Assembly (NCBI GenBank): GCA_038237415.1
Contig: JBBRYR010000008.1
Span: 25,852-89,851, forward strand
Length of the DNA stretch: 64,000 nucleotides
Origin: Burkholderiales bacterium
GTDB taxonomy: Bacteria > Pseudomonadota > Gammaproteobacteria > Burkholderiales > Burkholderiaceae_C
Direction of reading: 5' to 3'
Made by a program: the position numbers and the translations under genes. Under the pieces are notes generated by a model. It made no database searches. It saw only the letters and a program-made list of their open reading frames with translations, and had not been told where the DNA came from. Shown one piece after another: positions 1 through 64,000 of the stretch. Numbering within the stretch: the stretch's first letter is position 1; every line of letters starts with the position of its first letter.

Positions 1-592
1 ACTGAATAAGCCCGGTGGGATGAATGCTCCACCCAATCAGACCCGACAAACCCATCAGCACGCCAAAACCCGACGGAACCAAAGCCAGCGCATACAGCCA
101 CGGCAGTTGCGTCAGTGACGCTACTGCCAGTAGCGAGATGGCAATCGCGATCAGCGCATCCGACAAATCAAACTGGTCATCACGAAAATTAAGTGCATCG
201 TAGGTGGCCTGGTCTTTTTCCGCCTGCGTTTTCAATTCATCCTTCTTCTGGCTCTGGTCTTTGGCCAGTGCTTCATAAATAGCGATCTGTTCCCGGTAGG
301 CTGACTCCATCCCGGGTGGCGCTGCCACAGACTGCAACCGCAATTGCGCCAAAGATGACTTGGCAATTTCTTCGCGGATATTACGTGCCTGATAGAACTG
401 CCAGTGGTCCAGCTTGTCCGCCTGTGCCTGCTGCATGGCCTGCACAATGTTGTCGTCCTTGACCTTGCAGATTCCCATGAAGGTCGCCAACAAGGCGACC
501 GTGATCGCCACGGCAGGATTGAGCCAACTTGACTTGCCGCGTCCCGCTTCCGCCCTGGCCGACTCCACCATCTCTAACGTATCAATTTCCAT
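1..592 (-). CDS. DUF4337-like membrane protein (3' end runs off the window)
   Basis: Hand-translated open frame from ATG at 592: MEIDTLEMVESARAEAGRGKSSWLNPAVAITVALLATFMGICKVKDDNIVQAMQQAQADKLDHWQFYQARNIREE... N-terminal TM, coiled middle, C-terminal TM pair; no stop before position 1, so it is absent from the ORF track. Confidence 0.75.
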   Translation of the reverse strand, partial: MEIDTLEMVESARAEAGRGKSSWLNPAVAITVALLATFMGICKVKDDNIVQAMQQAQADKLDHWQFYQARNIREEIAKSSLAQLRLQSVAAPPGMESAYREQIAIYEALAKDQSQKKDELKTQAEKDQATYDALNFRDDQFDLSDALIAIAISLLAVASLTQLPWLYALALVPSGFGVLMGLSGLIGWSIHPTGLIQ

Positions 593-724
593 TTGTAGAC
601 TCCCGCCAGTTTCTGGCACGTAACACATTGATACACAGTGCCGTCAACGGCGCTGCAACCCGCCTCGTTGTAGAAGCACCTCCGAATAATCGGAGCAGAC
701 AAAGCAACCTACAAGGCAATTGAA

Positions 725-949
725 ATGAACAAAGTTCTCGCTACCCTGATCGCTGGCCTGTTTGCTGTTGGCGCGTTTGCGCAAGCACCTGCTGCTCCTG
801 CCGCACCTGCTGCTCCGGTCAAAGCTGCTGCTCCTGCGGTTGCACCGGTAGCCGCGCCTGCAAAGGTTGAGGTCAAGGCCGAGGTCAAGAAAGTGAAAAA
901 AGTGAAGCCGGCCAAGAAGGTTGAAATGAAAGAAGCCGCCAAGAAGTAA
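725..949 (+). CDS. Small secreted Ala/Pro/Lys-rich protein (74 aa)
   Basis: Sec-type signal MNKVLATLIAGLFAVGAFA, then PAAPAAP repeats and a KKVKKVK tail; followed by a terminator. Confidence 0.8.
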   Translation: MNKVLATLIAGLFAVGAFAQAPAAPAAPAAPVKAAAPAVAPVAAPAKVEVKAEVKKVKKVKPAKKVEMKEAAKK

Positions 950-966
950 TTCTTGATGCGCCCCAC

Positions 967-991
967 AAAAAGCCCGCTCTGCGGGCTTTTT
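967..991. terminator. Bidirectional intrinsic terminator
   Basis: AAAAAGCCCGC-TCT-GCGGGCTTTTT hairpin between convergent genes ending at 949 and 1011. Confidence 0.9.
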
Positions 992-1010
992 GCTTGGGCA
1001 GCAGCCCGTG

Positions 1011-1430
1011 TCACGGTTGGCGCTCGCAGGTGCGCTCGATCTGGCTTCCATCGAGCAGGCGAATGCTCTTGGAATCGTCGTACACAATTTCAGTTGGCGG
1101 CATAAAGCCCAGCGTCCCAACCTGGCTGGGCGACCCTGACCACACAATTTTTCCGTTCAACAATTCACCGGTCATCGCTACCGAATCCGAGCGCAGTTCA
1201 ACCACGTCCATTCCATGGCGAAACCGCATCGCAAACGGTTGTCCAATGCCTTTGCATTCATACGTTATGAGCTGGGTGGGCTGCGGCAAAAATCCTTTGT
1301 TTCGAACAGACTTCACCACGATGAAGCCAATCACACTGATCACGACCACAGCGATGGCGGTAATGACGACGGCCGGGATGATCGCGCCGCTCGTCACCAG
1401 CTTTTTCACATCAAATTTTTTGGGATTCAT
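1011..1430 (-). CDS. Membrane-anchored hypothetical protein (139 aa)
   Basis: One N-terminal TM segment and a small beta-rich domain bracketed by two Cys (TYEC ... RTC). Confidence 0.7.
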   Translation of the reverse strand: MNPKKFDVKKLVTSGAIIPAVVITAIAVVVISVIGFIVVKSVRNKGFLPQPTQLITYECKGIGQPFAMRFRHGMDVVELRSDSVAMTGELLNGKIVWSGSPSQVGTLGFMPPTEIVYDDSKSIRLLDGSQIERTCERQP

Positions 1431-1466
1431 AAAAGAGTCAACTGTTGAAAGTTATGCATGAGACGC

Positions 1467-2744
1467 CTAGAAACTGGTTGCCAGCATGACGACGACGGCA
1501 ACCGCCATGACCGCTGTGGCAGTCCAGCCAAAGAACCGATGGCGCGCCGTGATGGTGTGCTGTCCCATCAACCGCTCTGACTGCCCAATCCACATGAGTG
1601 CCGCCATGATCGGCACGGAGATAACGCCATTCACAATCGCGCTCCACACCAGCGCCTTGATCGGGTCCAGTTCCAGATAGCCCATAACGGTGCCGATGCC
1701 AGTCGCCGCTACGATGATGAGGTAGAAACCCTTGGCCTCACGAAACCCATGTGAGAGCCCCGCCTTCCAGCCATAGAGCTCACTCACGGCATAGGCCGCA
1801 GAGCCTGCCAACACGGGCACCGCCAGCAGGCCGGTCCCGATAATTCCCAGCGCAAATACCAAAAATGCAAACTCACCCGCCACCGGCCTGAGCGCCTCCG
1901 CTGCTTGCGACGAGGTCTGAATGGTGGTGATGCCCTGCAGATTCAGAGTCACCGCGGTGGCCACGACGATGCACAGCGCAATCACGTTGGAAAACGTCAT
2001 TCCCACAATCGTGTCCTGCTTGATGCGGGACAAATGCTCTGCCGCATATTCCGGGTGCTCCCGCAGAGACTGCGCCTCGGGCCTGCGGTTGTTGTCTTCC
2101 ACCTCTTGGGAGGCTTGCCAGAAAAACAGGTACGGGCTGATGGTGGTGCCCAACACGGCGACCACCATGGCGGCGTAGTCCTTCAGTGAGGCATCCTTGG
2201 GAAAGAATGACCAGGGGTGAAGTGACTCCGAAATAGCCTGGCGCCAAGGCACCTGCACCGTCAGGATGACGGCCACGTAGGCAAACAGACCCAGGGTCAG
2301 CCATTTAAGTATGCGCACCGTGCGCTCGTAGGAGAAGAAAACCTGCGTTGCGATGCACAGCACGCCAAAACCCACGACGTAAAGCGACAGTGGCCCACCA
2401 ATCAGCAGGCGAACGGCCTCGCCCATGGCGCCGATGTCGGCGGCAATATTGATGGTGTTGGCAATCACCAGCAATGCCACCAGGGTGGTGGTCAACCAGC
2501 GTGGACACATTTTGTTGATGTTGGCGGCCAAACCCTCGCCGGTAACCCACCCGATGCGGGCGGACAGCATCTGGATACCGATCATCAGCGGCGTCGTGAT
2601 CAGCAACGTCCAGACCAGCGCAAAGCGGAATTGCGAGCCGGCCTGAGAATAAGTGGCAATGCCGCTTGGGTCGTCGTCGGCTGCACCGGTGATGAGGCCT
2701 GGCCCGAGACGCCGGACGAAATTTTTTGCGGTTTGAGTCACCAT
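1467..2744 (-). CDS. NRAMP-family divalent metal cation transporter
   Basis: LGPGLITGAADDDPSGIATYSQAG in TM1, GTTISPYLFFWQ in TM6, about 11 TMs; start moved to MVTQTAK at 2744. Confidence 0.9.
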   Translation of the reverse strand: MVTQTAKNFVRRLGPGLITGAADDDPSGIATYSQAGSQFRFALVWTLLITTPLMIGIQMLSARIGWVTGEGLAANINKMCPRWLTTTLVALLVIANTINIAADIGAMGEAVRLLIGGPLSLYVVGFGVLCIATQVFFSYERTVRILKWLTLGLFAYVAVILTVQVPWRQAISESLHPWSFFPKDASLKDYAAMVVAVLGTTISPYLFFWQASQEVEDNNRRPEAQSLREHPEYAAEHLSRIKQDTIVGMTFSNVIALCIVVATAVTLNLQGITTIQTSSQAAEALRPVAGEFAFLVFALGIIGTGLLAVPVLAGSAAYAVSELYGWKAGLSHGFREAKGFYLIIVAATGIGTVMGYLELDPIKALVWSAIVNGVISVPIMAALMWIGQSERLMGQHTITARHRFFGWTATAVMAVAVVVMLATSF

Positions 2745-3070
2745 GGTAAATCCCCTGTTCCAACGCACATGGAAGCGTCGGCAATGGCGCCCATTGGAGC
2801 GCCTCTTTTGAGAAGCCTGGGATGGAACGGAACTTCAGGGCAATAGCCCATGGGGTTCGCGTTGTCTGCCAGGCACGTTGGGCATAAGCCTCCGTGCCGA
2901 GTCAGACAAGCGGTCGCGACAGTGCCGTCTACGCGCAAATCAGACTAACCGGAGGCCAGGAACTTTCTGAGTCCATTGAATCGGCCGGTAGTTGAGATGG
3001 GTTGGATTGTAGGGAAGGACGCCCCAGTCTGAAAACCGTTTTGTGTAAATTACGGGTAAAGACCCATGCA

Positions 3071-3241
3071 ATGAGCGAAACCCAGGACCCCAATCCACGC
3101 AAGGAAATCACACCCCGGTTCGGGCGGCTGCTGTTGGTCTGCGGAGCCGCAGTGATTTTTTGTGGACTACTGGTCTGGCTAATGGGGGACCGGTTTTCTG
3201 AATGCTGCGATCTGTCCTGGCTTGGCCGATTCATTCACTGA
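3071..3241 (+). CDS. Small single-TM hypothetical protein (56 aa)
   Basis: MSETQDPNPRKEITPRFGRLLLVCGAAVIFCGLLVWLMG...; fills the gap between the NRAMP and DUF2059 genes. Confidence 0.5.
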   Translation: MSETQDPNPRKEITPRFGRLLLVCGAAVIFCGLLVWLMGDRFSECCDLSWLGRFIH

Positions 3242-3265
3242 TTTTTTGGCAAGCGCCCGCGCTGG

Positions 3266-3814
3266 TTACGGCGCCACTACCGCAGCGCGCAATTTCAAGC
3301 CAATGTCCTTGGTGAGAATCTGAATCTTGGGATCAATGGCCTCACGGCTGGTTTCCACCACTTTTTCACCAAACGCGCGTTCGAATTGCGGGACCAGGGA
3401 CTCAAATTTCTTTTTCACGGGCGACTCAAACAGCGCAACGAGTGCGCGCAGTTCCTCTTCGCTGAAGTTTTTCATCAGCAAGGGGCCCACGGTGGGTCCC
3501 TTTAGACGCAAGGCTTCTGCACGCACAAGGGGAGTCGCTTCATTGATGTATTTCTGGACATCCGGAACAATGGCCTTGAGTGTGGCCTCCTGCTTCTCCG
3601 CATTGACACGCCCTTGCAGGGCAACCCGTGCCTGCAACAACGCATCAGTTGCAGGCCTTTGCGCCATGGTGATAGCAGCATCTTCGATGTGCCACAGCGC
3701 AAGGACTCGCTGCACCAGGGCTTGTTTTGCATCGTCCGAGCTTTGGGCATGTACCAGGTTGGTAGCCACCAACGCAAGGAATACCAGCGCACAGGATTGA
3801 AGTGTTTTTTTCAT
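3266..3814 (-). CDS. DUF2059-like secreted helical protein, last gene of the fil-like operon
   Basis: Signal peptide MKKTLQSCALVFLALVATNLVHA; KNFSEEELRALVALFESPVKKKF motif typical of DUF2059; 13 nt from the upstream gene. Confidence 0.8.
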   Translation of the reverse strand: MKKTLQSCALVFLALVATNLVHAQSSDDAKQALVQRVLALWHIEDAAITMAQRPATDALLQARVALQGRVNAEKQEATLKAIVPDVQKYINEATPLVRAEALRLKGPTVGPLLMKNFSEEELRALVALFESPVKKKFESLVPQFERAFGEKVVETSREAIDPKIQILTKDIGLKLRAAVVAP

Positions 3815-3827
3815 CGTTTGGAAGGGT

Positions 3828-5456
3828 CTAAAAAGCCTGGGTGAACTGGATGCCGAAATAGCGAATGCGGATGCCCCCGGAAACATCCAGCCCGGCATAG
3901 GGGTTGTAAATGGCGTTGAGAAAACCGCTGCAATTCATATTGCAGCTGCTATCGGCGGGAACACTGAAGTTGCCCTCGGCATAGCTGGCAGTTGCGTCAA
4001 TGCGTAGCCCCTTGCGCGTCACGTAGCCCAGCCCAAGACTTTTCACGGCCAGGTCCGGCAAAGGCGCGATCAGATCCATGGCCGAGCCCGGAATGGAACT
4101 GGGGCGTTGCTCATAACCCGCGCGAAGGGTCAGTGCATCGGTCAACTGCAACTGCAGCCCCACGCCATAGGAAATGGTGTTGCGATAGCCACGCTTGAGG
4201 GTCAGCTTGCTCGGATCCTCCAGGCCAAACATGCGCGCCATCATCAGCATGTTGATGTTCTGGTCAAACTGCATGGTCAGCTTGTCCCACTTCTCCCAAT
4301 TGCTCCATCCCGCGTCCAGATTGATCTGGACACGTTTGACGGGCTTGATCTTGACGCCAACCTGCACATGTTCCACAAAAGGCAATTTCATGGTCATGTG
4401 GCCCGACTGTTCCGCGGGAATGGAGGTTGGCAGTCCCACAATCGACGCCGCAATAGGCCCGAACAGACTGGCATACATGCCCTGCACAAAATTGTTGAGC
4501 ATGGGTTCGGCGCGAAACGTATAGCGCCCGGTGAGCACGGTATCCGAGCCACCCTGGTACACGGCCCCCACAGCAAAACTCTCATTGGGCTCCCACAACA
4601 CGCCCAGATTGATCGTGGGATCCATGGGTGCCGTGGCTTCGAAGCTCGCCGAGGCGATTTTATTGAATGGTCGAAGCCGCCCCTCCTGGCCGCCGCCGCA
4701 CAGGCCCAGAAAAAAAACATCGACTGCGTTCCCGCTGTCGCCACACCACGCATCCTGCAGCTTGCCCACAATGCCTAAGAACTTGTTAGGCATGCGCATG
4801 TCGGTATCCAGCGCAAACCCCTGGTGTGCAACAGGAATGCCCACGCCAAAACTCAAGGTATCCGTTGCCTTGTAGGCCACGGATGGCGACACGTACACCA
4901 GGCGCTGCATGATCACCTTGCGTCCGTCAAAGCGGGCTGGGTCGTCCTCGTCGGTACGATTGAACCCCACGCCCTGCGTCACGTAGGTGCCGGTGGCAAA
5001 CGTCCAGGGCGAGCCCGGATCGTTGACGCTAAAGGCAAGGCTACCTCCCACTGCGGCAGGCAGGGGCGCCTTTAATGGGCCGATACCAGGCAGATACACG
5101 GCGGCGCTGACATTGCCGGTGCTGGTACCGGCCACCGGATCGTCTTTAAAGCCACCGACATCAAAACCTTCGGGCGCTGTGAAATGGGCTGTGGGCGACA
5201 GGGATGCGCCGTACACCGAATTCGAGAACCATTTGCCTTTCATCCGGGTCAGGCCCGCCGGGTTGAAGTGAATGGCATCCAGCCCCGGCGGATCCGCCGT
5301 GACGGCATTGCCCAGCGACATGGCCACCACGCTGGTGCCCAGATTCTCGGAGAGCGCCGCATGAGAGCGATCGGAAAAGCCGCCCAGTGCCACCAGCACG
5401 GTGGCAGCAAAAGCCCCCCACCCTCGGGTCACTGCCCGACACTCATGGCGTTGCAT
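3828..5456 (-). CDS. OmpP1/FadL/TodX-family outer-membrane barrel (FilD-like)
   Basis: Signal peptide, then AMSLGNAVTADPPGLDAIHFNPAGLT (FadL N-terminal hatch motif); amphipathic beta strands; C-terminal Phe (QFTQAF). Confidence 0.85.
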   Translation of the reverse strand: MQRHECRAVTRGWGAFAATVLVALGGFSDRSHAALSENLGTSVVAMSLGNAVTADPPGLDAIHFNPAGLTRMKGKWFSNSVYGASLSPTAHFTAPEGFDVGGFKDDPVAGTSTGNVSAAVYLPGIGPLKAPLPAAVGGSLAFSVNDPGSPWTFATGTYVTQGVGFNRTDEDDPARFDGRKVIMQRLVYVSPSVAYKATDTLSFGVGIPVAHQGFALDTDMRMPNKFLGIVGKLQDAWCGDSGNAVDVFFLGLCGGGQEGRLRPFNKIASASFEATAPMDPTINLGVLWEPNESFAVGAVYQGGSDTVLTGRYTFRAEPMLNNFVQGMYASLFGPIAASIVGLPTSIPAEQSGHMTMKLPFVEHVQVGVKIKPVKRVQINLDAGWSNWEKWDKLTMQFDQNINMLMMARMFGLEDPSKLTLKRGYRNTISYGVGLQLQLTDALTLRAGYEQRPSSIPGSAMDLIAPLPDLAVKSLGLGYVTRKGLRIDATASYAEGNFSVPADSSCNMNCSGFLNAIYNPYAGLDVSGGIRIRYFGIQFTQAF

Positions 5457-5466
5457 CGCGATGAAT

Positions 5467-6525
5467 CTAGAAATTCAGCGGCATGTTCATGCCAAACGTG
5501 AAATCCGGGCTGTCTGAGGTAAGACCGATTCCTACCGAGAAGTTCACCGTGGTCAGCGGTGAGACGCGCACACCCAGCCCGAGATTCATCATTGCGGAGG
5601 TCTGGCTGGCCGTCTTGTTTTCCACCGCCTTCCCAGTTACATCGATGTACTTCAAACGCGTGCTGCCAGAGATGGATTCCTGAAAAGACAGCGTGGTGGT
5701 GATGTTGTAGGACATGGCATAGGCAAATCCAACACCAAACCCAACGGTCTGCCCAGGCGTCACCTCGTACAGGGTATTGCCATTGCTCTTCTGGTCCAGA
5801 TTCTTGGCGGGCAATCCAAACGTCACGTTGGCCGAGCCAAAGATGGCGACCGGATCAATCACCTTCGAAGCATTCAGCCCCAGCGTCGCGCTGGTGTAAC
5901 CGGCGCCTGTGGACAGGCCCTGTCCTTCAATCACCTCAAAGGGACTGCGGCCAGTGGGAAGCCGGACCGTCCCATTCACCGTGATGGACGGCAGGGTGCG
6001 GGACAACGGAAAAGGCTGCAGCCGCGCGCCGATGGAAACATCACCAAACCCGTTCACCACCTGGTCGTTGGTGTCAGACTGCGAAAACTTGCTGACGATT
6101 GGCACCGTCAGGTTGACGGTCAGATTGTCTTTGAGCCCGTAGTCCCCGGAGAAGGTGTTGGTCACCGTGTGTCCCCGCGTATTTTGAATGCTGAAGTTGG
6201 TCAACTTCGAATCCGCAAAATTTGCGTTGATCAGTTGCTGCCCGATGTAGGAATAGGTGAGGTCATAAGTGATCGCGCGCTTGCCCTCGCGCAATAGCGA
6301 ATACTGTTTATCCGTGGCGGACAAGGTTTCTTTCAGCACGGTGGCACTGTCCGCATCACCTTCCCGTTTGGCTAACGCATCCTTGGCTGCCTCGGTCGAT
6401 ACCGCCTGCGCAAACGCCGGTATCGAGGGCAACACAGTCAACGCGGAAAGGAGTGCCAGGGCACCCAGGGCAGACAGGCTCGCTCGGTGACGGTTCGTGG
6501 ATTGGATTTTCATGGGTACTTTCAT
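5467..6525 (-). CDS. Outer-membrane beta-barrel 'transporter' (FilC/FapF-like)
   Basis: Signal peptide, short helical segment, GFGDVSIGARLQP and LPTGRSPF motifs, C-terminal MNMPLNF. Confidence 0.8.
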   Translation of the reverse strand: MKVPMKIQSTNRHRASLSALGALALLSALTVLPSIPAFAQAVSTEAAKDALAKREGDADSATVLKETLSATDKQYSLLREGKRAITYDLTYSYIGQQLINANFADSKLTNFSIQNTRGHTVTNTFSGDYGLKDNLTVNLTVPIVSKFSQSDTNDQVVNGFGDVSIGARLQPFPLSRTLPSITVNGTVRLPTGRSPFEVIEGQGLSTGAGYTSATLGLNASKVIDPVAIFGSANVTFGLPAKNLDQKSNGNTLYEVTPGQTVGFGVGFAYAMSYNITTTLSFQESISGSTRLKYIDVTGKAVENKTASQTSAMMNLGLGVRVSPLTTVNFSVGIGLTSDSPDFTFGMNMPLNF

Positions 6526-6544
6526 ATAAATGGATGCATCACTG

Positions 6545-7312
6545 TTATTTGCGTAAGGAGAAATTTCCGAGGTTGGACATCACGGCGCGTTGCAGCGCTT
6601 CGGTGCGGTCGAGCTGGGGCAGCGTGGCATCTGCGCGAATCAGGTCACTGTCGATCACGCCCAGCTCGCGCTCGCCCAGAGCGAGCAGCGCCAGCGTGGT
6701 CGCGCCCTTGGGTGGATTCAGGAGGAACAGGGTGTTGCGATCCCAGAGACTGGTGAACTCCTCCACCGAAAAAACCACATGGCCCGCCGAGGGGTCTGCA
6801 ATGTAGATCCGCCCTCCGCGCGTGCCGCGATAGACCACAAAATGCTTGAACCCGGCGTAATCGATGGGCACGACGGCCGGGGTTTGCAACTCCATCAGGT
6901 CCGAGATCGTTCCCCGAAATCCGTTGGCCTCCACGCCCAGGGTGGCGACATAGCGCTTCATGTCCAGCAGCGAGAAGCCCCGGCGGGCCATGATCTTGTC
7001 GCGCTCCCCGTGCTCCAGCATGCCTTCCATCGCCTGCTGTTCTGTCACGGGGATACCAAGGTAATTGTTGATAACCGTGACCAGCGCAGCAGAGCCGCAG
7101 CTGTAGTCGTAAGTCTGGTGAACGATGTTGCGAAACTTGGCGACCGACTGGGGCTCAATACCCACCCGCTCAGGTGGTGTGCCACCACCGGCCAGCACCA
7201 TGGGCAATGCAAACTGATCAGCCGGTTGCTCTACGGGCGGCACTTGCGTGGCGGCCCCAAAGCCACTAATGCCAGTCGCAATCACCAGGTAAACAATGGG
7301 CCACATACTCAA
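6545..7312 (-). CDS. Stand-alone C39-family cysteine peptidase (FilB/FapD-like)
   Basis: QTYDYSCGSAAL (Cys), HFVVYRG (His), IADP (Asp); hydrophobic N-terminus; no ABC domain. Confidence 0.9.
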   Translation of the reverse strand: MSMWPIVYLVIATGISGFGAATQVPPVEQPADQFALPMVLAGGGTPPERVGIEPQSVAKFRNIVHQTYDYSCGSAALVTVINNYLGIPVTEQQAMEGMLEHGERDKIMARRGFSLLDMKRYVATLGVEANGFRGTISDLMELQTPAVVPIDYAGFKHFVVYRGTRGGRIYIADPSAGHVVFSVEEFTSLWDRNTLFLLNPPKGATTLALLALGERELGVIDSDLIRADATLPQLDRTEALQRAVMSNLGNFSLRK

Positions 7313-7329
7313 AGTCCTTTACCGACGCG

Positions 7330-7812
7330 CTACTTCGCCCACAGGTACAGGTGCCCTGTCTGGGTACCCACACCATTCAGCAGGACGCTGCCAAAATTCT
7401 GATCCGGCTGTACCGCCGCCTGGGCGTCGGTCTGCACACCGAACGACCGGAACCCAAACTGGTTCACCGCAACCACGCCCGGCAGGCCGATATCGATATA
7501 GCTCCCACCCGCAAGATCGGGACGGGGTGCCACGTCGATCGTCAGGCCCACCAGATCTATCACCCCCTTCAAACCTTGGGCCGTGGCATAGGTGGTCGTT
7601 CCGTTGACGTTGAAACTGTGCGTGAAGCTGGCTCCCAGGGCCTGGCTGCCCGCGTCCGACGTATTGACTTGCAGGTGCAGGACCATGCTGATGCCCTCTT
7701 GCCCCACCACCTCGGCAAGATCGTCATTGCTCAGCACGGCCGGCCCCGCCACCGCCGATGCGCCGCCCATACCCAGGACAAGACATGCCGCAATAAAGGA
7801 TCGAAACGTCAT
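7330..7812 (-). CDS. Secreted FilA/DUF6160-like subunit 4 (160 aa)
   Basis: Likely start MTFRSFIAAC (7812), 1 nt after the upstream stop; signal, then LSNDDLAEVVGQEGISMVLHL; C-terminus FGSVLLNG...HLYLWAK. Confidence 0.7.
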   Translation of the reverse strand: MTFRSFIAACLVLGMGGASAVAGPAVLSNDDLAEVVGQEGISMVLHLQVNTSDAGSQALGASFTHSFNVNGTTTYATAQGLKGVIDLVGLTIDVAPRPDLAGGSYIDIGLPGVVAVNQFGFRSFGVQTDAQAAVQPDQNFGSVLLNGVGTQTGHLYLWAK

Positions 7813-7813
7813 G

Positions 7814-8740
7814 TCAGGGCCCGGCCCGCAGCTTGATGTCGATGTACTGCAACTGCATGCTGGCAATGCGGCTGGCGCCCAGGTTGAGTGTCGAAGTCGG
7901 CAGCTGGGAAACGGGATCGGCATAGGTCGCCCGATCGTTCCTGAATGTGATGTTGTCCACCACCACTCTGGCAGCGGGTACTTCGGCGGCGGGGTCCACC
8001 GCCCAGCCAATGCCCAGGTGCAGGTAAGAGCGCCCGCCCTCCGTGATGGCATTGAAAATCCCCGGCTGTGTGGTGACATCCGCCAGCACCCAGGGAGACA
8101 CGCCGTCCGCCGCACTCACATGCACCCCACTCAGGCGCAACTCATGGCTGGCGTCTTCCCGCCCCCGCGGCCGCAGCACAAATGCGCCCAGATCGGCATG
8201 GATGGTCTTGCCAAAGACGACACCCTCCACCCCCGGCGTGGCAGGTGACGTCATGGAAAGCGTGCCACCGTAGCTCGTGAGGTCCTGCACCAGCACCGCT
8301 CCGCCCTGAAAGGTGCCGTCTGCGGTGCCCACGGTCCAGTCAGCGGCCCATTGCCACTTCAGGAGTCCGCTGGCATTGCGTGGCTCCGACAACTGAATCA
8401 CATCTGGCAGGCCTGGCCGGGCAACAATGGACAGGCTATAGGGGTCGGAAAACGTCGCCGCCGGATCGTCCGACCGCGACAGTGCAAGCTGGCTCAAACT
8501 AAAAGTTTGGGCCGGTACGTTCAGTGCGGTGGACTTGCCGACATAGGTCAGCGACAGGTCCCCGGAAAGGGAGTAGTTGCGCAGGTTGAATGCCACGCCC
8601 GCGCCACGCACGACGGAAAGCTCTGCGTCTTCCAGCAGCGTCAGCGCCGCGGCGGACATGGTTGCCAGGGCACACCCGGCCAGCACCATCCAGCGCGCCA
8701 GCAATACCCCGATCGACAAGGCACATGACCGCTGCGTCAT
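7814..8740 (-). CDS. Secreted FilA/DUF6160-like subunit 3 (308 aa)
   Basis: Signal, then LLEDAELSVVRGAGVAFNL; beta-rich; C-terminus LGASRIASMQLQYIDIKL. Confidence 0.65.
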   Translation of the reverse strand: MTQRSCALSIGVLLARWMVLAGCALATMSAAALTLLEDAELSVVRGAGVAFNLRNYSLSGDLSLTYVGKSTALNVPAQTFSLSQLALSRSDDPAATFSDPYSLSIVARPGLPDVIQLSEPRNASGLLKWQWAADWTVGTADGTFQGGAVLVQDLTSYGGTLSMTSPATPGVEGVVFGKTIHADLGAFVLRPRGREDASHELRLSGVHVSAADGVSPWVLADVTTQPGIFNAITEGGRSYLHLGIGWAVDPAAEVPAARVVVDNITFRNDRATYADPVSQLPTSTLNLGASRIASMQLQYIDIKLRAGP

Positions 8741-8745
8741 GGTGT

Positions 8746-9540
8746 TTACTTGGGCACAGCCAGATTGGAGGGCATGGCACCGACTACCCCGCTGACACGG
8801 TCACGCAAATTCAGCCAGAAGCCTGCTGCCGCTTGTTGCGAGGTCAGTCCGGCAATGGACGGATAGGTCACATTCTGGGACTGCACCGCCAGAAAAAAAT
8901 CACGCGTGGGCCCGCTGGCATCACCCAGTTTGAAGGTACCCACCGTTGGCAGCAAGCCCAGGCCGTTCGCGCGCTTGCCATCTGCCGACTCCATGGTGGC
9001 ACCGCTCATAGAATCAAAATTGACTACACCGCCTGCGGTCGAGATGTCCGCGCGCAATGAGCCACTGAGTGCGCGCACCTGGGTTCCCACCAAGCCCTGC
9101 AGACCCTCAAACCCCATGCGCATGCCCACCACCTCACGCGTGGCGGCAGTGGTACCTTGCTTGTAGACAAATTCGAAATAGGGGTTGGTGGCACGCACAT
9201 AGCGCGCACTCTCGCTATCCCCCAGCGCATAGCGACCCAACTGCAACGCCCCGATGTCCACATCAGCGCCCGCACCCAAACCGTTGGTGGGGCCATTGCG
9301 GGCTGCCGCATATTCCCCCAGCCGAATGTCCTTGAAGTTGGCGCTCAGGGTCACGTCTGCATTGAGCGTCATGCGCGTGAAGTCGTACCCCAGTGAACTG
9401 GTGTTGACGAGTTCGATCATGGCTTGACCCCATACCTGCGACAAATGTCCGTCGTCCAGCGCCATGCCCTGCGCGCGCGCGCCACTGGCGAACACCAGTG
9501 TGACAACAAGCCCTGCGACACGAATAGTCCAGTGGTGCAT
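8746..9540 (-). CDS. Secreted FilA/DUF6160-like subunit 2 (264 aa)
   Basis: Start MHHWTIRV (9540); signal, then MALDDGHLSQVWGQAMIEL...DFTRMTLNADV; GFWLNL near the C-terminus. Confidence 0.7.
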   Translation of the reverse strand: MHHWTIRVAGLVVTLVFASGARAQGMALDDGHLSQVWGQAMIELVNTSSLGYDFTRMTLNADVTLSANFKDIRLGEYAAARNGPTNGLGAGADVDIGALQLGRYALGDSESARYVRATNPYFEFVYKQGTTAATREVVGMRMGFEGLQGLVGTQVRALSGSLRADISTAGGVVNFDSMSGATMESADGKRANGLGLLPTVGTFKLGDASGPTRDFFLAVQSQNVTYPSIAGLTSQQAAAGFWLNLRDRVSGVVGAMPSNLAVPK

Positions 9541-9606
9541 GGTGATGGTTCCGAACGAATGCAAAAAAGATCCCGCAGCCCAAGCCACGAGATCCTGGCG
9601 CAATGC

Positions 9607-9639
9607 AAAAGCGATGCCTTTTACCTAAGAGGGCATCAC
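9607..9639 (-). terminator. Weak hairpin/terminator after subunit 1
   Basis: On the minus strand: GTGATGCC-13 nt-GGCATCGC-TTTT, about 10 nt after the stop at 9650. Confidence 0.5.
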
Positions 9640-9649
9640 CTCTGTCACG

Positions 9650-10168
9650 TTAGTTGTGGCCAAACATCCAGATTTTTGTGCCGCCCACATCCAGCTTGGA
9701 CAAAGCAATGCCACCCATGGAGGCGCCGCCGTTACCAGTGGTGATGGAGGCCACGGAGATGTTGAGTCCGTTGGTGCCCGCAACAGCGGGAATGCCGAAC
9801 TGGATCACGTCCTGACCGGTAAAGCCCAGCGGAGCGGCAGCAGCAGTCAATGCAGCTGCAGAAGCACCGAGCGAGAGGCCCGTGCCCATCAAAGCGCCAA
9901 CGGCGGCGGTCTGGAAGTCCGCACCGGAGACCACGTCGATGGTCGCCGCAATCACACCGGTGATACCGATGTTGTTGAAGGCCACGGTGTTGCCGCTATC
10001 GGAGTAAGTGAAAGAGCCAATGCCCACATGCAGATCCGCCACGATGGACACACCGTCCTGGCCGCTGACTTGCGCCAGGCCTTCGTCGTTCACAAGGGTC
10101 ATCGCCGAAGCGGAAAAAGCAAAGGAAGCAAGCAGTGCTGCAGCAGCAGACAATTTGAAAGTTTTCAT
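9650..10168 (-). CDS. Secreted FilA/DUF6160-like subunit 1, probable major subunit (172 aa)
   Basis: RBS AGGAG before MKTFKLSAAAALLASFAFSASA; then MTLVNDEGLAQVSGQDGVSIVADL; C-terminus SMGGIALSKLDVGGTKIWMFGHN. Confidence 0.8.
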   Translation of the reverse strand: MKTFKLSAAAALLASFAFSASAMTLVNDEGLAQVSGQDGVSIVADLHVGIGSFTYSDSGNTVAFNNIGITGVIAATIDVVSGADFQTAAVGALMGTGLSLGASAAALTAAAAPLGFTGQDVIQFGIPAVAGTNGLNISVASITTGNGGASMGGIALSKLDVGGTKIWMFGHN

Positions 10169-10282
10169 GGTGGTTTCTCCTGAGTTGGTAAAGTTTTTTT
10201 GTGCTGACTTGCGCACCCGGTGCTTTGTTGTCAGTACGGGGCTAGTGTCAGATTCAGAACCCCATTCGTCACTGACTGCGCA

Positions 10283-10320
10283 GGCCAAACTATTGGCTTC
10301 CTGGGCCAAGAATTGGCTTC
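10283..10320. promoter_or_regulatory. Tandem direct repeat, candidate AraC-family binding site
   Basis: GGCCAAACTATTGGCTTC (10283-10300) and GGCCAAGAATTGGCTTC (10304-10320), period 20-21 bp, upstream of subunit 1. Confidence 0.45.
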
Positions 10321-10381
10321 AAGGGAATACCCCTATCACGCCAAAACCAGACCAGCATGTCGCTGGTATTGCCCTGTCTGG

Positions 10382-11380
10382 CTAGCGCAGCGTGGGCGTA
10401 TGACCGAACCAGCGCTTGCATGCCCGGTAGAAATTACTCGGGTCGGAGAACCCCAATGCAAACGTGATTTCCGTGGGATTGAATCCACCCTGCTGGATGT
10501 AGGACTCCGCCATCTCACGGCGCACGCTATCGAGCAAATTCAGGTAGGTCGTCCCCTCCTCCGAGAGGCGACGGCACAGGGAACGCTCGCTCATGCCCAG
10601 GTGCGCAGCAATCTCTTTGCGATGCGCTTCGCCTTTGTGCAAGGACTTGACCAGTTCCCTGCGAATACGATCGCTGGTCACACCCACCGTGCGCCGCTGC
10701 ATCTGCTCCGCAATGCGCTCAGACAGCTCCAGAATGGCAGGGTTGGCCGTGGGGATGGGTAGCAACATGCTGGCAGTACCCAGTTCAATCGCGCAGCGCG
10801 GCGCACCAAATTCCACCACATCACCAAACGATTGATGCCACATGAGTGGATTCAGTGGCGCTTCTCCCGGGTGGTACATCTTCAATATTTTTGCGCGCTT
10901 GCCGGATACGATACGGGAGCCTGCTATCACCATGGATGCAAAGAAATCGAATATCGCAGAGGAAATACAACGTCTGCCTGGAACAATTCCCAGGACAAGC
11001 AGACTTCGGTCTGATGAAGTCTGGAAATCGACGGTTGCCATCGGCCAAAACAGCGGAAGGTACCGCGCCAGGAACTGCAGGCTCTCCTGCGGGTTGTTCG
11101 ACGCAAACAACATATGCGACAGCACGCCCAGGGCTCCCAGCGGGTGGCGCGCCATGCGCAGCCCGATATGGGGGTCGCCGGTTCGGGCGACGGCGATTTC
11201 GAAGGCCACGCTCATCGCATCACTCAGACCACCGGCCGGCAGTTGGTCGACCACGGCACTGTAGATGCCCGCCTCAATACACAAAGCCGCACCGTCGAGC
11301 CCAATATTGTTGAAACCCGTGCACAGCGTTTTGTACCAGCTCAGATCAGCAATTGAATTGGAGTCCATCGGGTCGGTCAT
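10382..11380 (-). CDS. AraC-family regulator (OruR/VqsM-like, ligand-binding N-domain)
   Basis: C-terminal double HTH: IAAHLGMSERSLCRRLSEEG ... ALGFSDPSNFYRACKRWFG. Confidence 0.9.
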   Translation of the reverse strand: MTDPMDSNSIADLSWYKTLCTGFNNIGLDGAALCIEAGIYSAVVDQLPAGGLSDAMSVAFEIAVARTGDPHIGLRMARHPLGALGVLSHMLFASNNPQESLQFLARYLPLFWPMATVDFQTSSDRSLLVLGIVPGRRCISSAIFDFFASMVIAGSRIVSGKRAKILKMYHPGEAPLNPLMWHQSFGDVVEFGAPRCAIELGTASMLLPIPTANPAILELSERIAEQMQRRTVGVTSDRIRRELVKSLHKGEAHRKEIAAHLGMSERSLCRRLSEEGTTYLNLLDSVRREMAESYIQQGGFNPTEITFALGFSDPSNFYRACKRWFGHTPTLR

Positions 11381-11518
11381 TCATCCAGAGAGTAGGTTGC
11401 GAGGCCCTTCCAACAGATCGCGATTATTGAAACGATCACCCCGCACCAACATTGGTGTTGACCCTAGGTGACGTGAAAAACGAGGGTGACGTAGAAATCG
11501 CGCGCCCTCAGCCGAAAC

Positions 11519-11550
11519 AAAAAAAGCGGGGGCACAGGCCCCCGCTTTTT
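11519..11550. terminator. Intrinsic terminator
   Basis: AAAAAAAGCGGGGGC-ACAG-GCCCCCGCTTTTT, just downstream of the YidB-like gene. Confidence 0.85.
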
Positions 11551-11565
11551 CTGAGTGTCCTGGTA

Positions 11566-12027
11566 TCAGCGCATCAGCGAGCCCAGCATGCCCATCAAGT
11601 CGCTACCGTTGCCCAAACCACCTTCGGGTGCATGACCGTTTGGCGTCAGCTTGTCCACCAGACCCGGCAGGATGCTGGACAACTGGCCCGCCACGTCGCT
11701 GCTGTCCATGCCCATCTTCGCGGCCATGCCAGAGATGGCATCGCTACCCAGCACGTCGCTGATCTGGTCTGCCGAGATGGGCTGGTTCTGGCCGCTGCCC
11801 ACCCATGAGCCGATCACGTCGCCCATACCCGCCTGCTGGAACTTTGCCATCAACCCGCCCAGACCACCGCTCGCGCCGTCGTTGCCCAGCATGCCCGTGA
11901 TGGCCTGCAGAATTTGGGGGTTGCTGGCAACCATGCCCATCAGGCCGCCGAGTCCGCCAGCAGCTGCGCCCTCAGTTTGCGTGTTGTTGTTCAAGACCGA
12001 TTGCAGCACTGAATCGAGTAAGCCCAT
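11566..12027 (-). CDS. YidB/DUF937-family protein
   Basis: MGLLDSVL start; GGLGGLMAKFQQAGMGDVIGSWVGSGQNQPIS and LPGLVDKLTPNG motifs. Confidence 0.9.
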   Translation of the reverse strand: MGLLDSVLQSVLNNNTQTEGAAAGGLGGLMGMVASNPQILQAITGMLGNDGASGGLGGLMAKFQQAGMGDVIGSWVGSGQNQPISADQISDVLGSDAISGMAAKMGMDSSDVAGQLSSILPGLVDKLTPNGHAPEGGLGNGSDLMGMLGSLMR

Positions 12028-12330
12028 GGTTTTTCTCCGAGATTGGATGACTATGAAATAGAGAATGAAATTGTGACCTATCGACGCAAAAAAAGGTACT
12101 GCCTGAGGCGCCCTTATCTTCACTTCACTCCGCGATTCCGGCATTTCGTCACAAATTGGTGGTTGTCGAAAAAGGCTGCAGGCAAAGTTCGTTCCATCGC
12201 AGCCAAGCCGAAGAACCCACCATGCCACTCACACCCACACTTGCGCGCCCAGAGTCGCCACCGGGAGCACTATGAACGCACTCACTTCATTGAACCCGAA
12301 TGACCCCTGTTAAGGCAGAATTGACTCCAC

Positions 12331-12627
12331 ATGACAACACCTCTCACCCCCGAAGCCCTTGAAAAATTGGCCCGCAAGCGCGCAGGCGCCAAGCTGGGCT
12401 GGTATGCCCATGCCAGCGTGTTTGTGCTGGTCAACCTGTTCGTGTTCTCCCTGTCGGAGTACGCGTTTGGCACCCGCGCCTGGTCCATCAAGCCGCTGCT
12501 GGGCTGGGGGCTGGGGCTGTGCCTGCATGGCATTGCGGTGTGGTTTCTGGGTGCTGGCGGCAACCTGCGCGAAGGCCTGGTGCAGCGCGAGCGCGAACGC
12601 CTTCAGCGCGAGCAAGACAAGCGCTGA
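12331..12627 (+). CDS. 2TM-domain membrane protein
   Basis: ARKRAGAK-GWYAHASVFVLVN ... LGWGLGLCLHG pattern; 6 nt upstream of the kinase. Confidence 0.85.
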   Translation: MTTPLTPEALEKLARKRAGAKLGWYAHASVFVLVNLFVFSLSEYAFGTRAWSIKPLLGWGLGLCLHGIAVWFLGAGGNLREGLVQRERERLQREQDKR

Positions 12628-12633
12628 CCCACC

Positions 12634-13683
12634 ATGAAAATTGACTGGCTGAACAAGCTGCAATACTTTTTGCAGACCATGGCGTTTTGCCTGGCGGTGT
12701 CGGCCATTCAGTACGCGTTTCAGCCACAGTGGGCTTATGAGATTGCGCTGGTCTATTCAGTCTGCATCGGCACCTGTATCTGGGCGCTGACCGACTTTGG
12801 GCGCCATCTGGTGCCCTCGGCAGCAGAGACCGGTTGGCCCCAGGGCGCGGCCGGGTTTGCATTGCCCCTGGTCGCCATGGTGCTGGGCTATGTGCTGGGC
12901 ACACTGGCCGGTGATCAGGTGTTTGGCTGGTCGTCATGGAGCTTTCAGGCGGGCTCGAAGCTGCCCGCCTCCATCATCATCACGGGGCTGGCCGGCACCG
13001 CAGCCTCGTATTACTTCTACACCAGGACCCGGCATGGCTACCTGCAGCGCCGGGTAGAAGAAGCGCGCGGCCAGGCCATGGAGTCGCGCCTCAAGCTGCT
13101 GGAAACCCAGCTGGAGCCCCACATGCTGTTCAACACGCTGGCCAACCTGCGTGCGCTCATCGGCACCGACCCCACCCGCGCCCAGACCATGCTGGACCAC
13201 ATGGTGGCTTACCTGCGCGCCACGCTCAGCGCATCGCGCTCCAGCACGCACCCGCTGGAGCGCGAGTTTGAACGACTGAAGGACTACCTGGAGCTGATGG
13301 CCATCCGCATGGGCCCCCGCCTGCAGTTCACACTGGATCTTCCCGACGACTTGCGCCAGCACCCCCTGCCGTCCTTGCTGCTGCAGCCGCTGGTAGAAAA
13401 CAGCATTCAGCACGGCCTGGAGCCCAAGGTAGCGGGCGGCAGCATCACCGTGCGCGCCCGGCGCAGCGGCAACCGGCTGACGCTGGAAGTAGAAGACACC
13501 GGCATGGGTTTCGATGCCGCCCGTGCAGGCGCAGGCAGTGCCGCGCAGGACGGCCGGGGCTTTGGGCTGAGCCAGGTGCGCGAGCGCCTGGCCACCACCT
13601 ACGGAACAGAAGCCGCTATCAATTTGATAGCTGGTAGCGCAGGTGGTACGCGGGCTAGCATCACTTTTCCTTGCAAACCATGA
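12634..13683 (+). CDS. LytS/AlgZ-type sensor histidine kinase
   Basis: TM region, ETQLEPHMLFNTLAN H-box, LQPLVENSIQHG N-box, EDTGMG and GFGLSQVRERL. Confidence 0.95.
   Translation: MKIDWLNKLQYFLQTMAFCLAVSAIQYAFQPQWAYEIALVYSVCIGTCIWALTDFGRHLVPSAAETGWPQGAAGFALPLVAMVLGYVLGTLAGDQVFGWSSWSFQAGSKLPASIIITGLAGTAASYYFYTRTRHGYLQRRVEEARGQAMESRLKLLETQLEPHMLFNTLANLRALIGTDPTRAQTMLDHMVAYLRATLSASRSSTHPLEREFERLKDYLELMAIRMGPRLQFTLDLPDDLRQHPLPSLLLQPLVENSIQHGLEPKVAGGSITVRARRSGNRLTLEVEDTGMGFDAARAGAGSAAQDGRGFGLSQVRERLATTYGTEAAINLIAGSAGGTRASITFPCKP
13614..13658 (+). repeat. 45-bp repeat family A, copy in frame inside the kinase CDS
   Basis: CGCTATCAATTTGATAGC-TGGTAGCGC-AGGTGGTAC-GCGGGCTAG aligns without gaps to the intergenic copies. 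Confidence 0.75.
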
Positions 13684-14498
13684 CACCAAAAGCCCCCACG
13701 GCCCTGATTGCGGAAGACGAGCCCCTGCTGGCCGCGGCCCTGCAGGCTGAGCTGGCGCACGCATGGCCAGCACTGCAGGTGGTGGCCACGGTGGGCGACG
13801 GCGCCTCGGCCGTGCAGCAGGCGCTGGCCCTGCAACCTGACGTGCTGTTTTTTGATATTCGCATGCCCGGCATGGGCGGGCTGGAGGCCGCTGCCGAGCT
13901 GGCCGACCTGTGGCCCACGGCGCCCGCCGGTGGCTTGCCAGCGCGGCCCTTCCCCGCACTGGTGTTTGTGACCGCTTACGACCAATACGCCGTGCAGGCC
14001 TTTGAGGCCCAGGCGGTGGACTACCTGCTCAAGCCCGTACAAACCGCGCGCCTGCAGAAAACAGTGGCAAAACTGCAGCTAGCCCTCGCCAAACCTGCGC
14101 AAGCTGCTATGGATTTGGAAGCAACGCTGGGCCAGCTGCGCGGTTTGCTTGCGCCACCTCAGCCCGCTAACCCGCTGCTGAAAATGATTCAGGTCAGCGT
14201 GGGCAGTGCCATCCGCATGGTGCCGATGGACGACGTGGTGTACTTTGAAGCCGCCGACAAATACCTGCGCGTGCTCACCGCCGGGCACGAGTATTTGATC
14301 CGCACCCCCATCAAAGACCTGTTGCCCCAGCTCGACCCCCAGCTGTTCTGGCAAGTGCACCGGGGCACCGTGGTGCGGGTGGAGCAAATTGCCTCGGTAC
14401 ACCGCGACGAGGCTGGCAAAACCAGCGTCAGCCTGCGCGACCGCGCCGAGAAGCTGGCCGTGAGCCGCCTCTACGCGCATCTGTTTCGAGCCATGTAG
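13680..14498 (+). CDS. LytTR-family response regulator
   Basis: IAEDE, FFDIRMPG, FVTAYD, YLLKP receiver motifs; C-terminal LytTR FWQVHRGTVV; ATGA overlap with the kinase stop. Confidence 0.95.
   Translation: MTPKAPTALIAEDEPLLAAALQAELAHAWPALQVVATVGDGASAVQQALALQPDVLFFDIRMPGMGGLEAAAELADLWPTAPAGGLPARPFPALVFVTAYDQYAVQAFEAQAVDYLLKPVQTARLQKTVAKLQLALAKPAQAAMDLEATLGQLRGLLAPPQPANPLLKMIQVSVGSAIRMVPMDDVVYFEAADKYLRVLTAGHEYLIRTPIKDLLPQLDPQLFWQVHRGTVVRVEQIASVHRDEAGKTSVSLRDRAEKLAVSRLYAHLFRAM
14079..14123 (-). repeat. 45-bp repeat family A, antisense copy inside the regulator linker
   Basis: Reverse complement reads TGCTTCCAAATCCATAGC-AGCTTGCGC-AGGTTTGGC-GAGGGCTAG. Confidence 0.75.
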
Positions 14499-14587
14499 CC
14501 ACGGGGGTTTAACCAGGTTTACTTGGCATGAAGCGCTGGTGCACACTACGATGGTGCCTATAAAGACTTCAAAAGAAAGAGACCAGC

Positions 14588-15178
14588 ATGACGATTCAAT
14601 ACACCTCGGTGGCCAACCACCTGCCCGAGAACAAAATGCGGCTGTACCCCACCAAGGTGATCAACGTCATTGGCGGGCCGGGTTGCGACAAATCGCTGGT
14701 GACCTCTGCCATCATCCTGTTCCTGAAGCTGCATGACAAAACGGTTGAGGTGATACCTGATTACGCCAAGTCCCTGGTGTGGCAGCAAAACTTTGAAGTG
14801 CTCAAAAACCAGTATTTCATTGCCCAGCGCCAGTACGAAATGCTGAACCTGCTGGACGGGCAAATCCAGTTCCTGATTACCGAGTGCTCCCTGCCCCAGG
14901 TGCTGTACTACAACGAAAACTACGCCGACAACATTTGCGACATCGGCAAAACCCGCACCCAGATTCTGAACTGGTACAAGCAGCACAACAACATCAACGT
15001 GCTGGTGGAACGCGGCGACCGCAAATACATTCACACCGGTCGTTTTCAGGACGAAGAACAGGCCAAGGGCATTGACCGCGGCCTGCGCGGCATATTGACC
15101 CGCGAGGGGCTGCGCTACACCGCCCTGCCGGGCAATGTGGAAGCCATCAACGCCTTTGCGGCAACCCTTCTGGAATAG
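14588..15178 (+). CDS. NadR-like/AAA_28 P-loop kinase-fold protein with a variant Walker A
   Basis: VINVIGGPGCDKS, EVIPDYAKSLVW, QFLITEC, GRFQDEEQA. Confidence 0.75.
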   Translation: MTIQYTSVANHLPENKMRLYPTKVINVIGGPGCDKSLVTSAIILFLKLHDKTVEVIPDYAKSLVWQQNFEVLKNQYFIAQRQYEMLNLLDGQIQFLITECSLPQVLYYNENYADNICDIGKTRTQILNWYKQHNNINVLVERGDRKYIHTGRFQDEEQAKGIDRGLRGILTREGLRYTALPGNVEAINAFAATLLE

Positions 15179-16298
15179 GCCGCAAGCCTGCTGGCACATA
15201 CCGGCTCAGGCGGGCGTTGATAGCGGCTTCGTGCCGCTGCCACCACACGCCCAGCCACACCACGGCAAGGCCCAGCAGCGTCAGCGCGAACGGGAACATC
15301 AGGCTGTCTTTGAACACCCGGTGCGACAGGTAGCCCAGGTACATGGCCACACCCAAAGCGCCCAGCACGGTAAACACCCGCCGCCCAATGGCTGCGCCCA
15401 GGAATACCAGCGCCACGTTCAGCAGCGCAAACAAAAACTTGCCCAGTTCGTCGCTACTGTCCCGCAGGCTCAGGCCACACCAGAACATGATGGCGCCCAA
15501 CATATACAGCCAATACGCGTAGTCTTGCCGCCACGCGGCCGCGTGGGCCTGGCGGCTGCGCACATCCACCCACATGGCCACCGCACAGGTGCCCAGGCCA
15601 AACACCAGCGACACATCGCGGGTGAACTGCCAGTCAAACCCGGTGTTTTGCATCAGGCCATTGGCCACATCCATGCTCATGTACCAGACGGTTACTGCAA
15701 TCGGCATCACCATGAAGGGCAGCCGGTAGCGCCACAGCATCACCACGCCTGCGGCCAGCGTGGCAAATTCAAGCGTCATCCAGCGCCAGTCAATGTGCGT
15801 GTGGTAGGCCGAATAGCTGCTGGGGCCACCCGGCGGCCACAGGCCCATCAAATTTTGCACGCACCACACCGCCAGCGGCACCAGGCACACCGCCAGCGTG
15901 GCCAATATGCCGGCGGGCACGGGCAGGCTGCGCGCCTTGAAGTGGTCGGCCACCTTCAGGCAGGCAAAACCATAGGCCAGGCTGATGGCCAGCAGCCCGC
16001 CCGGGCCAAACGACTCCCAGCCCAGCGTCATGAAAAGCGTCATGGCGCTGATGGCCACCATGCCGCCAAAGTAATACAGCACGTTCACAAAGCCAAATTG
16101 GGGCCCGGTGGCATGCACAGGCGCGCTGGCGGCCGCACCGGGTGCGCTGCTGCGCTGGTGGTCCCGCTGGTCCAGCCAGCGCCACAGGTCCAGCGCCTGC
16201 TGTTCGCTGACGATGCCCACAAGGGCCGCGTCCTTGACGTCCTGCAAGCGCAGGTCAATCACGCCCGGGGCGGTGTCGTTGAATTCTCTTTGGCTCAT
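15147..16298 (-). CDS. DUF2157-like multi-TM membrane protein
   Basis: N-terminal GIVSEQQALDLW, NVLYYFGGMVAISAM, about 10 TMs. Confidence 0.75.
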   Translation of the reverse strand: MSQREFNDTAPGVIDLRLQDVKDAALVGIVSEQQALDLWRWLDQRDHQRSSAPGAAASAPVHATGPQFGFVNVLYYFGGMVAISAMTLFMTLGWESFGPGGLLAISLAYGFACLKVADHFKARSLPVPAGILATLAVCLVPLAVWCVQNLMGLWPPGGPSSYSAYHTHIDWRWMTLEFATLAAGVVMLWRYRLPFMVMPIAVTVWYMSMDVANGLMQNTGFDWQFTRDVSLVFGLGTCAVAMWVDVRSRQAHAAAWRQDYAYWLYMLGAIMFWCGLSLRDSSDELGKFLFALLNVALVFLGAAIGRRVFTVLGALGVAMYLGYLSHRVFKDSLMFPFALTLLGLAVVWLGVWWQRHEAAINARLSRYVPAGLRPIPEGLPQRR

Positions 16299-16376
16299 TT
16301 TTAGTCCTCAATCCCTCGAATGATCATACCGTTTGGGCCCTGCAGGCTGGTGCCTTGGCCGTCTAGAATCGTACGC

Positions 16377-18203
16377 ATGAGCTCCCCAATACCTGCCTCC
16401 CCCGACACCACCCCCAAAGTCAGCAACTTTTTGCGCCAGATCATCGAAAAAGACCTGGCTGAGGGCACCTACGCCACCCGCCGCTGGGCCGGCAGCCCCG
16501 GCGACGCCGCCCACCACGCTGCGGGCCAGCCAGACCCCGCCAAAATCCGCACCCGCTTTCCGCCCGAGCCCAATGGCTACCTGCACATTGGCCACGCCAA
16601 AAGCATCTGCATCAACTTCGGCCTGGCGCGCGACTATGGTGGCGTGTGCCACCTGCGCTTTGACGACACCAACCCCGAAAAAGAAGACACCGAGTATGTG
16701 AACAGCATCATCGACGCGGTGAAATGGCTGGGCTTTGACTGGAACGGCAGCCCCGACGCACCGGCTTACCAGGCCAGCGACTACTTTGACTTCATGTACC
16801 GCGCAGCGGAGCATTTGATTCAAGCCGACCTGGCCTATGTGGACGAGCAAACCGCCGAAGAAATGCGCCTCAACCGGGGCGACTTTGGCAAGCCCGGCAT
16901 TGACAGCATCTTTCGCGGCCGCTCTGCGGCTGACAACCTGGCCCGCTTTCGTGAAATGCGCGACGGCCAACACGAAGACGGCTCCATGGTGCTGCGCGCC
17001 AAGATCGACATGGCCAGCCCCAACATCAACATGCGCGACCCGGCCATCTACCGCATACGCCGCGCCACGCACCACAACACGGGTGACACCTGGTGCATCT
17101 ACCCCATGTACACCTTTGCGCACCCCATTGAGGACGCGCTGGAGCAAATCACCCACAGCCTGTGCACGCTGGAGTTTGAAGACCAGCGCCCGTTTTATGA
17201 CTGGCTGATGGAGCGCCTGTGCGAAGGTGGCCTGCTGGCCGCACCTTCACCCAAGCAATATGAGTTTGCCCGCCTCAACCTGACCTATGTCATCACCAGC
17301 AAACGCAAGCTGGCGCAACTGGTGTACGACCACAAGGTCAACGGCTGGGACGACCCCCGCATGCCAACCATCGTCGGCCTGCGCCGCCGTGGCTACACGC
17401 CCGAGAGTCTGCAAATGTTTGCCGAACGCATAGGCGTGACCAAGAGCGACAGCTGGATCGACTACAGCACGCTGGAAGGCTGCCTGCGCGAAGACCTGGA
17501 GGCCAAAGCCCACCGTGGCATGGCCGTGCTGAACCCCGTGAAGCTGATCATGACCAACTGGGACGAGGTGATGGGTGCCGGCCACTTGGAGCCCTGCACC
17601 CAGCCCGCCCTGCCCCACCAGAACCATGAAGCGACGCATGGCGTCGCGGAAGGTGTTGAACCCGTAGTGCGCCACTTCACCATCGGCAAAGAGGTTTGGA
17701 TTGACCGCGAAGATTTTGAAGAAGTGCCACCCAAAGGCTACAAGCGCTTGTTCCCTGGCAACAAAGTGCGCCTGAAGGGCGGCTATGTGATCGAGTGCAC
17801 CGGCTGCACCAAGGATGCGAATGGCGTCATCACCGAAGTGCTAGCCACCGTGGTGCCCGACACCAAGAGCGGCACACCCGGCAGTGAGACCGTGAAGGTG
17901 AAAGCCGCCATCACCTGGGTGGGCGTGGCCAACGGCGTGAACGCCGAAGTGCGCATGTATGACCGCCTGTTTAGCGACGCCCAGCCCGACGCGGGCGGCA
18001 AAGACTTTATTGAGAGCTTGAACCCGAACAGCTTGAAGGTAGTGACGGCGATTGTTGAGCCTTCATTGGCAAACGCTCTACCGGACCAGAAGTTTCAGTT
18101 TGAGCGGCATGGGTACTTTGTGGCGGATCGGGTGGATCATGTGCAGGGCTCCAAGCCGGTGTTTAACTTGGCGGTGGGGTTGAAGGATAGTTGGGGGAAG
18201 TAG
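16377..18203 (+). CDS. glnS: Glutamine--tRNA ligase
   Basis: RTRFPPEPNGYLHIGHAKSIC (HIGH), TSKRKL (KMSKS equivalent), QFERHGYF; start at MSSP 16377. Confidence 0.97.
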   Translation: MSSPIPASPDTTPKVSNFLRQIIEKDLAEGTYATRRWAGSPGDAAHHAAGQPDPAKIRTRFPPEPNGYLHIGHAKSICINFGLARDYGGVCHLRFDDTNPEKEDTEYVNSIIDAVKWLGFDWNGSPDAPAYQASDYFDFMYRAAEHLIQADLAYVDEQTAEEMRLNRGDFGKPGIDSIFRGRSAADNLARFREMRDGQHEDGSMVLRAKIDMASPNINMRDPAIYRIRRATHHNTGDTWCIYPMYTFAHPIEDALEQITHSLCTLEFEDQRPFYDWLMERLCEGGLLAAPSPKQYEFARLNLTYVITSKRKLAQLVYDHKVNGWDDPRMPTIVGLRRRGYTPESLQMFAERIGVTKSDSWIDYSTLEGCLREDLEAKAHRGMAVLNPVKLIMTNWDEVMGAGHLEPCTQPALPHQNHEATHGVAEGVEPVVRHFTIGKEVWIDREDFEEVPPKGYKRLFPGNKVRLKGGYVIECTGCTKDANGVITEVLATVVPDTKSGTPGSETVKVKAAITWVGVANGVNAEVRMYDRLFSDAQPDAGGKDFIESLNPNSLKVVTAIVEPSLANALPDQKFQFERHGYFVADRVDHVQGSKPVFNLAVGLKDSWGK

Positions 18204-18254
18204 TGGACACTTTCTTCGGTTGTTGAAAAATAAAACACTTAAACAGGGAGAACA

Positions 18255-19142
18255 ATGACAGCAGAAATTTCTCTTCACTATGATGGTCCGATCGCGAAGG
18301 ATCACAAACTCTCATTGCGCGTGCTTGGCGGGGCACTTGACAACTTGCAGGGAGCCATTGACAGGGCAGTCATAGACGTCAAATACGGTAGTGTTTGGAA
18401 GCACGCGCGGCTGAAGAATTCTGATTACCCACTTGCGGAGTTTGACATCACGGGCTTCCGAGAAGGTGGCTTCATAGCCGACCTACGACAGTCGTTAAGT
18501 GGTCTAGGACCGGCCGTTCTGGACCGCGTGCGAAGTGCCCTGGTTCCCGGTCATGCCGCCGCGATTGCCGACGCAGGAGCTGTTTACGACAATCTTGCGA
18601 ATCAAGCGACTCTAAGGAAGCAAACTCTTGAAGCAGGCGCACTTGACGCCCCGGAATTTTCCCAATTCCTGAATGGGAGAAATGAAGAGATCAATGGGCA
18701 ATTCGGGGATCGAAGTATTCTTAAGGAAATCGATCAATTGCTAACGCCGATTCGCGCATCCGCTAACGCTGGCTCCACCCTAGAGATAACAATTACCACA
18801 GATGTGGCCAACACGGTCGTTCTTTTTGATCAGCGGATTGCCAAGAAATTTCATCGCGTTGTATCCACTAGGCGAATTGGAAACCCACTAACTATCTCCG
18901 CGCAAGTTAGATCGCTCAACCAAGGTAATAATTTTCAAGGCTCCAAAGGAAAGCTTGAGAACTTAGATACCGGTAGGGAATTCATACTGCACATTCCTAG
19001 CGAAGCCGCATTTAACTCGCTACTTCCATATTTGGAGAAAGGTGAGCAACAACAGACGATGGCGATTATTGCTTGTCCTGTACTGGAATACGAGAGCTTC
19101 GATCCTTATGGCGGTGATATGTACTTCCTAAAATTGGCTTAG
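18255..19142 (+). CDS. Hypothetical protein, AT-richer island (295 aa)
   Basis: Long ORF with RBS GGGAG; codon usage differs from the host; no motif recognised. Confidence 0.8.
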   Translation: MTAEISLHYDGPIAKDHKLSLRVLGGALDNLQGAIDRAVIDVKYGSVWKHARLKNSDYPLAEFDITGFREGGFIADLRQSLSGLGPAVLDRVRSALVPGHAAAIADAGAVYDNLANQATLRKQTLEAGALDAPEFSQFLNGRNEEINGQFGDRSILKEIDQLLTPIRASANAGSTLEITITTDVANTVVLFDQRIAKKFHRVVSTRRIGNPLTISAQVRSLNQGNNFQGSKGKLENLDTGREFILHIPSEAAFNSLLPYLEKGEQQQTMAIIACPVLEYESFDPYGGDMYFLKLA

Positions 19143-19145
19143 CCC

Positions 19146-19805
19146 ATGGAAATTCCAGAAGCGCTAAGTGACGCAGGTGCGGCGTATCTACAGGACATTC
19201 GTAGTGTCGTTCCTTTTTCGGCTTTGACTATCACGCTAGCTGCCCTTGTCTTGTCCCTCACCCGAGCGGCCAACGATTTCATCGAATCTGGAATTTGGAT
19301 TGTTGCCGGAGCTACTCCCATCGCCAAACTAACAAGCATCGACGGCGGCATTTGGACACATCTCAGTGTTCTGGATGCCCCACTTGCGTTCGCATGCGCA
19401 GGAGTTGCACTTTTGATAAGCAGCATTTACAGAAAAATCGTATTCTGGGCTCTGGCGTCATCGAAAGAATTTCGTCAACTTGAAGCGTCACAACACATCA
19501 AGATGAGCCTCGATACCAAGGAAGCGGAAAAACAGTTGAACTGGATAGACGGACAAATAGCAAAATCATTACCAAATCTCAAGAAAAAAGATATGGCGGC
19601 AGAACTACTCTGCGGCGTTGCTGCCTCGACCATTTTTTATGGAAATTTGGGAGCTATCGTTGATTTTTCCATTGTGATTGCGGCCTTGATTACGGCCTAC
19701 ATTTATGTCCAATCTTGCGCTAAGGACTATCTGACCACTGTCTACCCCTACTTCATGCTCAAGGCAAATTTGGCGGGACTCGTTCATCACGAGCCAAGGA
19801 GGTAA
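19146..19805 (+). CDS. Hypothetical multi-TM membrane protein (219 aa)
   Basis: 3 nt after the previous stop; about 4 hydrophobic segments with a central charged helical stretch. Confidence 0.75.
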   Translation: MEIPEALSDAGAAYLQDIRSVVPFSALTITLAALVLSLTRAANDFIESGIWIVAGATPIAKLTSIDGGIWTHLSVLDAPLAFACAGVALLISSIYRKIVFWALASSKEFRQLEASQHIKMSLDTKEAEKQLNWIDGQIAKSLPNLKKKDMAAELLCGVAASTIFYGNLGAIVDFSIVIAALITAYIYVQSCAKDYLTTVYPYFMLKANLAGLVHHEPRR

Positions 19806-19861
19806 GAGAAAAGGGGGCAGGCTCGACTTTCCAAGTATTTTGAAGGAGGGAATATAAATAA

Positions 19862-20578
19862 ATGGCAAAATTTCTAAACACCAGCGCAACCAACTACTTC
19901 CTTGAAGAGTTAATCAAGAGCGCGTCGGACCGGCTGATTCTGATCAGCCCATTCCTCAAACTTAACGACCGCATGAAAGAGTTGCTGGCGGATAAGAACC
20001 GGTTGAAGATTGATGTGCGCATTGTCTACGGCAAAAGCGAGTTGCAGCCACAAGAAATTGAATGGTTGCGCGGCCTGACCTACATCCGCACAAGTTTCTG
20101 CAAGAACCTGCACGCCAAGTGCTACATGAATGAAGAGATGTGCATCGTGACAAGCCTTAACCTGTATGAGTTCAGCCAGGTCAACAACAACGAAATGGGC
20201 ATTTTGATTCAACGCTCTGACGACAGCCAGTTGTACAAAGATGCTTACGAAGAAGCGCAACGCATCATCCGCATTAGTGACGAAGTGCGTATTTCGCTGG
20301 AGCGCGTTTCCAGTGAGCCCGACACAGTTGGCAAGGATGACGACAAAGGCGCGGATGACGCGGCAGCGACCGACAAGCTGACTTCCTCCAAGATCAGCCA
20401 GAAGTTAGGTTTAAAAACTGCCCAGTTTTTGGATCGGGCAACTGAGTTGGGCTATCTGGCCGCCGATGGCGAAAAGCACGTCATAACGCCCAAAGGTGAT
20501 AAGGCCGGAATTGAGTTTGTCGCCAAATCACGTTTTGGGCCGTACTTCTTGTGGCCACAAGATTTCCATTTGGCTTGA
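19862..20578 (+). CDS. PLD-superfamily (Nuc-like) protein with C-terminal wHTH-like domain
   Basis: LISPF, LHAKCYMNE (HxK), TSLNL, NNEMG motifs; RBS GGAGG. Confidence 0.85.
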   Translation: MAKFLNTSATNYFLEELIKSASDRLILISPFLKLNDRMKELLADKNRLKIDVRIVYGKSELQPQEIEWLRGLTYIRTSFCKNLHAKCYMNEEMCIVTSLNLYEFSQVNNNEMGILIQRSDDSQLYKDAYEEAQRIIRISDEVRISLERVSSEPDTVGKDDDKGADDAAATDKLTSSKISQKLGLKTAQFLDRATELGYLAADGEKHVITPKGDKAGIEFVAKSRFGPYFLWPQDFHLA

Positions 20579-20596
20579 TCCAACCAGACAAACACT

Positions 20597-21325
20597 ATGA
20601 GCTCAGAACTGTTTCCCTCCTTGATTAGTGGCGCAATTGCGATAGTGGCTGCAGGGATTGCCATTTGGGGGCAATTTAGGAACGTTCGAATAAATCATGA
20701 GTTCGAAAAGAGCAAACTGCAGGCTGAAGCCGAAAAAAATGTAGCGCGTTATAGCGAACCACTTGTTCGCGCTGCAGCTGATTTACAGAGTCGACTGTTC
20801 AATATATTGGCATTGAACTTTATCGATCGTTTCCTAGTCAACGGCAGCGCTCGAGAACGAAACTATGCCACTTTAAATTCAGCATTTCTATTTGCACAAT
20901 TCTTTGCTTGGACCGAAGCTACCCGTCAAGAAATTCAGTTTATCAAGCTCGACGGACACGAACAAACGCGAAAACTGTCAGAACTGCAAAGTAATATTTA
21001 CTCAATATTGCAAACCGATACATATACATCAGCATTTAGGGTATTCGCGGGTGAGCAGCGTGCGATTGGGGAAAAAATGCTGATACAAAGCCCGTTTGGA
21101 CTCAAATGCATGGGATATGGTGAATTCATTGCAAACGACGGATTTCCTAGCGACCCCCTGCTTAGTGCCCTTCATGACGACGTTAAAAACCTCAAAATGA
21201 ACAATGCAATTGCGGCCCCAAGGTTCATTGCGCTTCAAAACGCTCTTGTGGAGCTAATGGATTTCCTCGATCCGGACTATTTGCGCTTTCCTAAGGGAGA
21301 GCGCTTAAAGTATTCAGCCAAATAA
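20597..21325 (+). CDS. Hypothetical protein with N-terminal TM (242 aa)
   Basis: AT-rich ORF; TM at residues 8-26, then a helical domain (LFAQFFAWTEATRQEIQF, GEQRAIGE). Confidence 0.8.
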   Translation: MSSELFPSLISGAIAIVAAGIAIWGQFRNVRINHEFEKSKLQAEAEKNVARYSEPLVRAAADLQSRLFNILALNFIDRFLVNGSARERNYATLNSAFLFAQFFAWTEATRQEIQFIKLDGHEQTRKLSELQSNIYSILQTDTYTSAFRVFAGEQRAIGEKMLIQSPFGLKCMGYGEFIANDGFPSDPLLSALHDDVKNLKMNNAIAAPRFIALQNALVELMDFLDPDYLRFPKGERLKYSAK

Positions 21326-21352
21326 ATTTAATCGCGGCGACGCATCGTTAGA

Positions 21353-21766
21353 GTGCCCCTCTTGTCGGCCACGCTGGGCCAGCCCATCTTTGAGCCGCTG
21401 ACCAACGCACCCACGGCCAAGGGCGAAACGGAGCTGTTCTATTGCAAAGGCTCTGGCGCCGATGGCGTGGGCGAATACACCACCGAGGGGTTTGTGGTGC
21501 TCAAGGGCTCCGAAGGCCGCATTGAAAACGTAGCCTCCATTCAAGGCACATCCAACGTGCAGATTCGCGAGGCGCTGATGAAGGATGGCGTGATGGCCCC
21601 GCAAGACGGCCTGTACGTCTTCACCCGCAACCACCTCTTCCCCAGCCCCAGCCAAGCCGCCTTGGCGCTGATGGGCCGCTCCGCCAACGGCTGGGTGGAG
21701 TGGAAGGCCGCCAACGGCAAGACGCTGGATGAGTTGAAGCGCCAGGCTGTGGCAGCTGTTGGTTGA
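21353..21766 (+). pseudogene. DUF4357-like domain, probably the C-terminal remnant of a GIY-YIG-DUF4357 gene
   Basis: LGQPIFEPL, FVVLKGS, FPSPSQAA and GRSANGWVEWK motifs; GTG start without RBS; in-frame stop at 21329-21331. Confidence 0.65.
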
Positions 21767-21771
21767 TGATT

Positions 21772-21816
21772 TGCTACGTTTTTTGTAGCTGCTTGCGCAT
21801 ATTCCACGGGGGCTAG
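21772..21816 (+). repeat. 45-bp repeat family A, copy 1 of the island array
   Basis: TGCTACGTTTTTTGTAGC-TGCTTGCGC-ATATTCCAC-GGGGGCTAG, then AGGCC. Confidence 0.95.
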
Positions 21817-21862
21817 AGGCCAATTTGACACACCGATGGCTTGCTACGGTAAACTCAATTTC

Positions 21863-22153
21863 ATGCGCCCTTCCCAAGCCCTCCGCCAACACCGTGATGC
21901 CGTCTGCCTTGCTGCGGCGCGCCATCGCGTGGCGAACCCACGGGTATTTGGTTCCGCTCTGCGCGGGGATGACAGCGATGGCAGCGACCTGGACTTGTTG
22001 GTAGACCCTCTGCCAGGCACCACACTGTTCGATCTGGGCGGCCTGCAAGACGAGTTGCAAGAGTTGTTGGGCGTGTCGGTCGATGTGCTGACCCTCCAAG
22101 ACCTGCCGGTCAAGTTCCGCGATATCGTGGCCCAGGAAGCCCGGCCTGTATGA
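21863..22153 (+). CDS. mntA: Minimal nucleotidyltransferase antitoxin (MntA-like)
   Basis: GS-X10-DXD motif (GSALRGDDSDGSDLD); overlaps the HEPN gene by 4 nt. Confidence 0.9.
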   Translation: MRPSQALRQHRDAVCLAAARHRVANPRVFGSALRGDDSDGSDLDLLVDPLPGTTLFDLGGLQDELQELLGVSVDVLTLQDLPVKFRDIVAQEARPV

Positions 22154-22497
22154 CCGCAAACCGGTTGGCGGATTTTCTGGGCCACATGCGCCAGGCCATT
22201 GCCGATGCGCAATCGTTCACCGAAGGCGTGGCCCAGGCAGATTTCATGCAGGACAAGCGCACCCAGCAGGCGGTAGTGATGAGCCTCATCGTCTTGGGCG
22301 AAGCGGCCACCAAGGTGATGGATCAGCACCATGCCTTCGCCGCAGAGCACAGCCACATCCCCTGGCGCAGCATGCGGGGCATGCGCAACCGCATAGCCCA
22401 TGGCTACTTCGACATCAACTTGGAAGTAGTGTGGGACACGGTTCAGACGGCGCTGCCGGCTTTGAAGACACAGCTCGACGCATTGCCGTCTGTCTGA
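22150..22497 (+). CDS. hepT: HEPN RNase toxin (HepT/DUF86)
   Basis: IPWRSMRGMRNRIAHGYFDIN with the R-X4-H HEPN motif. Confidence 0.92.
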   Translation: MTANRLADFLGHMRQAIADAQSFTEGVAQADFMQDKRTQQAVVMSLIVLGEAATKVMDQHHAFAAEHSHIPWRSMRGMRNRIAHGYFDINLEVVWDTVQTALPALKTQLDALPSV

Positions 22498-22511
22498 TCT
22501 CAGCTTGTGAT

Positions 22512-22556
22512 TGCTACGTTTTTGATAGCTTCTTGTGCATATTCCACGGGGGCTAG
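22512..22556 (+). repeat. 45-bp repeat family A, copy 2
   Basis: TGCTACGTTTTTGATAGC-TTCTTGTGC-ATATTCCAC-GGGGGCTAG. Confidence 0.95.
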
Positions 22557-22563
22557 AGGCCTA

Positions 22564-23121
22564 TTACTTGCACCATTGCATTTCGCAAGGCACGCCGTCG
22601 CCGTTTCCGTCCATCTTTACGCCCGGGCAGTTAGCCAGAAAATACTTTGCCTCCTGGCAGGAGGTCATCTGCGTGCAATAGCGGCGGCCGTCGCATCTGA
22701 AGTTCGTTGGTGCGGGCGGCGGCTCCGGCAACAAAAGCTCAGCCTGCGCCGCGCGCATCTGTGCGGTGCGCTTGGTGTAGTGCTTGTACCCATACACACC
22801 CAGCGAAGCCAGTATCAACAGCAGTATGAGCTTGCTGCCAAAGCCGGTGCCGCTTGATGCGGGGTTGGCGGGCCTGGCAGAGCGCGGCGGCGTGGTGCGC
22901 GGTGCAGCTTGCACCCCAGGGCGGCTGACGCGCACGGCCTTCTTTTTGCCGTCGCGATCAGGTTCAATCTCAAAGCTGAGGCGTTCGCCTTCAGTCGGTG
23001 CAGCGCCGTCGCGGGCAAAGGCCGACACGTGGACAAAGATGTCCTGTCCGCCGTCGTCGGCCACAATAAATCCATAGCCGCGGTCAGCGTCCCATTTTTT
23101 TAGTTTGCCTTGGTAGCGCAT
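22564..23121 (-). CDS. Cold-shock-domain + TM + excalibur Ca-binding domain protein
   Basis: GKLKKWDADRGYGFI and IFVHVSAF (RNP motifs); TM; CDGRRYCTQMTSCQEAKYFLANCPGVKMDGNGDGVPCE. Confidence 0.9.
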   Translation of the reverse strand: MRYQGKLKKWDADRGYGFIVADDGGQDIFVHVSAFARDGAAPTEGERLSFEIEPDRDGKKKAVRVSRPGVQAAPRTTPPRSARPANPASSGTGFGSKLILLLILASLGVYGYKHYTKRTAQMRAAQAELLLPEPPPAPTNFRCDGRRYCTQMTSCQEAKYFLANCPGVKMDGNGDGVPCEMQWCK

Positions 23122-23161
23122 CTATTTTTACTCCCTTGCGGAGAATTATCGCCAAACTATC

Positions 23162-23206
23162 CGCTATGTTTTTGGTAGCTGCTTGCGCATATTCCACGGG
23201 GACTGG
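23162..23206 (+). repeat. 45-bp repeat family A, copy 3
   Basis: CGCTATGTTTTTGGTAGC-TGCTTGCGC-ATATTCCAC-GGGGACTGG. Confidence 0.95.
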
Positions 23207-23321
23207 AGGCTTATTTGATACAAAGTTTCCCGCGCGCGAGCCCCGGCAATCCCCCCACGGGTGTGCCACCACACAGACGGCGGCACGTTTCAGGCGTGCA
23301 ATGCAGATTTAGGAGCCCGCC

Positions 23322-23540
23322 ATGTCCCTGCACGCCACTATCCATCAACACGTGACCTACCGTCCCGGCGAAGGCGCTCCAATAGTCATTCCACCCGGCC
23401 CGGTGGAGGTGGACCTGAGCGCTGACAGCGCCACGCTTAGCTGGACCGAAACCAACGGCGCCGCAGGCCTGACGGCGATGCCGCTGGCGGAATACACCGA
23501 ATACGTGCGCCAGAAGCAGATCACGCCTGCCAAGGAGTGA
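23322..23540 (+). CDS. Small hypothetical protein (72 aa)
   Basis: RBS AGGAG at a normal distance; host-like codon usage; lies between repeat copies 3 and 4. Confidence 0.7.
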   Translation: MSLHATIHQHVTYRPGEGAPIVIPPGPVEVDLSADSATLSWTETNGAAGLTAMPLAEYTEYVRQKQITPAKE

Positions 23541-23560
23541 ACCCACCGCAGCGCCCTACT

Positions 23561-23605
23561 GGGCCGCACCCCTGCGGCTGCTTACGCATATTCCATGGGG
23601 GCTGG
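23561..23605 (+). repeat. 45-bp repeat family A, copy 4 (5' hairpin replaced)
   Basis: The 3' part GC-TGCTTACGC-ATATTCCAT-GGGGGCTGG is conserved; the 5' 18 nt form a different hairpin, GCCGCA-CCCC-TGCGGC. Confidence 0.8.
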
Positions 23606-23676
23606 AGTCACTTTTTCTAACTGTGCGCCAATCGAACGCAATTAGAACCAATATCCTAAAAAATTGTTTCTTGTAT

Positions 23677-23704
23677 TTGACAAATTTGTATATTTGTAAA
23701 TAAT
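23677..23704 (+). promoter_or_regulatory. Sigma70-like promoter overlapped by an inverted-repeat operator
   Basis: TTGACA at 23677, AATAAT at 23699; inverted repeat TTGACAAAT-6 nt-ATTTGTAAA (1 mismatch). Confidence 0.6.
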
Positions 23705-23714
23705 AAGAAACACA

Positions 23715-24230
23715 ATGATTCAAAATACACGCAATTCGGACGATACCGGCGCACTGCAGTTGCAAGCGCTTGGCGCGCAGATTCGTGCCCAACGCAAGGC
23801 GTTGCGCCTAAGCGCCACGGTCACCGCCGAGGCCGCGGGCATGTCACGGGTAACGCTGCACCGCATTGAGAAGGGTGAGCCATCGGTGACTATGGGCGCC
23901 TGGTGCAGCGCGATGGCGGCGCTGGGTATGGCGGTGCAGGCGACCATGCCAGCGAACGAGCGTGCGTCCACCGCGCAGCCGCCAGACGGTGCGGGCTGGA
24001 TTCCGGCGCGTGTGGCGCTGGCCCACTACCCGCAGTTGCGCGCGCTGGCGTGGCAGGTGCAGGGCACTGACACCCTCACCCCTTCTGAGGCGCTGGACAT
24101 TTACGAACGCAATGCGCGGCATCTGGATTTGCAGGCCATGTCTGCGGATGAACAGGCCTTGCTGCAGGCATTGCCGCTGGCCTTGTCGCGCAAGCCTCTC
24201 GCCGCAGGAGGTGATGGCAATGCAGTTTGA
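23715..24230 (+). CDS. XRE/HTH regulator, probable type IV antitoxin
   Basis: IRAQRKALRLSATVTAEAAGMSRVTLHRIEKGEPSVT HTH; overlaps the AbiEii gene. Confidence 0.85.
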   Translation: MIQNTRNSDDTGALQLQALGAQIRAQRKALRLSATVTAEAAGMSRVTLHRIEKGEPSVTMGAWCSAMAALGMAVQATMPANERASTAQPPDGAGWIPARVALAHYPQLRALAWQVQGTDTLTPSEALDIYERNARHLDLQAMSADEQALLQALPLALSRKPLAAGGDGNAV

Positions 24231-24933
24231 ACGCCCGCACCACCAGCGCATTGCCCATGTGCTCAGCGCCTTGGATGGCGCCATCCTGCGCCAACACAGT
24301 TGCCTGTTTGGCGGCGGCACCTGCATTGCACTGCGGTATGGCGAATACCGAGAGTCGGTGGATATTGACTTTTTGGTGTCCGACGCGGCGGGCTACCGCG
24401 AGCTGCGGCAACTGCTCACCACGTCTGCGGGCCTGGCGCCCATCACGCACGCGCATGCGATGCCTTTGGTGGCGCTGCGCGAGATCCGGGCCGACCAATA
24501 CGGCATTCGCACCATGGTGCAAATGGATGGGCAGGCCATCAAGTTGGAAGTCGTGCGCGAAGCCCGCATTACGCTGGAGCCGCCCGCAGCCGACGACACC
24601 ATTTGCGGCGTAAGCACGCTCACCCGCCTGGACTTGGCCACATCCAAGCTATTGGCCAATTCCGACCGACAAGCCGACGACGGCGTGTTCAGCCGCGATG
24701 TGATTGACCTGGCCATGATGGGCCTGCCCCTGCCCGCGCTGCGCGCCGCGCTGGCCAAAGCCGAGCAGGCCTATGGCGCCAGCGTGGCGCGAGATTTGGG
24801 CAAAGCCATAGACCGACTTCAAAACCGCCAGGGCTGGCTGGAGCGCTGCATGCAAGTGATGGCCATGCAGTTACCCAAGGCGGTGTTGTGGCAAAAAGTG
24901 CGGGCACTGCGGCGCATCGTGCCTGAGAGTTAA
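24220..24933 (+). CDS. AbiEii/AbiGii-family nucleotidyltransferase toxin
   Basis: FGGGTCIAL, YRESVDIDF, SKLLANSDR, RDVIDL; RBS GGAGG. Confidence 0.9.
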   Translation: MQFERPHHQRIAHVLSALDGAILRQHSCLFGGGTCIALRYGEYRESVDIDFLVSDAAGYRELRQLLTTSAGLAPITHAHAMPLVALREIRADQYGIRTMVQMDGQAIKLEVVREARITLEPPAADDTICGVSTLTRLDLATSKLLANSDRQADDGVFSRDVIDLAMMGLPLPALRAALAKAEQAYGASVARDLGKAIDRLQNRQGWLERCMQVMAMQLPKAVLWQKVRALRRIVPES

Positions 24934-24941
24934 AGTCGGTT

Positions 24942-24986
24942 TGCTACGTTTTCAATAGCTGCCTGCGCATATTCCACGAGGGCTAG
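24942..24986 (+). repeat. 45-bp repeat family A, copy 5
   Basis: TGCTACGTTTTCAATAGC-TGCCTGCGC-ATATTCCAC-GAGGGCTAG. Confidence 0.95.
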
Positions 24987-25018
24987 AGGTCTATCTGTTA
25001 CATAATTTGGCAATCACC

Positions 25019-25345
25019 ATGCCCCGCCGCAAGCACCACCACGTCTACGTGGTCGAACTCTCCCCAGACGTACTCTTTGAGCCGCGCTTTCGCAAGAGCA
25101 ACCCGGGCTACATCGAAGGCAAGCCCTGCGTCTACGTGGGCATGACGGGCCTGGACCCGGACGTGCGCTTTGACAAGCACAAGGCCGGCATCCAGGCCAA
25201 CCGCTATGCGCAGCAATACGGTCTGCGGTTGCTGCCCGATCTGTATGAGGCCTTCAACCCCATGCGCTATGAGGATGCCGTGGACAAGGAGATTGAAATC
25301 GGCATTGACCTGCGCTCAGCCGGGTTTGGGGTGTGGCAGGCCTGA
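25019..25345 (+). CDS. Minimal GIY-YIG-like protein (108 aa)
   Basis: HVYVVEL ... CVYVGMTG ... RFDKH ... E pattern. Confidence 0.65.
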   Translation: MPRRKHHHVYVVELSPDVLFEPRFRKSNPGYIEGKPCVYVGMTGLDPDVRFDKHKAGIQANRYAQQYGLRLLPDLYEAFNPMRYEDAVDKEIEIGIDLRSAGFGVWQA

Positions 25346-25376
25346 GAGGCTAGGCCTGTTCCAGGGGGGCTAGGCC

Positions 25377-25925
25377 TCAGACCGGGCCGGTGTGCTCGCC
25401 GCGGGCCGGGTAATCGACCTTGACGGCGAAGTCCACCGCACCCAGCAGGTCCTGAAACGCGGGGCGGGCAAAGGGCATGGTCTGCGCGGCGCCGTAATAC
25501 AGGGTGCCGTCTGGGCGCACGATGTAGACGGCGGGTTCGCTAAAGAGGGCGGGCTCTTCAATTCCGATCGATGTTTTGCCGCGCGAGGTGCTGATGTACA
25601 GGCCCCACTCGCGGGCGCTGCGCAGGCTCAGGCCGTAGCCAAACTTGACCGCTTTGGCGCTGACCTTGTCGGCCATTTGCTGGGCGCGGTCGGCATCGTC
25701 GCTGCTCACGGCCACCACTTGCACGCCACGGGCGGCAAACTCGGGGGCCAGGCGCTCCAGTTCAAGCAGGTATTTGGCGCAGAGGGGGCAATGCAGGCCC
25801 CGGTAAAACACCACCATGTCAAACAGACTACCGGGCTGGGCACCCAGTACAAAGCGGTCGCCGGTGGTGAGTGCCACGTTAAGGGCGGGCACGGGGTAAC
25901 GGGGCATGAGGGCGGCAACGCGCAT
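25377..25925 (-). CDS. Peroxiredoxin-like AhpC/TSA-family redoxin
   Basis: VVFYRGLHCPLC (CxxC), FSEPAVYIV. Start may be 25907. Confidence 0.9.
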   Translation of the reverse strand: MRVAALMPRYPVPALNVALTTGDRFVLGAQPGSLFDMVVFYRGLHCPLCAKYLLELERLAPEFAARGVQVVAVSSDDADRAQQMADKVSAKAVKFGYGLSLRSAREWGLYISTSRGKTSIGIEEPALFSEPAVYIVRPDGTLYYGAAQTMPFARPAFQDLLGAVDFAVKVDYPARGEHTGPV

Positions 25926-26004
25926 GGGGTGTCTCCTGATAAAAACCTATTTTGCAGTACTATTTGCAATCATTCATTCAACAAGTTTTGCAATTCATAC
26001 AAAA

Positions 26005-26850
26005 ATGGATGCTCCCACCAAACTCGATCGCCTGTCGGCGCTACTGCAGGGCTTGGCGCCGCGTGTCACGCTGGCGGCCCCTGCCCCGCTGGGTGCTGAA
26101 CCCGGCACTGCCACCAACACGAGCAGTGCCACCCGCGCCTGGCCCGCCGTGGCCGGGCCGCAGCTGCATCTGCATGTGCTGGACAACCAAGAGGTGCAGT
26201 TGCAAGCCCATGGCCTCACCCGCACGGTGTGCGGGCCCGCGTTTTGGCTTTGCCGTGGCGACACGGCCCATGCCATTCACGCAGCCAGTGCGCAGGCGCT
26301 TGGCGCCGTGCTGTCGGCCACCGTGCAGTTTGACGGTGCGGCGGCGCCGCTGTTGCTGGCCGAGTTTGCCCAGCCCCGGCTGGTCATGCTGAACGCCTCC
26401 GACACCTTGCTCAGTCAGTTGATTGCGCTGGTGCGCAGCGAGCTGCAGTCGCCACGCTGCGGCCAGCCCGCCTTGCTCAACCATGCGGGGGACATGCTGT
26501 TCATCGGTGTGTTGCGGCATTTGGTGGCACAGCCTGCGGCGCACGGCGGCCTGTTCAACGGTTTGGCGGACCCGCGCATCGCCAGCACGCTGGTGGCCAT
26601 GCACGAGGCCCCGCATCTGGACTGGACGCTGGCCTCGCTGGCGCAGCGCGCTGGCATGTCGCGCACTGCTTTTGCCGTGCGCTTTAAAAACACCGTGCAG
26701 CAGCCACCGGGCAAATACCTCAGCAGCTTGCGCTTGCAAATCGCGCAGCGCAAGGTGCAGTCCGGCCAGGGCCTGAAGGCGGCGGCCCGCGCGGCGGGTT
26801 ATGCCAATGTGTCGGCCCTGTCCAGGGCGCTGGGCAAAATGCCGGGCTGA
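26005..26850 (+). CDS. AraC-family regulator (cupin-type, RclR-like)
   Basis: WTLASLAQRAGMSRTAFAVRFK, GYANVSALSRA; divergent from the redoxin gene. Confidence 0.9.
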   Translation: MDAPTKLDRLSALLQGLAPRVTLAAPAPLGAEPGTATNTSSATRAWPAVAGPQLHLHVLDNQEVQLQAHGLTRTVCGPAFWLCRGDTAHAIHAASAQALGAVLSATVQFDGAAAPLLLAEFAQPRLVMLNASDTLLSQLIALVRSELQSPRCGQPALLNHAGDMLFIGVLRHLVAQPAAHGGLFNGLADPRIASTLVAMHEAPHLDWTLASLAQRAGMSRTAFAVRFKNTVQQPPGKYLSSLRLQIAQRKVQSGQGLKAAARAAGYANVSALSRALGKMPG

Positions 26851-26858
26851 TTTCCCCG

Positions 26859-28220
26859 TTAAGGCAAGCTGCGCGTCGGCGTGCGCATGGTCACCAGCTC
26901 TTCTGCTGCGGTGGGGTGCACGGCCAGGGTGGCGTCGAGCGCGGTTTTGGTGACCTGCATTTGCATTGCCACGCCCATGAGCTGGGCCATTTCACCGGTG
27001 TCGGGGCCTATACCATGAAAGCCCACGACGCGGTCGGTGCTGCGGTCCACCAACAGCTTGAGCAGTGTTTTGGAGTGGTGGCCTGACACGGTGGCTTTTA
27101 GCGGGCGAAAGCTGGTGCTGTACACGTCCAGCTGCGGGTGGCGTTTGAGGGCCTGCTCTTCGGTCAAACCCACCGTGCCGACCTCGGGGGTGGTGAACAC
27201 GCCGGTGGGAATCAAGGTGTAGTCCACCGAGCGCGGGCGTTTGTCAAACACGGTGTCGGCAAAGGCATGGCCTTCGCGAATGGCCATGGGGGTGAGGTTG
27301 ATGCGGTGGGTCACATCGCCCACGGCGTAGATGCCCGCCGCGGTGGTTTGTGAAAACGCGTCCACGGTAATGGCACCCTGCGCGTTCAAAGCAACGCCTG
27401 CATTTTCCAGGCCCAGGTCGTGGGTAAAGGGGGCGCGCCCGATGGCGCGCAGCACGCAGTCTGCCGCCAGTGTCTGGCCGTTGTCCAGCAGCACATCCAA
27501 CCCTGCAGCGGCCCGGGCCACCGCCTTCACTTCGCGCCCGAAGTGAAATTGCATGCCGTTGGCTGCGAGTTCACCGGCCAGGTGTTTGCGGGTTTCGTCG
27601 TCAAACCCCCGCAAAATTTGATCGCCCCGCACCACCACGTGCACGGTTGCCCCCAGCAGTTGCAGCACGCAGGCGAGCTCCAGCGCAATGTAGCCCGCGC
27701 CCTGCACCACCACCTGTTTGGGCATGTGTTCCAGGTCAAAAAAACCGTTGGAGTCGATGGTGAGCTCGCTGCCGGGGAACGACGGCCCGTTGACCGGTGT
27801 GCCGCCAGTGGCAATAAGGATGTGGCGTGTGGAAAGTTGTTGTCCGTCAGACAGTGCCACGGTGGTGGCATTGGCCAGACGCGCGCGGCCCGCAAAAATG
27901 TGGACCCCGGCTTTCACCAGATTGCTGCGGTAAATGCCCTCCAGGCGCGCCACCTCCGCGTCGCGGCGGGTTTTAAGGGCACTCCAGTCAAAGCGCTTTT
28001 CCCCCAGGGACCAGCCAAAGCCGTGCGCTTCCTCAAATTCCTGGGCAAAGCGCGAGGCATAGACCATCAACTTCTTTGGCACGCAGCCCCGAATCACGCA
28101 GGTGCCACCCATGCGGTATTCCTCCACCAGGGCCACTTTGGCACCGTAGCCCGCCGCAATGCGCGCCGCGCGCACGCCACCAGAACCACCGCCAATGACT
28201 ACCAGATCAAATTCGTTCAT
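26859..28220 (-). CDS. gor: Glutathione-disulfide reductase
   Basis: GGGSGG, GGTCVIRGCVPKK redox disulfide, VHPTAAEE C-terminal motif. Confidence 0.95.
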   Translation of the reverse strand: MNEFDLVVIGGGSGGVRAARIAAGYGAKVALVEEYRMGGTCVIRGCVPKKLMVYASRFAQEFEEAHGFGWSLGEKRFDWSALKTRRDAEVARLEGIYRSNLVKAGVHIFAGRARLANATTVALSDGQQLSTRHILIATGGTPVNGPSFPGSELTIDSNGFFDLEHMPKQVVVQGAGYIALELACVLQLLGATVHVVVRGDQILRGFDDETRKHLAGELAANGMQFHFGREVKAVARAAAGLDVLLDNGQTLAADCVLRAIGRAPFTHDLGLENAGVALNAQGAITVDAFSQTTAAGIYAVGDVTHRINLTPMAIREGHAFADTVFDKRPRSVDYTLIPTGVFTTPEVGTVGLTEEQALKRHPQLDVYSTSFRPLKATVSGHHSKTLLKLLVDRSTDRVVGFHGIGPDTGEMAQLMGVAMQMQVTKTALDATLAVHPTAAEELVTMRTPTRSLP

Positions 28221-28372
28221 GAAAAAGCTCCCTAACGTGCCGGGTGAATGCCCGAAAAACCACATCAGCGCCAGGCTGATGAGCTTGCTCAAGGGTACAA
28301 CGAAGCGTGCCGTGTGGTGACCCGTAGCGACCGGCTGATTTCATCGGCTGCACCTATTTCCCAAAATACGTG

Positions 28373-28440
28373 CCCTGTAGTCCGTGGACTGATCTGTGGA
28401 TAAGCGTGTTCACAACGCGAAAAACCCGCCAGAATGCTTT
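28373..28440 (+). repeat. DnaA-box-containing repeat family B, single copy
   Basis: CCCTG..CGTGGACTGATC-TGTGGATAA(28395-28403)-GCGTGTTCACAA..AAACCCGC. Confidence 0.75.
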
Positions 28441-29335
28441 ATCGACGCTGCCCCCACCACACGCCTGCCAGGGCCAGCAGTCCGCCAACGGCGTGGTACG
28501 CATGGAGCTGCTCGCCCAGCAGCGTTGACGCAGCCAGGGCCACAAAGAGTGGGAGCAGGTTCATGAACAGGCTGGCGCGCGCAGGGCCGAGCTTTTTGAT
28601 ACCGCTCATCCAGAAGAACGGCGCGCCGATGGAAGCAGGAATGCCGGCATACAGGATCAGCGGAGCGTTGTGCGCGTTGATGGGAGAGCTAGGGGCGTTC
28701 CACCAGAATGGCAACACCAGCAGGATGCCAAAGCCGATTTGCACGTAAAGCTGCTGCCACGTGGACAAGGGCACAGCCCAGCGTTTGAGCAACACACCGT
28801 AAAGCGCATTGGAGGCCACGGCGACCAGCATGAGTGCATCGCCCACATGGGCTGCACCGTCCAGCAAGGCCCATGGGTCGCCGCGCGTGCTGAGAATCCA
28901 TAATCCCAACAGTGACAAGGCAGCACCGCCAACCCGGGAACGCGTCAACGCCTCGCCGACAAACAGGCTGGCCAGAAGCGCGGAGATCAGCGGCATAAGC
29001 GCCACCACCACACCCATGTTGATGGCCGAGGTGGTCTTGGCAGCCTCATAGGCCAAGCCCTGGTACATGCCCATGCCAAGGCAACCCAGAAAGGCCAGTT
29101 TGGGCCAGTGCGCCGTAACGATGGCGCGTTGGCGCCATACGCTGCGCAAAACAAATGGCGTCAACACCAGCCCCGCCAGCAGCCACCGGTAGAAAGTGAT
29201 GGCGGCGGGTTCAATGGCCACGGCGGCGGCTTTGGTGACCAGTGTGTTGCCAGTCCATACGAGGACGGCGAGCAAAGGATAGATGGAGAAGTGAATGGCG
29301 GCAGGCCGCTGGGTTATGGGTGTGATGGTTTGCAT
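28439..29335 (-). CDS. DMT/EamA-family transporter
   Basis: LVWTGNTLVTK, FYRWLLA, 10-TM pattern, LLGEQL; divergent from the LysR gene. Confidence 0.92.
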   Translation of the reverse strand: MQTITPITQRPAAIHFSIYPLLAVLVWTGNTLVTKAAAVAIEPAAITFYRWLLAGLVLTPFVLRSVWRQRAIVTAHWPKLAFLGCLGMGMYQGLAYEAAKTTSAINMGVVVALMPLISALLASLFVGEALTRSRVGGAALSLLGLWILSTRGDPWALLDGAAHVGDALMLVAVASNALYGVLLKRWAVPLSTWQQLYVQIGFGILLVLPFWWNAPSSPINAHNAPLILYAGIPASIGAPFFWMSGIKKLGPARASLFMNLLPLFVALAASTLLGEQLHAYHAVGGLLALAGVWWGQRR

Positions 29336-29458
29336 TTGTTTCTCTGGGTGCATCAATAGTTCGGAATGACTGCATGGTCCGTCAGAGCTAACCATTGTGT
29401 AAAGTGATATCGTTGCATCAAATTGCTGCACCAAACGCAACTATCCAGGTACGTATAA

Positions 29459-30385
29459 ATGACCAGCCCTGCCTTGAACCACCTTGATTTCAACCTTTTG
29501 CTGGACCTGGATGCCCTGCTGCGCGAAGGCAGCGTGGTCGGCGCGGCACGGCGCCTGCACTTGAGTCCGCCAGCCATGAGCCGCCGATTGACGCGTCTGC
29601 GCGAAGCCATCGGCGACCCACTGTTCGTTCCTGCGGGACGCGGTCTGGTAGCAACGCAACGCGCGTTGGCCCTGAGGGAACGCGTGCAAATGGCGATTGA
29701 AGAGGTGCGCGGCGTTTTTGCGCCCGAGGATGTGGACTACTCACGACTGGAGCGCACATTGACGCTGCGTGCAAATGATGGATTCGCGGGCGCATGGGCA
29801 ACCCGGCTTGCCGCGGCCATGACTGCAGAAGCGCCCGGTGTGTCGCTGCATTTCGTTCCACGCGCTGACAACAGCCTGCAAGCACTGCGCAATGGAATGG
29901 TGGACCTGGACATTGGCGCGCTGTCTTTCGCAGAGCCGGAGATTGGCAGCGAGCCGCTCTTTCACGCCAAGTTTGTCGGCGTGGTGCGTGAGCACCATCC
30001 CCTGTTCGGCAAAAAAAAGACCGTGACGGTGAGCGCGCAGGATCTGGTTGCCTGGCCGCACATTGCAACTTCGTCGCGAAGCCTGGGGGCTGGACGGATT
30101 GACGCCGCACTGAAGGAACTGGATTTGAAGCGCCGGGTAGCCATCGTGGCACCGGGCTTTCAGGCTGCGCTGGTGATGGCAGCAACCTCTGATTTTGTTG
30201 CCATCATGCCCAAGCCGTTTGCGAAATGGGCCGTGGCGCATCAGCGCCTGCATATTTTTAAACTACCGGTGGAAACACCCGGCGCTGATGTGTTCCAGAG
30301 CTGGCATGCGCGCCACCAGGCAGACCCCGTGCACCGCTGGCTGCGCGAGCATGTGCGCGCGAATTGCCTGGATGGCGTGGACTGA
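29459..30385 (+). CDS. LysR-family regulator
   Basis: LDFNLLLDLDALLREGSVVGAARRLHLSPPAMSRRLTRLR HTH; DPVHRWLR C-terminus. Confidence 0.95.
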   Translation: MTSPALNHLDFNLLLDLDALLREGSVVGAARRLHLSPPAMSRRLTRLREAIGDPLFVPAGRGLVATQRALALRERVQMAIEEVRGVFAPEDVDYSRLERTLTLRANDGFAGAWATRLAAAMTAEAPGVSLHFVPRADNSLQALRNGMVDLDIGALSFAEPEIGSEPLFHAKFVGVVREHHPLFGKKKTVTVSAQDLVAWPHIATSSRSLGAGRIDAALKELDLKRRVAIVAPGFQAALVMAATSDFVAIMPKPFAKWAVAHQRLHIFKLPVETPGADVFQSWHARHQADPVHRWLREHVRANCLDGVD

Positions 30386-30389
30386 TGCG

Positions 30390-30692
30390 CTATGGTGCCG
30401 GTGCGGTTGCGGGTACAGCAAGCACCAGGCCGAACTCGTTCATGGTGGCCATCAGTTTGGTGCGGTCCGGCGGGCCGCCTGCGTTGACCACCGCGCCCCC
30501 CACGGTGCAGCGCAGGGTGCCTTCCAGCGCGTAGATGAGTTCCTCGTGCTCGGAATGGCTGTGCGGGGGCGGCACGTTGGAGCCAGGTGGCACACACATT
30601 TCAAAGCAGCTGGCCTCACAGGCGCCATGGGCTTCCTGCAGGCAGTGGATCTCCAGTTGCCCGATGCGGATGATTTCAGGCTGCGCTGGCAC
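30390..30692 (-). pseudogene. Cupin-domain gene, apparently internally deleted
   Basis: Has cupin motif 1 (PPPHSHSEHEELIYALEG) but joins directly to a C-terminal VVNAGGPPDR segment; motif 2 (G-X5-P-G-X2-H) is missing. Confidence 0.55.
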
Positions 30693-30694
30693 TG

Positions 30695-31117
30695 CAACCC
30701 CTGATAGGTGCACTGCTGCGTTTACCGCGCGAGCATGTGGTCCATCGCATGCTCGAAGCGCTCAATGCCCAGGGGTACGACATCAGCCCGACCGAACTGG
30801 CGGTGTTCATGTACCCGGGGCCGCAGGGCATGCGCCCCATCGAGATTGCACGCAAATGCAATATGGGGCGCCAGGCCATGAACTATGTGCTGACCGGCCT
30901 GGAAAATCGTGGCTACATTGAACGCATGGACGGTGACAGTGGCCAGGCGCGCGTGGTGCATTTATCCAAACGCGGCGAGGAAGTATTGGCCCTGATGCGC
31001 CAGACGGTGGTGCAAACCGAGAGGGAGTGGACCGACCATTTGGTCGAGCGCCGCTTCAAGGCGTTGAAAGAGACCTTGCAGGATCTGTCCGAATGGCTGG
31101 GCCAGGCGCCGCAATAG
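30695..31117 (+). CDS. MarR-family regulator, possibly lacking its native start
   Basis: MarR wHTH (IEIARKCNMGRQAMNYVLTGLENRGYIER). The frame continues upstream as QPLIGALLRLPREH to a stop at 30671 with no ATG; first usable start is GTG at 30737. Confidence 0.65.
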   Translation, partial: QPLIGALLRLPREHVVHRMLEALNAQGYDISPTELAVFMYPGPQGMRPIEIARKCNMGRQAMNYVLTGLENRGYIERMDGDSGQARVVHLSKRGEEVLALMRQTVVQTEREWTDHLVERRFKALKETLQDLSEWLGQAPQ

Positions 31118-31160
31118 CAGTCCGGCCCACATGGCAGGGCCCGTGCAAAATGGGGCCCCT

Positions 31161-32060
31161 ATGCACCAAGAAATCCCCATCCGCTACATCAACCCGGTCT
31201 TTCGTCCACCCAGTGAGGCGCAGTCGCTGATCCTTCCTGTGACCAACGGCTGCTCTTGGAACAAGTGCACCTATTGCGAGATGTACACCGAGCCGCAAAA
31301 GAAGTTTGCGGTGCGCGAGGAGCAGGAAACCCTGGATGCCATTGCGCGTTGTGCGGCCCTGTACGGGGGCCAGTTGCAACGTGTTTTTCTGGGCGATGGC
31401 GACGCCATGGCGCTGTCCACACGGCGCCTGATGACCATACTGGAAGCCATCAAAACCCACTTGCCCGCAGTGCGGCGGGTGTCAACCTATTGCCTGCCGC
31501 GCAACCTGCGCAACAAAACGGTGCAGGAGTTGACGGAGCTGCACGAAGCCGGTTTGACGCTGGCCTACATCGGCGCCGAGTCGGGCGACGACACCGTGTT
31601 GCAACGGGTGAACAAGGGCGAAACTTTTGAATCTACGCGCGACGCCCTGGACAAGCTGGGCGTCGCCGGCATTACTCGCTCGGTCATGCTGCTCAATGGG
31701 CTGGGTGGCCGCGCACTGTCGCGCCAGCATGCCGAGAATTCTGCGCGGCTGATCAACGCCACGCAGCCCGAGTTTTTGGCGACCCTGGTGGTGAGCTTTC
31801 CGCAGGGCGAGGCGCGTTTTCGGCAAAACTTCCCCGAGTGGGAGGCGCTGGATCAAGCCGAATTGTTTGTGGAGACAGCGCAATTTTTGCAGGCGCTGAA
31901 TTTGAAGCGCACCGTCTTTCGCAGCGACCATGCGTCCAACTGGCTGGCGCTTAAAGGCGTTCTGGGTGCTGAAAAGGCGCGCTTGCTGGCCGAGGTGCAG
32001 CAGGCCATTGACAGCCCGCAATCGGCCCCATTGCGCCACGCATCGCAGCGCGGGTTGTAG
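31161..32060 (+). CDS. Radical SAM protein
   Basis: FRPPSEA ... CSWNKCTYC (CxxxCxxC), FLGDGDA, FRSDHASN. Confidence 0.92.
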   Translation: MHQEIPIRYINPVFRPPSEAQSLILPVTNGCSWNKCTYCEMYTEPQKKFAVREEQETLDAIARCAALYGGQLQRVFLGDGDAMALSTRRLMTILEAIKTHLPAVRRVSTYCLPRNLRNKTVQELTELHEAGLTLAYIGAESGDDTVLQRVNKGETFESTRDALDKLGVAGITRSVMLLNGLGGRALSRQHAENSARLINATQPEFLATLVVSFPQGEARFRQNFPEWEALDQAELFVETAQFLQALNLKRTVFRSDHASNWLALKGVLGAEKARLLAEVQQAIDSPQSAPLRHASQRGL

Positions 32061-32072
32061 CTACACGCTGTT

Positions 32073-32972
32073 TCAGTGACGCGGCACGCGCACCCGTAGC
32101 ACCTGCGCGGGCAGCGCGGGGTCAGCCGGGTCGGTAACCAGTGTCACCAGCCAATCCGTATCGTCGGCCTGCGCGGCAATGCCTTCCACCTGGGGGGCGC
32201 CTTGCAGCTGGTAGACGGTGCCCAACTCGCCTGCGGCGGACACCAGCCCAATGGAGGAGCCGATGCAGGGGCCGTATTGCCCGTTGGCCTCCACGCGCTG
32301 GGCCACGGCGCAAAACATCCACGCCCCGCCTTCCAGCGCCGTAGCATCGGTGATGCTCAGGGGCACGCCGCTGACGTTGCCCAGCGGCAGCTTCTGCACG
32401 CTTTTGGCGGGGGGTGGCAGTGGCTGCAGGCCCGCCAGCCACGGGGCCATTTTGTTCCAGTCGTAACGGATGCAGGTGCTTTGCCCTCTGCTGCCCCGCT
32501 GCAGCAGGATCAGTTCGTCGCTGACAACCAGCGCGCCTTCAATGTTCAGGTCATCCATTTTTTTGCGCAAGGGCGCATAGAGCGGGGCCAGGTTAACGCT
32601 GGCCATGCGGCCGTTGGGCGCGCCCTGCACGTCCAGCACCGCCAGAACACCGGTGTCGTTATTTCGTGTGATTCCAGAGCCCAGCGCCAGCAGCGCGCCC
32701 GCGGGGCAACCCGGCAGTGGCGGCAGAAGGGCCAGGGTTTCCAGAGGGCTCCCCAGCAGGGGCATCAGGGTGCCCGGGGCGGCTTCATCAAACAGTCCCA
32801 GATGCACGGCTTCGTCGGCCACCACCACAAAGCGGCGCCCCCTACGCACCAGTCCGCTGGCCGCGCTCAGGTGACTTGGGTGGGCTTGTACACCGGCTTG
32901 GTGCGGGGCATTGACCAGCAGGTGTTGAATGAAAACGGGTTGCAGGGCGGAGTTGGGTGTGGTGTTTGCCAT
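32073..32972 (-). CDS. DUF6929/DUF3616-like beta-propeller-type hypothetical protein
   Basis: HLSAASGLV, LNIEGA, QVEGI, TDPADP motifs; start MANTTPN. Confidence 0.7.
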   Translation of the reverse strand: MANTTPNSALQPVFIQHLLVNAPHQAGVQAHPSHLSAASGLVRRGRRFVVVADEAVHLGLFDEAAPGTLMPLLGSPLETLALLPPLPGCPAGALLALGSGITRNNDTGVLAVLDVQGAPNGRMASVNLAPLYAPLRKKMDDLNIEGALVVSDELILLQRGSRGQSTCIRYDWNKMAPWLAGLQPLPPPAKSVQKLPLGNVSGVPLSITDATALEGGAWMFCAVAQRVEANGQYGPCIGSSIGLVSAAGELGTVYQLQGAPQVEGIAAQADDTDWLVTLVTDPADPALPAQVLRVRVPRH

Positions 32973-33030
32973 AGGGGTCTTGTTGACGGATGCCCCAATG
33001 GTACAGAGAGCGGGAATGAAGAAAAAGTAG

Positions 33031-33450
33031 TCAGGCGTCAGGCAGGATTGCCGATGGCGCTGGAAGTCTGGATTCAGACTGTACCGAGCGCGTCGCGTAG
33101 TGTCTGTAGCCATACCAGGCCATCGCACTGATGAGTGCAACGCTGATGACTATTCCCAGGTAGCCTGACGTTTGCACATCCCTGCGATTGCGCTGCACTC
33201 TGCGCAGCGGCGCTGCTGCACTGGCCAGATGCGCAGCGCTGGTGCGGCGCACCCGCACCGCACGCTTATTGCCATCGCGGTCGGGCTCCACTTCAAATGA
33301 CAAGCGATCACCAATCAGGGGCAACTGACGATCGCGCGCAAACACTGAAATGTAGAAAAATAGTTCCTGCCCGTCATCGTCCGCAGCAATAAACCCAAAA
33401 CCGCGGTCGGCGTGCAACGTCTTCAAGGTGCCATCAAACCTCAATGCCAT
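33031..33450 (-). CDS. Cold-shock-domain + TM protein (paralog of 22564-23121 without excalibur)
   Basis: GTLKTLHADRGFGFIAADDDGQELFFYISVF ... LSFEVEPDRDGNKRAVRV; TM; then stop. Confidence 0.8.
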   Translation of the reverse strand: MALRFDGTLKTLHADRGFGFIAADDDGQELFFYISVFARDRQLPLIGDRLSFEVEPDRDGNKRAVRVRRTSAAHLASAAAPLRRVQRNRRDVQTSGYLGIVISVALISAMAWYGYRHYATRSVQSESRLPAPSAILPDA

Positions 33451-33573
33451 ATCTGTCACTCCCGTTTCGCGGACCCTGTGGGTCAGCGCTATCTATATTT
33501 TGAAGATAATTTTAGCGGCACAATGTTTCTGCGAAATTAATAGCGGTTCGCTCACCACATGAAGGACATCACC

Positions 33574-34194
33574 ATGACCCAACTCAAACTCACCTACTTC
33601 GATATGCACGGCGGCCGTGGCGAACCTGCAAGGCTCGCGATGCATATCGGCGGCATTGCGTTTGAAGACCGCCGCTTCGCCTTTCCCGAGTTTGCCGAGG
33701 TGCGCAAGACCACTCCTTTTGGCCAGGTGCCCACGCTGCATGTGGACGGCGTGCAGGTCACCCAAAGCGACGCCATCACGCGCTATGTGGGCAAGCTCAC
33801 CGGCCTGTACCCGCTTGACGCCTACCAGGCCCTGCTGTGCGACGAAGTGCTGGACGTTCTGGAAGACGCCAACGTGAAGCTGGGCACCACTTTTGGCCTG
33901 ACCGGCGCAGCGCTCAAAGAGGCCCGCACGGCGCTGGTGGAAGGGCCGTTGCCCATGGTTCTGAGCTGGCTTCAAGCCCAACTGGAAGCCCATGGCGGTG
34001 CGTTTTTTGCCGACAGCCGCCTCACCATTGCCGACCTGAAAGTGTTTGTGTTTGTGCGCGGGCTCGCCTCTGGCAAACTGGACCACGTACCTACCGATCT
34101 GGTGGAAAAAGTGGCACCCAAGGTCAGCGCGCATGTGCAGCGCATTGCGCTCATACCGGCGGTGGTGCAGTACTACGCCAAATTTTCGGCGTAG
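33574..34194 (+). CDS. Glutathione S-transferase
   Basis: LTYFDMHGGRGEPARL, PFGQVPTL, TQSDAITRY, LTIADL. Confidence 0.92.
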   Translation: MTQLKLTYFDMHGGRGEPARLAMHIGGIAFEDRRFAFPEFAEVRKTTPFGQVPTLHVDGVQVTQSDAITRYVGKLTGLYPLDAYQALLCDEVLDVLEDANVKLGTTFGLTGAALKEARTALVEGPLPMVLSWLQAQLEAHGGAFFADSRLTIADLKVFVFVRGLASGKLDHVPTDLVEKVAPKVSAHVQRIALIPAVVQYYAKFSA

Positions 34195-34200
34195 TTCATC

Positions 34201-36024
34201 TCACGCCAGGGAAACCGGCTCCAGGTCAAAGCTTCGGCGAATGCACTGCTTGCCTGCGTTCTTGCCTGCGTACATGGCGGCGTCGGCCAGTTTCAGCAGG
34301 CTGAGGGCATCGTCGCCATCCAGTGGCGCGAGTGAGTAGCCAATCGTGATGCCGATCGTGCAAGTCTGTCCGGAAAGAACAAAACTCTCTCCGAATGCCT
34401 TGACCAGCTTTTCGCCCAGTTCCCTGGCCTGAGGTTCGCTGCTTAAACCGCTGGATATCACAACAAACTCGTCGCCACCCAGGCGGGCAATAACGTCGCT
34501 GTGGCGGACATTGGCGCGCAGGCGGGCCGCCACGGCAATGAGCAGTTCATCGCCGACATCATGACCGAACTGGTCGTTGACTTGTTTGAAACCATCAAGA
34601 TCCAGCACATAGACGGCAACCATCCGGTCGGCACTGGCAAGCCGGAGCGATTCATCCATTGCGGCATTCAGCCCGCGGCGGTTGGGTAACCCGGTCAAGG
34701 GGTCGGTATGGGCCATCGAGTGCAGGCTGTCACGCTCGCGTGTGGCGTGCTGGGCAGCGGCTTGCAGGGCTTTAGTGCGCAGCCCCAGCACGCGCATAAA
34801 AATCAGCATGTCGAAGGTGGCACCCAACTGGAACGAGTGCAGGCTCCAGAAATTGGCGCCCAACCGTCCTTTGATCACTTCGATCAGGATCGCAGTGGTC
34901 ACAAAGTAGAGCGCCCATGCCAGAAGGAAATAGAAGCCCACGCTGTCACCACGGCGCGCCCTTGAAACGGCCCCCGGCAAGCCCAGCAATGCCGGCGCGA
35001 GCCCCAACGAACTGATGATCGCCGTGACGAAGTAGAGATTGACCAGGTCAAAGGAATAAGCTGTCGCCACAAGGGCGCTGCAGGCGGCTCCGGCCTTCAT
35101 CAGACGGCTGATCAGGCGATTGGCCTCGAGGCTCTGCAGGGCATGCTCGATGAACAGGAATGACCCGGCCGAAGCAATCAGTGCAGACAGCCCCGACATG
35201 TGCTGCTCAAGCCACAGATTTCCCGTCCAGAGATACTGGGCACCAATGCCGAATTGCACCAGTGAGAACAGCAAGCTTCCGGTGATAAGAATGGCGTACT
35301 TGAGGTACATGGACTCACCCAGCGTGAGCCACTGCGCCAGGCTGTACGCCAGCAGGCACAGCGCCAGTCCCGTCAGCAGGCCTTGCAGCATTTGTTCACG
35401 CAGGGCTGTGTTCAGGAAAGCCCCGGGCCGGCTCAGGGTGATGGGCAATATCAGCGCGCCTTTGCTTTCCACGCGCAAATAGATGTCGTAGGGGGTTCCC
35501 GGATGGAGCTTCAAATTCATCGCATGCGATCGCGCCCGCACCGGATTTTCACTGCGCGGCACCAGACTTCCCATCCTGCGTTGCTCTACGACCGTCTTGT
35601 TTTGTGTGAGGTAGACGTCGACGTGGTTGAGCACAGGGTAATCAATATCGAGAACCCAGAGGCCCTCACTTCGACCTGAAACCGTGATCGGTATGTGCAG
35701 CCAGACGGCCTCTCGTTGGAGCCCCAGCGTGCCATAGGCGGTTTCGGGCACAACGAATGCGTCCCTCGCGTTCATCACGTCCTGAATGGCCAGGTTGGCA
35801 GCCGCCTTGAAAAGAACCGTTACCGACGGCCAAGCCTCGTATGTCGGGGTTGAGTCCTCCAGCGCAATTGGCGTATGGGCTGTCTGTGCGACCGCCAGCG
35901 AGCCGATGCCGAAGGCTGTACATAGCAGCATCAGGCAGTGCACAACAGCGATGCGAAATGCGGTCCTGCAGGAGCAACCGGTTGGCAAGAGCCTCTTGTT
36001 TGATTTCTCGCGCATACCAGTCAC
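34201..36024 (-). CDS. 7TM-DISM sensor diguanylate cyclase
   Basis: Periplasmic DISM2-like domain, 7 TMs, DPLTGLPNRR, DLDGFKQVND, ARLGGDEF. Start uncertain. Confidence 0.92.
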   Translation of the reverse strand: MTGMREKSNKRLLPTGCSCRTAFRIAVVHCLMLLCTAFGIGSLAVAQTAHTPIALEDSTPTYEAWPSVTVLFKAAANLAIQDVMNARDAFVVPETAYGTLGLQREAVWLHIPITVSGRSEGLWVLDIDYPVLNHVDVYLTQNKTVVEQRRMGSLVPRSENPVRARSHAMNLKLHPGTPYDIYLRVESKGALILPITLSRPGAFLNTALREQMLQGLLTGLALCLLAYSLAQWLTLGESMYLKYAILITGSLLFSLVQFGIGAQYLWTGNLWLEQHMSGLSALIASAGSFLFIEHALQSLEANRLISRLMKAGAACSALVATAYSFDLVNLYFVTAIISSLGLAPALLGLPGAVSRARRGDSVGFYFLLAWALYFVTTAILIEVIKGRLGANFWSLHSFQLGATFDMLIFMRVLGLRTKALQAAAQHATRERDSLHSMAHTDPLTGLPNRRGLNAAMDESLRLASADRMVAVYVLDLDGFKQVNDQFGHDVGDELLIAVAARLRANVRHSDVIARLGGDEFVVISSGLSSEPQARELGEKLVKAFGESFVLSGQTCTIGITIGYSLAPLDGDDALSLLKLADAAMYAGKNAGKQCIRRSFDLEPVSLA

Positions 36025-36145
36025 CGGTTATTCAATGCAGAGATTTTAGGCGCAGGCTGTCGGCAGCCCAAAAAACAGAAACCCGGCATAGGCACGTGTA
36101 TTCGTTGGGTGGTACCTTGCGTCACCTTTCAATAACTGGATTCCC

Positions 36146-37201
36146 ATGCTTTTTAATTCCCTGCAAGTCGGCGCGCTGAACATTCCCAACCGCATTCTTC
36201 TGGCTCCCCTCACCCGCACCCGCGCAGACGCCGGGCACCTGCCCAATGCGTTGATGGCCGAGTACTACTCCCAGCGCGCCAGCGGTGGCCTGCTGATCAC
36301 CGAGTGCACCATGGTGGCACCCGGCACGTCGGCCTTCATCAATGAGCCCGGCATCTACTCCGCAGAACAGGTGGAGGCATGGAAGCCGGTGACCGCTGCT
36401 GTGCACGCCAAGGGCGGGCGCATCTTCATGCAGATATGGCATGCGGGCCGCGCCGCGCACCCGGCCATGAATGACGGAGCAGAAACCGTTTCGTCAACCG
36501 CCACCGCCATCGAAGGCGAGGTGCAAACCCCGCAAGGCAAGTTGCCCAATGCTGTGCCGCGCGCCCTCTCAGCGGACGAGATTCCCGCCGTGGTGGCCGC
36601 CTACGTGCAGGGCGCAAAAAACGCGATTACTGCAGGCTTTGACGGTGTGGAAGTGCATGGCGCCAATGGCTATCTGATCGACCAGTTTTTGCGTGACGGG
36701 GCCAACCAGCGCACCGATGCCTACGGCGGCTCCATGGAGAACCGCGCACGCTTTTTGTTTGATGTGCTGACTGCGGTGACTGCAGCGATTGGTGCTGACC
36801 GTGTGGGCCTTCGCCTGTCGCCCCTGAACAGCTACAACAGCATGATCGACAGCGACCCGCTGGCGCTGATCGGCTTCCTGGCCGAGAAGCTCAACGCCTT
36901 CAACCTGGCCTACGTGCACGTGATGCGCTCGGACTTTTACCAGGTGCAAAAAGGCGATGTGATGACAGTGGCCCGCGAGAAGTACAAGGGCGTGCTGATT
37001 GGCAATATGGGCTACACGTCTGCGGAGGCCGAGCAGGCCATCACCGACGGCAAGCTGGACGCTGTGGCCTTTGGCACCAGTTTCCTGGCCAACCCCGATC
37101 TGCCAGCGCGCATCAAAGCCGGCGCGGCGCTCAATGCGCCGGATGCGAGCACGTTTTATACGCCGGGCGCCAAGGGCTACACCGACTACCCGACGCTGTA
37201 A
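36146..37201 (+). CDS. nemA: Old-yellow-enzyme alkene reductase (NemA-like)
   Basis: LAPLTR, QIWHAGR, EVHGANGYL, NPDLPAR, FYTPGAKGYTDYP. Confidence 0.9.
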   Translation: MLFNSLQVGALNIPNRILLAPLTRTRADAGHLPNALMAEYYSQRASGGLLITECTMVAPGTSAFINEPGIYSAEQVEAWKPVTAAVHAKGGRIFMQIWHAGRAAHPAMNDGAETVSSTATAIEGEVQTPQGKLPNAVPRALSADEIPAVVAAYVQGAKNAITAGFDGVEVHGANGYLIDQFLRDGANQRTDAYGGSMENRARFLFDVLTAVTAAIGADRVGLRLSPLNSYNSMIDSDPLALIGFLAEKLNAFNLAYVHVMRSDFYQVQKGDVMTVAREKYKGVLIGNMGYTSAEAEQAITDGKLDAVAFGTSFLANPDLPARIKAGAALNAPDASTFYTPGAKGYTDYPTL

Positions 37202-37209
37202 TTTCTTGG

Positions 37210-38133
37210 CTACGGCTTCGGACAGATACTGCCCAGCTTGACGTTGATATCCGGCCCAGCTGGCAGAGGCAGCAAACCAAAAATGCGGATGATGGCCCCG
37301 ACTACCGTAGACCCCGTTGGCAATGCAATGGGACTGACAACTGGACTCCACGTATTCATGGGGTGGAAGACGCGGTTGCCTTGCATGCCTTCTGCAAACA
37401 AGGCGATGGTGCCGTCGGCCTTGCGCACGCGCAAGATGGACTGCACCTGCAAATTCAAATTCGTGTACCGGCTGGCGCTGATCCAGTATTGAATGCCGGT
37501 GGCTGTTTGCCACGCGGCATTTTTTTCCAGTGACGGGGACTGCACATCGGTTCTCCACAGTGGCACAGTAGAACTGGCGCGCAGCGCGTTGGGATGAATC
37601 AGCAGATCGAGCTGATTATTCAAAGGGGAGAGTCCTGGAATGGCCGTTTGGCTGGCCAGCACATCGGTGTCGCCTACAAAAAACTGTGAGGCCGACCAAC
37701 CCTGAGTGCTGGGCGTCCAGGCACCCGCACCGGGTGGCGGCGCGCCGAAATTGAAAGTGAAACAACCGTCAGGCTCCAGCACTTGAAAGTCCACCGAGTT
37801 TGCATTGATGGTCTCAGGCGTGCCAGAAAACATGCGTTGATAAGACCACTGCATATTTCCAAAATACCGGCCCGGCGGCAGCACGCCCAAGTCGGCCGGC
37901 GACCCGGGGTTTGAACGGCGGATGCGATTGTTTGCCTGGTTGGGGTCCACCGGTCCCGTAATGAGCAAGCTGGACCCGAGAATGGTGGCGGTGTTGCTGT
38001 TGATTCCAGACTCCGCGCTGGCAGCGCTGCCAACGGGGGTATCGTCAATTTTCAAACTCGGGTTGAGTGGCGCGCAGCCGATGATTGCCAGAGGCAGGGC
38101 CAACAAGGTGGCGATTCTGAACAGGTGAGACAT
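37210..38133 (-). CDS. Hypothetical lipoprotein (307 aa)
   Basis: Lipoprotein-type signal LALPLAIIGC; Ser/Asn/Pro-rich beta-like body; no family recognised. Confidence 0.7.
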   Translation of the reverse strand: MSHLFRIATLLALPLAIIGCAPLNPSLKIDDTPVGSAASAESGINSNTATILGSSLLITGPVDPNQANNRIRRSNPGSPADLGVLPPGRYFGNMQWSYQRMFSGTPETINANSVDFQVLEPDGCFTFNFGAPPPGAGAWTPSTQGWSASQFFVGDTDVLASQTAIPGLSPLNNQLDLLIHPNALRASSTVPLWRTDVQSPSLEKNAAWQTATGIQYWISASRYTNLNLQVQSILRVRKADGTIALFAEGMQGNRVFHPMNTWSPVVSPIALPTGSTVVGAIIRIFGLLPLPAGPDINVKLGSICPKP

Positions 38134-38294
38134 GAGCGTACCCTCCAAAACAAGATCGTTATTGAAGAGAAATTCAACCACATCAAACGTGGTGCAGCAA
38201 GGCCTATTCGCGTGCGCACCCGTTCCCTGTCAACCGTGACTGCAATGCAAAGGTTGGGCGCTTGCTCCACAGGGGCTGGAAGTAAACTTGACCA

Positions 38295-38543
38295 ATGCCC
38301 ACAACCCTCACCCTCAACCTGGTCAACGCCAATGTGCACAGCGTGCATCTGCCAGATGGCGCGCATGTGGGTAACCTCAAGCGCGTGGGTGGGGTGTGGA
38401 AGTTCAAGGCGGTGGGCTACGACGCCGCCGGCGCCGTGGAGCCCGGCGGCGGCCCGCTGACGGAGCAGCACAACATGGTGTTTGCGCAGCCCGATGCAGC
38501 GGACGTCAACGCGCGGCTTGCGCCCTGTCTCACAGCGTCTTGA
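38295..38543 (+). CDS. Small hypothetical protein (82 aa)
   Basis: HVGNLKRVGGVWKFKAVGYD..PGGGPLT; host-like codons; fits the intergenic gap. Confidence 0.65.
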   Translation: MPTTLTLNLVNANVHSVHLPDGAHVGNLKRVGGVWKFKAVGYDAAGAVEPGGGPLTEQHNMVFAQPDAADVNARLAPCLTAS

Positions 38544-39213
38544 GCACGTCCAGCAGCGCATGTGCTGCTGGCTCGGAAGATGCCGGATTTTGCCCGGTGA
38601 TCAACAAGCCGTCAGTCAGCACATAGGGTTGCCAGTCAGCACCTTTGGAGTAGTTGCCGCCGTTGCCGGTCAGCATGTCTTCCACCAGAAAGGGCACGAT
38701 GTCGGTCAGGCCCACAGCAGCTTCTTCGGTGTTGGTAAAGCCGGTCACGGTCTTGCCGTGCACGACCGATTTGCCATTGATTTTCGGGTGACGCAAAACG
38801 GCAGGCGCGTGGCACACGGCGGCCACCGGTTTGCCCGCGGTCAGCATGGCTTCAATCAGGGCGATGGAGTTTTTGTCTTCCGCCAGGTCCCACAGCGGGC
38901 CATGGCCGCCGGGGTAGAACACAGCGTCAAAAGCGCCAGCCGTCATGTCGCTCAATTTGTGGGTGCTGGCCAGCAGCGCCTGTGCATCGGCATCGGCTTT
39001 GAAGCGGCGGGTGGCATCGGTCTGCGAAGCGGCGTCGTCACTCTTGGGGTCCAGCGGCGGCTGGCCACCCAGGGGCGATGCCAGCGTGATGGCGGCACCT
39101 GCGTCCTTGAACGCGTAATAGGGGGCAGCAAATTCTTCCAGCCAGAAACCGGTTTTGGCGCCGGTGTTGCCGAGTTGGTCGTGCGAGGTCAGCACCATCA
39201 GAATTTTTTTCAT
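38530..39213 (-). CDS. DJ-1/PfpI-family (class I glutamine amidotransferase-like) protein
   Basis: TGFWLEEFAAPY, FYPGGHGPLWDL, AVCHAPA (nucleophile Cys), TGQNPAS. Confidence 0.92.
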   Translation of the reverse strand: MKKILMVLTSHDQLGNTGAKTGFWLEEFAAPYYAFKDAGAAITLASPLGGQPPLDPKSDDAASQTDATRRFKADADAQALLASTHKLSDMTAGAFDAVFYPGGHGPLWDLAEDKNSIALIEAMLTAGKPVAAVCHAPAVLRHPKINGKSVVHGKTVTGFTNTEEAAVGLTDIVPFLVEDMLTGNGGNYSKGADWQPYVLTDGLLITGQNPASSEPAAHALLDVLKTL

Positions 39214-39253
39214 GGGATTTCTTTCAGTTGTGGGTGAATGGGTTGGGAAAGGT

Positions 39254-40414
39254 TCACAACGCGGCTTCGAGCACGCGGCGGCTGACGGCGGGTGTCACGT
39301 CCCGGTGTTCGCTCAGCTTGGTCATGCCATGGGCCTCCAGCTGTTTGATCACCACGTCAATGGCATCTGCGCCGAGCCCGTAGGCCGAGAGGCGGGTGGG
39401 AATGCCAATGCGCTCGAAGAAATCGCGGGTTCTATCGATGGCGGCAGTGATGCGCTCGTCGTCGGTTCCCGTGCAAATGCCCCAGACGCGCTCGCCGTAC
39501 TGCAGCAGTTTGTCGCGTTTTTGAACCCGGCGCTCGTTGAGCATGGCGGGCAAAACAATGGCCAGCGTGCGCGCGTGGTCGATGTTGTGCAGGGCGGTCA
39601 GCTCGTGGCCAATCATGTGGGTAGCCCAGTCTTGCGGCACACCGGCACCAATGAGGCCATTCAGTGCCTGAGTGGCCGCCCACATGAGGCTGGCACGGTC
39701 GTCATAGTTGGGTTCCTGGTCGGCCAGCAGGCGCGGGCCAATCTCAACCAGCGTTTGCAGCAGCCCTTCGGCGAAGCGGTCCTGCACGGGCGCGTTCACC
39801 GGGTAGGTGAGGTATTGCTCGACGGTGTGCACAAAGGCATCGACCACGCCATTGCCCAGTTGCTGCAGCGGCAGCGTGTAGGTTTTGGTGGGGTCCAGCA
39901 GCGAGAACTGTGGGAACACGTATCGGCTGCGAAACGGCAGCTTGGCACCAATGTCGCGTCGGGTGATGACGCCACCGTTGTTCATCTCGGAGCCGGTAGC
40001 AGGCAGAGTGAGCACCGTGCCGAAAGGCAGGGCCGATGTGATGTTGCGCCCGCCCTGCAGCAGAATGTTCCAGGCATCGCCTTCGAACGGCACCGCTGCC
40101 GCAATGAACTTGGCGGCGTCAATGACCGAGCCACCGCCCACCGCCAGAAGAAAGTCATAGCCCCCTTCGCGGACTTGGGCAACGGCTTTCATTGCGGTGT
40201 CAAAGCTGGGGTTGGGCTCAATACCGGCAAACGTGCTGTGCTGGCGCGCGCCCAGAGCCTGGCGTACTTCGGCGAGCGTGCCGGTCTTCTCGGCGCTGGC
40301 GCCGCCTACCAGAATCAGCACTTTGGCCTGAACTGGAACCAAAGTGGCCAGGTCGGCCATTCGGTCTTTGCCAAAAACAATGTGCGTGGGGTTGTAAAAG
40401 TCAAAATTCAGCAT
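39254..40414 (-). CDS. yqhD: Iron-containing NADPH-dependent aldehyde reductase (YqhD-like)
   Basis: FYNPTHIVFG, AVGGGSVIDAAK, PATGSEMN, DWATHMIGHELTA. Confidence 0.9.
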   Translation of the reverse strand: MLNFDFYNPTHIVFGKDRMADLATLVPVQAKVLILVGGASAEKTGTLAEVRQALGARQHSTFAGIEPNPSFDTAMKAVAQVREGGYDFLLAVGGGSVIDAAKFIAAAVPFEGDAWNILLQGGRNITSALPFGTVLTLPATGSEMNNGGVITRRDIGAKLPFRSRYVFPQFSLLDPTKTYTLPLQQLGNGVVDAFVHTVEQYLTYPVNAPVQDRFAEGLLQTLVEIGPRLLADQEPNYDDRASLMWAATQALNGLIGAGVPQDWATHMIGHELTALHNIDHARTLAIVLPAMLNERRVQKRDKLLQYGERVWGICTGTDDERITAAIDRTRDFFERIGIPTRLSAYGLGADAIDVVIKQLEAHGMTKLSEHRDVTPAVSRRVLEAAL

Positions 40415-40461
40415 GGGAGTCCTTTGGGTTGTGGGGTTGTGGTTCAAATCAATGAAAAAAA

Positions 40462-40478
40462 GTAGACCGGTCGGCTAG
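40462..40478. promoter_or_regulatory. NemR-type operator upstream of the yqhD/DJ-1 operon
   Basis: GTAGACCGGTCGGCTAG, similar to the TAGACC..GGTCTA NemR box. Confidence 0.6.
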
Positions 40479-40521
40479 TAAATCAATAAATAGAGGTTGT
40501 GGAAATTTTTCAATTGGGTGA

Positions 40522-41130
40522 CTAACTGAGCAGCAACTCGGTGCTGCGGGTGGCGTGTTCAAACGGGCTGGCATCCCGGCGCAGCTTGGCCAGCAGGCTG
40601 GCACCCAGCCATAGCTGGTACAGGGTCAACGCGGTATCGTCGGATTGCAGCGCACGGGGAATGGAGCCGTCCGTGCGCCCCTCTTCAATGCACTGGGCAA
40701 TGCGCTGGACCACACGGTCCGTGCCATCGCGCAGGGCGAGGCGCATGGTTTCCGAAATGTCGGCCACCTCGGCGCTGAGCTTGACGATCAGGCATTTGGA
40801 GCCCCCCGCGGACTCGGTACAAACCTCTTGGGCAATGCCGCACTGCGAAACATTCCAGTAAGACCAGTAGCGCATCAAGCGCGTGCGCGCAGACGTGCCA
40901 TCGGCCTTCAGCAACCCATCCAGGCGGGCGAGATACTGGTCGAGATAGCGCACCAGCAGCGCCTCGCCAAAGCGCTCTTTGGAACTGAAGTAGTGATAGA
41001 AGGAGCCCTTGGGAACGCCCGCAGCCGTCAAAATTTCAGCCAACCCGACGCCCACAAAACCTTTGTTCGCGATCAGGCGTTCGCCGCAATCGAGGATGTG
41101 GTCTTTAGCGGTAGGTTGGTCGACTGTCAT
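40522..41130 (-). CDS. nemR: TetR-family regulator (NemR-like)
   Basis: GLAEILTAAGVPKGSFYHYFSSKERFG; CLIVKLSAEVADISE; LYQLWLGASLLAK. Confidence 0.8.
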   Translation of the reverse strand: MTVDQPTAKDHILDCGERLIANKGFVGVGLAEILTAAGVPKGSFYHYFSSKERFGEALLVRYLDQYLARLDGLLKADGTSARTRLMRYWSYWNVSQCGIAQEVCTESAGGSKCLIVKLSAEVADISETMRLALRDGTDRVVQRIAQCIEEGRTDGSIPRALQSDDTALTLYQLWLGASLLAKLRRDASPFEHATRSTELLLS

Positions 41131-41148
41131 GCCCGAATTCTAGCAAAA

Positions 41149-41165
41149 GTAGACCAGTCGTCTAC
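41149..41165. promoter_or_regulatory. NemR-type autoregulatory operator
   Basis: Palindrome GTAGAC-CAGTC-GTCTAC, 19 nt upstream of the TetR start. Confidence 0.7.
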
Positions 41166-41243
41166 AATCGGTGGCAGATCCCTGGGTTCGGACAGGGGCA
41201 TTGTTGGCGCAGACCTGCTGCTGAATGCATCCGGAAATGGTTC

Positions 41244-41288
41244 TGCTATGTTTTGTATAGCTACTTGCGCATGCAGCACGGGGGATGG
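41244..41288 (+). repeat. 45-bp repeat family A, isolated copy
   Basis: TGCTATGTTTTGTATAGC-TACTTGCGC-ATGCAGCAC-GGGGGATGG. Confidence 0.85.
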
Positions 41289-41358
41289 GGCCTTTTTTTG
41301 CTTAAAGTTACACTGTAAGCAGACCGCAAAAACGCGGCAATAGCATCAGGGAAAACAG

Positions 41359-42342
41359 ATGACCAGGCCAAACACGGGCAAGCGGAAGAACCGCGCACTT
41401 CTCGACTTGCAGACCAAAGGCTTTGCTGCCCTTGCGATAGGTGCCGGCCTGTTGCTGCTCCCCGTTCTGGCTGGCTCGACCCCTGCGTTCCGGTCATTGG
41501 CTGGTACGCTCCAACCGCTGGGCGGGATTGTCTTGCTGCTCGGCGCGGTCCTGCTCACCCTGCACCAAGTATTGAAACCAAAGGCAGCAGGTGCAACGGT
41601 GCGACCCAGGCCCGGGCGAGTCAAGGTGGTGCCCATGACGAATCGGGAAAAACTGGCGGTCATCGACACAATTCAGGCCCAGGCGTCCTCGTTCTCATCC
41701 CTGACAGCGAGCACGCCCCCACGCAAGCTCACGAAAATATCCGAGACACCCAAGGTGCAATCTGCGGCACCCCGCGTGCGCAGCGCGCACTGGAGCCCTG
41801 CGGCATTTGCTGCCATCGAGTGGCGCCGGTTTGAAGCGGTGTGTGAGGCGCTCTTTGGGCAGGCCGGGTTTGAAACCCGATCCCAATCGCACGGTGCCGA
41901 TGGCGGTGTAGACATCTGGTTGCACAGCCGCCATGCCAGAGGGCCGGTAGCGGTCGTGCAGTGCAAGCACTGGCAAGGCAAAGCCGTGAACGTAAAAGAA
42001 CTGCGCGAGTTCTTTGGCGTGATGGCGTCGCACAAGCTCAAGCGCGGAACCTACGCCACCACGTCCACCTACACCGCCGACGCGGCACAATTTGCGAAAG
42101 ACAACGGCATCAATGCAATGGACGGCCAAGCGCTGTTGGCGCTGATTGCCAAACGCACGCCCGAGCAGCAGCAAACCTTGCTGGATGTCGCCTTTGAAGG
42201 GGAGTACTGGCGGCCAACCTGTGCAAGCTGCGGCGTCAAGATGGTGGAGCGTACGCCGGGCAAGGGAGGCTCGGCATTTTGGGGCTGCAGCAACTACCCG
42301 CGTTGCAAATCCAGGTTGCCAATGGCAGCGGCGCTGCGTTGA
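41359..42342 (+). CDS. Membrane-anchored Mrr-family restriction endonuclease with C-terminal zinc ribbon
   Basis: Two N-terminal TMs; WRRFEAVC, DGGVDI, VVQCKHW; CASC...FWGCSNYPRC (topoisomerase-type C4). Confidence 0.9.
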   Translation: MTRPNTGKRKNRALLDLQTKGFAALAIGAGLLLLPVLAGSTPAFRSLAGTLQPLGGIVLLLGAVLLTLHQVLKPKAAGATVRPRPGRVKVVPMTNREKLAVIDTIQAQASSFSSLTASTPPRKLTKISETPKVQSAAPRVRSAHWSPAAFAAIEWRRFEAVCEALFGQAGFETRSQSHGADGGVDIWLHSRHARGPVAVVQCKHWQGKAVNVKELREFFGVMASHKLKRGTYATTSTYTADAAQFAKDNGINAMDGQALLALIAKRTPEQQQTLLDVAFEGEYWRPTCASCGVKMVERTPGKGGSAFWGCSNYPRCKSRLPMAAALR

Positions 42343-42345
42343 AAC

Positions 42346-42382
42346 CGCTATGCGTTTCGCAAAAGCAAATAGCTGGTAGAGC
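42346..42382 (+). repeat. Degenerate family-A-like remnant
   Basis: CGCTATG...AAATAGC-TGGTAGAGC, with an expanded loop. Confidence 0.4.
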
Positions 42383-42422
42383 CACCCCTTTTCTGCAAAA
42401 ATCCCTGTGAAGGAGGTCTGCC

Positions 42423-43634
42423 ATGCCCAACTACATTGCACCCGGCGTTCACCTAGAGGAAGCGAGTGCGCGGTCCAGGACCATCGACGGCGTGCTGACC
42501 AGCACCTGCGCTTTCATAGGCCCCACTACCAAAGGGCCGGTGGGCGTTGCCTCGGGACCTTTGACGAGTTTTGCCGACTACGAGCGCATCTACGGCGGCG
42601 TGAAAGACCTTCCGTTTGCCGCTGACAAGACGGCGCTGCACCGCCGCAACTACATCGCCCACGCAGCGCGGGCGTTTTTCGACAACGGCGGCATGCGGCT
42701 CTATGTTGTGCGCGTGGTGGTGGGCTTTCGTACCGGTAAAGGCGTCGTGCTCCCGGACGCCAACGAATACGCCGCGGCCTTCGCCAGCCTGGAAGGGCTT
42801 GGCGATATCTCCATCGTCGCAGCACCGGGTTATTCGGCTTTTTCTGACCTGAGTCAAGGGGCGATCTACCGCGCCATCCAGGCGGCGATGCTCGCGCATG
42901 TGGCTGACCCCTTGCGCTACCGCATGGCAGTCCTGGACGCGCCGCCTGGCGCAACGCCGGCCGAGATGCAAGCGTTGCCCGGGCTCATTGACTCCACACG
43001 CGCCGCCTTGTACTACCCGTGGGTCATCACGGCGAACCCGCTCGCAGGCCCAAAAAGCAGGCAGCCTGCGGAGATTGCGCTTGCGCCCTCGGGCTTCGTG
43101 TGCGGCACCTATGCACGCAGCGACATCGAGCGCGGGGTGCATCACTCACCTGCGAATGAAGAGGTGCTGGGCGCATTGCGCTTCGAGCGCGAGCTGAACA
43201 CGAGCGAATACGAACTACTGAACCCGGTGGGCGTGAACTGCCTGCGTGCGTTTACAGGCCGCGGGCTTCGCGTATGGGGCGGCCGCACCACGTCGCACGA
43301 CCCCGAGTGGAAATACGTCAACGTGCGCCGCTACTGCAACTATCTGGGTGCGTCTATTGACCGCGGCACCCAGTGGGCCGTGTTCGAGCCCAATGGCGAA
43401 ACCCTGTGGGCCGCCATGCGCCAGACGGTTTCTGACTTTCTCACCACCGAGTGGCAAAACGGCGGACTGCTCGGCAGCCAGCCGCCTGAGGCCTATTTTG
43501 TGCATTGTGACCGCACGACGATGACCCAGGACGACCTCGACAACGGGCGGCTCGTCTGCCTGATCGGGGTGGCGCTGATGAAGCCCGCCGAGTTCATGAT
43601 CCTGCGCATCAGCCAGCGCACCCTGGCGCCGTGA
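42423..43634 (+). CDS. Contractile tail-sheath family protein (orphan)
   Basis: APGVHLEE N-terminus, AALYYPW, RGVHHSPAN, LNPVGVNCLR, RVWGGRT, WKYVNVRR, WAVFEPN, KPAEFMILRI. Confidence 0.92.
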   Translation: MPNYIAPGVHLEEASARSRTIDGVLTSTCAFIGPTTKGPVGVASGPLTSFADYERIYGGVKDLPFAADKTALHRRNYIAHAARAFFDNGGMRLYVVRVVVGFRTGKGVVLPDANEYAAAFASLEGLGDISIVAAPGYSAFSDLSQGAIYRAIQAAMLAHVADPLRYRMAVLDAPPGATPAEMQALPGLIDSTRAALYYPWVITANPLAGPKSRQPAEIALAPSGFVCGTYARSDIERGVHHSPANEEVLGALRFERELNTSEYELLNPVGVNCLRAFTGRGLRVWGGRTTSHDPEWKYVNVRRYCNYLGASIDRGTQWAVFEPNGETLWAAMRQTVSDFLTTEWQNGGLLGSQPPEAYFVHCDRTTMTQDDLDNGRLVCLIGVALMKPAEFMILRISQRTLAP

Positions 43635-43644
43635 AGCCGTGGCC

Positions 43645-44808
43645 ATGCGCAAAATTCTGATTGTTGTCATCGTTCTCGTTCTTGTGGCGCTGGGAGTTTT
43701 CTTGAGCCTGCCAACGATCGTGGACAGGCGCATGAACGTGGTGGAGCTTGCACCGCCTTACAAGGCCAGCGAACGTGCGCGGGCACTGCATGACAAACTG
43801 TTCATAGCCGACATGCACGACGACGCGCTGCTGTGGTCGCGTGATCTGCTGAAGCGCTACGCGTATGGCCACACCGATCTGCCGCGGCTTCAGGCCGGGC
43901 GCGTGGGCTTGCAGGTGTTTTCCGCAGTGACGAAAACACCGAAGAACATCAACCTGGACCGCAACGCGGACGACACCGATGCCATCACCCTGCTGGTCAT
44001 GGCGCAACGGTGGCCGCAGCGTACTTGGGGCAGCCTGCTGGAGCGCGCGCTGTACCAAAGTGAAAAACTACACAAGGTAGCCGCCGGTAGCGGCGATAAA
44101 TTGCGCATTGTGCGTACCCAGGCGGACTTGGCCGGGCTGCTGAAGGCCCAAACTCCCGTCAACGGACTGCTCGCCGCCATCCTGTCCACCGAAGGCCTGC
44201 ACCCGCTGGAGGGCAAACTGGAGAACGTGGACAGGCTCTTTGACGCGGGTTTTCGCATCACAGGACTGACGCACTTCACTGACAACGAAGTCGGCGGCTC
44301 GGCCCATGGCCTGGAGAAAGGCGGTCTCACGCCCTTTGGCCGCCAGGTCATTCAACGCCTGGAAGAAAAGAAGATGCTGGTGGACCTGGCCCACGCCTCG
44401 CCCAAAGTGATCGACGACGTGCTGGCAATGGCGACGCGGCCCGTCCTGGTTTCGCACACCGGGCTGCAAGGCACGTGCCCCGGACCACGCAACCTGAGCG
44501 ACGCGCACGTCAAGGCGATTGCAGCCCAAGACGGCGTCATTGGCATAGCGTATTTCCACTATGCAGTATGCGACCCGAGCGTCACTGGCATCGTGAAAGC
44601 GATTCGCTATGCGGTGAACCTGGTGGGCGTCAAGCACGTGGCGCTGGGCTCCGACTTCGACGGCGCAATTCGTGTGGCGTTTGACACCACCGGCCTGGTG
44701 TTGCTGACGCAGGGCCTGCTGGAGGCCGGGTTCAGCGACGCGGATATAGCCGACATCATGGGCGGCAACGTACGCCGTCTGCTGCTGGAACAATTGCCAG
44801 CGGCTTGA
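43645..44808 (+). CDS. Membrane dipeptidase (peptidase M19)
   Basis: N-terminal TM; ADMHDD, TEG, LTH, VDLAHAS, SHTG, GSDFDG. Confidence 0.92.
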   Translation: MRKILIVVIVLVLVALGVFLSLPTIVDRRMNVVELAPPYKASERARALHDKLFIADMHDDALLWSRDLLKRYAYGHTDLPRLQAGRVGLQVFSAVTKTPKNINLDRNADDTDAITLLVMAQRWPQRTWGSLLERALYQSEKLHKVAAGSGDKLRIVRTQADLAGLLKAQTPVNGLLAAILSTEGLHPLEGKLENVDRLFDAGFRITGLTHFTDNEVGGSAHGLEKGGLTPFGRQVIQRLEEKKMLVDLAHASPKVIDDVLAMATRPVLVSHTGLQGTCPGPRNLSDAHVKAIAAQDGVIGIAYFHYAVCDPSVTGIVKAIRYAVNLVGVKHVALGSDFDGAIRVAFDTTGLVLLTQGLLEAGFSDADIADIMGGNVRRLLLEQLPAA

Positions 44809-44893
44809 CGTGAACCGCCTCCTTCCACCGCTGCATCTGCCCCTTTTTGCATCATCGGTTACCCTCCTGCACCTACAAATGAAAGAAATCACC

Positions 44894-45142
44894 ATGAAAA
44901 AACTCAACGTCACCATCCAGCTGGAAATGTCCGTGCCGGACGATTGGGAGTTGGCCGAAACCTCCGAAGGCACACCTGTGGTGAAGCTGCCCAATGGCCA
45001 GTTCATGGATATGGCCATCGAGCCGCTGTTCACCACCGACCCGGAAGAGACCTGGAGCAGCACCGAAGATGAAGACGTGCTCAACGATATCCTGGACATG
45101 GTGGAGAGCGAGGCCGTGGCGTACGAATTCGTCACCCACTAA
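44894..45142 (+). CDS. Small acidic hypothetical protein (82 aa)
   Basis: MKKLNVTIQLEMSVPDDWEL...; host-like codon usage. Confidence 0.75.
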   Translation: MKKLNVTIQLEMSVPDDWELAETSEGTPVVKLPNGQFMDMAIEPLFTTDPEETWSSTEDEDVLNDILDMVESEAVAYEFVTH

Positions 45143-45176
45143 GTCCATCCATCAAGCCGATTGCCAGAGCACCTCC

Positions 45177-45716
45177 ATGCAGGCCGCCGATATCCTCCAC
45201 TTCTGGTTTGAAGAGCTGAGCGACAAGGATCACTTCATCAAAGACCCGGCGCTGGACGCGTCGATGCGCGCCCGCTTCGGGCCGACCCTGGAGGCGGCGG
45301 AACGATGCGAACTGTTTGCGTGGCGCGCCACTGCAGAGGGCCGCCTGGCGGAGATACTGGTGCTGGACCAGTTTTCACGCAACGTCTACCGCGATACGCC
45401 ACACGCATTTGCACAGGACCCGATGGCGTTGGTGCTGGCCCAGGAACTGGTGGCTGGGCGGCATGACAGGGATTTGGCGACAGAGCACCGCGCATTCGCC
45501 TATATGCCCTACATGCACAGCGAGTCAAGGCTGATACACCAGGAGTCCGTGCATTTGTTCAGTCAACCCGGACTGGAAGGCAACTTGAGCTTTGCGCTGC
45601 GACACAAGGCCATCATCGAGCGCTTTGACCGCTACCCCCACCGCAACCAGATCCTGGGGCGCACCTCCAGCGCGCTGGAAATTGCTTTTTTGAGCGAGCC
45701 AGGGTCTGCGTTTTAG
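45177..45716 (+). CDS. DUF924-family protein
   Basis: ILHFWF, ILVLDQFSRNVYR, YMPYMHSES, IERFDRYPHRN. Confidence 0.92.
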   Translation: MQAADILHFWFEELSDKDHFIKDPALDASMRARFGPTLEAAERCELFAWRATAEGRLAEILVLDQFSRNVYRDTPHAFAQDPMALVLAQELVAGRHDRDLATEHRAFAYMPYMHSESRLIHQESVHLFSQPGLEGNLSFALRHKAIIERFDRYPHRNQILGRTSSALEIAFLSEPGSAF

Positions 45717-45750
45717 ACCATACGTACCATAACAATCGGAGACAACAACC

Positions 45751-46173
45751 ATGCGTCGCAACTCATTTATCCTCGCAGGCGTTCTCGCGCTTGGCGCACT
45801 GGTTACGGGCTGCGCCACGACACCACCCACCCGGGACCGCGTGGTTTTCCAGGTCAGTGATGACGACTCCAAGAAGTGGAACCTGGCGCTGAACAATGCC
45901 AAGAACGTTCAGGACAGCTTTGGCGCCGCGAATGTGGACATCGAAATCGTCGTTTATGGACCAGGCATCGGCATGCTCAAGGCGGAGGCACCCATCGCCA
46001 ACCGCGTCAGCGCCGCGGTCAAGAGCGGGGTGAACATTGTTGCGTGCGAAAACACGATGGCTGGCGCCAATCTCACCAGGGCGGATATGAATGCCGACAT
46101 TGGCTATGTGCCTGCGGGCGTCGTCGAATTGATGACGCGCCAAAAGCAGGGCTGGAGCTACATCCGGCCCTGA
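45751..46173 (+). CDS. DsrE/DsrF-like lipoprotein
   Basis: Lipoprotein-type signal LVTGC; IEIVVYGPGI, VACENTM, VPAGVVEL, QGWSYIRP. Confidence 0.85.
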   Translation: MRRNSFILAGVLALGALVTGCATTPPTRDRVVFQVSDDDSKKWNLALNNAKNVQDSFGAANVDIEIVVYGPGIGMLKAEAPIANRVSAAVKSGVNIVACENTMAGANLTRADMNADIGYVPAGVVELMTRQKQGWSYIRP

Positions 46174-47024
46174 TGATGCCCCGTACCCCCCTGCTGATTG
46201 CACTGGCCATGCTGGCCTTTGCGGGCAATTCGCTTTTGTGTCGCATGGCGCTGAAGCACACCACGATTGATGCTGCCAGCTTCACCACGGTACGGCTTGC
46301 GTCAGGCGCCTTCATGCTGTGGCTGGTGGTGCGTCTGCGTCGCGGCAGTGGCCAGCCGCGGGGTGGCGACTGGCTTTCGGCACTGGCGTTGTTTGCTTAT
46401 GCCGCAGGGTTTTCGTTTGCCTATGTTGGCATGTCTGCAGCCACGGGCGCCTTGCTGCTGTTTGGCGCAGTTCAGGCTACCATGATTGGATACGGTGTTG
46501 CCCGGGGCGAGCGCATGCGTCCACTTCAGGTAACCGGTTTTGCATTGGCTCTGGCCGGGTTGGTGGCGCTGATGCTGCCGGGGCTGGCCACGCCCAGCCT
46601 GAGCGGCTCGCTGTCCATGCTGCTCGCCGGCGTGGCCTGGGGGGTGTATTCGCTGCGCGGCAAACACATGCAAATCGCCCGTCCAAGTGACCCGACGCAG
46701 GTAACCGCGGGCAACTTTTTGCGCGCCGTGCCCATGGCACTGGGGTTGAGTCTGGTGATGCACGGACAGCAGTCGCTGGACGGCAATGGCATTGCGCTTG
46801 CCGTGGCGTCGGGTGCAGTGGCTTCCGGCTTGGGTTATGCCGTTTGGTACCGGGTTCTGCCCGTGATTCAGGCCACCCACGCTGCCACCGTACAACTCAG
46901 TGTGCCGGTCATTGCGGCCCTGGGCGGAGTCGTCTTGCTGGGCGAACCCTTGGCACTCTCCATGGTGCTGGCGTCTGTCGCCATTTTGGGCGGTATTGCC
47001 CTGGTCATCCAAAACAGAAAATAG
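46173..47024 (+). CDS. DMT/EamA-family transporter
   Basis: AFAGNSLLCR, FSFAY, QLSVPVIAA, LLGEP; start overlaps the DsrE stop. Confidence 0.9.
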   Translation: MMPRTPLLIALAMLAFAGNSLLCRMALKHTTIDAASFTTVRLASGAFMLWLVVRLRRGSGQPRGGDWLSALALFAYAAGFSFAYVGMSAATGALLLFGAVQATMIGYGVARGERMRPLQVTGFALALAGLVALMLPGLATPSLSGSLSMLLAGVAWGVYSLRGKHMQIARPSDPTQVTAGNFLRAVPMALGLSLVMHGQQSLDGNGIALAVASGAVASGLGYAVWYRVLPVIQATHAATVQLSVPVIAALGGVVLLGEPLALSMVLASVAILGGIALVIQNRK

Positions 47025-47070
47025 CGGGCCAAAGGCACGCACCCGCCGCTGCCAGAGTCATCAAAATGTC

Positions 47071-49053
47071 ATGAATCAAGCGCAGTATTGCGCCATGCGC
47101 AATAGCCAAGATTCCAGCCAACATACCCCGGACAAAGTACAGCCTGATGAGGTTTGGAGCCAGGAGGTGTGCCTGTCACTGATCCAGAGTCTATGGACCC
47201 TGCGCCAAACCATGCTGGACCTGGAGCCTGTCTTTGCAACCGAGTTGCAGCAGGTGCAGCCCGGATACCAGCAGAGCGCCAGAAATCTGATTCATTACCT
47301 GGCCCTGCGCAGCGTCGACATGCGCGACCTGCAGGACAAACTGGCGTGGCTGGGATTGTCCTCATTAGGGCGCTCTGAATCGCACGTGCTGGCAAACCTG
47401 GACAAGGTCTTGGGGATATTGCACCGTTTGACGGGTCAGCCTTGGCACGACCGGTCGCCCGAGGAACCAATTGGCAGCGTCAGCGGCCGCCAGCTCCTGC
47501 AACGGCACAGCGCCGCGTTGCTGGGTGCCCCCAACGCCGGCCGGCCGGTGCGCATCATGGTCACGCTGCCGAGCGAGGCGGCCCATGACTCCGAAGTGGT
47601 GCGCAATCTGGTGAAGGCGGGCATGGACATTGCCCGCATCAACTGCGCGCATGACGATGCGAAGGCATGGCTGGCCATGGCAACCCACGTCAAACGCGCG
47701 GCCAAGTCGGCCCAGCGCGAGATTCGTATCCTGATGGATCTGGGGGGACCCAAAATCAGAACGGGCGAGGTGCAAGCGCGCCCGGCGGTGCTGCGCCTGC
47801 GCCCGCACCGCGACGACTTCGGCAGGGTGTATCACCCTGCGCGGCTTGGACTTTTTTCAGGCGAATTGCCGGGAGCAGTCGACGATGTGGATGCCTGCAT
47901 TGCGGTGGATCCAGAATGGCTCAATCGCTTGAAAGTGGGCTCGCAAATTGATTACGCCGATGCACGCGGTGCAAGGCGCCACCTGATGGTGGTGTCCAGG
48001 GACGACGCACTGGTCATTGCAGAAAGCATCCAGACGGCCTACCTGACGCCGGATACCGCCTTGACGTTGACCAGCAGCGGAGGCAAGAAGAAGTTCCAGA
48101 CGGTGGTGGGCACCATGGACGATGCGCCCGGTGTGGTGCAGCTGCACCGTGGCGAGATTCTTCAACTGACCAAAGACGGGTTGGGGCATTCCGCAGTGCG
48201 GGAAGACGGCGCCGAGGACGAGGTTCTGAAACCTGCGCGTATTGCCTGCACCTTGCCGCAAATTTTTAGCCAGGTTCACATCGGCGAGCGCATCTGGTTT
48301 GACGACGGTCGCATCGGTGGCGTGATTCGCCATGTGTCCGAAAAGTGGCTGGAGGTGGAGATCACGCAGGCCCGGCCGGGGGGCGAGCGGCTGGCCGCCG
48401 ACAAAGGCATCAACCTGCCGGACAGCCAGCTTGACCTGCCCGCCTTGACTGAAAAAGACCTGGAGGACCTGGCCACCGTTGCCAGTTGCGCGGACATGGT
48501 GGGTTTGTCATTTGTACAAAAACCTGCAGACATTCATGTGCTGCGTGAGCACCTGAAGCGCCTGGACCGCGAAGACATGGGCATCATTCTGAAAATTGAA
48601 ACCCTGCAGGGTTTTGAGAACCTGCCGGAACTCATGCTGGCCGCGATGGCAGCGTCATCCGCCGGCGTGATGATCGCGCGCGGCGACCTTGCCGTGGAAT
48701 GCGGCTATGAGCGTTTGGCCGAAGTGCAGGAAGAAATTTTGTGGTGCGCCGAGGCGGCGCACTTGCCGGTGATCTGGGCCACGCAGGTTCTGGAAACGCT
48801 GGCCAAAACCGGCGTACCCTCCAGGGCCGAGATTTCAGACGCCGGACTGGGAGTGCGCGCCGAGTGCGTGATGCTCAACAAGGGCCCCTACATTACCGAC
48901 GCGATCCGCTCGCTGGACGATATTTTGCAGCGCATGGGTGGGCATCAGGCCAAGAAGCGGCCCCTACTCAGAGCGTTACGCGCTTGGGGAGGTGCCCCGA
49001 CCACGGCTGCCAATCAACGTTCGGCTGCAGCCAGACACCCGAAAAAAAGTTAA
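47071..49053 (+). CDS. pyk: Pyruvate kinase, atypical long form
   Basis: RIMVTLP, ARINCAHD, DLGGPKIRTG, KGINLP, LKIET, MIARGDLAVE, WATQVLE, ECVMLNKG. Start may be 47095. Confidence 0.88.
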   Translation: MNQAQYCAMRNSQDSSQHTPDKVQPDEVWSQEVCLSLIQSLWTLRQTMLDLEPVFATELQQVQPGYQQSARNLIHYLALRSVDMRDLQDKLAWLGLSSLGRSESHVLANLDKVLGILHRLTGQPWHDRSPEEPIGSVSGRQLLQRHSAALLGAPNAGRPVRIMVTLPSEAAHDSEVVRNLVKAGMDIARINCAHDDAKAWLAMATHVKRAAKSAQREIRILMDLGGPKIRTGEVQARPAVLRLRPHRDDFGRVYHPARLGLFSGELPGAVDDVDACIAVDPEWLNRLKVGSQIDYADARGARRHLMVVSRDDALVIAESIQTAYLTPDTALTLTSSGGKKKFQTVVGTMDDAPGVVQLHRGEILQLTKDGLGHSAVREDGAEDEVLKPARIACTLPQIFSQVHIGERIWFDDGRIGGVIRHVSEKWLEVEITQARPGGERLAADKGINLPDSQLDLPALTEKDLEDLATVASCADMVGLSFVQKPADIHVLREHLKRLDREDMGIILKIETLQGFENLPELMLAAMAASSAGVMIARGDLAVECGYERLAEVQEEILWCAEAAHLPVIWATQVLETLAKTGVPSRAEISDAGLGVRAECVMLNKGPYITDAIRSLDDILQRMGGHQAKKRPLLRALRAWGGAPTTAANQRSAAARHPKKS

Positions 49054-50351
49054 CGGCACAGTTGCCGCACCACCTCGGCCATGTCGGGCCGGTCAGCCGG
49101 CAAGGGGCTCAGGCATGCCTGCGCCAAAACATTGAATTCATTGATGAGCCCTGCATGGTCGCCGTCGTGCTCTGCATGCAAAGCCAGTTCGTCCAGCAAG
49201 CAGCCAAAGGCGCGCACTTCCAGCGCTTGCAGGGCGCGCCGTTGGCCGGACTGCCCTTGCGGCAACAAGGTCGCGGCGCCAAAGTCGCTTAGCAGGGCTT
49301 CTCCGTTGGCGGGGTTCCAGAGGATGTTGTGGGCATACAGGTCACCATGCATCACGCCCCGCTGGTGCAAATGGGCTACTGCAGCAGCCATTTGCCGTGC
49401 CACGTTCAACACGCTGCTGGCTGCAATGCGCAGCTGGGGCGGATACACATCGCGGGTGCAGCTTTCCAGACTGGGCGGCCCTGCCAGGTTGATGTGGGTG
49501 GGCGGTATCAGCGGCAGCAGCAGGCCGCGCGCGCCTTGCGGATGGCCCACCAATTCGCCGCTGGGGGTGCACAACGCGGGGTGTTGGCCAGCGGCCAAAC
49601 TGGCGGCCAGCTCGTGCTCGGGCAGGCCATCACTGGTGACCGCGCCTTTGAACACCTTGAGCGCCAGGCTCTCCCCGCTGCTCCGGTGCTGCGCCCGATA
49701 AATCAGCCCGGACGCGCCCTCGCCCAGCAGGGTGCCCACGTGCAGCTGGTGCCACGGTACTGCGTCCATGGGCGCGGGCGCGGCGCGGTGCCAGCCCAAG
49801 GGGTTGCCCGAAAGCGCCAACCAACTCAGGCGTGGCAGTTCAGTCAGCCAACCTGGCAATTGCGACAACTGGTTGGCCGCCAGGCGTATCAGCTCCAGCT
49901 GGTGCGCCTGCGCCAGCCCTTGCGGCAAGCTGCGCAGCTGGTTGCCGGCCAGCATCAGCTTTTGCAGTGTGGCACGCTGGCCCAGTTCGGGTGGCAGGGT
50001 GGTGATGGCGTTATCGGTGAGTATCAGCCAGCGCAGCAGGGGCGGCAGCGCTGCGCCAGGTACATCGGCGATGCGGTTGGCCTTGAAGCCCACCACTTGC
50101 AGTGTGGGGCAAGCGCCCAGCACCTCCGGCAACTGGGTGAAATCATTGTCCGAGCAGAAAATAACCTTGAGCCGGTGCAGGCGTGGCAGGTCGTGCGGCA
50201 AGCTGCGGAGCTGGTTGCCCGACAGGTTGAGCACCTCCAGGGTGTCCGCCAGGGCAAATACTTCGGCGGGCACGGCTGCCAAGTCACAAGACAGGTCCAG
50301 GCGGCGCGTGCCTGCCAGTGCGCCGCTGCGCAGTTGTTCAAGGGTGTGCAT
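49050..50351 (-). CDS. Leucine-rich-repeat Ser/Thr-kinase-like protein
   Basis: LxxLxLxxNxL repeats; LGEGASG, ALKVFK, HGDLYAHN, DFG. Confidence 0.92.
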   Translation of the reverse strand: MHTLEQLRSGALAGTRRLDLSCDLAAVPAEVFALADTLEVLNLSGNQLRSLPHDLPRLHRLKVIFCSDNDFTQLPEVLGACPTLQVVGFKANRIADVPGAALPPLLRWLILTDNAITTLPPELGQRATLQKLMLAGNQLRSLPQGLAQAHQLELIRLAANQLSQLPGWLTELPRLSWLALSGNPLGWHRAAPAPMDAVPWHQLHVGTLLGEGASGLIYRAQHRSSGESLALKVFKGAVTSDGLPEHELAASLAAGQHPALCTPSGELVGHPQGARGLLLPLIPPTHINLAGPPSLESCTRDVYPPQLRIAASSVLNVARQMAAAVAHLHQRGVMHGDLYAHNILWNPANGEALLSDFGAATLLPQGQSGQRRALQALEVRAFGCLLDELALHAEHDGDHAGLINEFNVLAQACLSPLPADRPDMAEVVRQLCR

Positions 50352-50431
50352 GCAGGGTTAACGGAAGTGAGAGAGTCATCACGCGGTGCGTGCGACGTGG
50401 GGTGCTGATTATCGAGGCCAAAAAATAGTTG

Positions 50432-50744
50432 CCCCCGCAGACTGTGCGCCACGCTGTGGATAACCGCACTGGGAAGCCGCCAAACCCGCGCCAGTACTGG
50501 CTTGGCGGACCATGCCTAATAATTAATCAACATACGTATCAGCGTGATCAGGTTTCAGTCGTTTCTCGAATGAAGCACTTTTTTGTGATAGCAGTTACAG
50601 CGGCAATGCATAGGGCACCCTGCTGGCCGCAGAGGCCCATTGTTACCCCTGATTTCTGTGGAGCACGCTGTGGATAACAATGTTCACAAGTCACCAAACC
50701 CGCGCCAGCAGGGGCTATAAGCCGGGTGCCTTGCAAATGAGCAG
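50432..50744 (+). repeat. Composite element: two family-B units with DnaA boxes
   Basis: TGTGGATAA at 50455 and 50669 (214 bp apart); TGTGATAGCA at 50584; GTGCCTTGCAAATGAGCAG at 50726. Confidence 0.85.
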
Positions 50745-50794
50745 CGGCACAACACACGCCCTGATTGGGCATTGCCACGGCTGGAATGTTGGGG

Positions 50795-52009
50795 CTAGAC
50801 CTTGAGGACCTTGGCCACCGGGTTGTGCCGTAGCCGGAACGCGTCGGGCATGCCCGAGCCCAGCAATGGGCGCAGGTACATGCGAAAAGCATCGGTCACA
50901 TCGGTGCCACTGGGGGCGATGAATTCGTCTTCCATGACGCGGGTTTTACCGGCCACCGCGTCGAGCGGCAGCAGCTCGTAATCCGCCGAGTAAAAGCCGG
51001 TGCGCTTGATGGCGACTGAACCATCGCGCCCGCCCCACATGGCGTACTGCACGGCCTTCTCGCCCACCTCGCGTGCCTCGCGCTGATCCACATCCGACAC
51101 GCAGCCGATAAAAGAGCGCTGCAGGTAGCCAAAGGTGTCGCCGCGCACGCGTTTGATGCCCAGCTTGGCCTTGATTTCTTCGCACAGCAGGTCGGCCAGC
51201 GCACCGTTGCCGGAGAGCTGCACGTTGCCATGGGCGTCGTGCTCCAGGTCTTTGGCCAACATCGTGGCGATGGGCGCGCCACTGGCGTCATGAATGCCTT
51301 CTGATACGGCAATCACACAACGGCCATAGCGCGCGTAGGTGGCTTTGACGTCCGCCAGAAATTGCTCCAGCACAAAGATGCGCTCGGGCAGGTAGATCAG
51401 GTGGGGGCCGTCATCCGGAAATTTTTTGCCCAGAGCAGATGCCGCCGTCAAAAAGCCGGCGTGGCGGCCCATGACCACGCCCACATAGACGCCGGGCAGC
51501 GCGGCGTTGTCCAGGTTGGCACCCGCAAAGGCCTGCGCCACAAAACGTGCGGCAGACGGGTAGCCCGGGGTGTGGTCGTTGCCCACCAGGTCGTTGTCGA
51601 TGGTCTTGGGAATGTGAATACTGCGCAGCGGATAACCCGCCTTTTGCGCCTCCAGGCTGACGATGCGCACGGTGTCGCTTGAATCGTTGCCGCCAATGTA
51701 GAAAAAGTGCTCGATCTCGTGTGCGCGCAGCACCTTGAAGATTTCCTGGCAGTAGGCCAGGTCGGGCTTGTCACGGGTGGAGCCGAGCGCGCTGGACGGT
51801 GTGTTGGCTACCAGCTCCAGGTTGTGGCTGGTTTCCTGGGTCAGGTCGACAAAGTTCTCATCGACGATGCCGCGTACACCATGCAATGCGCCGTAGATGC
51901 GCTCAATGCCACCAAAGCGTCGCGCTTCCAGCGCCACGCCCACCAAAGACTGGTTGATCACCGCAGTGGGGCCGCCGCCTTGGGCGACGAGTATTTTTCC
52001 GGATGCCAT
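50795..52009 (-). CDS. 6-phosphofructokinase, probably PPi-dependent
   Basis: AQGGGPTAVIN, IGGNDS (Asp), PKTIDND (Lys), VMGRHAG. The Asp/Lys pair is the PPi-type signature. Confidence 0.9.
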   Translation of the reverse strand: MASGKILVAQGGGPTAVINQSLVGVALEARRFGGIERIYGALHGVRGIVDENFVDLTQETSHNLELVANTPSSALGSTRDKPDLAYCQEIFKVLRAHEIEHFFYIGGNDSSDTVRIVSLEAQKAGYPLRSIHIPKTIDNDLVGNDHTPGYPSAARFVAQAFAGANLDNAALPGVYVGVVMGRHAGFLTAASALGKKFPDDGPHLIYLPERIFVLEQFLADVKATYARYGRCVIAVSEGIHDASGAPIATMLAKDLEHDAHGNVQLSGNGALADLLCEEIKAKLGIKRVRGDTFGYLQRSFIGCVSDVDQREAREVGEKAVQYAMWGGRDGSVAIKRTGFYSADYELLPLDAVAGKTRVMEDEFIAPSGTDVTDAFRMYLRPLLGSGMPDAFRLRHNPVAKVLKV

Positions 52010-52123
52010 GGCGGGTTTCCTTATCGAAGTGGGATGAGGCCGGGTGTCCATCCCATTGTGCATCGCCCAAACAGGCGCGGCTAGACCTGTGCGCGCGAGC
52101 GCGCATGGCTTACCCGACCATTT

Positions 52124-52168
52124 CACTATCAAATAGATAGCTGCCTGCGCATATTCCACGGGGGCTGG
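52124..52168 (+). repeat. 45-bp repeat family A, isolated copy
   Basis: CACTATCAAATAGATAGC-TGCCTGCGC-ATATTCCAC-GGGGGCTGG. Confidence 0.9.
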
Positions 52169-52211
52169 CGGCCATTTTTATCTATAGACTTCGGGTTTTG
52201 CCCATTTCACC

Positions 52212-52835
52212 ATGCCACCACCTGATTTCAGCCCCGCAGCGGACCGCAACAAGCAGCCCATCCTCGAAGTGCTTCGGCAAGTCTTGCCGCCGCATGGCAG
52301 CGCGCTGGAGATTGCGTCAGGCACCGGCCAGCATGTGGCGTGGTTTGCGGCCGGCCTGCCGCACTGGACCTGGCAGCCCACCGACGCACAGCCGGGCGGG
52401 CTGAGCAGCATTGCGGGCTGGGTGGCCCAACAGCACCTGGAGAATGTGCGCGCACCGGTGTTGCTGGACGTGATGGCACCGCGCTGGCTTGCGCAAGACG
52501 CCCAACGGGGCCCCATCGTGTTTGATGCCATCTACTGCGCCAACATGCTGCACATTGCCCCCTGGGCCACCTGCGCGGCCTTGATGCACGGGGCGGCTCG
52601 GCACCTTGCGACCAAGGGCGTGCTGATTACCTACGGCCCCTATCTGGAAGACGATGTATCCACCTCCCCCGGAAATCAGTCGTTTGACCAAAGTCTGCGT
52701 GCCCAAAACCCGGCCTGGGGCATTCGTCGGCGTGAAGACGTGGAGCAAGAAGCCAGGCTGGCGGGACTGCATCTGATTGAGCGGCACACCATGCCCTCCA
52801 ACAACCTCTTGCTGGTGTGGGCCAAGAAGGCCTGA
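52212..52835 (+). CDS. DUF938-family SAM-dependent methyltransferase
   Basis: AADRNKQPIL, LEIASGTGQH, NMLHIAPW, YGPY, MPSNN. Confidence 0.92.
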   Translation: MPPPDFSPAADRNKQPILEVLRQVLPPHGSALEIASGTGQHVAWFAAGLPHWTWQPTDAQPGGLSSIAGWVAQQHLENVRAPVLLDVMAPRWLAQDAQRGPIVFDAIYCANMLHIAPWATCAALMHGAARHLATKGVLITYGPYLEDDVSTSPGNQSFDQSLRAQNPAWGIRRREDVEQEARLAGLHLIERHTMPSNNLLLVWAKKA

Positions 52836-52847
52836 GCGCAGCAGGAC

Positions 52848-54413
52848 TCAGCTTGCCCGCGATGGCGCCAGCACGACCCGCTGTTTGCCCGATTGCTTGG
52901 CTAGGTACATGGCCTGGTCTGCGGCAGCGGTCAGCGTTTTCAGGGTATCGCCGCACTCCGGGTAAAGCGCCACACCCACGCTGGCAGACACAGACACCAG
53001 ACAGTCGGCATAGGGCATGGAGAGCAGTGCGATGATGCGTTCAGCTGTCTCCAGCGCGCTTTCCTCGCTCACATCGGTCAGCAGGATGATGAATTCGTCT
53101 CCGCCAATTCTGGCCGCAATGTCAGAGGCACGAATGACCTCCTGAATACGCTGGGCCACCGTTTTCAACACCCCATCACCTGCGGCGTGGCCATGCGTGT
53201 CGTTGACGCCCTTGAAGCCATCCAGATCCACGGCCAGCAAGGCCATCGTTTGACCTCGGCGTGAGGCAAACGCGAGGTCGTGCTCTGCCACCTCGTCAAA
53301 CAGCAGGCGGTTGGGCAGTTCGGTCAAGGCATCGTGCTGGGCCAGAAATTTGACCTTTTTCATGGCCTGTGCCGCCTGCCGCATGGCGTGCCCCACAGCC
53401 TGGGCCTCTTCCAATTGCATGGTGGGCAGTTGCACATCCTCACCCTTGCTCAGGGAGAGGGCCGCGTCATTGAGCTCGCGCACCGACAACAGCACCCGCA
53501 TTGAAATGGTGCGCGCCAGCCAGATCCCCAAACCCAATGCGGCCAATACGCCCACGAGCACGCGTGCGAGTTGCCACGCCATGTCGTACTCGAGCCGCAC
53601 TTTCGGCGCGCCTACCACCACACTCCACCGCCAGGCACCGGAGGTCGCATACCCCACAAACATGGCAACTCCTTCCCTGTTGCGGACCTGGATCTGGCCA
53701 TCCCCATTTTGGGCAATGGCTTCCATCAGCTCGGGGACCGCCTTTTTCCCTACGTACAGCTCGGCATCGCGCGAGCGCCCGACGATCGTTCCAGAGCTGT
53801 CACTCACTGCGGCCAGCCAGCCCCGAGGCAATTTCTGGCGGTTAAGAATAGCGGTGATACGCCTGGGGTCAAGACCCATGTTCAGACTGTAGGCAATCTG
53901 CTTGTGAACCTCTACTGGAACGCCAATGGCAATGGCGGGCAATTGGGTGAGCTGTCCAGTGAACATATCGGTCAGTACGGTCGCATGGTCTGTAAACACG
54001 CGCGCGATCTGCGGCGGTGTTCCGGTTGCGGGAAGCGCCTCACCATACGGTTGGAGGGTATTCAGAATCTGTCGTCCCCCGCGGTCAGTGACGATGTAGT
54101 TGTGCGCGATGCCGGGCGCCAGCGCATCGACGGCCCTTTGGTGGAAGCTGCGCAAGTCGCCGGCCGAAAGCTCGTTGGCGGTGGCAAGAATCTTGAGAGC
54201 GGACTCAATGGTCGCAATTTCACGCTCCAGATCGGCCAGAATCGTACGCGCCATCAGCACCGTCTGCTGCTCAACGTGGTCGCGCTGCAACCTGTAGTTG
54301 GAATAGGCCAATGTGGCACTAACCAGTGCGGCAGGCATCACGCATACGATGACCAGCAGCATCAAATTGCGACGCAGCGAGTAGTGATGACTGGTTAACA
54401 CCGAATTCAGCAT
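52848..54413 (-). CDS. Cache-sensor diguanylate cyclase
   Basis: TM-Cache-TM, HDALTELPNR, DLDGFKGVND, ARIGGDEF. Confidence 0.92.
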   Translation of the reverse strand: MLNSVLTSHHYSLRRNLMLLVIVCVMPAALVSATLAYSNYRLQRDHVEQQTVLMARTILADLEREIATIESALKILATANELSAGDLRSFHQRAVDALAPGIAHNYIVTDRGGRQILNTLQPYGEALPATGTPPQIARVFTDHATVLTDMFTGQLTQLPAIAIGVPVEVHKQIAYSLNMGLDPRRITAILNRQKLPRGWLAAVSDSSGTIVGRSRDAELYVGKKAVPELMEAIAQNGDGQIQVRNREGVAMFVGYATSGAWRWSVVVGAPKVRLEYDMAWQLARVLVGVLAALGLGIWLARTISMRVLLSVRELNDAALSLSKGEDVQLPTMQLEEAQAVGHAMRQAAQAMKKVKFLAQHDALTELPNRLLFDEVAEHDLAFASRRGQTMALLAVDLDGFKGVNDTHGHAAGDGVLKTVAQRIQEVIRASDIAARIGGDEFIILLTDVSEESALETAERIIALLSMPYADCLVSVSASVGVALYPECGDTLKTLTAAADQAMYLAKQSGKQRVVLAPSRAS

Positions 54414-54592
54414 GTGTTGTATTGCCGATTGTTTAGCCCCTGCCCTGAGGCGCACTATCGCAGATGCCGGGCGGCGGTGCAAATAGCGTTGCACACCCTG
54501 CAACCCTTCTTTGCACAAAGACCCCTGCCGTTTACACCGGGTACACATGGAGGCCACACGATCGAGGCTCTTTCAACACAAGGAGCTACTCC

Positions 54593-55030
54593 ATGAAATC
54601 CACCGCTATTGTCTGTGCCATTGCCGTAGCCAGCCTGGGGTTCAGTGCACTCTCTTTCGCAGAGGGCAATGACCGGCACGGCCCGCGGGAAGATCAGTAC
54701 AGGGCTCAGCAATACGGCGATCAGCGGGGCGAGCAGCGTTATGAACGCCGTGATGAAGGTCGCGCCGGGCGCTGGGATGATCGCCGCTTTGACCGTTACG
54801 ACGACCGCCGCAACGACCGCCGCGCCTATTACAACGCCCACGGCCCGGAATTCAGGCGCGGTGGCTATGTGCCACGCGAGTTCCATAACCACCGCTATGT
54901 GGTGACGGATTACCGTGCCTATCGCCTGAGTCCACCCCCAAGAGGTCACGAGTGGGTGCAGGTGGGGCCGGACTTTGTTTTGATCGCGATTGCCACGGGC
55001 CTGATCGCCCATATCGTGCTCAGCCAGTGA
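54593..55030 (+). CDS. RcnB-family periplasmic protein
   Basis: RBS AAGGAG; signal peptide; Arg/Asp-rich linker; YRLSPPPRGHEWVQVGPDFVLIAIATGLI. Confidence 0.88.
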   Translation: MKSTAIVCAIAVASLGFSALSFAEGNDRHGPREDQYRAQQYGDQRGEQRYERRDEGRAGRWDDRRFDRYDDRRNDRRAYYNAHGPEFRRGGYVPREFHNHRYVVTDYRAYRLSPPPRGHEWVQVGPDFVLIAIATGLIAHIVLSQ

Positions 55031-55055
55031 AACGACGGCCCACTTCATGAAAATA

Positions 55056-55374
55056 CTTACCCCTGAGAGCTGTGGGCCACGTTGTGGATAACTAGACTCA
55101 CAAGCTGCCAATCCCGCACCAGTGCTGGCTTTGCAGCCGCTGCTCATTATTTAAGCAAATCAGGTAATTCACTGGAAGATTTTTTGCCTAATTTGCCAAT
55201 GGGAAAGAAATGTGTGATAGCAAAAAATAGTGTTGGTCAATCTGCTGCAATGCAGCACCTATGAGTCCCCAGTTACCCCCGATTCCTGTGGGCCACGTTG
55301 TGGATAACTATGTTTATAAGCCTCAAAACCCGCACCACGACTGGCTTTGCCGACAGTGCCTTGTAATTGACCAG
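55056..55374 (+). repeat. Second copy of the composite DnaA-box element
   Basis: TGTGGATAA at 55083 and 55299 (216 bp apart); TGTGATAGCA at 55213; GTGCCTTGTAATTGACCAG at 55356. Confidence 0.85.
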
Positions 55375-55448
55375 TGGGCTGGGCCTATGATGCAGGCCCG
55401 CCCTTGAGCAAGTGACCAGCGAGTGATCTATGAATCCGGACTCCATTA

Positions 55449-56717
55449 ATGACTAACGCGCAGTGGTTCATGCTGGTTGGTGCACTGTTGCTGGTAATGG
55501 GGCTGACCTACACCGTGCTCAAGCGCTTGCCCATCACGGCAGCCATCATTTATCTGGCCGTGGGGCTGATCGTGGGGCCCAGTGGGCTCAATCTGTTCCA
55601 CTTCAACCCGCTGAAGGAGTCTGCGTTACTGGAAACGCTGACTGAAGTGGTGGTGCTGATTTCGCTCTTTTCTGCGGGCGTCAAGATGCCGGTGCCCTTC
55701 AGCGCGGTGCGCTGGCGCACCCCGGTTCTGCTGGCCACAGTTTCGATGACGATTACCGTGGCAATGGTGGCTGCGCTGGCATATTTTGCGCTGCATCTGC
55801 CGCTGGGCGCCGCAGTGCTACTCGGTGCCATTCTCGCGCCTACCGATCCGGTGCTGGCCACCGATGTGCAGATTCGCCATCCCGGTGACCGCGACCAGTT
55901 GCGCTTCACCCTGACATGCGAGGCCGGCATGAACGATGGCAGCGCATTCCCGTTTGTGATGCTGGGATTGGGTCTGCTGGGATTGCATGATCTGGGCGAC
56001 TATGGCGTGAACTGGCTACTGGTTGACGTGCTGTGGGCTACGCTGGCCAGCATCGCCATTGGCGTCGCAGCGGGTGTTGCACTGGCCCGCTTGGGCTGGA
56101 AGCTTCGCCGTGCGCCTCACCAGCATGAATTGCTGGACGATTTTTTGGGCTTGGGCCTGATTGGAGTGGTGTATGGCTTAACCGTAATGGCGCATGCCTG
56201 GGGGTTTCTGGCGGTCTTTTTTGCCGCCGTGGCGCTGCGCCAGACTGAACAAAAGCTGGCGAAGGCCACACGAACGCCGGTGGATGCCAGTGGAGAAGCC
56301 GAGCCAGTACCCAAGGTGAGCGAGGGCTCACTGGTCTTCAAGGAACACCTGGAGCGGCTCTCCGAATTGATGCTGATTCTGCTGGTTGGCGGCTCGCTCT
56401 TCCTCGACTCCTGGAGTTGGGAGGCCGTGGGCCTGGCCCTATTTGTGTTTGTGGTCGCGCGACCGGTGAGCGTACTGGTGGGCATGTGGGGCACGGGCAC
56501 CGCGCAGCCCCTGCGCGGCATGATTGGCTGGTTTGGCGTGCGCGGCATTGGCTCGCTCTATTACCTGATGTATGCCATTCAACAAGGTCTGCCCGAGCCA
56601 CTGGCGCTGAAGTTGATTCAGCTGACCCTGATCGTGGTGACGATGTCGATTTTTCTGCACGGCACCAGCGTCAAGCCCTTGATGGGGCATTTTTGGCGGC
56701 GAGGCAAAAAGGCCTGA
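55449..56717 (+). CDS. Cation:proton antiporter (CPA1/NhaP-like)
   Basis: ILAPTDPVLA, EAGMNDG, GWFGVRGIGS, LHGTS. Confidence 0.92.
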   Translation: MTNAQWFMLVGALLLVMGLTYTVLKRLPITAAIIYLAVGLIVGPSGLNLFHFNPLKESALLETLTEVVVLISLFSAGVKMPVPFSAVRWRTPVLLATVSMTITVAMVAALAYFALHLPLGAAVLLGAILAPTDPVLATDVQIRHPGDRDQLRFTLTCEAGMNDGSAFPFVMLGLGLLGLHDLGDYGVNWLLVDVLWATLASIAIGVAAGVALARLGWKLRRAPHQHELLDDFLGLGLIGVVYGLTVMAHAWGFLAVFFAAVALRQTEQKLAKATRTPVDASGEAEPVPKVSEGSLVFKEHLERLSELMLILLVGGSLFLDSWSWEAVGLALFVFVVARPVSVLVGMWGTGTAQPLRGMIGWFGVRGIGSLYYLMYAIQQGLPEPLALKLIQLTLIVVTMSIFLHGTSVKPLMGHFWRRGKKA

Positions 56718-56739
56718 GTTCTCTGCGGCCCGCTCTCTA

Positions 56740-57180
56740 CTAGCGTGTAATCAGCACCGGCACGGTTGATTCAGCCACCACTTTGGTCGCCACGCTGCCA
56801 AGCATCAGCCGAGCAATACCTGTGCGGCCATGGGAACCCAGCACGATCAGGTCTGCGCCTTCCGTTTGGGCAGTTTGCACAATGCCGCTGGCAGCGGTGA
56901 CATCCTCCACCAGGCGTGCCTGCAAAGCGATGGGCGCGCCATCCTGCTTGCAAAGCGCCTCAACTTGCGCATGGGCCTGGGCTGCCAAGTCCTGCGCAGC
57001 CGACATGTAGGCCTGAAAGCCCATGGGATTGATCTCACCCACGCCAATGTAAGGATAGGGATCGACGACATACACAGCCGTGAGCTTGGCGCTATGGGTG
57101 CGCGCCAGACTGACAGCCAGTTTGGCTGCGTGTTCGGAAGCCGGAGACGCGTCGGTGGCGACCAGAATATGTTTGAACAT
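56740..57180 (-). CDS. Universal stress protein
   Basis: FKHILVATDAS ... DLIVLGSHGRTGIARLMLGSVATKVV. Confidence 0.95.
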   Translation of the reverse strand: MFKHILVATDASPASEHAAKLAVSLARTHSAKLTAVYVVDPYPYIGVGEINPMGFQAYMSAAQDLAAQAHAQVEALCKQDGAPIALQARLVEDVTAASGIVQTAQTEGADLIVLGSHGRTGIARLMLGSVATKVVAESTVPVLITR

Positions 57181-57242
57181 GTGAATACCTCGTAAATGAA
57201 ATGTGTACCTGCGAATGCTGCACCCACGGCGCGCTGAATTCC

Positions 57243-57256
57243 TTGACATATGTCAG
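57243..57256. promoter_or_regulatory. CRP/FNR-type palindrome upstream of the usp gene
   Basis: TTGAC-ATAT-GTCAG, centred about 69 nt upstream of the usp ATG. Confidence 0.55.
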
Positions 57257-57373
57257 TTTTGATGCATTTGCGTCAAACAGGCTCCATTGGCACTTGCAGA
57301 GTAGCAAGTGAGCCATTTTGTGCCGTAATATCTGGTTATCGGGCTCCATTTCGGGGCCGAATATGGAGGACTT

Positions 57374-57514
57374 ATGGCTAAAGGTGACCAGCGCAGTGAA
57401 AAGATGTCGAAGAAACCCAAGAAAGACAATTCGGAGCCAAAAAACTCCACGTCTGACCGCCCTATGGCTCCCGTGACTACGGTGATGCCGCGCGGAAAAA
57501 TCAAGACCAAGTGA
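57374..57514 (+). CDS. Small basic protein (46 aa), below the ORF-track cutoff
   Basis: RBS GGAGGA, then MAKGDQRSEKMSKKPKKDNSEPKNSTSDRPMAPVTTVMPRGKIKTK. Confidence 0.7.
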   Translation: MAKGDQRSEKMSKKPKKDNSEPKNSTSDRPMAPVTTVMPRGKIKTK

Positions 57515-57557
57515 CCGGTTTTATGGGCATGCCTCCCGGGCAACGGATCAGGGCCGC

Positions 57558-58193
57558 ATGACCCCATCCTGGTACGACAGGCACATCCTGCCACCCATGC
57601 TGGATTTCGCTTGTGGTTTGTCCATGGTAGGCCGCCAGCGTCAGCTGGTGGTTCCCTTGGCGCAGGGGCGGGTCCTCGAGGTCGGTATCGGTACCGGACT
57701 CAACATGCGCTACTACGACAAGACGCGCGTGACCCGTATAACGGGGCTGGACCCTGCCCTGCAACTGCACCCCCTGGCGCGCGAGCGCATTGCACAATCC
57801 GGGCTGGATGTGGATCTGGTGGGACTCTCAGCCGAGCAGATTCCCCTGCCCGACGCAAGCTTTGACACGGTGCTCATCACGTATACGCTGTGCACCATTC
57901 CTGATCCCTTGGCAGCACTCAAAGAGATGCGCAGGGTACTGGCATCCCACGGTCGTTTACTGTTCTGCGAACACGGGCGCGCACCCGATGCATCGGTACA
58001 ACGCTGGCAAGATCGGTTGCAGCCACTGTGGGGCCCCTTGGCGGGTGGCTGCCATCTGGGGCGCGACATTCCCGAACTGTTGCAACAAGCCGGTTTTATC
58101 CAGCCAGACACACAAACGCGGTACCTGCCGGGCCCAAGACCCTTCACATTTCACTATTGGGGCGAGGCGCTTCCGGGTCATCTACCCGTTTAA
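57558..58193 (+). CDS. Class I SAM-dependent methyltransferase
   Basis: VLEVGIGTGLN, SFDTVLITYTLCTIPDP, FCEHG, GGCHL. Confidence 0.92.
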   Translation: MTPSWYDRHILPPMLDFACGLSMVGRQRQLVVPLAQGRVLEVGIGTGLNMRYYDKTRVTRITGLDPALQLHPLARERIAQSGLDVDLVGLSAEQIPLPDASFDTVLITYTLCTIPDPLAALKEMRRVLASHGRLLFCEHGRAPDASVQRWQDRLQPLWGPLAGGCHLGRDIPELLQQAGFIQPDTQTRYLPGPRPFTFHYWGEALPGHLPV

Positions 58194-59122
58194 GAACCGG
58201 TAGCGTCGAACACGCCACTCAGCAACTCGGGCAACCGGTCGGTTGGCATCTTGAAGCCGCAGGCTTGGGCGTGACCCCCGCCCTGCATGCTCTCTGCCAG
58301 AGGAATGCAGTCAAAACCGGGTTGCGAACGCAGGCCGACCTTGATGACGCCCCCCTTGCCGGCACTCCACATGAGCGCAAAGGTACCGCTTTTTGCAGAA
58401 AGCAGATCGCCCACAAGACTGTGGAACACGCCAGGCGCATTGACCATGAGACCGTGCTGTCCGTTGAACGCAATGGGTTGCGCGCCCTCGGCGATATCGG
58501 CTGCGAGTTTGCTGAATTTTTCGTCCATGGCCGCGCCCCGCGCCATGAAATTGGTCAGCTGCACGGGACTGAACAATGCGATCTCCGCCCAGCGGACAAA
58601 GTCAAACCGTTCCATATCCAGTGCCGCCAAAAAGCCCTTGCTTTCGGGGTATTGCCAAGCCCAGATGTCGCGGTCTTCCACAAAGCGCACTAAATCGGGC
58701 ACTAGCGTGTCTGACTGAAAGAATTCCCAGGCGAGGCGTGCGCCCGACTTGCTCATGTCAAAGTGCACCACACCGCAGCGGCAGGAAAAACCGGTCAATT
58801 TCTCGGCAGCACTCTTGTGGTGGTCCAGCATCACCAGCTTGGTCGCACGCTCTTCAATGCCCCGAAGAATCTCGGGGGAGAATGAAAAATCAAGGATGTA
58901 CACCGCACGGCCACTGAGCGCGGGCAAGTCGTCCACGGATTTGATGTCGCCGTGGTCCAGCCCCAAAAACTCGGCTTTGCCTTCGTAATACAACCAGGCA
59001 GCCAGTGCAGCGGCAAACCCATCAGGACAACTCCGACCATGGTACAAAACCAGTGGATTGGGGTCGGTCTTTTCAGGGTGAACAAACAGTTGCAGAGGGA
59101 GTAGTGTCTTCATGGGCTCCAT
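58190..59122 (-). CDS. DHH/DHHA1-family phosphoesterase
   Basis: YHG..CPDG, ILDF, LDHH, EDRD, GGGH motifs. Confidence 0.9.
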   Translation of the reverse strand: MEPMKTLLPLQLFVHPEKTDPNPLVLYHGRSCPDGFAAALAAWLYYEGKAEFLGLDHGDIKSVDDLPALSGRAVYILDFSFSPEILRGIEERATKLVMLDHHKSAAEKLTGFSCRCGVVHFDMSKSGARLAWEFFQSDTLVPDLVRFVEDRDIWAWQYPESKGFLAALDMERFDFVRWAEIALFSPVQLTNFMARGAAMDEKFSKLAADIAEGAQPIAFNGQHGLMVNAPGVFHSLVGDLLSAKSGTFALMWSAGKGGVIKVGLRSQPGFDCIPLAESMQGGGHAQACGFKMPTDRLPELLSGVFDATGS

Positions 59123-59149
59123 TGTCGCCTGTCAACGCCCGCCGAAAAA

Positions 59150-59740
59150 CTACTCTGCTGCCGCACCCAGCTTGCGTAGCTTGTCGGTCCACTTGCGTAC
59201 CCCCTCCACGCCCAGCTTGTCTACCATGCCGATCAGCGTTTCGTTGACCGGCGCAATGCCGACGAATCCCAGCACATTGCGTTCCAGCGACTTGACGCTG
59301 TGGGCCCGAAAATACCAGCGGTATAGCAAGGCCGGCATTCCCATGGTGACGACAACGCGCGCAGAGCGACCTTTAAGACCCTTCTGCCCCATGGGGTTGT
59401 CGCCCTCCGCCTTGAAGGCAAAGCCGGGTCGGGCAACCTGCTCCAGAAAGCCTTTGAGCAACGCGGGCATGTCGCCCAGCCACAAAGGAAAAAACAGTAC
59501 CAGGTGCTGGGCCCATTCAATATCCGCCTGCGACTGAGCCAGAGAGGGCGGCAGAATGCCATCCTCCCAGTCTTGCTGGGTGCGCAGCAACGGAAATTCC
59601 AGCGCCGCTACGTCCACACGGCGCACCGTGTGACCGGCTTTCTGCGCACCGTCGGCATACGCATCGGCCAACACGTGGCCCAAATGGATATTGATAGGGT
59701 CTGGGTGGCCCTGTATCAGCAAAATCCGCTTCGTGGTCAT
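59150..59740 (-). CDS. Flavodoxin-like NAD(P)H:quinone oxidoreductase
   Basis: LIQGHPD, FPLWLGDMPALLKGFLEQV, GRSARVVVTMG. Confidence 0.92.
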   Translation of the reverse strand: MTTKRILLIQGHPDPINIHLGHVLADAYADGAQKAGHTVRRVDVAALEFPLLRTQQDWEDGILPPSLAQSQADIEWAQHLVLFFPLWLGDMPALLKGFLEQVARPGFAFKAEGDNPMGQKGLKGRSARVVVTMGMPALLYRWYFRAHSVKSLERNVLGFVGIAPVNETLIGMVDKLGVEGVRKWTDKLRKLGAAAE

Positions 59741-59801
59741 GAACGTCTCCTGAGGGCTTGAACCCAAAGGGTCATCGTGTCAGAGAGACCTTGTGCAAGT
59801 T

Positions 59802-59815
59802 TTGACAATCGTCAA
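59802..59815. promoter_or_regulatory. CRP/FNR-type palindrome
   Basis: TTGAC-AATC-GTCAA, centred about 68 nt upstream of the oxidoreductase ATG. Confidence 0.6.
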
Positions 59816-59824
59816 CAGGATGAA

Positions 59825-60802
59825 TCAGTCTGAAACTTCGTCGTCAGGCGGCGTTACACGCGGTGGCCGAGGCACTTTTTTAAAGCGGATTGCCCTATCG
59901 AGCTCAATGGCATCCTTCTTGACTTGTCGCTCGGCGTCCATTTTCTGACCGCGGGCCAGCCAATCTGCAAACTCTTCAGGGGTTTCCAGTGTCATCCGGC
60001 CCATGACGGCGTGGCGAAAGTCGTGGATGACGATATCAGCGGCCTTCTGCAGGTTGATGCGCCCACCGCTCTGGATGGCGCCCCGTTTGCGGCCAATGGC
60101 TTCGAGCACCTGCTCGTCGGTCATCCCGGCCACGCCAGTGACTTTGTAACGTGCTTCCACCTCGGCGGCGTAGTTTTGGCGCAAATAGTCGAGCAGCTCC
60201 AGCGCCACCTCCTCTTCATCAAATGCGTTGCGGCCAATGGCGCCACTGGCAGCCAGGTTGTAGCCACTCTTGGCCACAATAATCCGGGGCCACAGCACGC
60301 CCGGGGTATCAAACAAGTAGAAGCCATCGGCCAGCACAATGCGCTGCTCCAGCTTGGTCACACCGGCTTCGTCGCCCGTGAGGGTGGCGCGCTTGCCCTT
60401 CATGGTATTGATGAGGGTCGACTTGCCCACGTTGGGAATGCCGCAAATCAACACCCGCATGGGCTTGACCATGGTGCCCCGGTTGGGCGCCAACTCGAAG
60501 CAAGCCTTGATCAGTACCTTGGCAGGCGCGGTCATGCTGGCATCCAGCCCCAGCGCCCGCGTACCGGGCATGGCGTTGTAATGCGCCAGCCACAGTGCGG
60601 TGCGTGCGGGGTCGGCCAAGTCTTGCTTGTTCAGTACCTTCAAAGCCGGCTTGCCGGCCGTTAACTGCGCCAGCATGGGATTTGCGCTGGAGCCTGGCAG
60701 ACGGGCATCCAGCAGCTCAATGACCACATCAATCTCCTTGATGCGCTCTTCGATCGCCTTGCGCGTCAGGTGCATGTGACCCGGGAACCACTGAATTGCC
60801 AT
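59825..60802 (-). CDS. rbgA: Ribosome biogenesis GTPase RbgA/YlqF
   Basis: [34 protein letters not shown]. Confidence 0.95.
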
Positions 60803-60993
60803 GCCTTGAAGCCTTCGCATTGAAATAGGAAGCTCGCATTGTCGGGCAGTTTGCCGAGAGCACCCTCAGGGACAGCGAGTCATGTAGACAGCTCGCTCTA
60901 GGAAAACACCTCGAATTAAGGTGCCACCACTAGCGTGAACCGAGAGAATTCGACCCATCACTGGTTCTTTTCAACTTTCTCAGGAGAATTTTC

Positions 60994-61524
60994 ATGGCTG
61001 CACAAAAACTCGCGACTGTCACCAACGAACTGATTGCGTCCTACGGCAACACTGCCAAAAACGTCATCAACGCTTACCGCGTCGGCAACGAGCGCGCAGT
61101 TGGCTTCATGAACCACAGCTGGGCCGCTGCTGTGGCCCGCACAGGTACCCGCTTGAGCGCTGAAGTGCGTGGCAACGCGGTGACGGCGCAGAAAAAGATC
61201 ACGGGACTCTACGCCAAGGGCGTTGAACTGACCTCTGACGGCGCCGATGTCGCAGTCAACAAGGCGGTTGAATTGGCTGGCAAGGGTGTGTCCCAAGTGT
61301 CGGCCAATGCGAGTCGCTTCGAGAAAGCCACCGGCGTCAAGCTGGACACGCTAGCGGTTGCCGTTGTTCCGGCGGCCCAGGCTGTGACCAAAGTCGCCGC
61401 CAAGCTGGAAGCCCAATCCGGCGCACTGGCAAACAAGATTGCCGGCAGAAAAGCCAAGGTAAAGGTTGCTGCCGCCAAGCGCACCGTGGCCAAAAAGGTA
61501 GCTCGCGTTCGCAAAGCGGCCTGA
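60994..61524 (+). CDS. Ala/Lys/Val-rich helical protein (phasin-like) with a basic tail
   Basis: RBS AGGAG; amphipathic helices; ends AAAKRTVAKKVARVRKAA. Confidence 0.75.
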   Translation: MAAQKLATVTNELIASYGNTAKNVINAYRVGNERAVGFMNHSWAAAVARTGTRLSAEVRGNAVTAQKKITGLYAKGVELTSDGADVAVNKAVELAGKGVSQVSANASRFEKATGVKLDTLAVAVVPAAQAVTKVAAKLEAQSGALANKIAGRKAKVKVAAAKRTVAKKVARVRKAA

Positions 61525-61528
61525 TCCG

Positions 61529-63061
61529 CTAGTTCGGCGCCTTGCCGGTGACCAGCCTTCTCGCGGAAAGATACTCCTGGAGGTAGATGTCAAACGGCAT
61601 GGTGTCTGCAGCCTCAATCTTGCGCTGATCGTCCCATGACGCCTGCGAGAGTTGTGCAAAATGCTGTCGCAAGGCGGGTTCAAGCGGGTTGTCGAGCATG
61701 GCCTTTTTTGTCAACGCAGATTGCGCTTTGACAAAAGCCACGAATGATCCGTCAAAACGTTCTGTTACCTCCCGCAGTACGCGAGCGGACGGCAAGGTGT
61801 CCGGGTTGTGGAGCGCATGGACCGCAGCCTCTACCGCAGCAGAATAATCGGTGCTGGCATGGGCTGCGTCCAGCTGGCGTGCAATGGGCGCCAACTGGCT
61901 TACCAGCTCAAGCCCCCAATCGGTGAGGGAAATCATGCCGTCGCCTCGCTCCAACTGCAGCCTTGGCTCGCGTCCCCGCTCGGCCACACTGTGCTGGTTG
62001 TGCGCCAGGGCAACGATTTCTTGTGGCGTGTCAGGTGGGCTATCAGAAATCAGACAATGCAGCAAAAAAACATCCAGAAAACGCATGGTCTGGCTGTTGA
62101 TGCCGATGGGCTCGAACGGGTCAAGATCCATCAGGCGCACTTCCACATACTCCACACCCCGCTCCCGCAACGCGTGCAAAGGCCGCTCGCCCGGGAAAAT
62201 CACGCGCTTGGGGCGAATGGTGCCGTAGAACTCGTTTTCGATCTGCAGCAGGCTGGTAGCCAGTTGGCGGTATTCCCCATCAGGCCCCCGCACGCCAATG
62301 ACCTCATACGGTGGATACGGTCGGGTCAGTGCATCCTGCAGCGAGTCACCATAGCCCTGCAGACTGTTGTAACTCACCGCCAGCGAAGCCTGCGCATCGC
62401 TCTGATAGCCCAAGCGCCCCATGCGGAGTGACGTGGCATAGGGCCGGTACATGGTGTGTGCGTTAAGCGCCTGCAGCTGATGCTGACGCCCGGCAACAAA
62501 CGATGAGCAGACGGCAGGTGACGCCCCAAACAGGTACAGCAGCAAAAACGCATGCCTGCGGAAGTTGCGAATCAGCCCAAAATAGGCCTCGCTGGATACA
62601 TCGGGCAAAGACCAGTTGTAGTGAATACCCGAAATGGTCTGCATACGCCGACCGTAACGGTTGCCCAGCCCCATGCGATACACGCTCTTGGAACGCCCGA
62701 CGTTGGATGTTCCATATCGACCAATCGGAATAGCATCATCGGCGGGCAGCCCACAGGGCATGCTGGAAACCCAGAGCATTTCATTACCCAAAGCCTCGGT
62801 CGTGAACTTTTGCACTTGCATGAGCTCATCAAAGCAATCCTGCACCCCTGCGTGGACACCCGTGATCAACTCAACCTGCGATTCGCTGAAATCAGTCGTG
62901 ATGTGAGGGTGGGTAAGCGCAGAACCGAGCGCCGCAGGATGCGGCGTCATGGCCAGCGCACCGCTTGGCTCTGCCCGCAAACTCTCTTTTTCAACCCCGC
63001 GGCGTATGCCTTGAAGCCGCTGAGGCGTCAGCGCACTGAGGGCCTCTTTAAAACTATCCAT
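61529..63061 (-). CDS. gshA: Glutamate--cysteine ligase
   Basis: RGVEKESLR, ITTDFSESQVE, MQTISGIHYN, YATSLRMGRLGY, QIENEFY, YVEVRLMD. Confidence 0.95.
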   Translation of the reverse strand: MDSFKEALSALTPQRLQGIRRGVEKESLRAEPSGALAMTPHPAALGSALTHPHITTDFSESQVELITGVHAGVQDCFDELMQVQKFTTEALGNEMLWVSSMPCGLPADDAIPIGRYGTSNVGRSKSVYRMGLGNRYGRRMQTISGIHYNWSLPDVSSEAYFGLIRNFRRHAFLLLYLFGASPAVCSSFVAGRQHQLQALNAHTMYRPYATSLRMGRLGYQSDAQASLAVSYNSLQGYGDSLQDALTRPYPPYEVIGVRGPDGEYRQLATSLLQIENEFYGTIRPKRVIFPGERPLHALRERGVEYVEVRLMDLDPFEPIGINSQTMRFLDVFLLHCLISDSPPDTPQEIVALAHNQHSVAERGREPRLQLERGDGMISLTDWGLELVSQLAPIARQLDAAHASTDYSAAVEAAVHALHNPDTLPSARVLREVTERFDGSFVAFVKAQSALTKKAMLDNPLEPALRQHFAQLSQASWDDQRKIEAADTMPFDIYLQEYLSARRLVTGKAPN

Positions 63062-63148
63062 GCCTGTGGCCCTAATACTTTTTCGTGGGTGGCAAAGGTA
63101 ACACAGCCCGGGATTTCCTGCAGGAACCACGTGCGCAATAATGCTGAC

Positions 63149-64000
63149 GTGAATACCTACGAACTCGTAGTCTGGTCGGCCATGCTGGGCGGACTCATGA
63201 CGCTGGCGGCGACTTCCATGGCAGACGTCGTGATAAATCGCAACATCTCGTCGTGGCGTGGTTTGGTATTCATTGTGTTGACCGGCACGAGTTGCGTGCT
63301 CATGACGGGTTTGCTGGAGGTTTTGATTCCAGACTTGCCAACCACAGCGGTCCGGGTTCTCCAGTCCAGTCTGGGACCCCTGAGTGGCGCACTGGCGCTA
63401 ACCTACCTGGGTCTGTGGCTTGGTGTTGCAGCCGAAGACCCGCTCGTCCACTACACCATTGCATGGGGCTCTTACGCACTGGTATTGACCGCCCTACTAA
63501 CGGCTGCTTTGGCGCTGTTTGATCCATTGGAAGCCACGATCCGGCTGAACGTGTTGACAGCGCTGGTCAATAGCATTTCTGTGGCGCTGGTCACAGTGGC
63601 ATCCGTTCGTGCGGCGATGCTGGGCGACCGACTTGCCCGATGGATGGTGCTGGCCTGCCTTTTCATGGCGGGCATGGTGGCGGGCTTATATGGGCACAAC
63701 CTGCGCTGGGGAAAAATGGGACTAGGCATGTCCACCCTGACAGCATTTTGTACCGTGGCGTATTTTCAAATCGTGATGGGACTGGGCATTCGCCGCAACC
63801 GTCTCAATCGCCGCCTTAAACGCCTCGCAGGATTTGCCCAAGGGGCAGATCCGGCAACCGGCTTGCCCAAAGGCTCAGTCTTGCTATCCAAAGTGGATGA
63901 TGCATTCTGGCGCAGTGCGCGTATCCACAGTGAATGCACGGTGGTGTGCCTGCATTTGCGCAACCTCTATGAGCTTGGCGAGGTTGCCGGCCATGGAGTA
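63149..64000 (+). CDS. Multi-TM protein with a C-terminal GGDEF-like domain (partial)
   Basis: Hand-translated from GTG at 63149; about 6 TMs, then DPATGLPKG ... VCLHLRNLYELGEVAGH; runs off the window. Confidence 0.7.
   Translation, partial: MNTYELVVWSAMLGGLMTLAATSMADVVINRNISSWRGLVFIVLTGTSCVLMTGLLEVLIPDLPTTAVRVLQSSLGPLSGALALTYLGLWLGVAAEDPLVHYTIAWGSYALVLTALLTAALALFDPLEATIRLNVLTALVNSISVALVTVASVRAAMLGDRLARWMVLACLFMAGMVAGLYGHNLRWGKMGLGMSTLTAFCTVAYFQIVMGLGIRRNRLNRRLKRLAGFAQGADPATGLPKGSVLLSKVDDAFWRSARIHSECTVVCLHLRNLYELGEVAGHGV

What the first reader, a model, noticed from the sequence alone, without database searches (positions are those of the whole stretch)
21772..25345. Repeat-delimited cassette array of TA/defence modules (integron-like logic without attC)
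Seen: five same-orientation copies of a 45-bp element (21772, 22512, 23162, 23561, 24942). Every interval holds exactly one self-contained module: MntA-HepT, CSD-excalibur, a 72-aa ORF, XRE-AbiEii; a mini GIY-YIG follows the last copy. The element has a 5' hairpin (GCTAY-N-RTAGC), and in copy 4 a different hairpin occupies that position. Elsewhere in the window the element is sparse (41244, 52124), again beside accessory genes. Inference: the repeat acts as a recombination or insertion site for gain, loss and shuffling of modules, by RecA or a trans-acting enzyme not in the window. It is not CRISPR (intervals 0.4-1.4 kb) and has no attC core sites.
Basis: partly seen in the sequence, partly recalled or inferred. 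Interest (0 to 1): 0.8.

Follow-up and report, generated by a model that had tools for sequence, protein, structure and literature searches.

The report
Repeat-bounded toxin-antitoxin cassette array
Downstream of glnS in this Rhodoferax genome, small toxin-antitoxin and defence modules sit one per slot between copies of a genome-wide 68-base repeat, and close relatives gain or lose modules at that repeat, so an ordinary dispersed repeat works here as the junction of an integron-like cassette array.

Summary
Five same-strand copies of a repeat (E) delimit MntA-HepT, CSD-Excalibur, a 72-aa ORF and XRE-AbiEii, ending at a 108-aa GIY-YIG-like gene.

Corrections:
- E is about 68 nt, not 45.
- E is not sparse. 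The 3.9 Mb genome has about 470 copies, about a quarter of them in frame inside ORFs.
- Its neighbours are not enriched for small genes.
- The hairpin has no covariation or folding support.
- The "mini GIY-YIG" is a core Comamonadaceae gene.

The interpretation survives its own test. The glnS-to-GIY interval is a hotspot across Rhodoferax, with E-bounded cassettes of one or two genes. In contigs 93-97% identical to the window:
- one hybrid E replaces E1-MntA-HepT-E2-CSD-E3;
- XRE-AbiEii is absent, and that indel ends at the first base of E5;
- homology to another variant starts at the first base of E1.

An empty site (DUF924-E-DUF6929) and an occupied site (E-MntA-HepT-E) exist in other species.

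The enzyme is unknown. Short-homology recombination fits best. A dedicated enzyme, for example the single-copy RAYT-like transposase, is not excluded. A true integron lies elsewhere in the genome and uses different attC sites. I rate this a new variant of known repeat-bounded cassette systems.

The parts
21353..21766 (+). C-terminal remnant (137 aa) of a GIY-YIG/DUF4357 nuclease gene. It forms the left flank of the array in this strain.
   Evidence: Pfam DUF4357, E 1.3e-21. Full-length relatives are about 290 aa with a GIY-YIG domain plus DUF4357 (protein 3). The close relative L102 has DUF924 here instead, and homology to it starts exactly at E1.
21768..21835 (+). E1, a full copy of the 68-nt dispersed repeat.
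   Evidence: nhmmer 68 bits; CM 75.8 bits. Homology to L102 begins at 21768.
21863..22153 (+). MntA-type nucleotidyltransferase antitoxin. The conserved ATG is at 21863; the longest ORF starts at 21836.
   Evidence: Pfam NTP_transf_2 / Polbeta. The four-species alignment shows a conserved start and upstream TTGACA-N19-TAAACT.
22150..22497 (+). HepT (HEPN) RNase toxin.
   Evidence: Pfam HepT-like, E 3.1e-29.
22509..22576 (+). E2, a full copy.
   Evidence: nhmmer 55.9 bits. Its 3' end overlaps the stop region of the convergent CSD gene.
22564..23121 (-). CSD-Excalibur protein (185 aa).
   Evidence: Pfam CSD, E 1.7e-14, and Excalibur, E 8e-10. The same cassette occurs between E copies in other Rhodoferax arrays (family f21).
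23158..23225 (+). E3, a full copy.
   Evidence: nhmmer 61.3 bits. It shares a 27-nt identical run with E1. Contig L103 carries an E1/E3 hybrid.
23322..23540 (+). 72-aa ORF of unknown function.
   Evidence: No Pfam or NCBIfam hit. A 71-aa product is called in the same place directly upstream of the GIY-like gene in close relatives L102-L107, within DNA 93-95% identical to the window.
23559..23621 (+). Hairpin GGGCCGCACCCCTGCGGCTG of the 72-aa gene, fused at a GCTG microhomology to E4'. E4' (23577-23621) is a copy lacking its 5' third.
   Evidence: nhmmer 33.4 bits, model positions 24-67. The alignment with L104 and L102 shows the hairpin predates the XRE-AbiEii insertion.
23715..24933 (+). XRE-family antitoxin (23715-24230) and AbiEii nucleotidyltransferase toxin (24220-24933).
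   Evidence: Pfam HTH_31, E 1.8e-11, and AbiEii, E 3.6e-21. The pair is absent from six close relatives, and the indel 23581-24939 ends at the first base of E5.
24939..25006 (+). E5, a full copy.
   Evidence: nhmmer 61.1 bits. Homology to L102-L107 resumes at 24940.
25019..25345 (+). 108-aa GIY-YIG-like core gene. It is the conserved right anchor of the hotspot.
   Evidence: 83-94% identical across Rhodoferax, Acidovorax, Hydrogenophaga, Curvibacter and Ottowia. Weak Pfam GIY-YIG hit in an orthologue. Single copy in this genome.
16377..18203 (+). glnS, the conserved left anchor of the hotspot.
   Evidence: Pfam tRNA-synt_1c. The glnS-to-GIY synteny holds in most of the 80 loci.
25347..26867 (.). 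AhpC-like and AraC gene pair. It is a strain-specific indel just past the array and is not bounded by a full E; only a degenerate E-like core lies at 25354-25373.
   Evidence: Absent from L102-L109. The degenerate core is repeat family D3. nhmmer finds no E at that site in L104.

Best explanation
E is an old, abundant, non-palindromic 68-nt dispersed repeat of Rhodoferax and some other Comamonadaceae. In the conserved glnS-to-GIY interval, direct copies of E are the junctions between small self-contained TA and defence modules.

Modules are lost by recombination between two direct E copies, which leaves one hybrid E. Modules are gained as [E + module] units that recombine into a resident E, which duplicates it. 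This produces a same-orientation array whose content differs between species and near-strains.

Shown: the array anatomy, its presence across the genus, and indel and homology breakpoints that fall in or at E. Inferred: the enzymology. I think host homologous or short-homology recombination is most likely, including homology-facilitated illegitimate recombination after DNA uptake. TA addiction and defence benefit would then favour retention of the modules.
For: (1) Near-strain contigs, 93-97% identical to the window:
- L103 carries one E whose left flank matches the E1 flank and whose right flank matches the E3 flank. Its 5' bases match E1 and its 3' bases match E3.
- E1 and E3 share the longest identical run of any pair in the array, 27 nt.
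- XRE-AbiEii is missing from L102-L107. Homology stops at 23580 and resumes at 24940, the first base of E5.
- L102 matches the window from 21768, the first base of E1, onwards, while the upstream genes differ (D).
- Identity steps from 81% to 94% across L103's E.

(2) Empty and occupied sites in other species. L058 has DUF924-E-DUF6929. L057 has DUF924-E-MntA-HepT-(DUF924 tail)-E-DUF6929.

(3) Generality:
- 37 loci carry two or more E copies in the hotspot.
- 54 of 76 E-to-E segments hold one or two genes, and the median spacing is 896 bp.
- 52% of gaps of 40 nt or more hold an E, against 13% genome-wide.
- The same cassette families (MntA-HepT, NTase-HEPN-like, CSD-Excalibur, ParE, Zeta, Mrr, NYN) recur in different orders.

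(4) The array's E copies form a local subfamily. This argues for duplication of E with each insertion rather than independent transposition.

(5) Signs of general rather than site-specific recombination:
- Some arrays repeat longer units, a DUF924 3' tail of up to 140-245 bp plus E.
- E4' is truncated at a 4-bp microhomology.
Against: - Adjacent E copies usually share only short perfect identity: median 13 nt, with only 5% of pairs reaching 25 nt. That is poor substrate for RecA.
- In about 20 of 27 arrays the repeated boundary is E alone. E also keeps invariant positions. Both would fit recognition by a specific protein.
- E sits where genes end anyway, so some coincidence of breakpoints with E is expected. 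HSP ends within 30 nt of an E make up 27% against 6.9% for random positions, but no control against E-free intergenic gaps was possible.
- The set of arrays was selected for having two or more E copies.
Confidence: 0.6

Rival explanations
1. A dedicated trans-acting enzyme cuts and joins at E, so E-to-E segments move as cassettes in a true integron analogue. The best candidate is the single-copy RAYT-like HUH/Y1 transposase at C16:51962-52657, acting on single-stranded E and using the small 5' hairpin.
For: - The array copies are strictly in direct orientation, and in most arrays the boundary is E alone with little perfect identity.
- E has invariant bases, and the GCTAY-N7-RTAGC inverted repeat is conserved.
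- One RAYT-like gene per genome occurs in 24 of 25 Rhodoferax genomes. It scores 77.9 bits on NCBIfam REP_Tyr_transpos against a cut-off of 80.
- A degenerate E abuts its 3' end in this genome.
Against: - The RAYT-like gene is present in 49 of 51 genera of the family, including about 30 with no E, so there is no informative co-occurrence.
- No E lies near its orthologues in L020 and L021.
- The hairpin has no covariation or stability support.
- The repeats that include a DUF924 tail and the microhomology truncation of E4' look like general recombination.
- E orientation is not tied to the replication strand, unlike IS200/IS605 elements: 57% of adjacent pairs share orientation, and the correlation with GC skew is rho -0.24, p 0.13.
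Confidence: 0.2
2. E is simply a mobile or once-mobile selfish repeat that lands at gene ends. The hotspot is dense in short operons and tolerant of insertions, so E piled up there independently of how the modules arrived.
For: - E is genome-wide and sits tight against stop codons, a median of 9 nt away.
- It fills 42% of convergent gaps but only 7% of divergent gaps.
- Genome-wide spacing is close to Poisson.
- Neighbouring genes are ordinary in size.
Against: - A single hybrid E stands where two E copies flank modules in a near-strain, and empty versus occupied sites differ by exactly module plus one E.
- The array's E copies are a local subfamily: none of 5000 random sets is as similar.
- In G014 the repeated unit extends 140 bp beyond E, which shows segmental duplication.
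Confidence: 0.12
3. E is a cis-acting functional element, such as an insulator, a protein-binding site or an mRNA-end element, that each module carries for its own expression. The array pattern would then reflect function rather than recombination.
For: - E stays linked to the 5' side of the MntA-HepT modules across species, and its 3' end supplies a TTGAC(A) that lies 19 nt upstream of a conserved TAAACT.
- The invariant core is maintained across hundreds of copies.
Against: - About a quarter of copies lie in frame inside ORFs.
- The scan found no promoter or terminator at any E in the array.
- There is no Rfam family, no stable fold and no covariation.
- Modules on either strand are bounded alike.
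Confidence: 0.08

Closest known systems
Sedentary chromosomal integron cassette arrays (IntI / attC), e.g. the Vibrio superintegron with VCR repeats
   Same: Same-orientation repeats separate one- or two-gene cassettes. The arrays are rich in TA modules, their content varies between relatives, and they sit at a fixed chromosomal site.
   Different: - E has no attC architecture and no GTTRRRY core.
- No integrase or attI is adjacent.
- At least the XRE-AbiEii cassette has its own promoter-like site, and one cassette is on the opposite strand.
- E is also scattered about 470 times through the genome, including inside genes.
- The genome's real integron (IntI 446 bits) uses unrelated attC sites on other contigs.
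REP / BIME / REPIN elements with RAYT transposases, and REP-mediated rearrangements (tandem duplications joined at REPs; from my own knowledge, Shyamala et al. 1990; Bertels and Rainey, PMC3116915)
   Same: Hundreds of short dispersed copies are enriched at gene 3' ends and inherited vertically. The genome has a single-copy RAYT-like gene. The repeats act as recombination join-points.
   Different: E is 68 nt and not palindromic, is not arranged in inverted doublets, lies in frame inside ORFs in about a quarter of cases, and does not reliably flank the RAYT gene.
Acinetobacter pdif modules (XerC/XerD-site-bounded resistance and TA modules on plasmids; from my own knowledge)
   Same: Discrete TA or accessory modules are bounded by short recombination sites, shuffled between contexts, and carry no recombinase of their own.
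   Different: pdif sites are 28-bp XerC-spacer-XerD sites in alternating orientation on plasmids. E shares only TGCGCATA with a dif XerC arm, has no XerD arm, and its array copies are direct and chromosomal (searches found no dif-like structure).
Neisseria minimal mobile elements and NIME/dRS3 arrays (from my own knowledge)
   Same: A hotspot between conserved genes holds alternative cassettes that are exchanged by transformation and homologous recombination, and arrays are punctuated by a short repeat.
   Different: Minimal mobile elements (MMEs) use the flanking core genes as homology. In NIME arrays the repeat-bounded units are non-coding. Here each repeat-bounded unit is a coding module.
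Rickettsia palindromic elements (RPE; from my own knowledge, Ogata et al. 2000)
   Same: A dispersed repeat is tolerated in frame inside protein-coding genes, and at least one such site (XdhA) keeps the same length in most Rhodoferax species sampled.
   Different: RPEs are 100-150 bp palindromic elements of Rickettsiales and are not known to bound cassette arrays.
Beta-proteobacterial repeat element BRE (Hot et al. 2011, PMC3110155)
   Same: It is reported in Comamonadaceae, including Rhodoferax, mostly in intergenic regions, with some copies inside coding sequences.
   Different: BRE is about 90 bp with 69% GC, often occurs in tandem, and has only 4 copies in R. ferrireducens. E is 68 nt with about 47% GC, is not tandem, and has hundreds of copies. 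No BRE sequence was available for a direct comparison.

Membership tests
Integron cassette array | Adjacent intI integrase with attI | tested here: not met
   The IntI match (TIGR02249, 446 bits) is on contig C89, not in the window. No recombinase recurs next to the arrays in 37 loci.
Integron cassette array | attC sites: imperfect inverted repeats R''-L''...L'-R' with a GTTRRRY core | tested here: not met
   By reading its sequence, E has no such cores. Its fold is no better than shuffles (z 0 to -0.9). The genome's real attC sites share no similarity with E and occur only on C89 and C108.
Integron cassette array | Cassette indels bounded precisely by the repeat | tested here: met
   E1/E3 hybrid in L103; the XRE-AbiEii indel ends at the first base of E5; empty and occupied sites in L058 and L057.
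REP / REPIN-RAYT | Short (20-40 nt) imperfect palindrome forming a stable hairpin | tested here: not met
   68 nt. It has only a 5-bp stem, with no covariation beyond shuffles and no excess stability.
REP / REPIN-RAYT | Extragenic location | tested here: not met
   126 of 470 copies are robustly inside ORFs, with coding signal in the same frame on both sides.
REP / REPIN-RAYT | Inverted doublets (REPIN/BIME) | tested here: not met
   Only 6 pairs lie closer than 500 bp, and 57% of adjacent pairs share orientation.
REP / REPIN-RAYT | Cognate single-copy RAYT flanked by the repeat | tested here: inconclusive
   A single-copy RAYT-like gene is present. One degenerate E lies at its 3' end in this genome, and none lies near the orthologues in L020 and L021. 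The gene is also present in genera without E.
MITE | Terminal inverted repeats and target-site duplication | tested here: not met
   No flanking k-mer duplication beyond the element's own conserved TTG motifs. By reading the consensus, I see no TIR.
RPE-like in-frame selfish repeat | Copies read through in frame inside real genes | tested here: met
   HrpA-like, XdhA-like and other long ORFs keep coding potential in the same frame on both sides. The XdhA copy lies in the interdomain linker. Whether it adds residues relative to outgroups was inconclusive.
Xer/dif (pdif-like) modules | 28-bp XerC arm - spacer - XerD arm site at module boundaries | tested here: not met
   Only TGCGCATA resembles a XerC arm. 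Two scans of the genome for a canonical dif site found none, and the one candidate that lies next to an E copy is not a convincing dif site. E itself shows no XerD arm by reading its consensus.

The most novel reading that the evidence does not exclude
E-to-E segments are mobilised by a dedicated enzyme that recognises E, for instance the domesticated RAYT-like HUH transposase acting on single-stranded DNA. Rhodoferax would then carry an integrase-free 'HUH integron' that uses a genome-wide repeat as a universal docking site for TA and defence cassettes.
Probability: 0.18. Interest if true: 0.9.

Novelty: new variant of a known kind. Interest (0 to 1): 0.64.

Why it matters
This finding shows how defence and TA modules can be stockpiled and swapped at a fixed chromosomal site without an integrase, a transposon or a prophage. 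The only requirement is a short dispersed repeat that the genome already carries in hundreds of copies.

If the pattern is general, interspersed repeats are an overlooked scaffold for defence-island turnover. They would also be a practical marker for finding small unknown modules, such as the 72-aa ORF or the 135-aa partner of the NTase cassette.

The locus also gives a clean natural system with empty, occupied and hybrid sites. It can be used to ask whether about 25 nt of shared sequence is enough for cassette exchange in the wild, or whether domesticated RAYT-type enzymes have a role in cassette movement.

Tried and rejected
- Known RNA family: no Rfam match at the gathering threshold or at E <= 1.
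- Structured RNA or ssDNA: RNAalifold gives almost nothing. The named hairpins show no covariation above shuffles. Folding z is between 0 and -0.9.
- Transposon-like ends: no TSD and no TIR.
- Promoter or terminator function: the scan finds only the XRE module's own promoter and nothing at any E.
- dif/Xer site: no dif-like site found, and E has only a partial XerC-like half site.
- Replication-strand bias as the reason for the uniform orientation: rejected genome-wide. The +:- ratio of 150:3 within 10 kb of the GIY gene across loci is best explained by shared ancestry and local duplication, and those counts are not independent.
- Enrichment of E next to small or accessory genes genome-wide: absent.
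- Co-occurrence of E with the RAYT-like gene across the family: uninformative.
- Identity with the published BRE repeat: unlikely, given GC content and copy number.
- Part of the genome's integron: rejected.
- Insertion status of the intragenic copy in XdhA against a solved homologue: inconclusive, because the region is a linker of similar length.
- My first GC3-based gene finder mis-called the array region and was replaced.

Full report
**What is there.** Window 21768-25006 holds five + strand copies of one repeat, which I call E. E1 is at 21768, E2 at 22509, E3 at 23158, E4' at 23577 and E5 at 24939.
- The 25-nt core never occurs in 100 shuffles.
- The intervals hold MntA (NTP_transf_2) with HepT, a minus-strand CSD-Excalibur gene, a 72-aa ORF with no family, and an XRE HTH protein with AbiEii. 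A 108/112-aa ORF follows.
- Upstream lies a 137-aa DUF4357 remnant, then a low-GC (about 48%) island that includes a PLD-like gene, then glnS.

**What the repeat really is.** An information profile over all copies shows conservation across about 68 nt, not 45. The consensus is TTGCTATnAATTTaATAGCTGCTTGCGCATATTCCACGGGGGCTAGAGGCCnATTTGaC.
- A profile search finds 470 copies in the 3.89 Mb draft genome, 365 of them at 30 bits or more, split evenly between strands.
- Genome-wide spacing is close to Poisson, and this array is the largest cluster.
- With a codon-usage gene caller of my own, intergenic copies hug gene 3' ends. The median distance from the upstream stop is 9 nt. E occupies 42% of convergent gaps but only 7% of divergent gaps.
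- 126 copies lie robustly inside long ORFs and are read in frame, with coding signal continuing on both sides. Examples are an HrpA-like helicase and XdhA.
- Each strand of E has one open frame.
- Genes flanking E are not unusually small: 10.2% are under 130 aa against 11.8% overall.
- E has no Rfam match, no consensus fold, no covariation in the GCTAY/RTAGC stem beyond shuffles, no excess ssDNA stability, and no TSD or TIR. It supplies no promoter or terminator in the array.
- The family is abundant in 19 of 51 sampled genera of the bacterial family and absent from the rest.
- E is thus an old dispersed repeat that fits neither the REP/REPIN, MITE nor attC definitions. It behaves somewhat like Rickettsia RPEs.

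**The locus across relatives.** Record titles identify the genus as Rhodoferax.
- The 'mini GIY-YIG' gene is 83-94% identical across Comamonadaceae genera, so it is a core gene. glnS and this gene bracket a conserved interval.
- The simplest state, seen in G010 (L017), L058 and three further loci (L053, L057 and L071) with extra cassettes between DUF924 and DUF6929, is glnS - DUF924 - E - DUF6929 - GIY - E.
- Many Rhodoferax genomes instead carry arrays of E copies. The maps show [E] MntA HepT [E], [E] NTase+partner [E], [E] CSD-Excalibur [E], and cassettes with ParE/antitoxin, Zeta-toxin, Mrr, NYN and YHS domains.
- 54 of 76 E-to-E segments hold one or two genes. The median spacing is 896 bp.
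- 52% of gaps of 40 nt or more in these arrays hold an E, against 13% genome-wide. The array set was, however, selected for having two or more E copies.
- The same pattern occurs elsewhere in this genome. Two small two-gene, TA-like modules sit between what look like hsdS and hsdR of a type I R-M operon, each bounded by a same-strand E. These annotations come from reading the translations.

**Do indels end in the repeat? Yes.**
- Metagenome contigs that encode the identical GIY protein are 93-97% identical to the window.
- L103 has a single E. Its left flank is the DUF4357 end, as at E1, and its right flank matches the E3 flank. Its 5' bases match E1 and its 3' bases match E3. It therefore differs from the window by exactly E-MntA-HepT-E-CSD (A).
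- E1 and E3 share the longest identical run of any pair in the array, 27 nt.
- Identity jumps from 81% to 94% across that E.
- L102 and L104-L107 lack XRE-AbiEii. Homology stops at 23580 and resumes at 24940, the first base of E5 (B).
- E4' lacks its 5' third. It is joined to the pre-existing hairpin of the 72-aa gene at a GCTG microhomology. The left join was therefore illegitimate, or was followed by a small deletion.
- L102 matches the window from the first base of E1 onwards, while carrying DUF924 rather than DUF4357 upstream (D).
- Between species, L058 (DUF924-E-DUF6929) and L057 (DUF924-E-MntA-HepT-tail-E-DUF6929) give an empty and an occupied site that differ by one module plus one E.
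- HSP ends between arrays fall within 30 nt of an E four times more often than random positions do.
- The array's E copies are more alike than any random set. This fits duplication of E with each insertion.

**Mechanism.** Three observations point to general recombination.
- Some arrays repeat units longer than E. In G014, up to 140 bp of the DUF924 3' end plus E plus the MntA leader is repeated at about 90% identity. L040 has three DUF924 copies. Extended repeats occur in about 6 of 27 arrays.
- E4' is truncated at a microhomology.
- The E1/E3 hybrid involves the pair with the longest identity.

Against this, most adjacent E pairs share only about 13 identical nt, and E keeps invariant positions. 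A protein that recognises E is therefore not excluded.

The single-copy RAYT-like gene (C16:51962-52657) scores 77.9 bits on NCBIfam REP_Tyr_transpos against a cut-off of 80, and occurs once per genome in 24 of 25 Rhodoferax genomes. It is the obvious candidate. However, it is present in 49 of 51 genera whether or not they have E, and its orthologues are not flanked by E.

I put about 0.6 on E-by-E short-homology recombination, including homology-facilitated illegitimate recombination. I put about 0.2 on a dedicated enzyme and the rest on the two remaining rivals.

**Relation to integrons.** The genome does carry a real integron integrase (446 bits, contig C89) with two attC-like repeats beside it and two more on C108. 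These repeats are unrelated to E and absent from the window. The array is therefore an analogue of an integron, not a member of that family.

**Limits.**
- Gene calls outside the window come from my own script.
- Orientation counts across loci (150:3) are not independent events.
- The direction of each indel, gain or loss, is not resolved.

Noticed in passing
genome-wide; in the window 13611-13674 (+) and 14063-14126 (-): About a quarter of E copies (126 of 470) lie in frame inside long ORFs, with coding signal on both sides. Examples are an HrpA-like helicase (C1:115692), the XdhA linker (C5:81891) and a two-component pair in the window. At the XdhA site, most sampled Rhodoferax species (about 11 of 18) carry a segment of exactly the same length.
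   Followed up: partly
genome contig C89:1-2190 and C108:1369-3249 (outside the window): A bona fide integron integrase (TIGR02249, 446 bits) has about 100-bp attC-like repeats beside it, and one E copy sits inside the first cassette. A second, broken intI fragment with two attC sites lies on C108. In relative G010 the intI lies only about 25 kb from the glnS-GIY hotspot.
   Followed up: partly
genome contig C16:51962-52657 (outside the window): A single-copy RAYT-like HUH/Y1 transposase (231 aa) sits just upstream of a 1604-aa ORF that I take, from reading its translation, to be gltB. It is conserved in 49 of 51 genera of the family. A degenerate reverse E abuts its stop codon.
   Followed up: partly
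genome contig C3:36790-39348 (outside the window): What look like a type I R-M hsdS and hsdR (annotated by reading the translations, not tested) are separated by two small two-gene modules that resemble RelE/HigB-type and Phd/YoeB-type TA pairs. Each module is bounded by a same-strand E, making a second E-bounded cassette array.
   Followed up: partly
window 25347-26867: The AhpC-like and AraC pair right after the GIY-like gene is absent from all eight near-identical metagenome contigs. That indel is not bounded by a full E; only a degenerate E-like core lies at 25354-25373.
   Followed up: partly
window 18255-21325: A low-GC (about 48%) island lies between glnS and the array. It holds a 295-aa plus 219-aa pair, a PLD-like gene and a 242-aa ORF. 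Relatives carry GmrSD/HEPN or Schlafen-AlbA genes at the same place.
   Followed up: no
L040 (Rhodoferax MAG) 426-10001; L043: One array holds three DUF924 copies, each followed by E. Another holds two copies of the GIY-like core gene. Core genes next to E therefore also get duplicated as cassettes.
   Followed up: no
window 33079-33444 (-) and 32073-32972 (-): A second CSD paralogue (43% identical to the array's CSD-Excalibur) sits next to a DUF6929 homologue. In relatives DUF6929 lies directly upstream of the GIY gene, which suggests a local rearrangement in this strain.
   Followed up: no

What the first reader, a model, noticed from the sequence alone, without database searches (positions are those of the whole stretch)
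50432..55374. A ~350-bp composite non-coding element occurs twice with conserved internal geometry
Seen: in both intergenic regions the two DnaA boxes are 214 and 216 bp apart, TGTGATAGCA sits 129 and 130 bp after the first box, and GTGCCTTG(C/T)AA(A/T)TGA(G/C)CAG sits exactly 57 bp after the second, while the spacers have diverged and are AT-rich. Inference: spacing is under selection, as expected for a nucleoprotein platform (DnaA plus a bending protein, DARS/datA-like), a structured RNA, or a non-autonomous mobile element. I know of no described element with this layout.
Basis: partly seen in the sequence, partly recalled or inferred. Interest (0 to 1): 0.65.

Follow-up and report, generated by a model that had tools for sequence, protein, structure and literature searches.

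The report
Paired DARS-like DnaA-box DNA modules
Each of the two ~325-bp non-coding stretches is a locked pair of ~110-bp DNA modules built around a perfect binding site for the replication initiator DnaA. The sites are laid out like the E. coli 'DARS' sequences that recharge DnaA, so this is most likely a replication-control or DnaA-sensing DNA element, not an RNA or a mobile element.

Summary
The window holds five co-oriented copies of a ~110-nt unit: two type1+type2 pairs and one truncated single. They are the only copies in this 3.9-Mb Rhodoferax genome.

In seven pairs from Rhodoferax and Polaromonas the box-to-box distance is 214-216 bp, although the spacers are only 26-30% identical.

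The unit's conserved blocks are four DnaA-box-like 9-mers: inverted TTACCCCYG, 5 bp, TGTGGGCYA, 3 bp, invariant TGTGGATAA, 3 bp, TGTTCACAA. This is the spacing and orientation of the E. coli DARS1 and DARS2 cores. DnaA-likeness peaks only at those gaps.

A Fis-consensus 15-mer sits at +59 in 37 of 46 copies. A TGTGnTA motif sits at +108 in single units and at +128 to +130 in pairs.

I found no RNA covariation, Rfam match, codon periodicity, terminal repeats, integrase, or plasmid or phage copies.

A layout pattern finds more than 120 loci in Comamonadaceae, Oxalobacteraceae, Pseudomonas and others, about 4 expected by chance. In Pseudomonas, box I is a good DnaA box.

Against strict DARS membership: boxes I and II are weak, no IHF site was found, DnaA Gln208 is Ser here, and several Rhodoferax genomes lack the element.

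Verdict: a new variant of a known kind. Its function is untested.

The parts
50422..50744 (+). Composite A: type-1 unit (50422-50530), AT-rich spacer, type-2 unit (50636-50744). It lies between the start of an LRR-kinase gene (-) and the 3' end of a PPi-phosphofructokinase gene (-).
55050..55374 (+). Composite B: type-1 unit (55050-55158), AT-rich spacer, type-2 unit (55266-55374). It lies downstream of rcnB-like (+) and upstream of a Na+/H+ exchanger gene (+). It is orthologous to the pair in genome G527.
28373..28452 (+). Fifth, 3'-truncated type-1 unit (box III at 28395-28403, box III' at 28407-28415). It lies between two minus-strand genes.
50455..50463 (+). A1 box III, perfect DnaA box TGTGGATAA. 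Flanking boxes: I 50429-50437 (TTGCCCCCG, inverted, 5/9), II 50443-50451 (TGTGCGCCA, 5/9), III' 50467-50475 (degenerate, 3/9).
50669..50677 (+). A2 box III, perfect DnaA box. Flanking boxes: I 50643-50651 (TTACCCCTG, 5/9), II 50657-50665 (TGTGGAGCA, 7/9), III' 50681-50689 (TGTTCACAA, 6/9).
55083..55091 (+). B1 box III, perfect DnaA box. Flanking boxes: I 55057-55065 (TTACCCCTG, 5/9), II 55071-55079 (TGTGGGCCA, 6/9), III' 55095-55103 (3/9).
55299..55307 (+). B2 box III, perfect DnaA box. Flanking boxes: I 55273-55281 (TTACCCCCG, 6/9), II 55287-55295 (TGTGGGCCA, 6/9), III' 55311-55319 (TGTTTATAA, 7/9).
50514..50528 (.). A1 Fis-consensus-like 15-mer GCCTAATAATTAATC (6/6 of GnnYAnnnnnTRnnC), 59 bp after the box.
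55142..55156 (.). B1 Fis-consensus-like 15-mer GCTCATTATTTAAGC (6/6), 59 bp after the box.
50728..50742 (.). A2 Fis-like 15-mer GCCTTGCAAATGAGC (5/6).
55358..55372 (.). B2 Fis-like 15-mer GCCTTGTAATTGACC (5/6). It lies inside the 3' block 55356-55374 and also contains a -35-like TTGACC.
50568..50593 (+). A spacer island: GAATGA (+113) followed by TGTGATAGCA (+129). Promoter-like (extended -10-like), but it did not pass the sigma-70 consensus scan.
55197..55222 (+). B spacer island: (TTGC)CAATGG (+114) followed by TGTGATAGCA (+130). Same remarks as for A.

Best explanation
The element works as double-stranded DNA: it is a platform on which the replication initiator DnaA assembles.

Each ~110-bp unit carries four DnaA-type 9-mers with the orientation and gaps of the E. 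coli DARS core:
- box I, inverted (TTACCCCYG)
- 5 bp
- box II (TGTGGGCYA)
- 3 bp
- box III (invariant TGTGGATAA)
- 3 bp
- box III' (TGTTCACAA)

Inferred mechanism:
1. DnaA docks on the perfect box III.
2. Bound DnaA recruits further DnaA head-to-tail onto II and III', and head-to-head onto I.
3. A Fis-type bending protein binds the G-N2-Y-A...T-R-N2-C site 59 bp downstream. An A/T tract at +91 adds curvature, so the complex has a fixed shape.
4. In the composite, two such units are held 215 +/- 1 bp apart around an AT-rich, promoter-like core (SAATGR at +113, TGTGnTAGCA at +129).

The likeliest function is to act on DnaA itself: exchanging its nucleotide as DARS does, or holding and releasing it. 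A side effect would be to tie the neighbouring promoters to DnaA occupancy.

Shown here: the sequence layout, its conservation, its geometry and its wide distribution. Inferred: DnaA and Fis binding, and any effect on DnaA or on transcription.
For: (1) TGTGGATAA is unchanged in 45 of 46 copies from several genera. It carries the extended flanks YTGTGGATAAS seen at E. coli R1, R4 and DARS1 box II.

(2) DnaA-likeness around it peaks only at three places:
- gap 3 downstream: 5.70/9
- gap 3 upstream: 5.59/9
- inverted box, gap 5 further upstream: 5.24/9
Background over 327 other offsets is 2.16, sd 0.53, max 4.37.

(3) E. coli DARS1 (TTATCCACT-N5-TGTGGATAA-N3-TGTGTATTA) and DARS2 (TTATTCACC-N5-TGTGGATAG-N3-TGTGAAGAA) have exactly this arrangement. 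PMC6868365 states the 5-bp I-II gap, the opposite orientation, a degenerate box III', and that the spaces between boxes are highly conserved in DARS candidates of various bacteria.

(4) The layout pattern TTRCCC-N8-TGTG-N8-TGTGGATAAS gives more than 120 loci in one-genome-per-species contigs, against about 4 expected by my arithmetic. Hits include Rhodoferax, Polaromonas, Limnohabitans, Collimonas, Oxalobacter, many Pseudomonas and Stutzerimonas, Methylophaga and Xanthomonas. In Pseudomonas, box I reads TTGCCCACA or TTACCCACA (7-8/9), which shows that the Rhodoferax 'TTACCCC' block is a weakened DnaA box.

(5) The Fis consensus (PMC10380432) is met at >=5 of 6 positions at +59 in 37 of 46 copies, and that is the clearly dominant offset (next best: -8 in 21 copies, +33 in 11). 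The genome encodes Fis, IHF-alpha and IHF-beta homologues.

(6) Distances are fixed while sequence is random:
- +108 in 18 single units
- +128 to +130 in pairs, about two helical turns more
- box-to-box 214-216 in seven pairs
- spacers 26-30% identical

(7) The DNA-contact residues R399, D433 and T435 of DnaA are conserved. The genome's oriC-like locus uses the same box.

(8) RNA, coding and mobile-element readings fail (see rival explanations).
Against: - Boxes I and II are poor (5-6/9), and box I lacks the CACA half. In E. coli it is boxes I and II that release ADP, and box II is the strong one. Here the strong box is at position III.
- E. coli DnaA Gln208, which is specifically needed for DARS function, aligns to Ser in this DnaA.
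- No IHF consensus (<=1 mismatch) is present anywhere in six pairs.
- Four near-complete Rhodoferax genomes (94-99% complete) have no copy by pattern search, and copy number ranges from 0 to at least 5. The element is therefore dispensable.
- Twelve of 13 type-2 units sit 60-120 nt upstream of a co-directional gene, which fits a plain promoter-operator role as well.
- Genome-wide, perfect boxes (17) are no more frequent than composition predicts (about 14 by my arithmetic).
- There are no binding or expression data.
Confidence: 0.5

Rival explanations
1. Plain DnaA-operated promoter cassette. The unit is only the upstream regulatory region of a promoter, and DnaA acts as a transcription factor. 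The promoters would be type 2 (-35 (A/T)TGACC plus CAAAAT) and type 1 (TGTGnTA extended -10). The element has no role in controlling DnaA itself.
For: - Twelve of 13 type-2 units precede a co-directional gene at 60-120 nt: panE-like in 6 genomes, a Na+/H+ exchanger in 2, a lipoprotein in 3.
- Several type-1 units precede a small 2Fe-2S ferredoxin gene.
- Everything conserved lies upstream of the putative -10, and nothing downstream is conserved.
- Copy A, which has no downstream gene, has decayed -35-like hexamers.
- DnaA is a known transcription factor at DnaA-box clusters (PMC3245932, PMC13438810).
Against: - About half of the single type-1 units lie between convergent genes yet keep every block and the +108 motif. 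This holds even across genera (L019 versus L031).
- The sigma-70 consensus scan finds no promoter inside either window copy.
- The downstream genes have no common function.
- A four-box DARS-type geometry with a head-to-head box is more than an operator needs.
Confidence: 0.25
2. DnaA sink or datA-like inactivator. The units hold DnaA on high-affinity boxes, or promote ATP hydrolysis, and so lower initiation potential rather than raise it.
For: - Five of the genome's 17 perfect boxes are concentrated in 27 kb.
- Spacing is strictly kept, as reported for datA (PMC10380432).
- In three complete genomes the cluster lies about 30% of the genome length from dnaA.
Against: - The datA function needs an IHF site between its boxes, and no IHF consensus is present.
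- Five strong boxes is a small sink.
- The box layout matches DARS rather than what is described for datA.
- Many congeners lack the element.
Confidence: 0.1
3. Structured RNA (sRNA or leader). The unit is transcribed and works as RNA.
For: - A small hairpin, TGCCT-loop-AGGCA, recurs, sometimes with G-U pairs on the + strand.
- Type-2 units may lie in 5' leaders if the spacer motif is a promoter.
Against: - RNAalifold energy is about zero on both strands.
- Mean fold z-scores are -0.9 forward and -0.3 reverse.
- Own-versus-other duplex permutation tests give p=0.28 and p=0.56.
- The 3' side of the apparent box hairpin varies without compensation.
- There is no Rfam hit at E<=1, nor in Pseudomonas or Polaromonas loci.
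- No terminators were found.
- The 21-bp step between the +108 and +129 classes suggests DNA helical phasing.
Confidence: 0.05
4. Relic of a mobile or recombination element (attP-like site or MITE), or the site of another protein, in which the DnaA box is a coincidence.
For: - TGCCT-N7-AGGCA resembles a tyrosine-recombinase core, and the TGTG repeats could be arm sites.
- Units sit at different sides of the same gene in different genomes: the Na+/H+ exchanger has the pair upstream in G000 and G527 but a single unit downstream in G024 and G021.
- Composite A is at a non-orthologous site.
Against: - There are no terminal inverted repeats or target duplications.
- There is no integrase on contig C8.
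- The genome has only five copies, and there are no plasmid or phage copies.
- The chance that a 110-bp element holds a perfect box is about 4e-4 by my arithmetic. Yet the box is the most conserved block, and three more DnaA-like 9-mers sit at DARS gaps.
- In Pseudomonas, box I is a near-consensus DnaA box.
Confidence: 0.07

Closest known systems
E. coli DARS1 and DARS2 (DnaA-reactivating sequences; bioD-uvrB and rppH-mutH intergenic regions)
   Same: - Non-coding chromosomal DNA.
- A cluster of DnaA boxes with box I inverted, a 5-bp gap, then boxes II and III in the other orientation with a 3-bp gap, plus a degenerate fourth box.
- One box is a perfect consensus.
- DARS2 adds Fis sites, and a Fis-consensus site is present here at a fixed distance.
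- Both lie in promoter-bearing intergenic regions.
   Different: - The perfect box is at position III, not II, and boxes I and II are weak (5-6/9).
- No IHF consensus.
- DnaA Gln208 is Ser here.
- Units occur as a 215-bp-locked pair and in 0 to at least 5 copies per genome, clustered and co-oriented.
- There is no sequence homology beyond the boxes.
- Activity is untested.
E. coli datA (DnaA-ATP hydrolysis locus)
   Same: A non-coding DnaA-box cluster whose function depends on exact spacing and on a DNA-bending protein (PMC10380432).
   Different: datA needs an IHF site, and none was found here. The box layout here matches DARS, not what is described for datA.
Bacillus subtilis DnaA-box clusters outside oriC (DBCs) and Pseudomonas aeruginosa oriCII
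   Same: Extra-origin DnaA-box clusters in intergenic regions that both regulate neighbouring genes and influence initiation (PMC3245932, PMC13438810; abstracts only).
   Different: The two papers, read only as abstracts or text excerpts, describe no repeated ~110-bp unit with a DARS-type head-to-head box or a fixed 215-bp pairing for those clusters.
DARS-like elements noted earlier in this scan (for example e1-5200697, another Comamonadaceae genome)
   Same: I reached the same layout independently (before).
   Different: I could not show by sequence look-up that its locus belongs to this family. It reports IHF sites, which I did not find here.

Membership tests
DARS (DnaA-reactivating sequence) core | Boxes I and II in opposite orientation, separated by 5 bp | tested here: met
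   The inverted DnaA-like 9-mer peaks only at a gap of 5 bp upstream of box II: 5.24/9, against <=3.76 at other gaps. E. coli references: and PMC6868365.
DARS (DnaA-reactivating sequence) core | Boxes II and III in the same orientation with a 3-bp gap (plus a degenerate III') | tested here: met
   Same-orientation peaks occur only at a gap of 3 bp on both sides of the perfect box: 5.59 and 5.70 of 9. DARS1 and DARS2 both have a 3-bp gap.
DARS (DnaA-reactivating sequence) core | Boxes I and II are good DnaA boxes (7-9/9 in E. coli), with box II the strongest | tested here: not met
   In this family box I scores 5-6/9 and lacks the CACA half, box II scores 5-7/9, and the perfect box is at position III. 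In Pseudomonas relatives box I scores 7-8/9.
DARS (DnaA-reactivating sequence) core | DnaA carries Gln208 (E. coli numbering), needed for head-to-head ADP release | tested here: not met
   In the alignment of the genome's DnaA with E. coli DnaA, Q208 aligns to S. V211, Q215, F239, K243 and L290 are kept. The requirement is stated in PMC6868365.
DARS (DnaA-reactivating sequence) core | Promotes ADP release from ADP-DnaA | not testable with these tools
   This needs an in vitro nucleotide-dissociation assay.
DARS2-type regulatory region | Fis-binding site(s) | tested here: met
   GnnYAnnnnnTRnnC is met at >=5 of 6 positions at +59 in 37 of 46 copies (6/6 in 10), and this is the clearly dominant offset (next best: -8 in 21 copies, +33 in 11). 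A Fis homologue is present. This is a consensus match only.
DARS2-type regulatory region / datA | IHF-binding site at a fixed distance from the boxes | tested here: not met
   WATCAANNNNTTR with <=1 mismatch is absent from -40 to +340 of six pairs.
Structured RNA family | Conserved secondary structure with covariation, or a match to a curated family | tested here: not met
MITE / non-autonomous transposon | Terminal inverted repeats, target-site duplication, many dispersed copies | tested here: not met
   No inverted repeat bounds the unit. All five copies lie on one contig. No plasmid or phage copies.
Replication origin (oriC) | DnaA boxes next to DnaA-trios or an unwinding element; one per chromosome | tested here: not met
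   The element is multi-copy, and it lies about 1.2-1.5 Mb from dnaA in complete relatives. A separate oriC-like locus with TAG-trios exists on contig C26.

The most novel reading that the evidence does not exclude
Beta- and gammaproteobacteria share an undescribed, often multi-copy class of DARS-type modules with three distinctive features:
- The high-affinity DnaA box sits at position III.
- In the Rhodoferax/Polaromonas branch, two modules are locked 215 bp apart around an AT-rich promoter-like core.
- DnaA lacks Gln208.

This would be a DnaA recharging or sensing device that uses a different protein interface from the E. coli one and couples initiation potential to local transcription.
Probability: 0.3. 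Interest if true: 0.7.

Novelty: new variant of a known kind. Interest (0 to 1): 0.52.

Why it matters
In every paper I could read, DARS and datA had been worked out experimentally only in E. coli. Whether other bacteria recharge or park DnaA on dedicated chromosomal DNA is an open question.

This family gives a sharply defined candidate that can be mutated:
- four boxes at fixed gaps
- a Fis-type site at +59
- a 215-bp pair rule

It occurs in culturable genera (Rhodoferax, Polaromonas, Pseudomonas). It also comes with natural controls: congeners without it, and a DnaA that lacks the E. coli key residue.

If it binds DnaA only as an operator, it still defines a small DnaA regulon and a 'portable' promoter-upstream module.

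Tried and rejected
- Faulty pattern: my first order-wide pattern search had a wrong gap (N6 instead of N7) and is uninformative.
- Protein coding:
  - The reverse strand is open through '...LVNTLIHNLAH..G*' in most copies.
  - Column variability shows no 3-base periodicity, so this reading is rejected.
- Sigma-54 and ECF promoters, LexA, CRP and PhoB sites: considered by eye, and the spacing does not fit.
- Sigma-70 promoters and terminators: the consensus scan finds none inside the window's copies.
- Alternative pairing of TGCCT with the distal TAGGCA (attenuator idea): the permutation test is negative.
- IHF site: absent.
- Integrase or att idea: no integrase on the contig.
- Plasmid or phage origin: no hits.
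- Empty-site test at composite A:
  - Relatives that have the pfk gene share only the coding sequence.
  - Their flanks differ, so no clean empty site exists.
- YfaE link of the downstream ferredoxin: only 28 bits against a cut-off of 75, so it is a generic 2Fe-2S ferredoxin.
- Orthology of the Pseudomonas loci to DARS1: they are not next to uvrB.
- Orientation relative to fork direction:
  - Consistent in G001, G010 and G565, but not in a weak copy in G082.
  - Too few cases to use.

Full report
**Observation**

The region was read directly. Perfect DnaA boxes TGTGGATAA lie on the + strand at 50455, 50669, 55083 and 55299, and a fifth lies at 28395. That is five in the window against 0.20 expected, and no shuffle reaches five.

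- 214 and 216 bp between boxes
- TGTGATAGCA at +129 and +130
- the 19-mer GTGCCTTG... at +57 from the second box in both copies

Each composite is itself a direct repeat of one ~110-nt unit. The four copies are 50422-50530, 50636-50744, 55050-55158 and 55266-55374. First units resemble each other more than they resemble second units, so the pair was duplicated as a whole.

A profile search of the whole 3.9-Mb assembly finds only these four units plus a truncated fifth at about 28373-28452. All are on one contig and one strand.

**Surroundings**

The neighbours are ordinary genes:
- an LRR-kinase gene
- a PPi-phosphofructokinase gene
- a DUF938 methyltransferase gene
- a GGDEF gene
- an rcnB-like gene
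- a Na+/H+ exchanger gene

There is no integrase on the contig. The composite has no match in plasmid or phage collections.

**Relatives**

BLAST and profile searches find the unit in 11 of 24 sampled genomes of the same genus. Units are always co-oriented within a contig and are often clustered.

Weaker copies occur in other genera of the family. I collected 48 distinct copies.

Two subtypes exist:
- Type 1 has an A-run before ACTTACCCC and ends TGCCT-N7-AGGCA.
- Type 2 ends TGCCTTGCAAATGACCAG.
Pairs are always type 1 followed by type 2.

In seven pairs the box-to-box distance is 214-216 bp. These are the window's two pairs plus G010, G004, G001, G527 and a Polaromonas MAG. SAATGR sits at +113/114 and TGTGnTAGCA at +128 to +130. 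The two spacer segments are only 26-30% identical without gaps.

In 18 single type-1 units the motif TGTGnTAGGCA starts at exactly +108, about two helical turns less than in pairs.

**RNA, coding or DNA**

The evidence is against RNA:
- RNAalifold gives about -3 and -0.1 kcal/mol on the two strands of 28 units. On a type-1 subset of 10 units it gives -10 and -13 kcal/mol with covariance terms of only -0.7 and -0.2, and the sole consistent helix is the palindromic TGCCT...AGGCA hairpin, found on both strands.
- Mean z-scores of single folds are -0.9 forward and -0.3 reverse.
- A permutation test asked whether each copy's 5' half pairs better with its own partner than with other copies' partners. 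It is negative, p=0.28 and p=0.56.
- There is no Rfam match at gathering score or at E<=1, here or in related loci.

The evidence is also against coding. A reverse-strand frame is open through most copies, but column variability has no three-base period.

The consensus scans find no sigma-70 promoter or intrinsic terminator inside the window's copies.

**Anatomy**

Counting from the first base of TGTGGATAA, conservation falls into blocks. Scoring every offset and orientation for likeness to the DnaA box over 46 copies gives only three peaks besides the box itself:

| Position | Orientation | Mean score | Typical sequence |
|---|---|---|---|
| -12 | same | 5.59/9 | TGTGGGCYA |
| +12 | same | 5.70/9 | TGTTCACAA |
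| -26 | inverted | 5.24/9 | TTACCCCYG |

Over 327 other offsets the mean is 2.16, sd 0.53, max 4.37. In terms of gaps, the peaks occur only at 3 bp, 3 bp and 5 bp.

I took the E. coli sequences from the annotated genome:
- DARS1 reads TTATCCACT-N5-TGTGGATAA-N3-TGTGTATTA.
- DARS2 reads TTATTCACC-N5-TGTGGATAG-N3-TGTGAAGAA.

PMC6868365 describes the same points:
- boxes I and II oppositely oriented with a 5-bp space
- box II as the full consensus
- a degenerate box III'
- conserved spaces between boxes in DARS candidates of various bacteria

The unit thus has the DARS-core geometry, extended by one box. The perfect box is at position III rather than II.

**Wider family**

My arithmetic, assuming equal base frequencies over 596 Gb and both strands, expects about 4.

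Hits include:
- Rhodoferax, Polaromonas, Limnohabitans and other Comamonadaceae
- Collimonas and Oxalobacter
- a Hydrogenophilaceae MAG
- many Pseudomonas and Stutzerimonas
- Methylophaga, Methylovulum and Xanthomonas

In Pseudomonas, box I reads TTGCCCACA or TTACCCACA (7-8/9). An inverted repeat with a T-run lies near +60. Tandem arrays with 134-182 bp spacing occur. This supports reading the Rhodoferax block 'TTACCCC' as a weakened DnaA box, and it shows that the layout is old and widespread. The Pseudomonas loci are not next to uvrB, so they are not positional orthologues of DARS1.

**Second protein site**

The Fis consensus quoted in PMC10380432, GnnYAnnnnnTRnnC, is met at >=5 of 6 specified positions at offset +59 in 37 of 46 copies, and at 6 of 6 in 10 copies. 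The central seven bases are about 80% A+T. This is the clearly dominant offset (next best: -8 in 21 copies, +33 in 11). The window's A1 and B1 score 6/6.

The genome encodes Fis, IHF-alpha and IHF-beta homologues. An IHF consensus with at most one mismatch is absent from all six pairs examined.

**Points against calling it a DARS**

- Boxes I and II, which release ADP in E. coli, are the weakest here.
- E. coli DnaA Gln208, specifically required for DARS function, aligns to Ser in this genome's DnaA. The DNA-contact residues and other interface residues are kept.
- Four near-complete congeners lack the element by pattern search.
- Twelve of 13 type-2 units lie 60-120 nt upstream of a co-directional gene (panE-like, Na+/H+ exchanger, lipoprotein). 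They have -35-like (A/T)TGACC and -10-like CAAAAT hexamers, so a plain DnaA-operator role for promoters is a serious rival.

Against that rival, about half of the single type-1 units lie between convergent genes and still keep every block. This includes an orthologous locus in two genera.

**Position and dynamics**

In complete relatives the cluster lies 1.18 Mb (G001, G010) or 1.53 Mb (G565) from dnaA, about 30% of genome length. This may only reflect synteny.

Units lie on different sides of the same gene in different genomes. Composite A sits beside a patchily distributed pfk gene whose relatives lack the pair. Units are therefore gained and lost, probably by local duplication and deletion. 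No transposition signature is visible.

**Earlier notes of the scan**

After I had derived the layout, a word search showed an earlier follow-up on another Comamonadaceae genome that read a three-unit DnaA-box array as DARS2-like. Similar readings exist for other phyla. These are unchecked AI notes, and I could not link that locus to this family by sequence. They agree with the present reading, but I do not count them as evidence.

**Verdict**

The best-supported reading is a DNA-level DnaA assembly platform of DARS-core layout, with a Fis-type site. In the Rhodoferax/Polaromonas lineage it is built into a rigid two-unit composite around a promoter-like AT-rich core.

Binding and function are inferred, not shown. 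Whether the element recharges DnaA, holds it, or merely lets DnaA regulate the adjacent promoters needs the bench tests listed under next steps.

Noticed in passing
own genome G000:C26:12600-12850 (outside the window): An oriC-like locus not next to dnaA (which is on contig C25). It has an AT-rich tract with TAGTAGTAGTAG (DnaA-trio-like), a GC-rich spacer, and two perfect DnaA boxes 119 bp apart.
   Followed up: partly
own genome G000:C11:23000-23130 (outside the window): A compact relative of the unit next to hemE: GATTTCTGTGGATAA-CTT-TGTTGATAT, then CCCGCC, then GCCTTGTAAATCAAGG. This gives two boxes with the same 3-bp gap, as if one 12-bp repeat were missing. It fell below the profile threshold.
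   Followed up: partly
window 50795-52012 (-): The PPi-type phosphofructokinase gene is present in only 4 of 15 sampled congeners. It is 89% identical in protein to a copy in a different family of the order, and only the coding sequence is shared. This looks like horizontal transfer.
   Followed up: partly
L018, L017, L024 (relatives); unit 3' parts: A convergent cysteine-desulfurase/rhodanese-type gene reads into the element. It ends at a TAA inside the A/T loop of TGCCT-N7-AGGCA, giving non-conserved C-terminal tails.
   Followed up: no
L128, L114, L133 (Pseudomonas loci): Tandem arrays of two to five units with the same box layout, spaced 134-182 bp (larger in L133). Several Pseudomonas and Stutzerimonas copies sit next to a yigZ/IMPACT-like gene.
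   Followed up: partly
window 49050-50351 (-): A 433-aa protein combines leucine-rich repeats with a protein-kinase domain. Its start lies 70 nt from the left edge of composite A.
   Followed up: no
L055 (G527) 6397-6681 and L025, L042: In three Rhodoferax genomes a type-1 unit sits directly upstream of a small plant-type 2Fe-2S ferredoxin gene. An earlier scan note describes a DnaA-box array next to a ferredoxin gene in another Comamonadaceae genome.
   Followed up: partly
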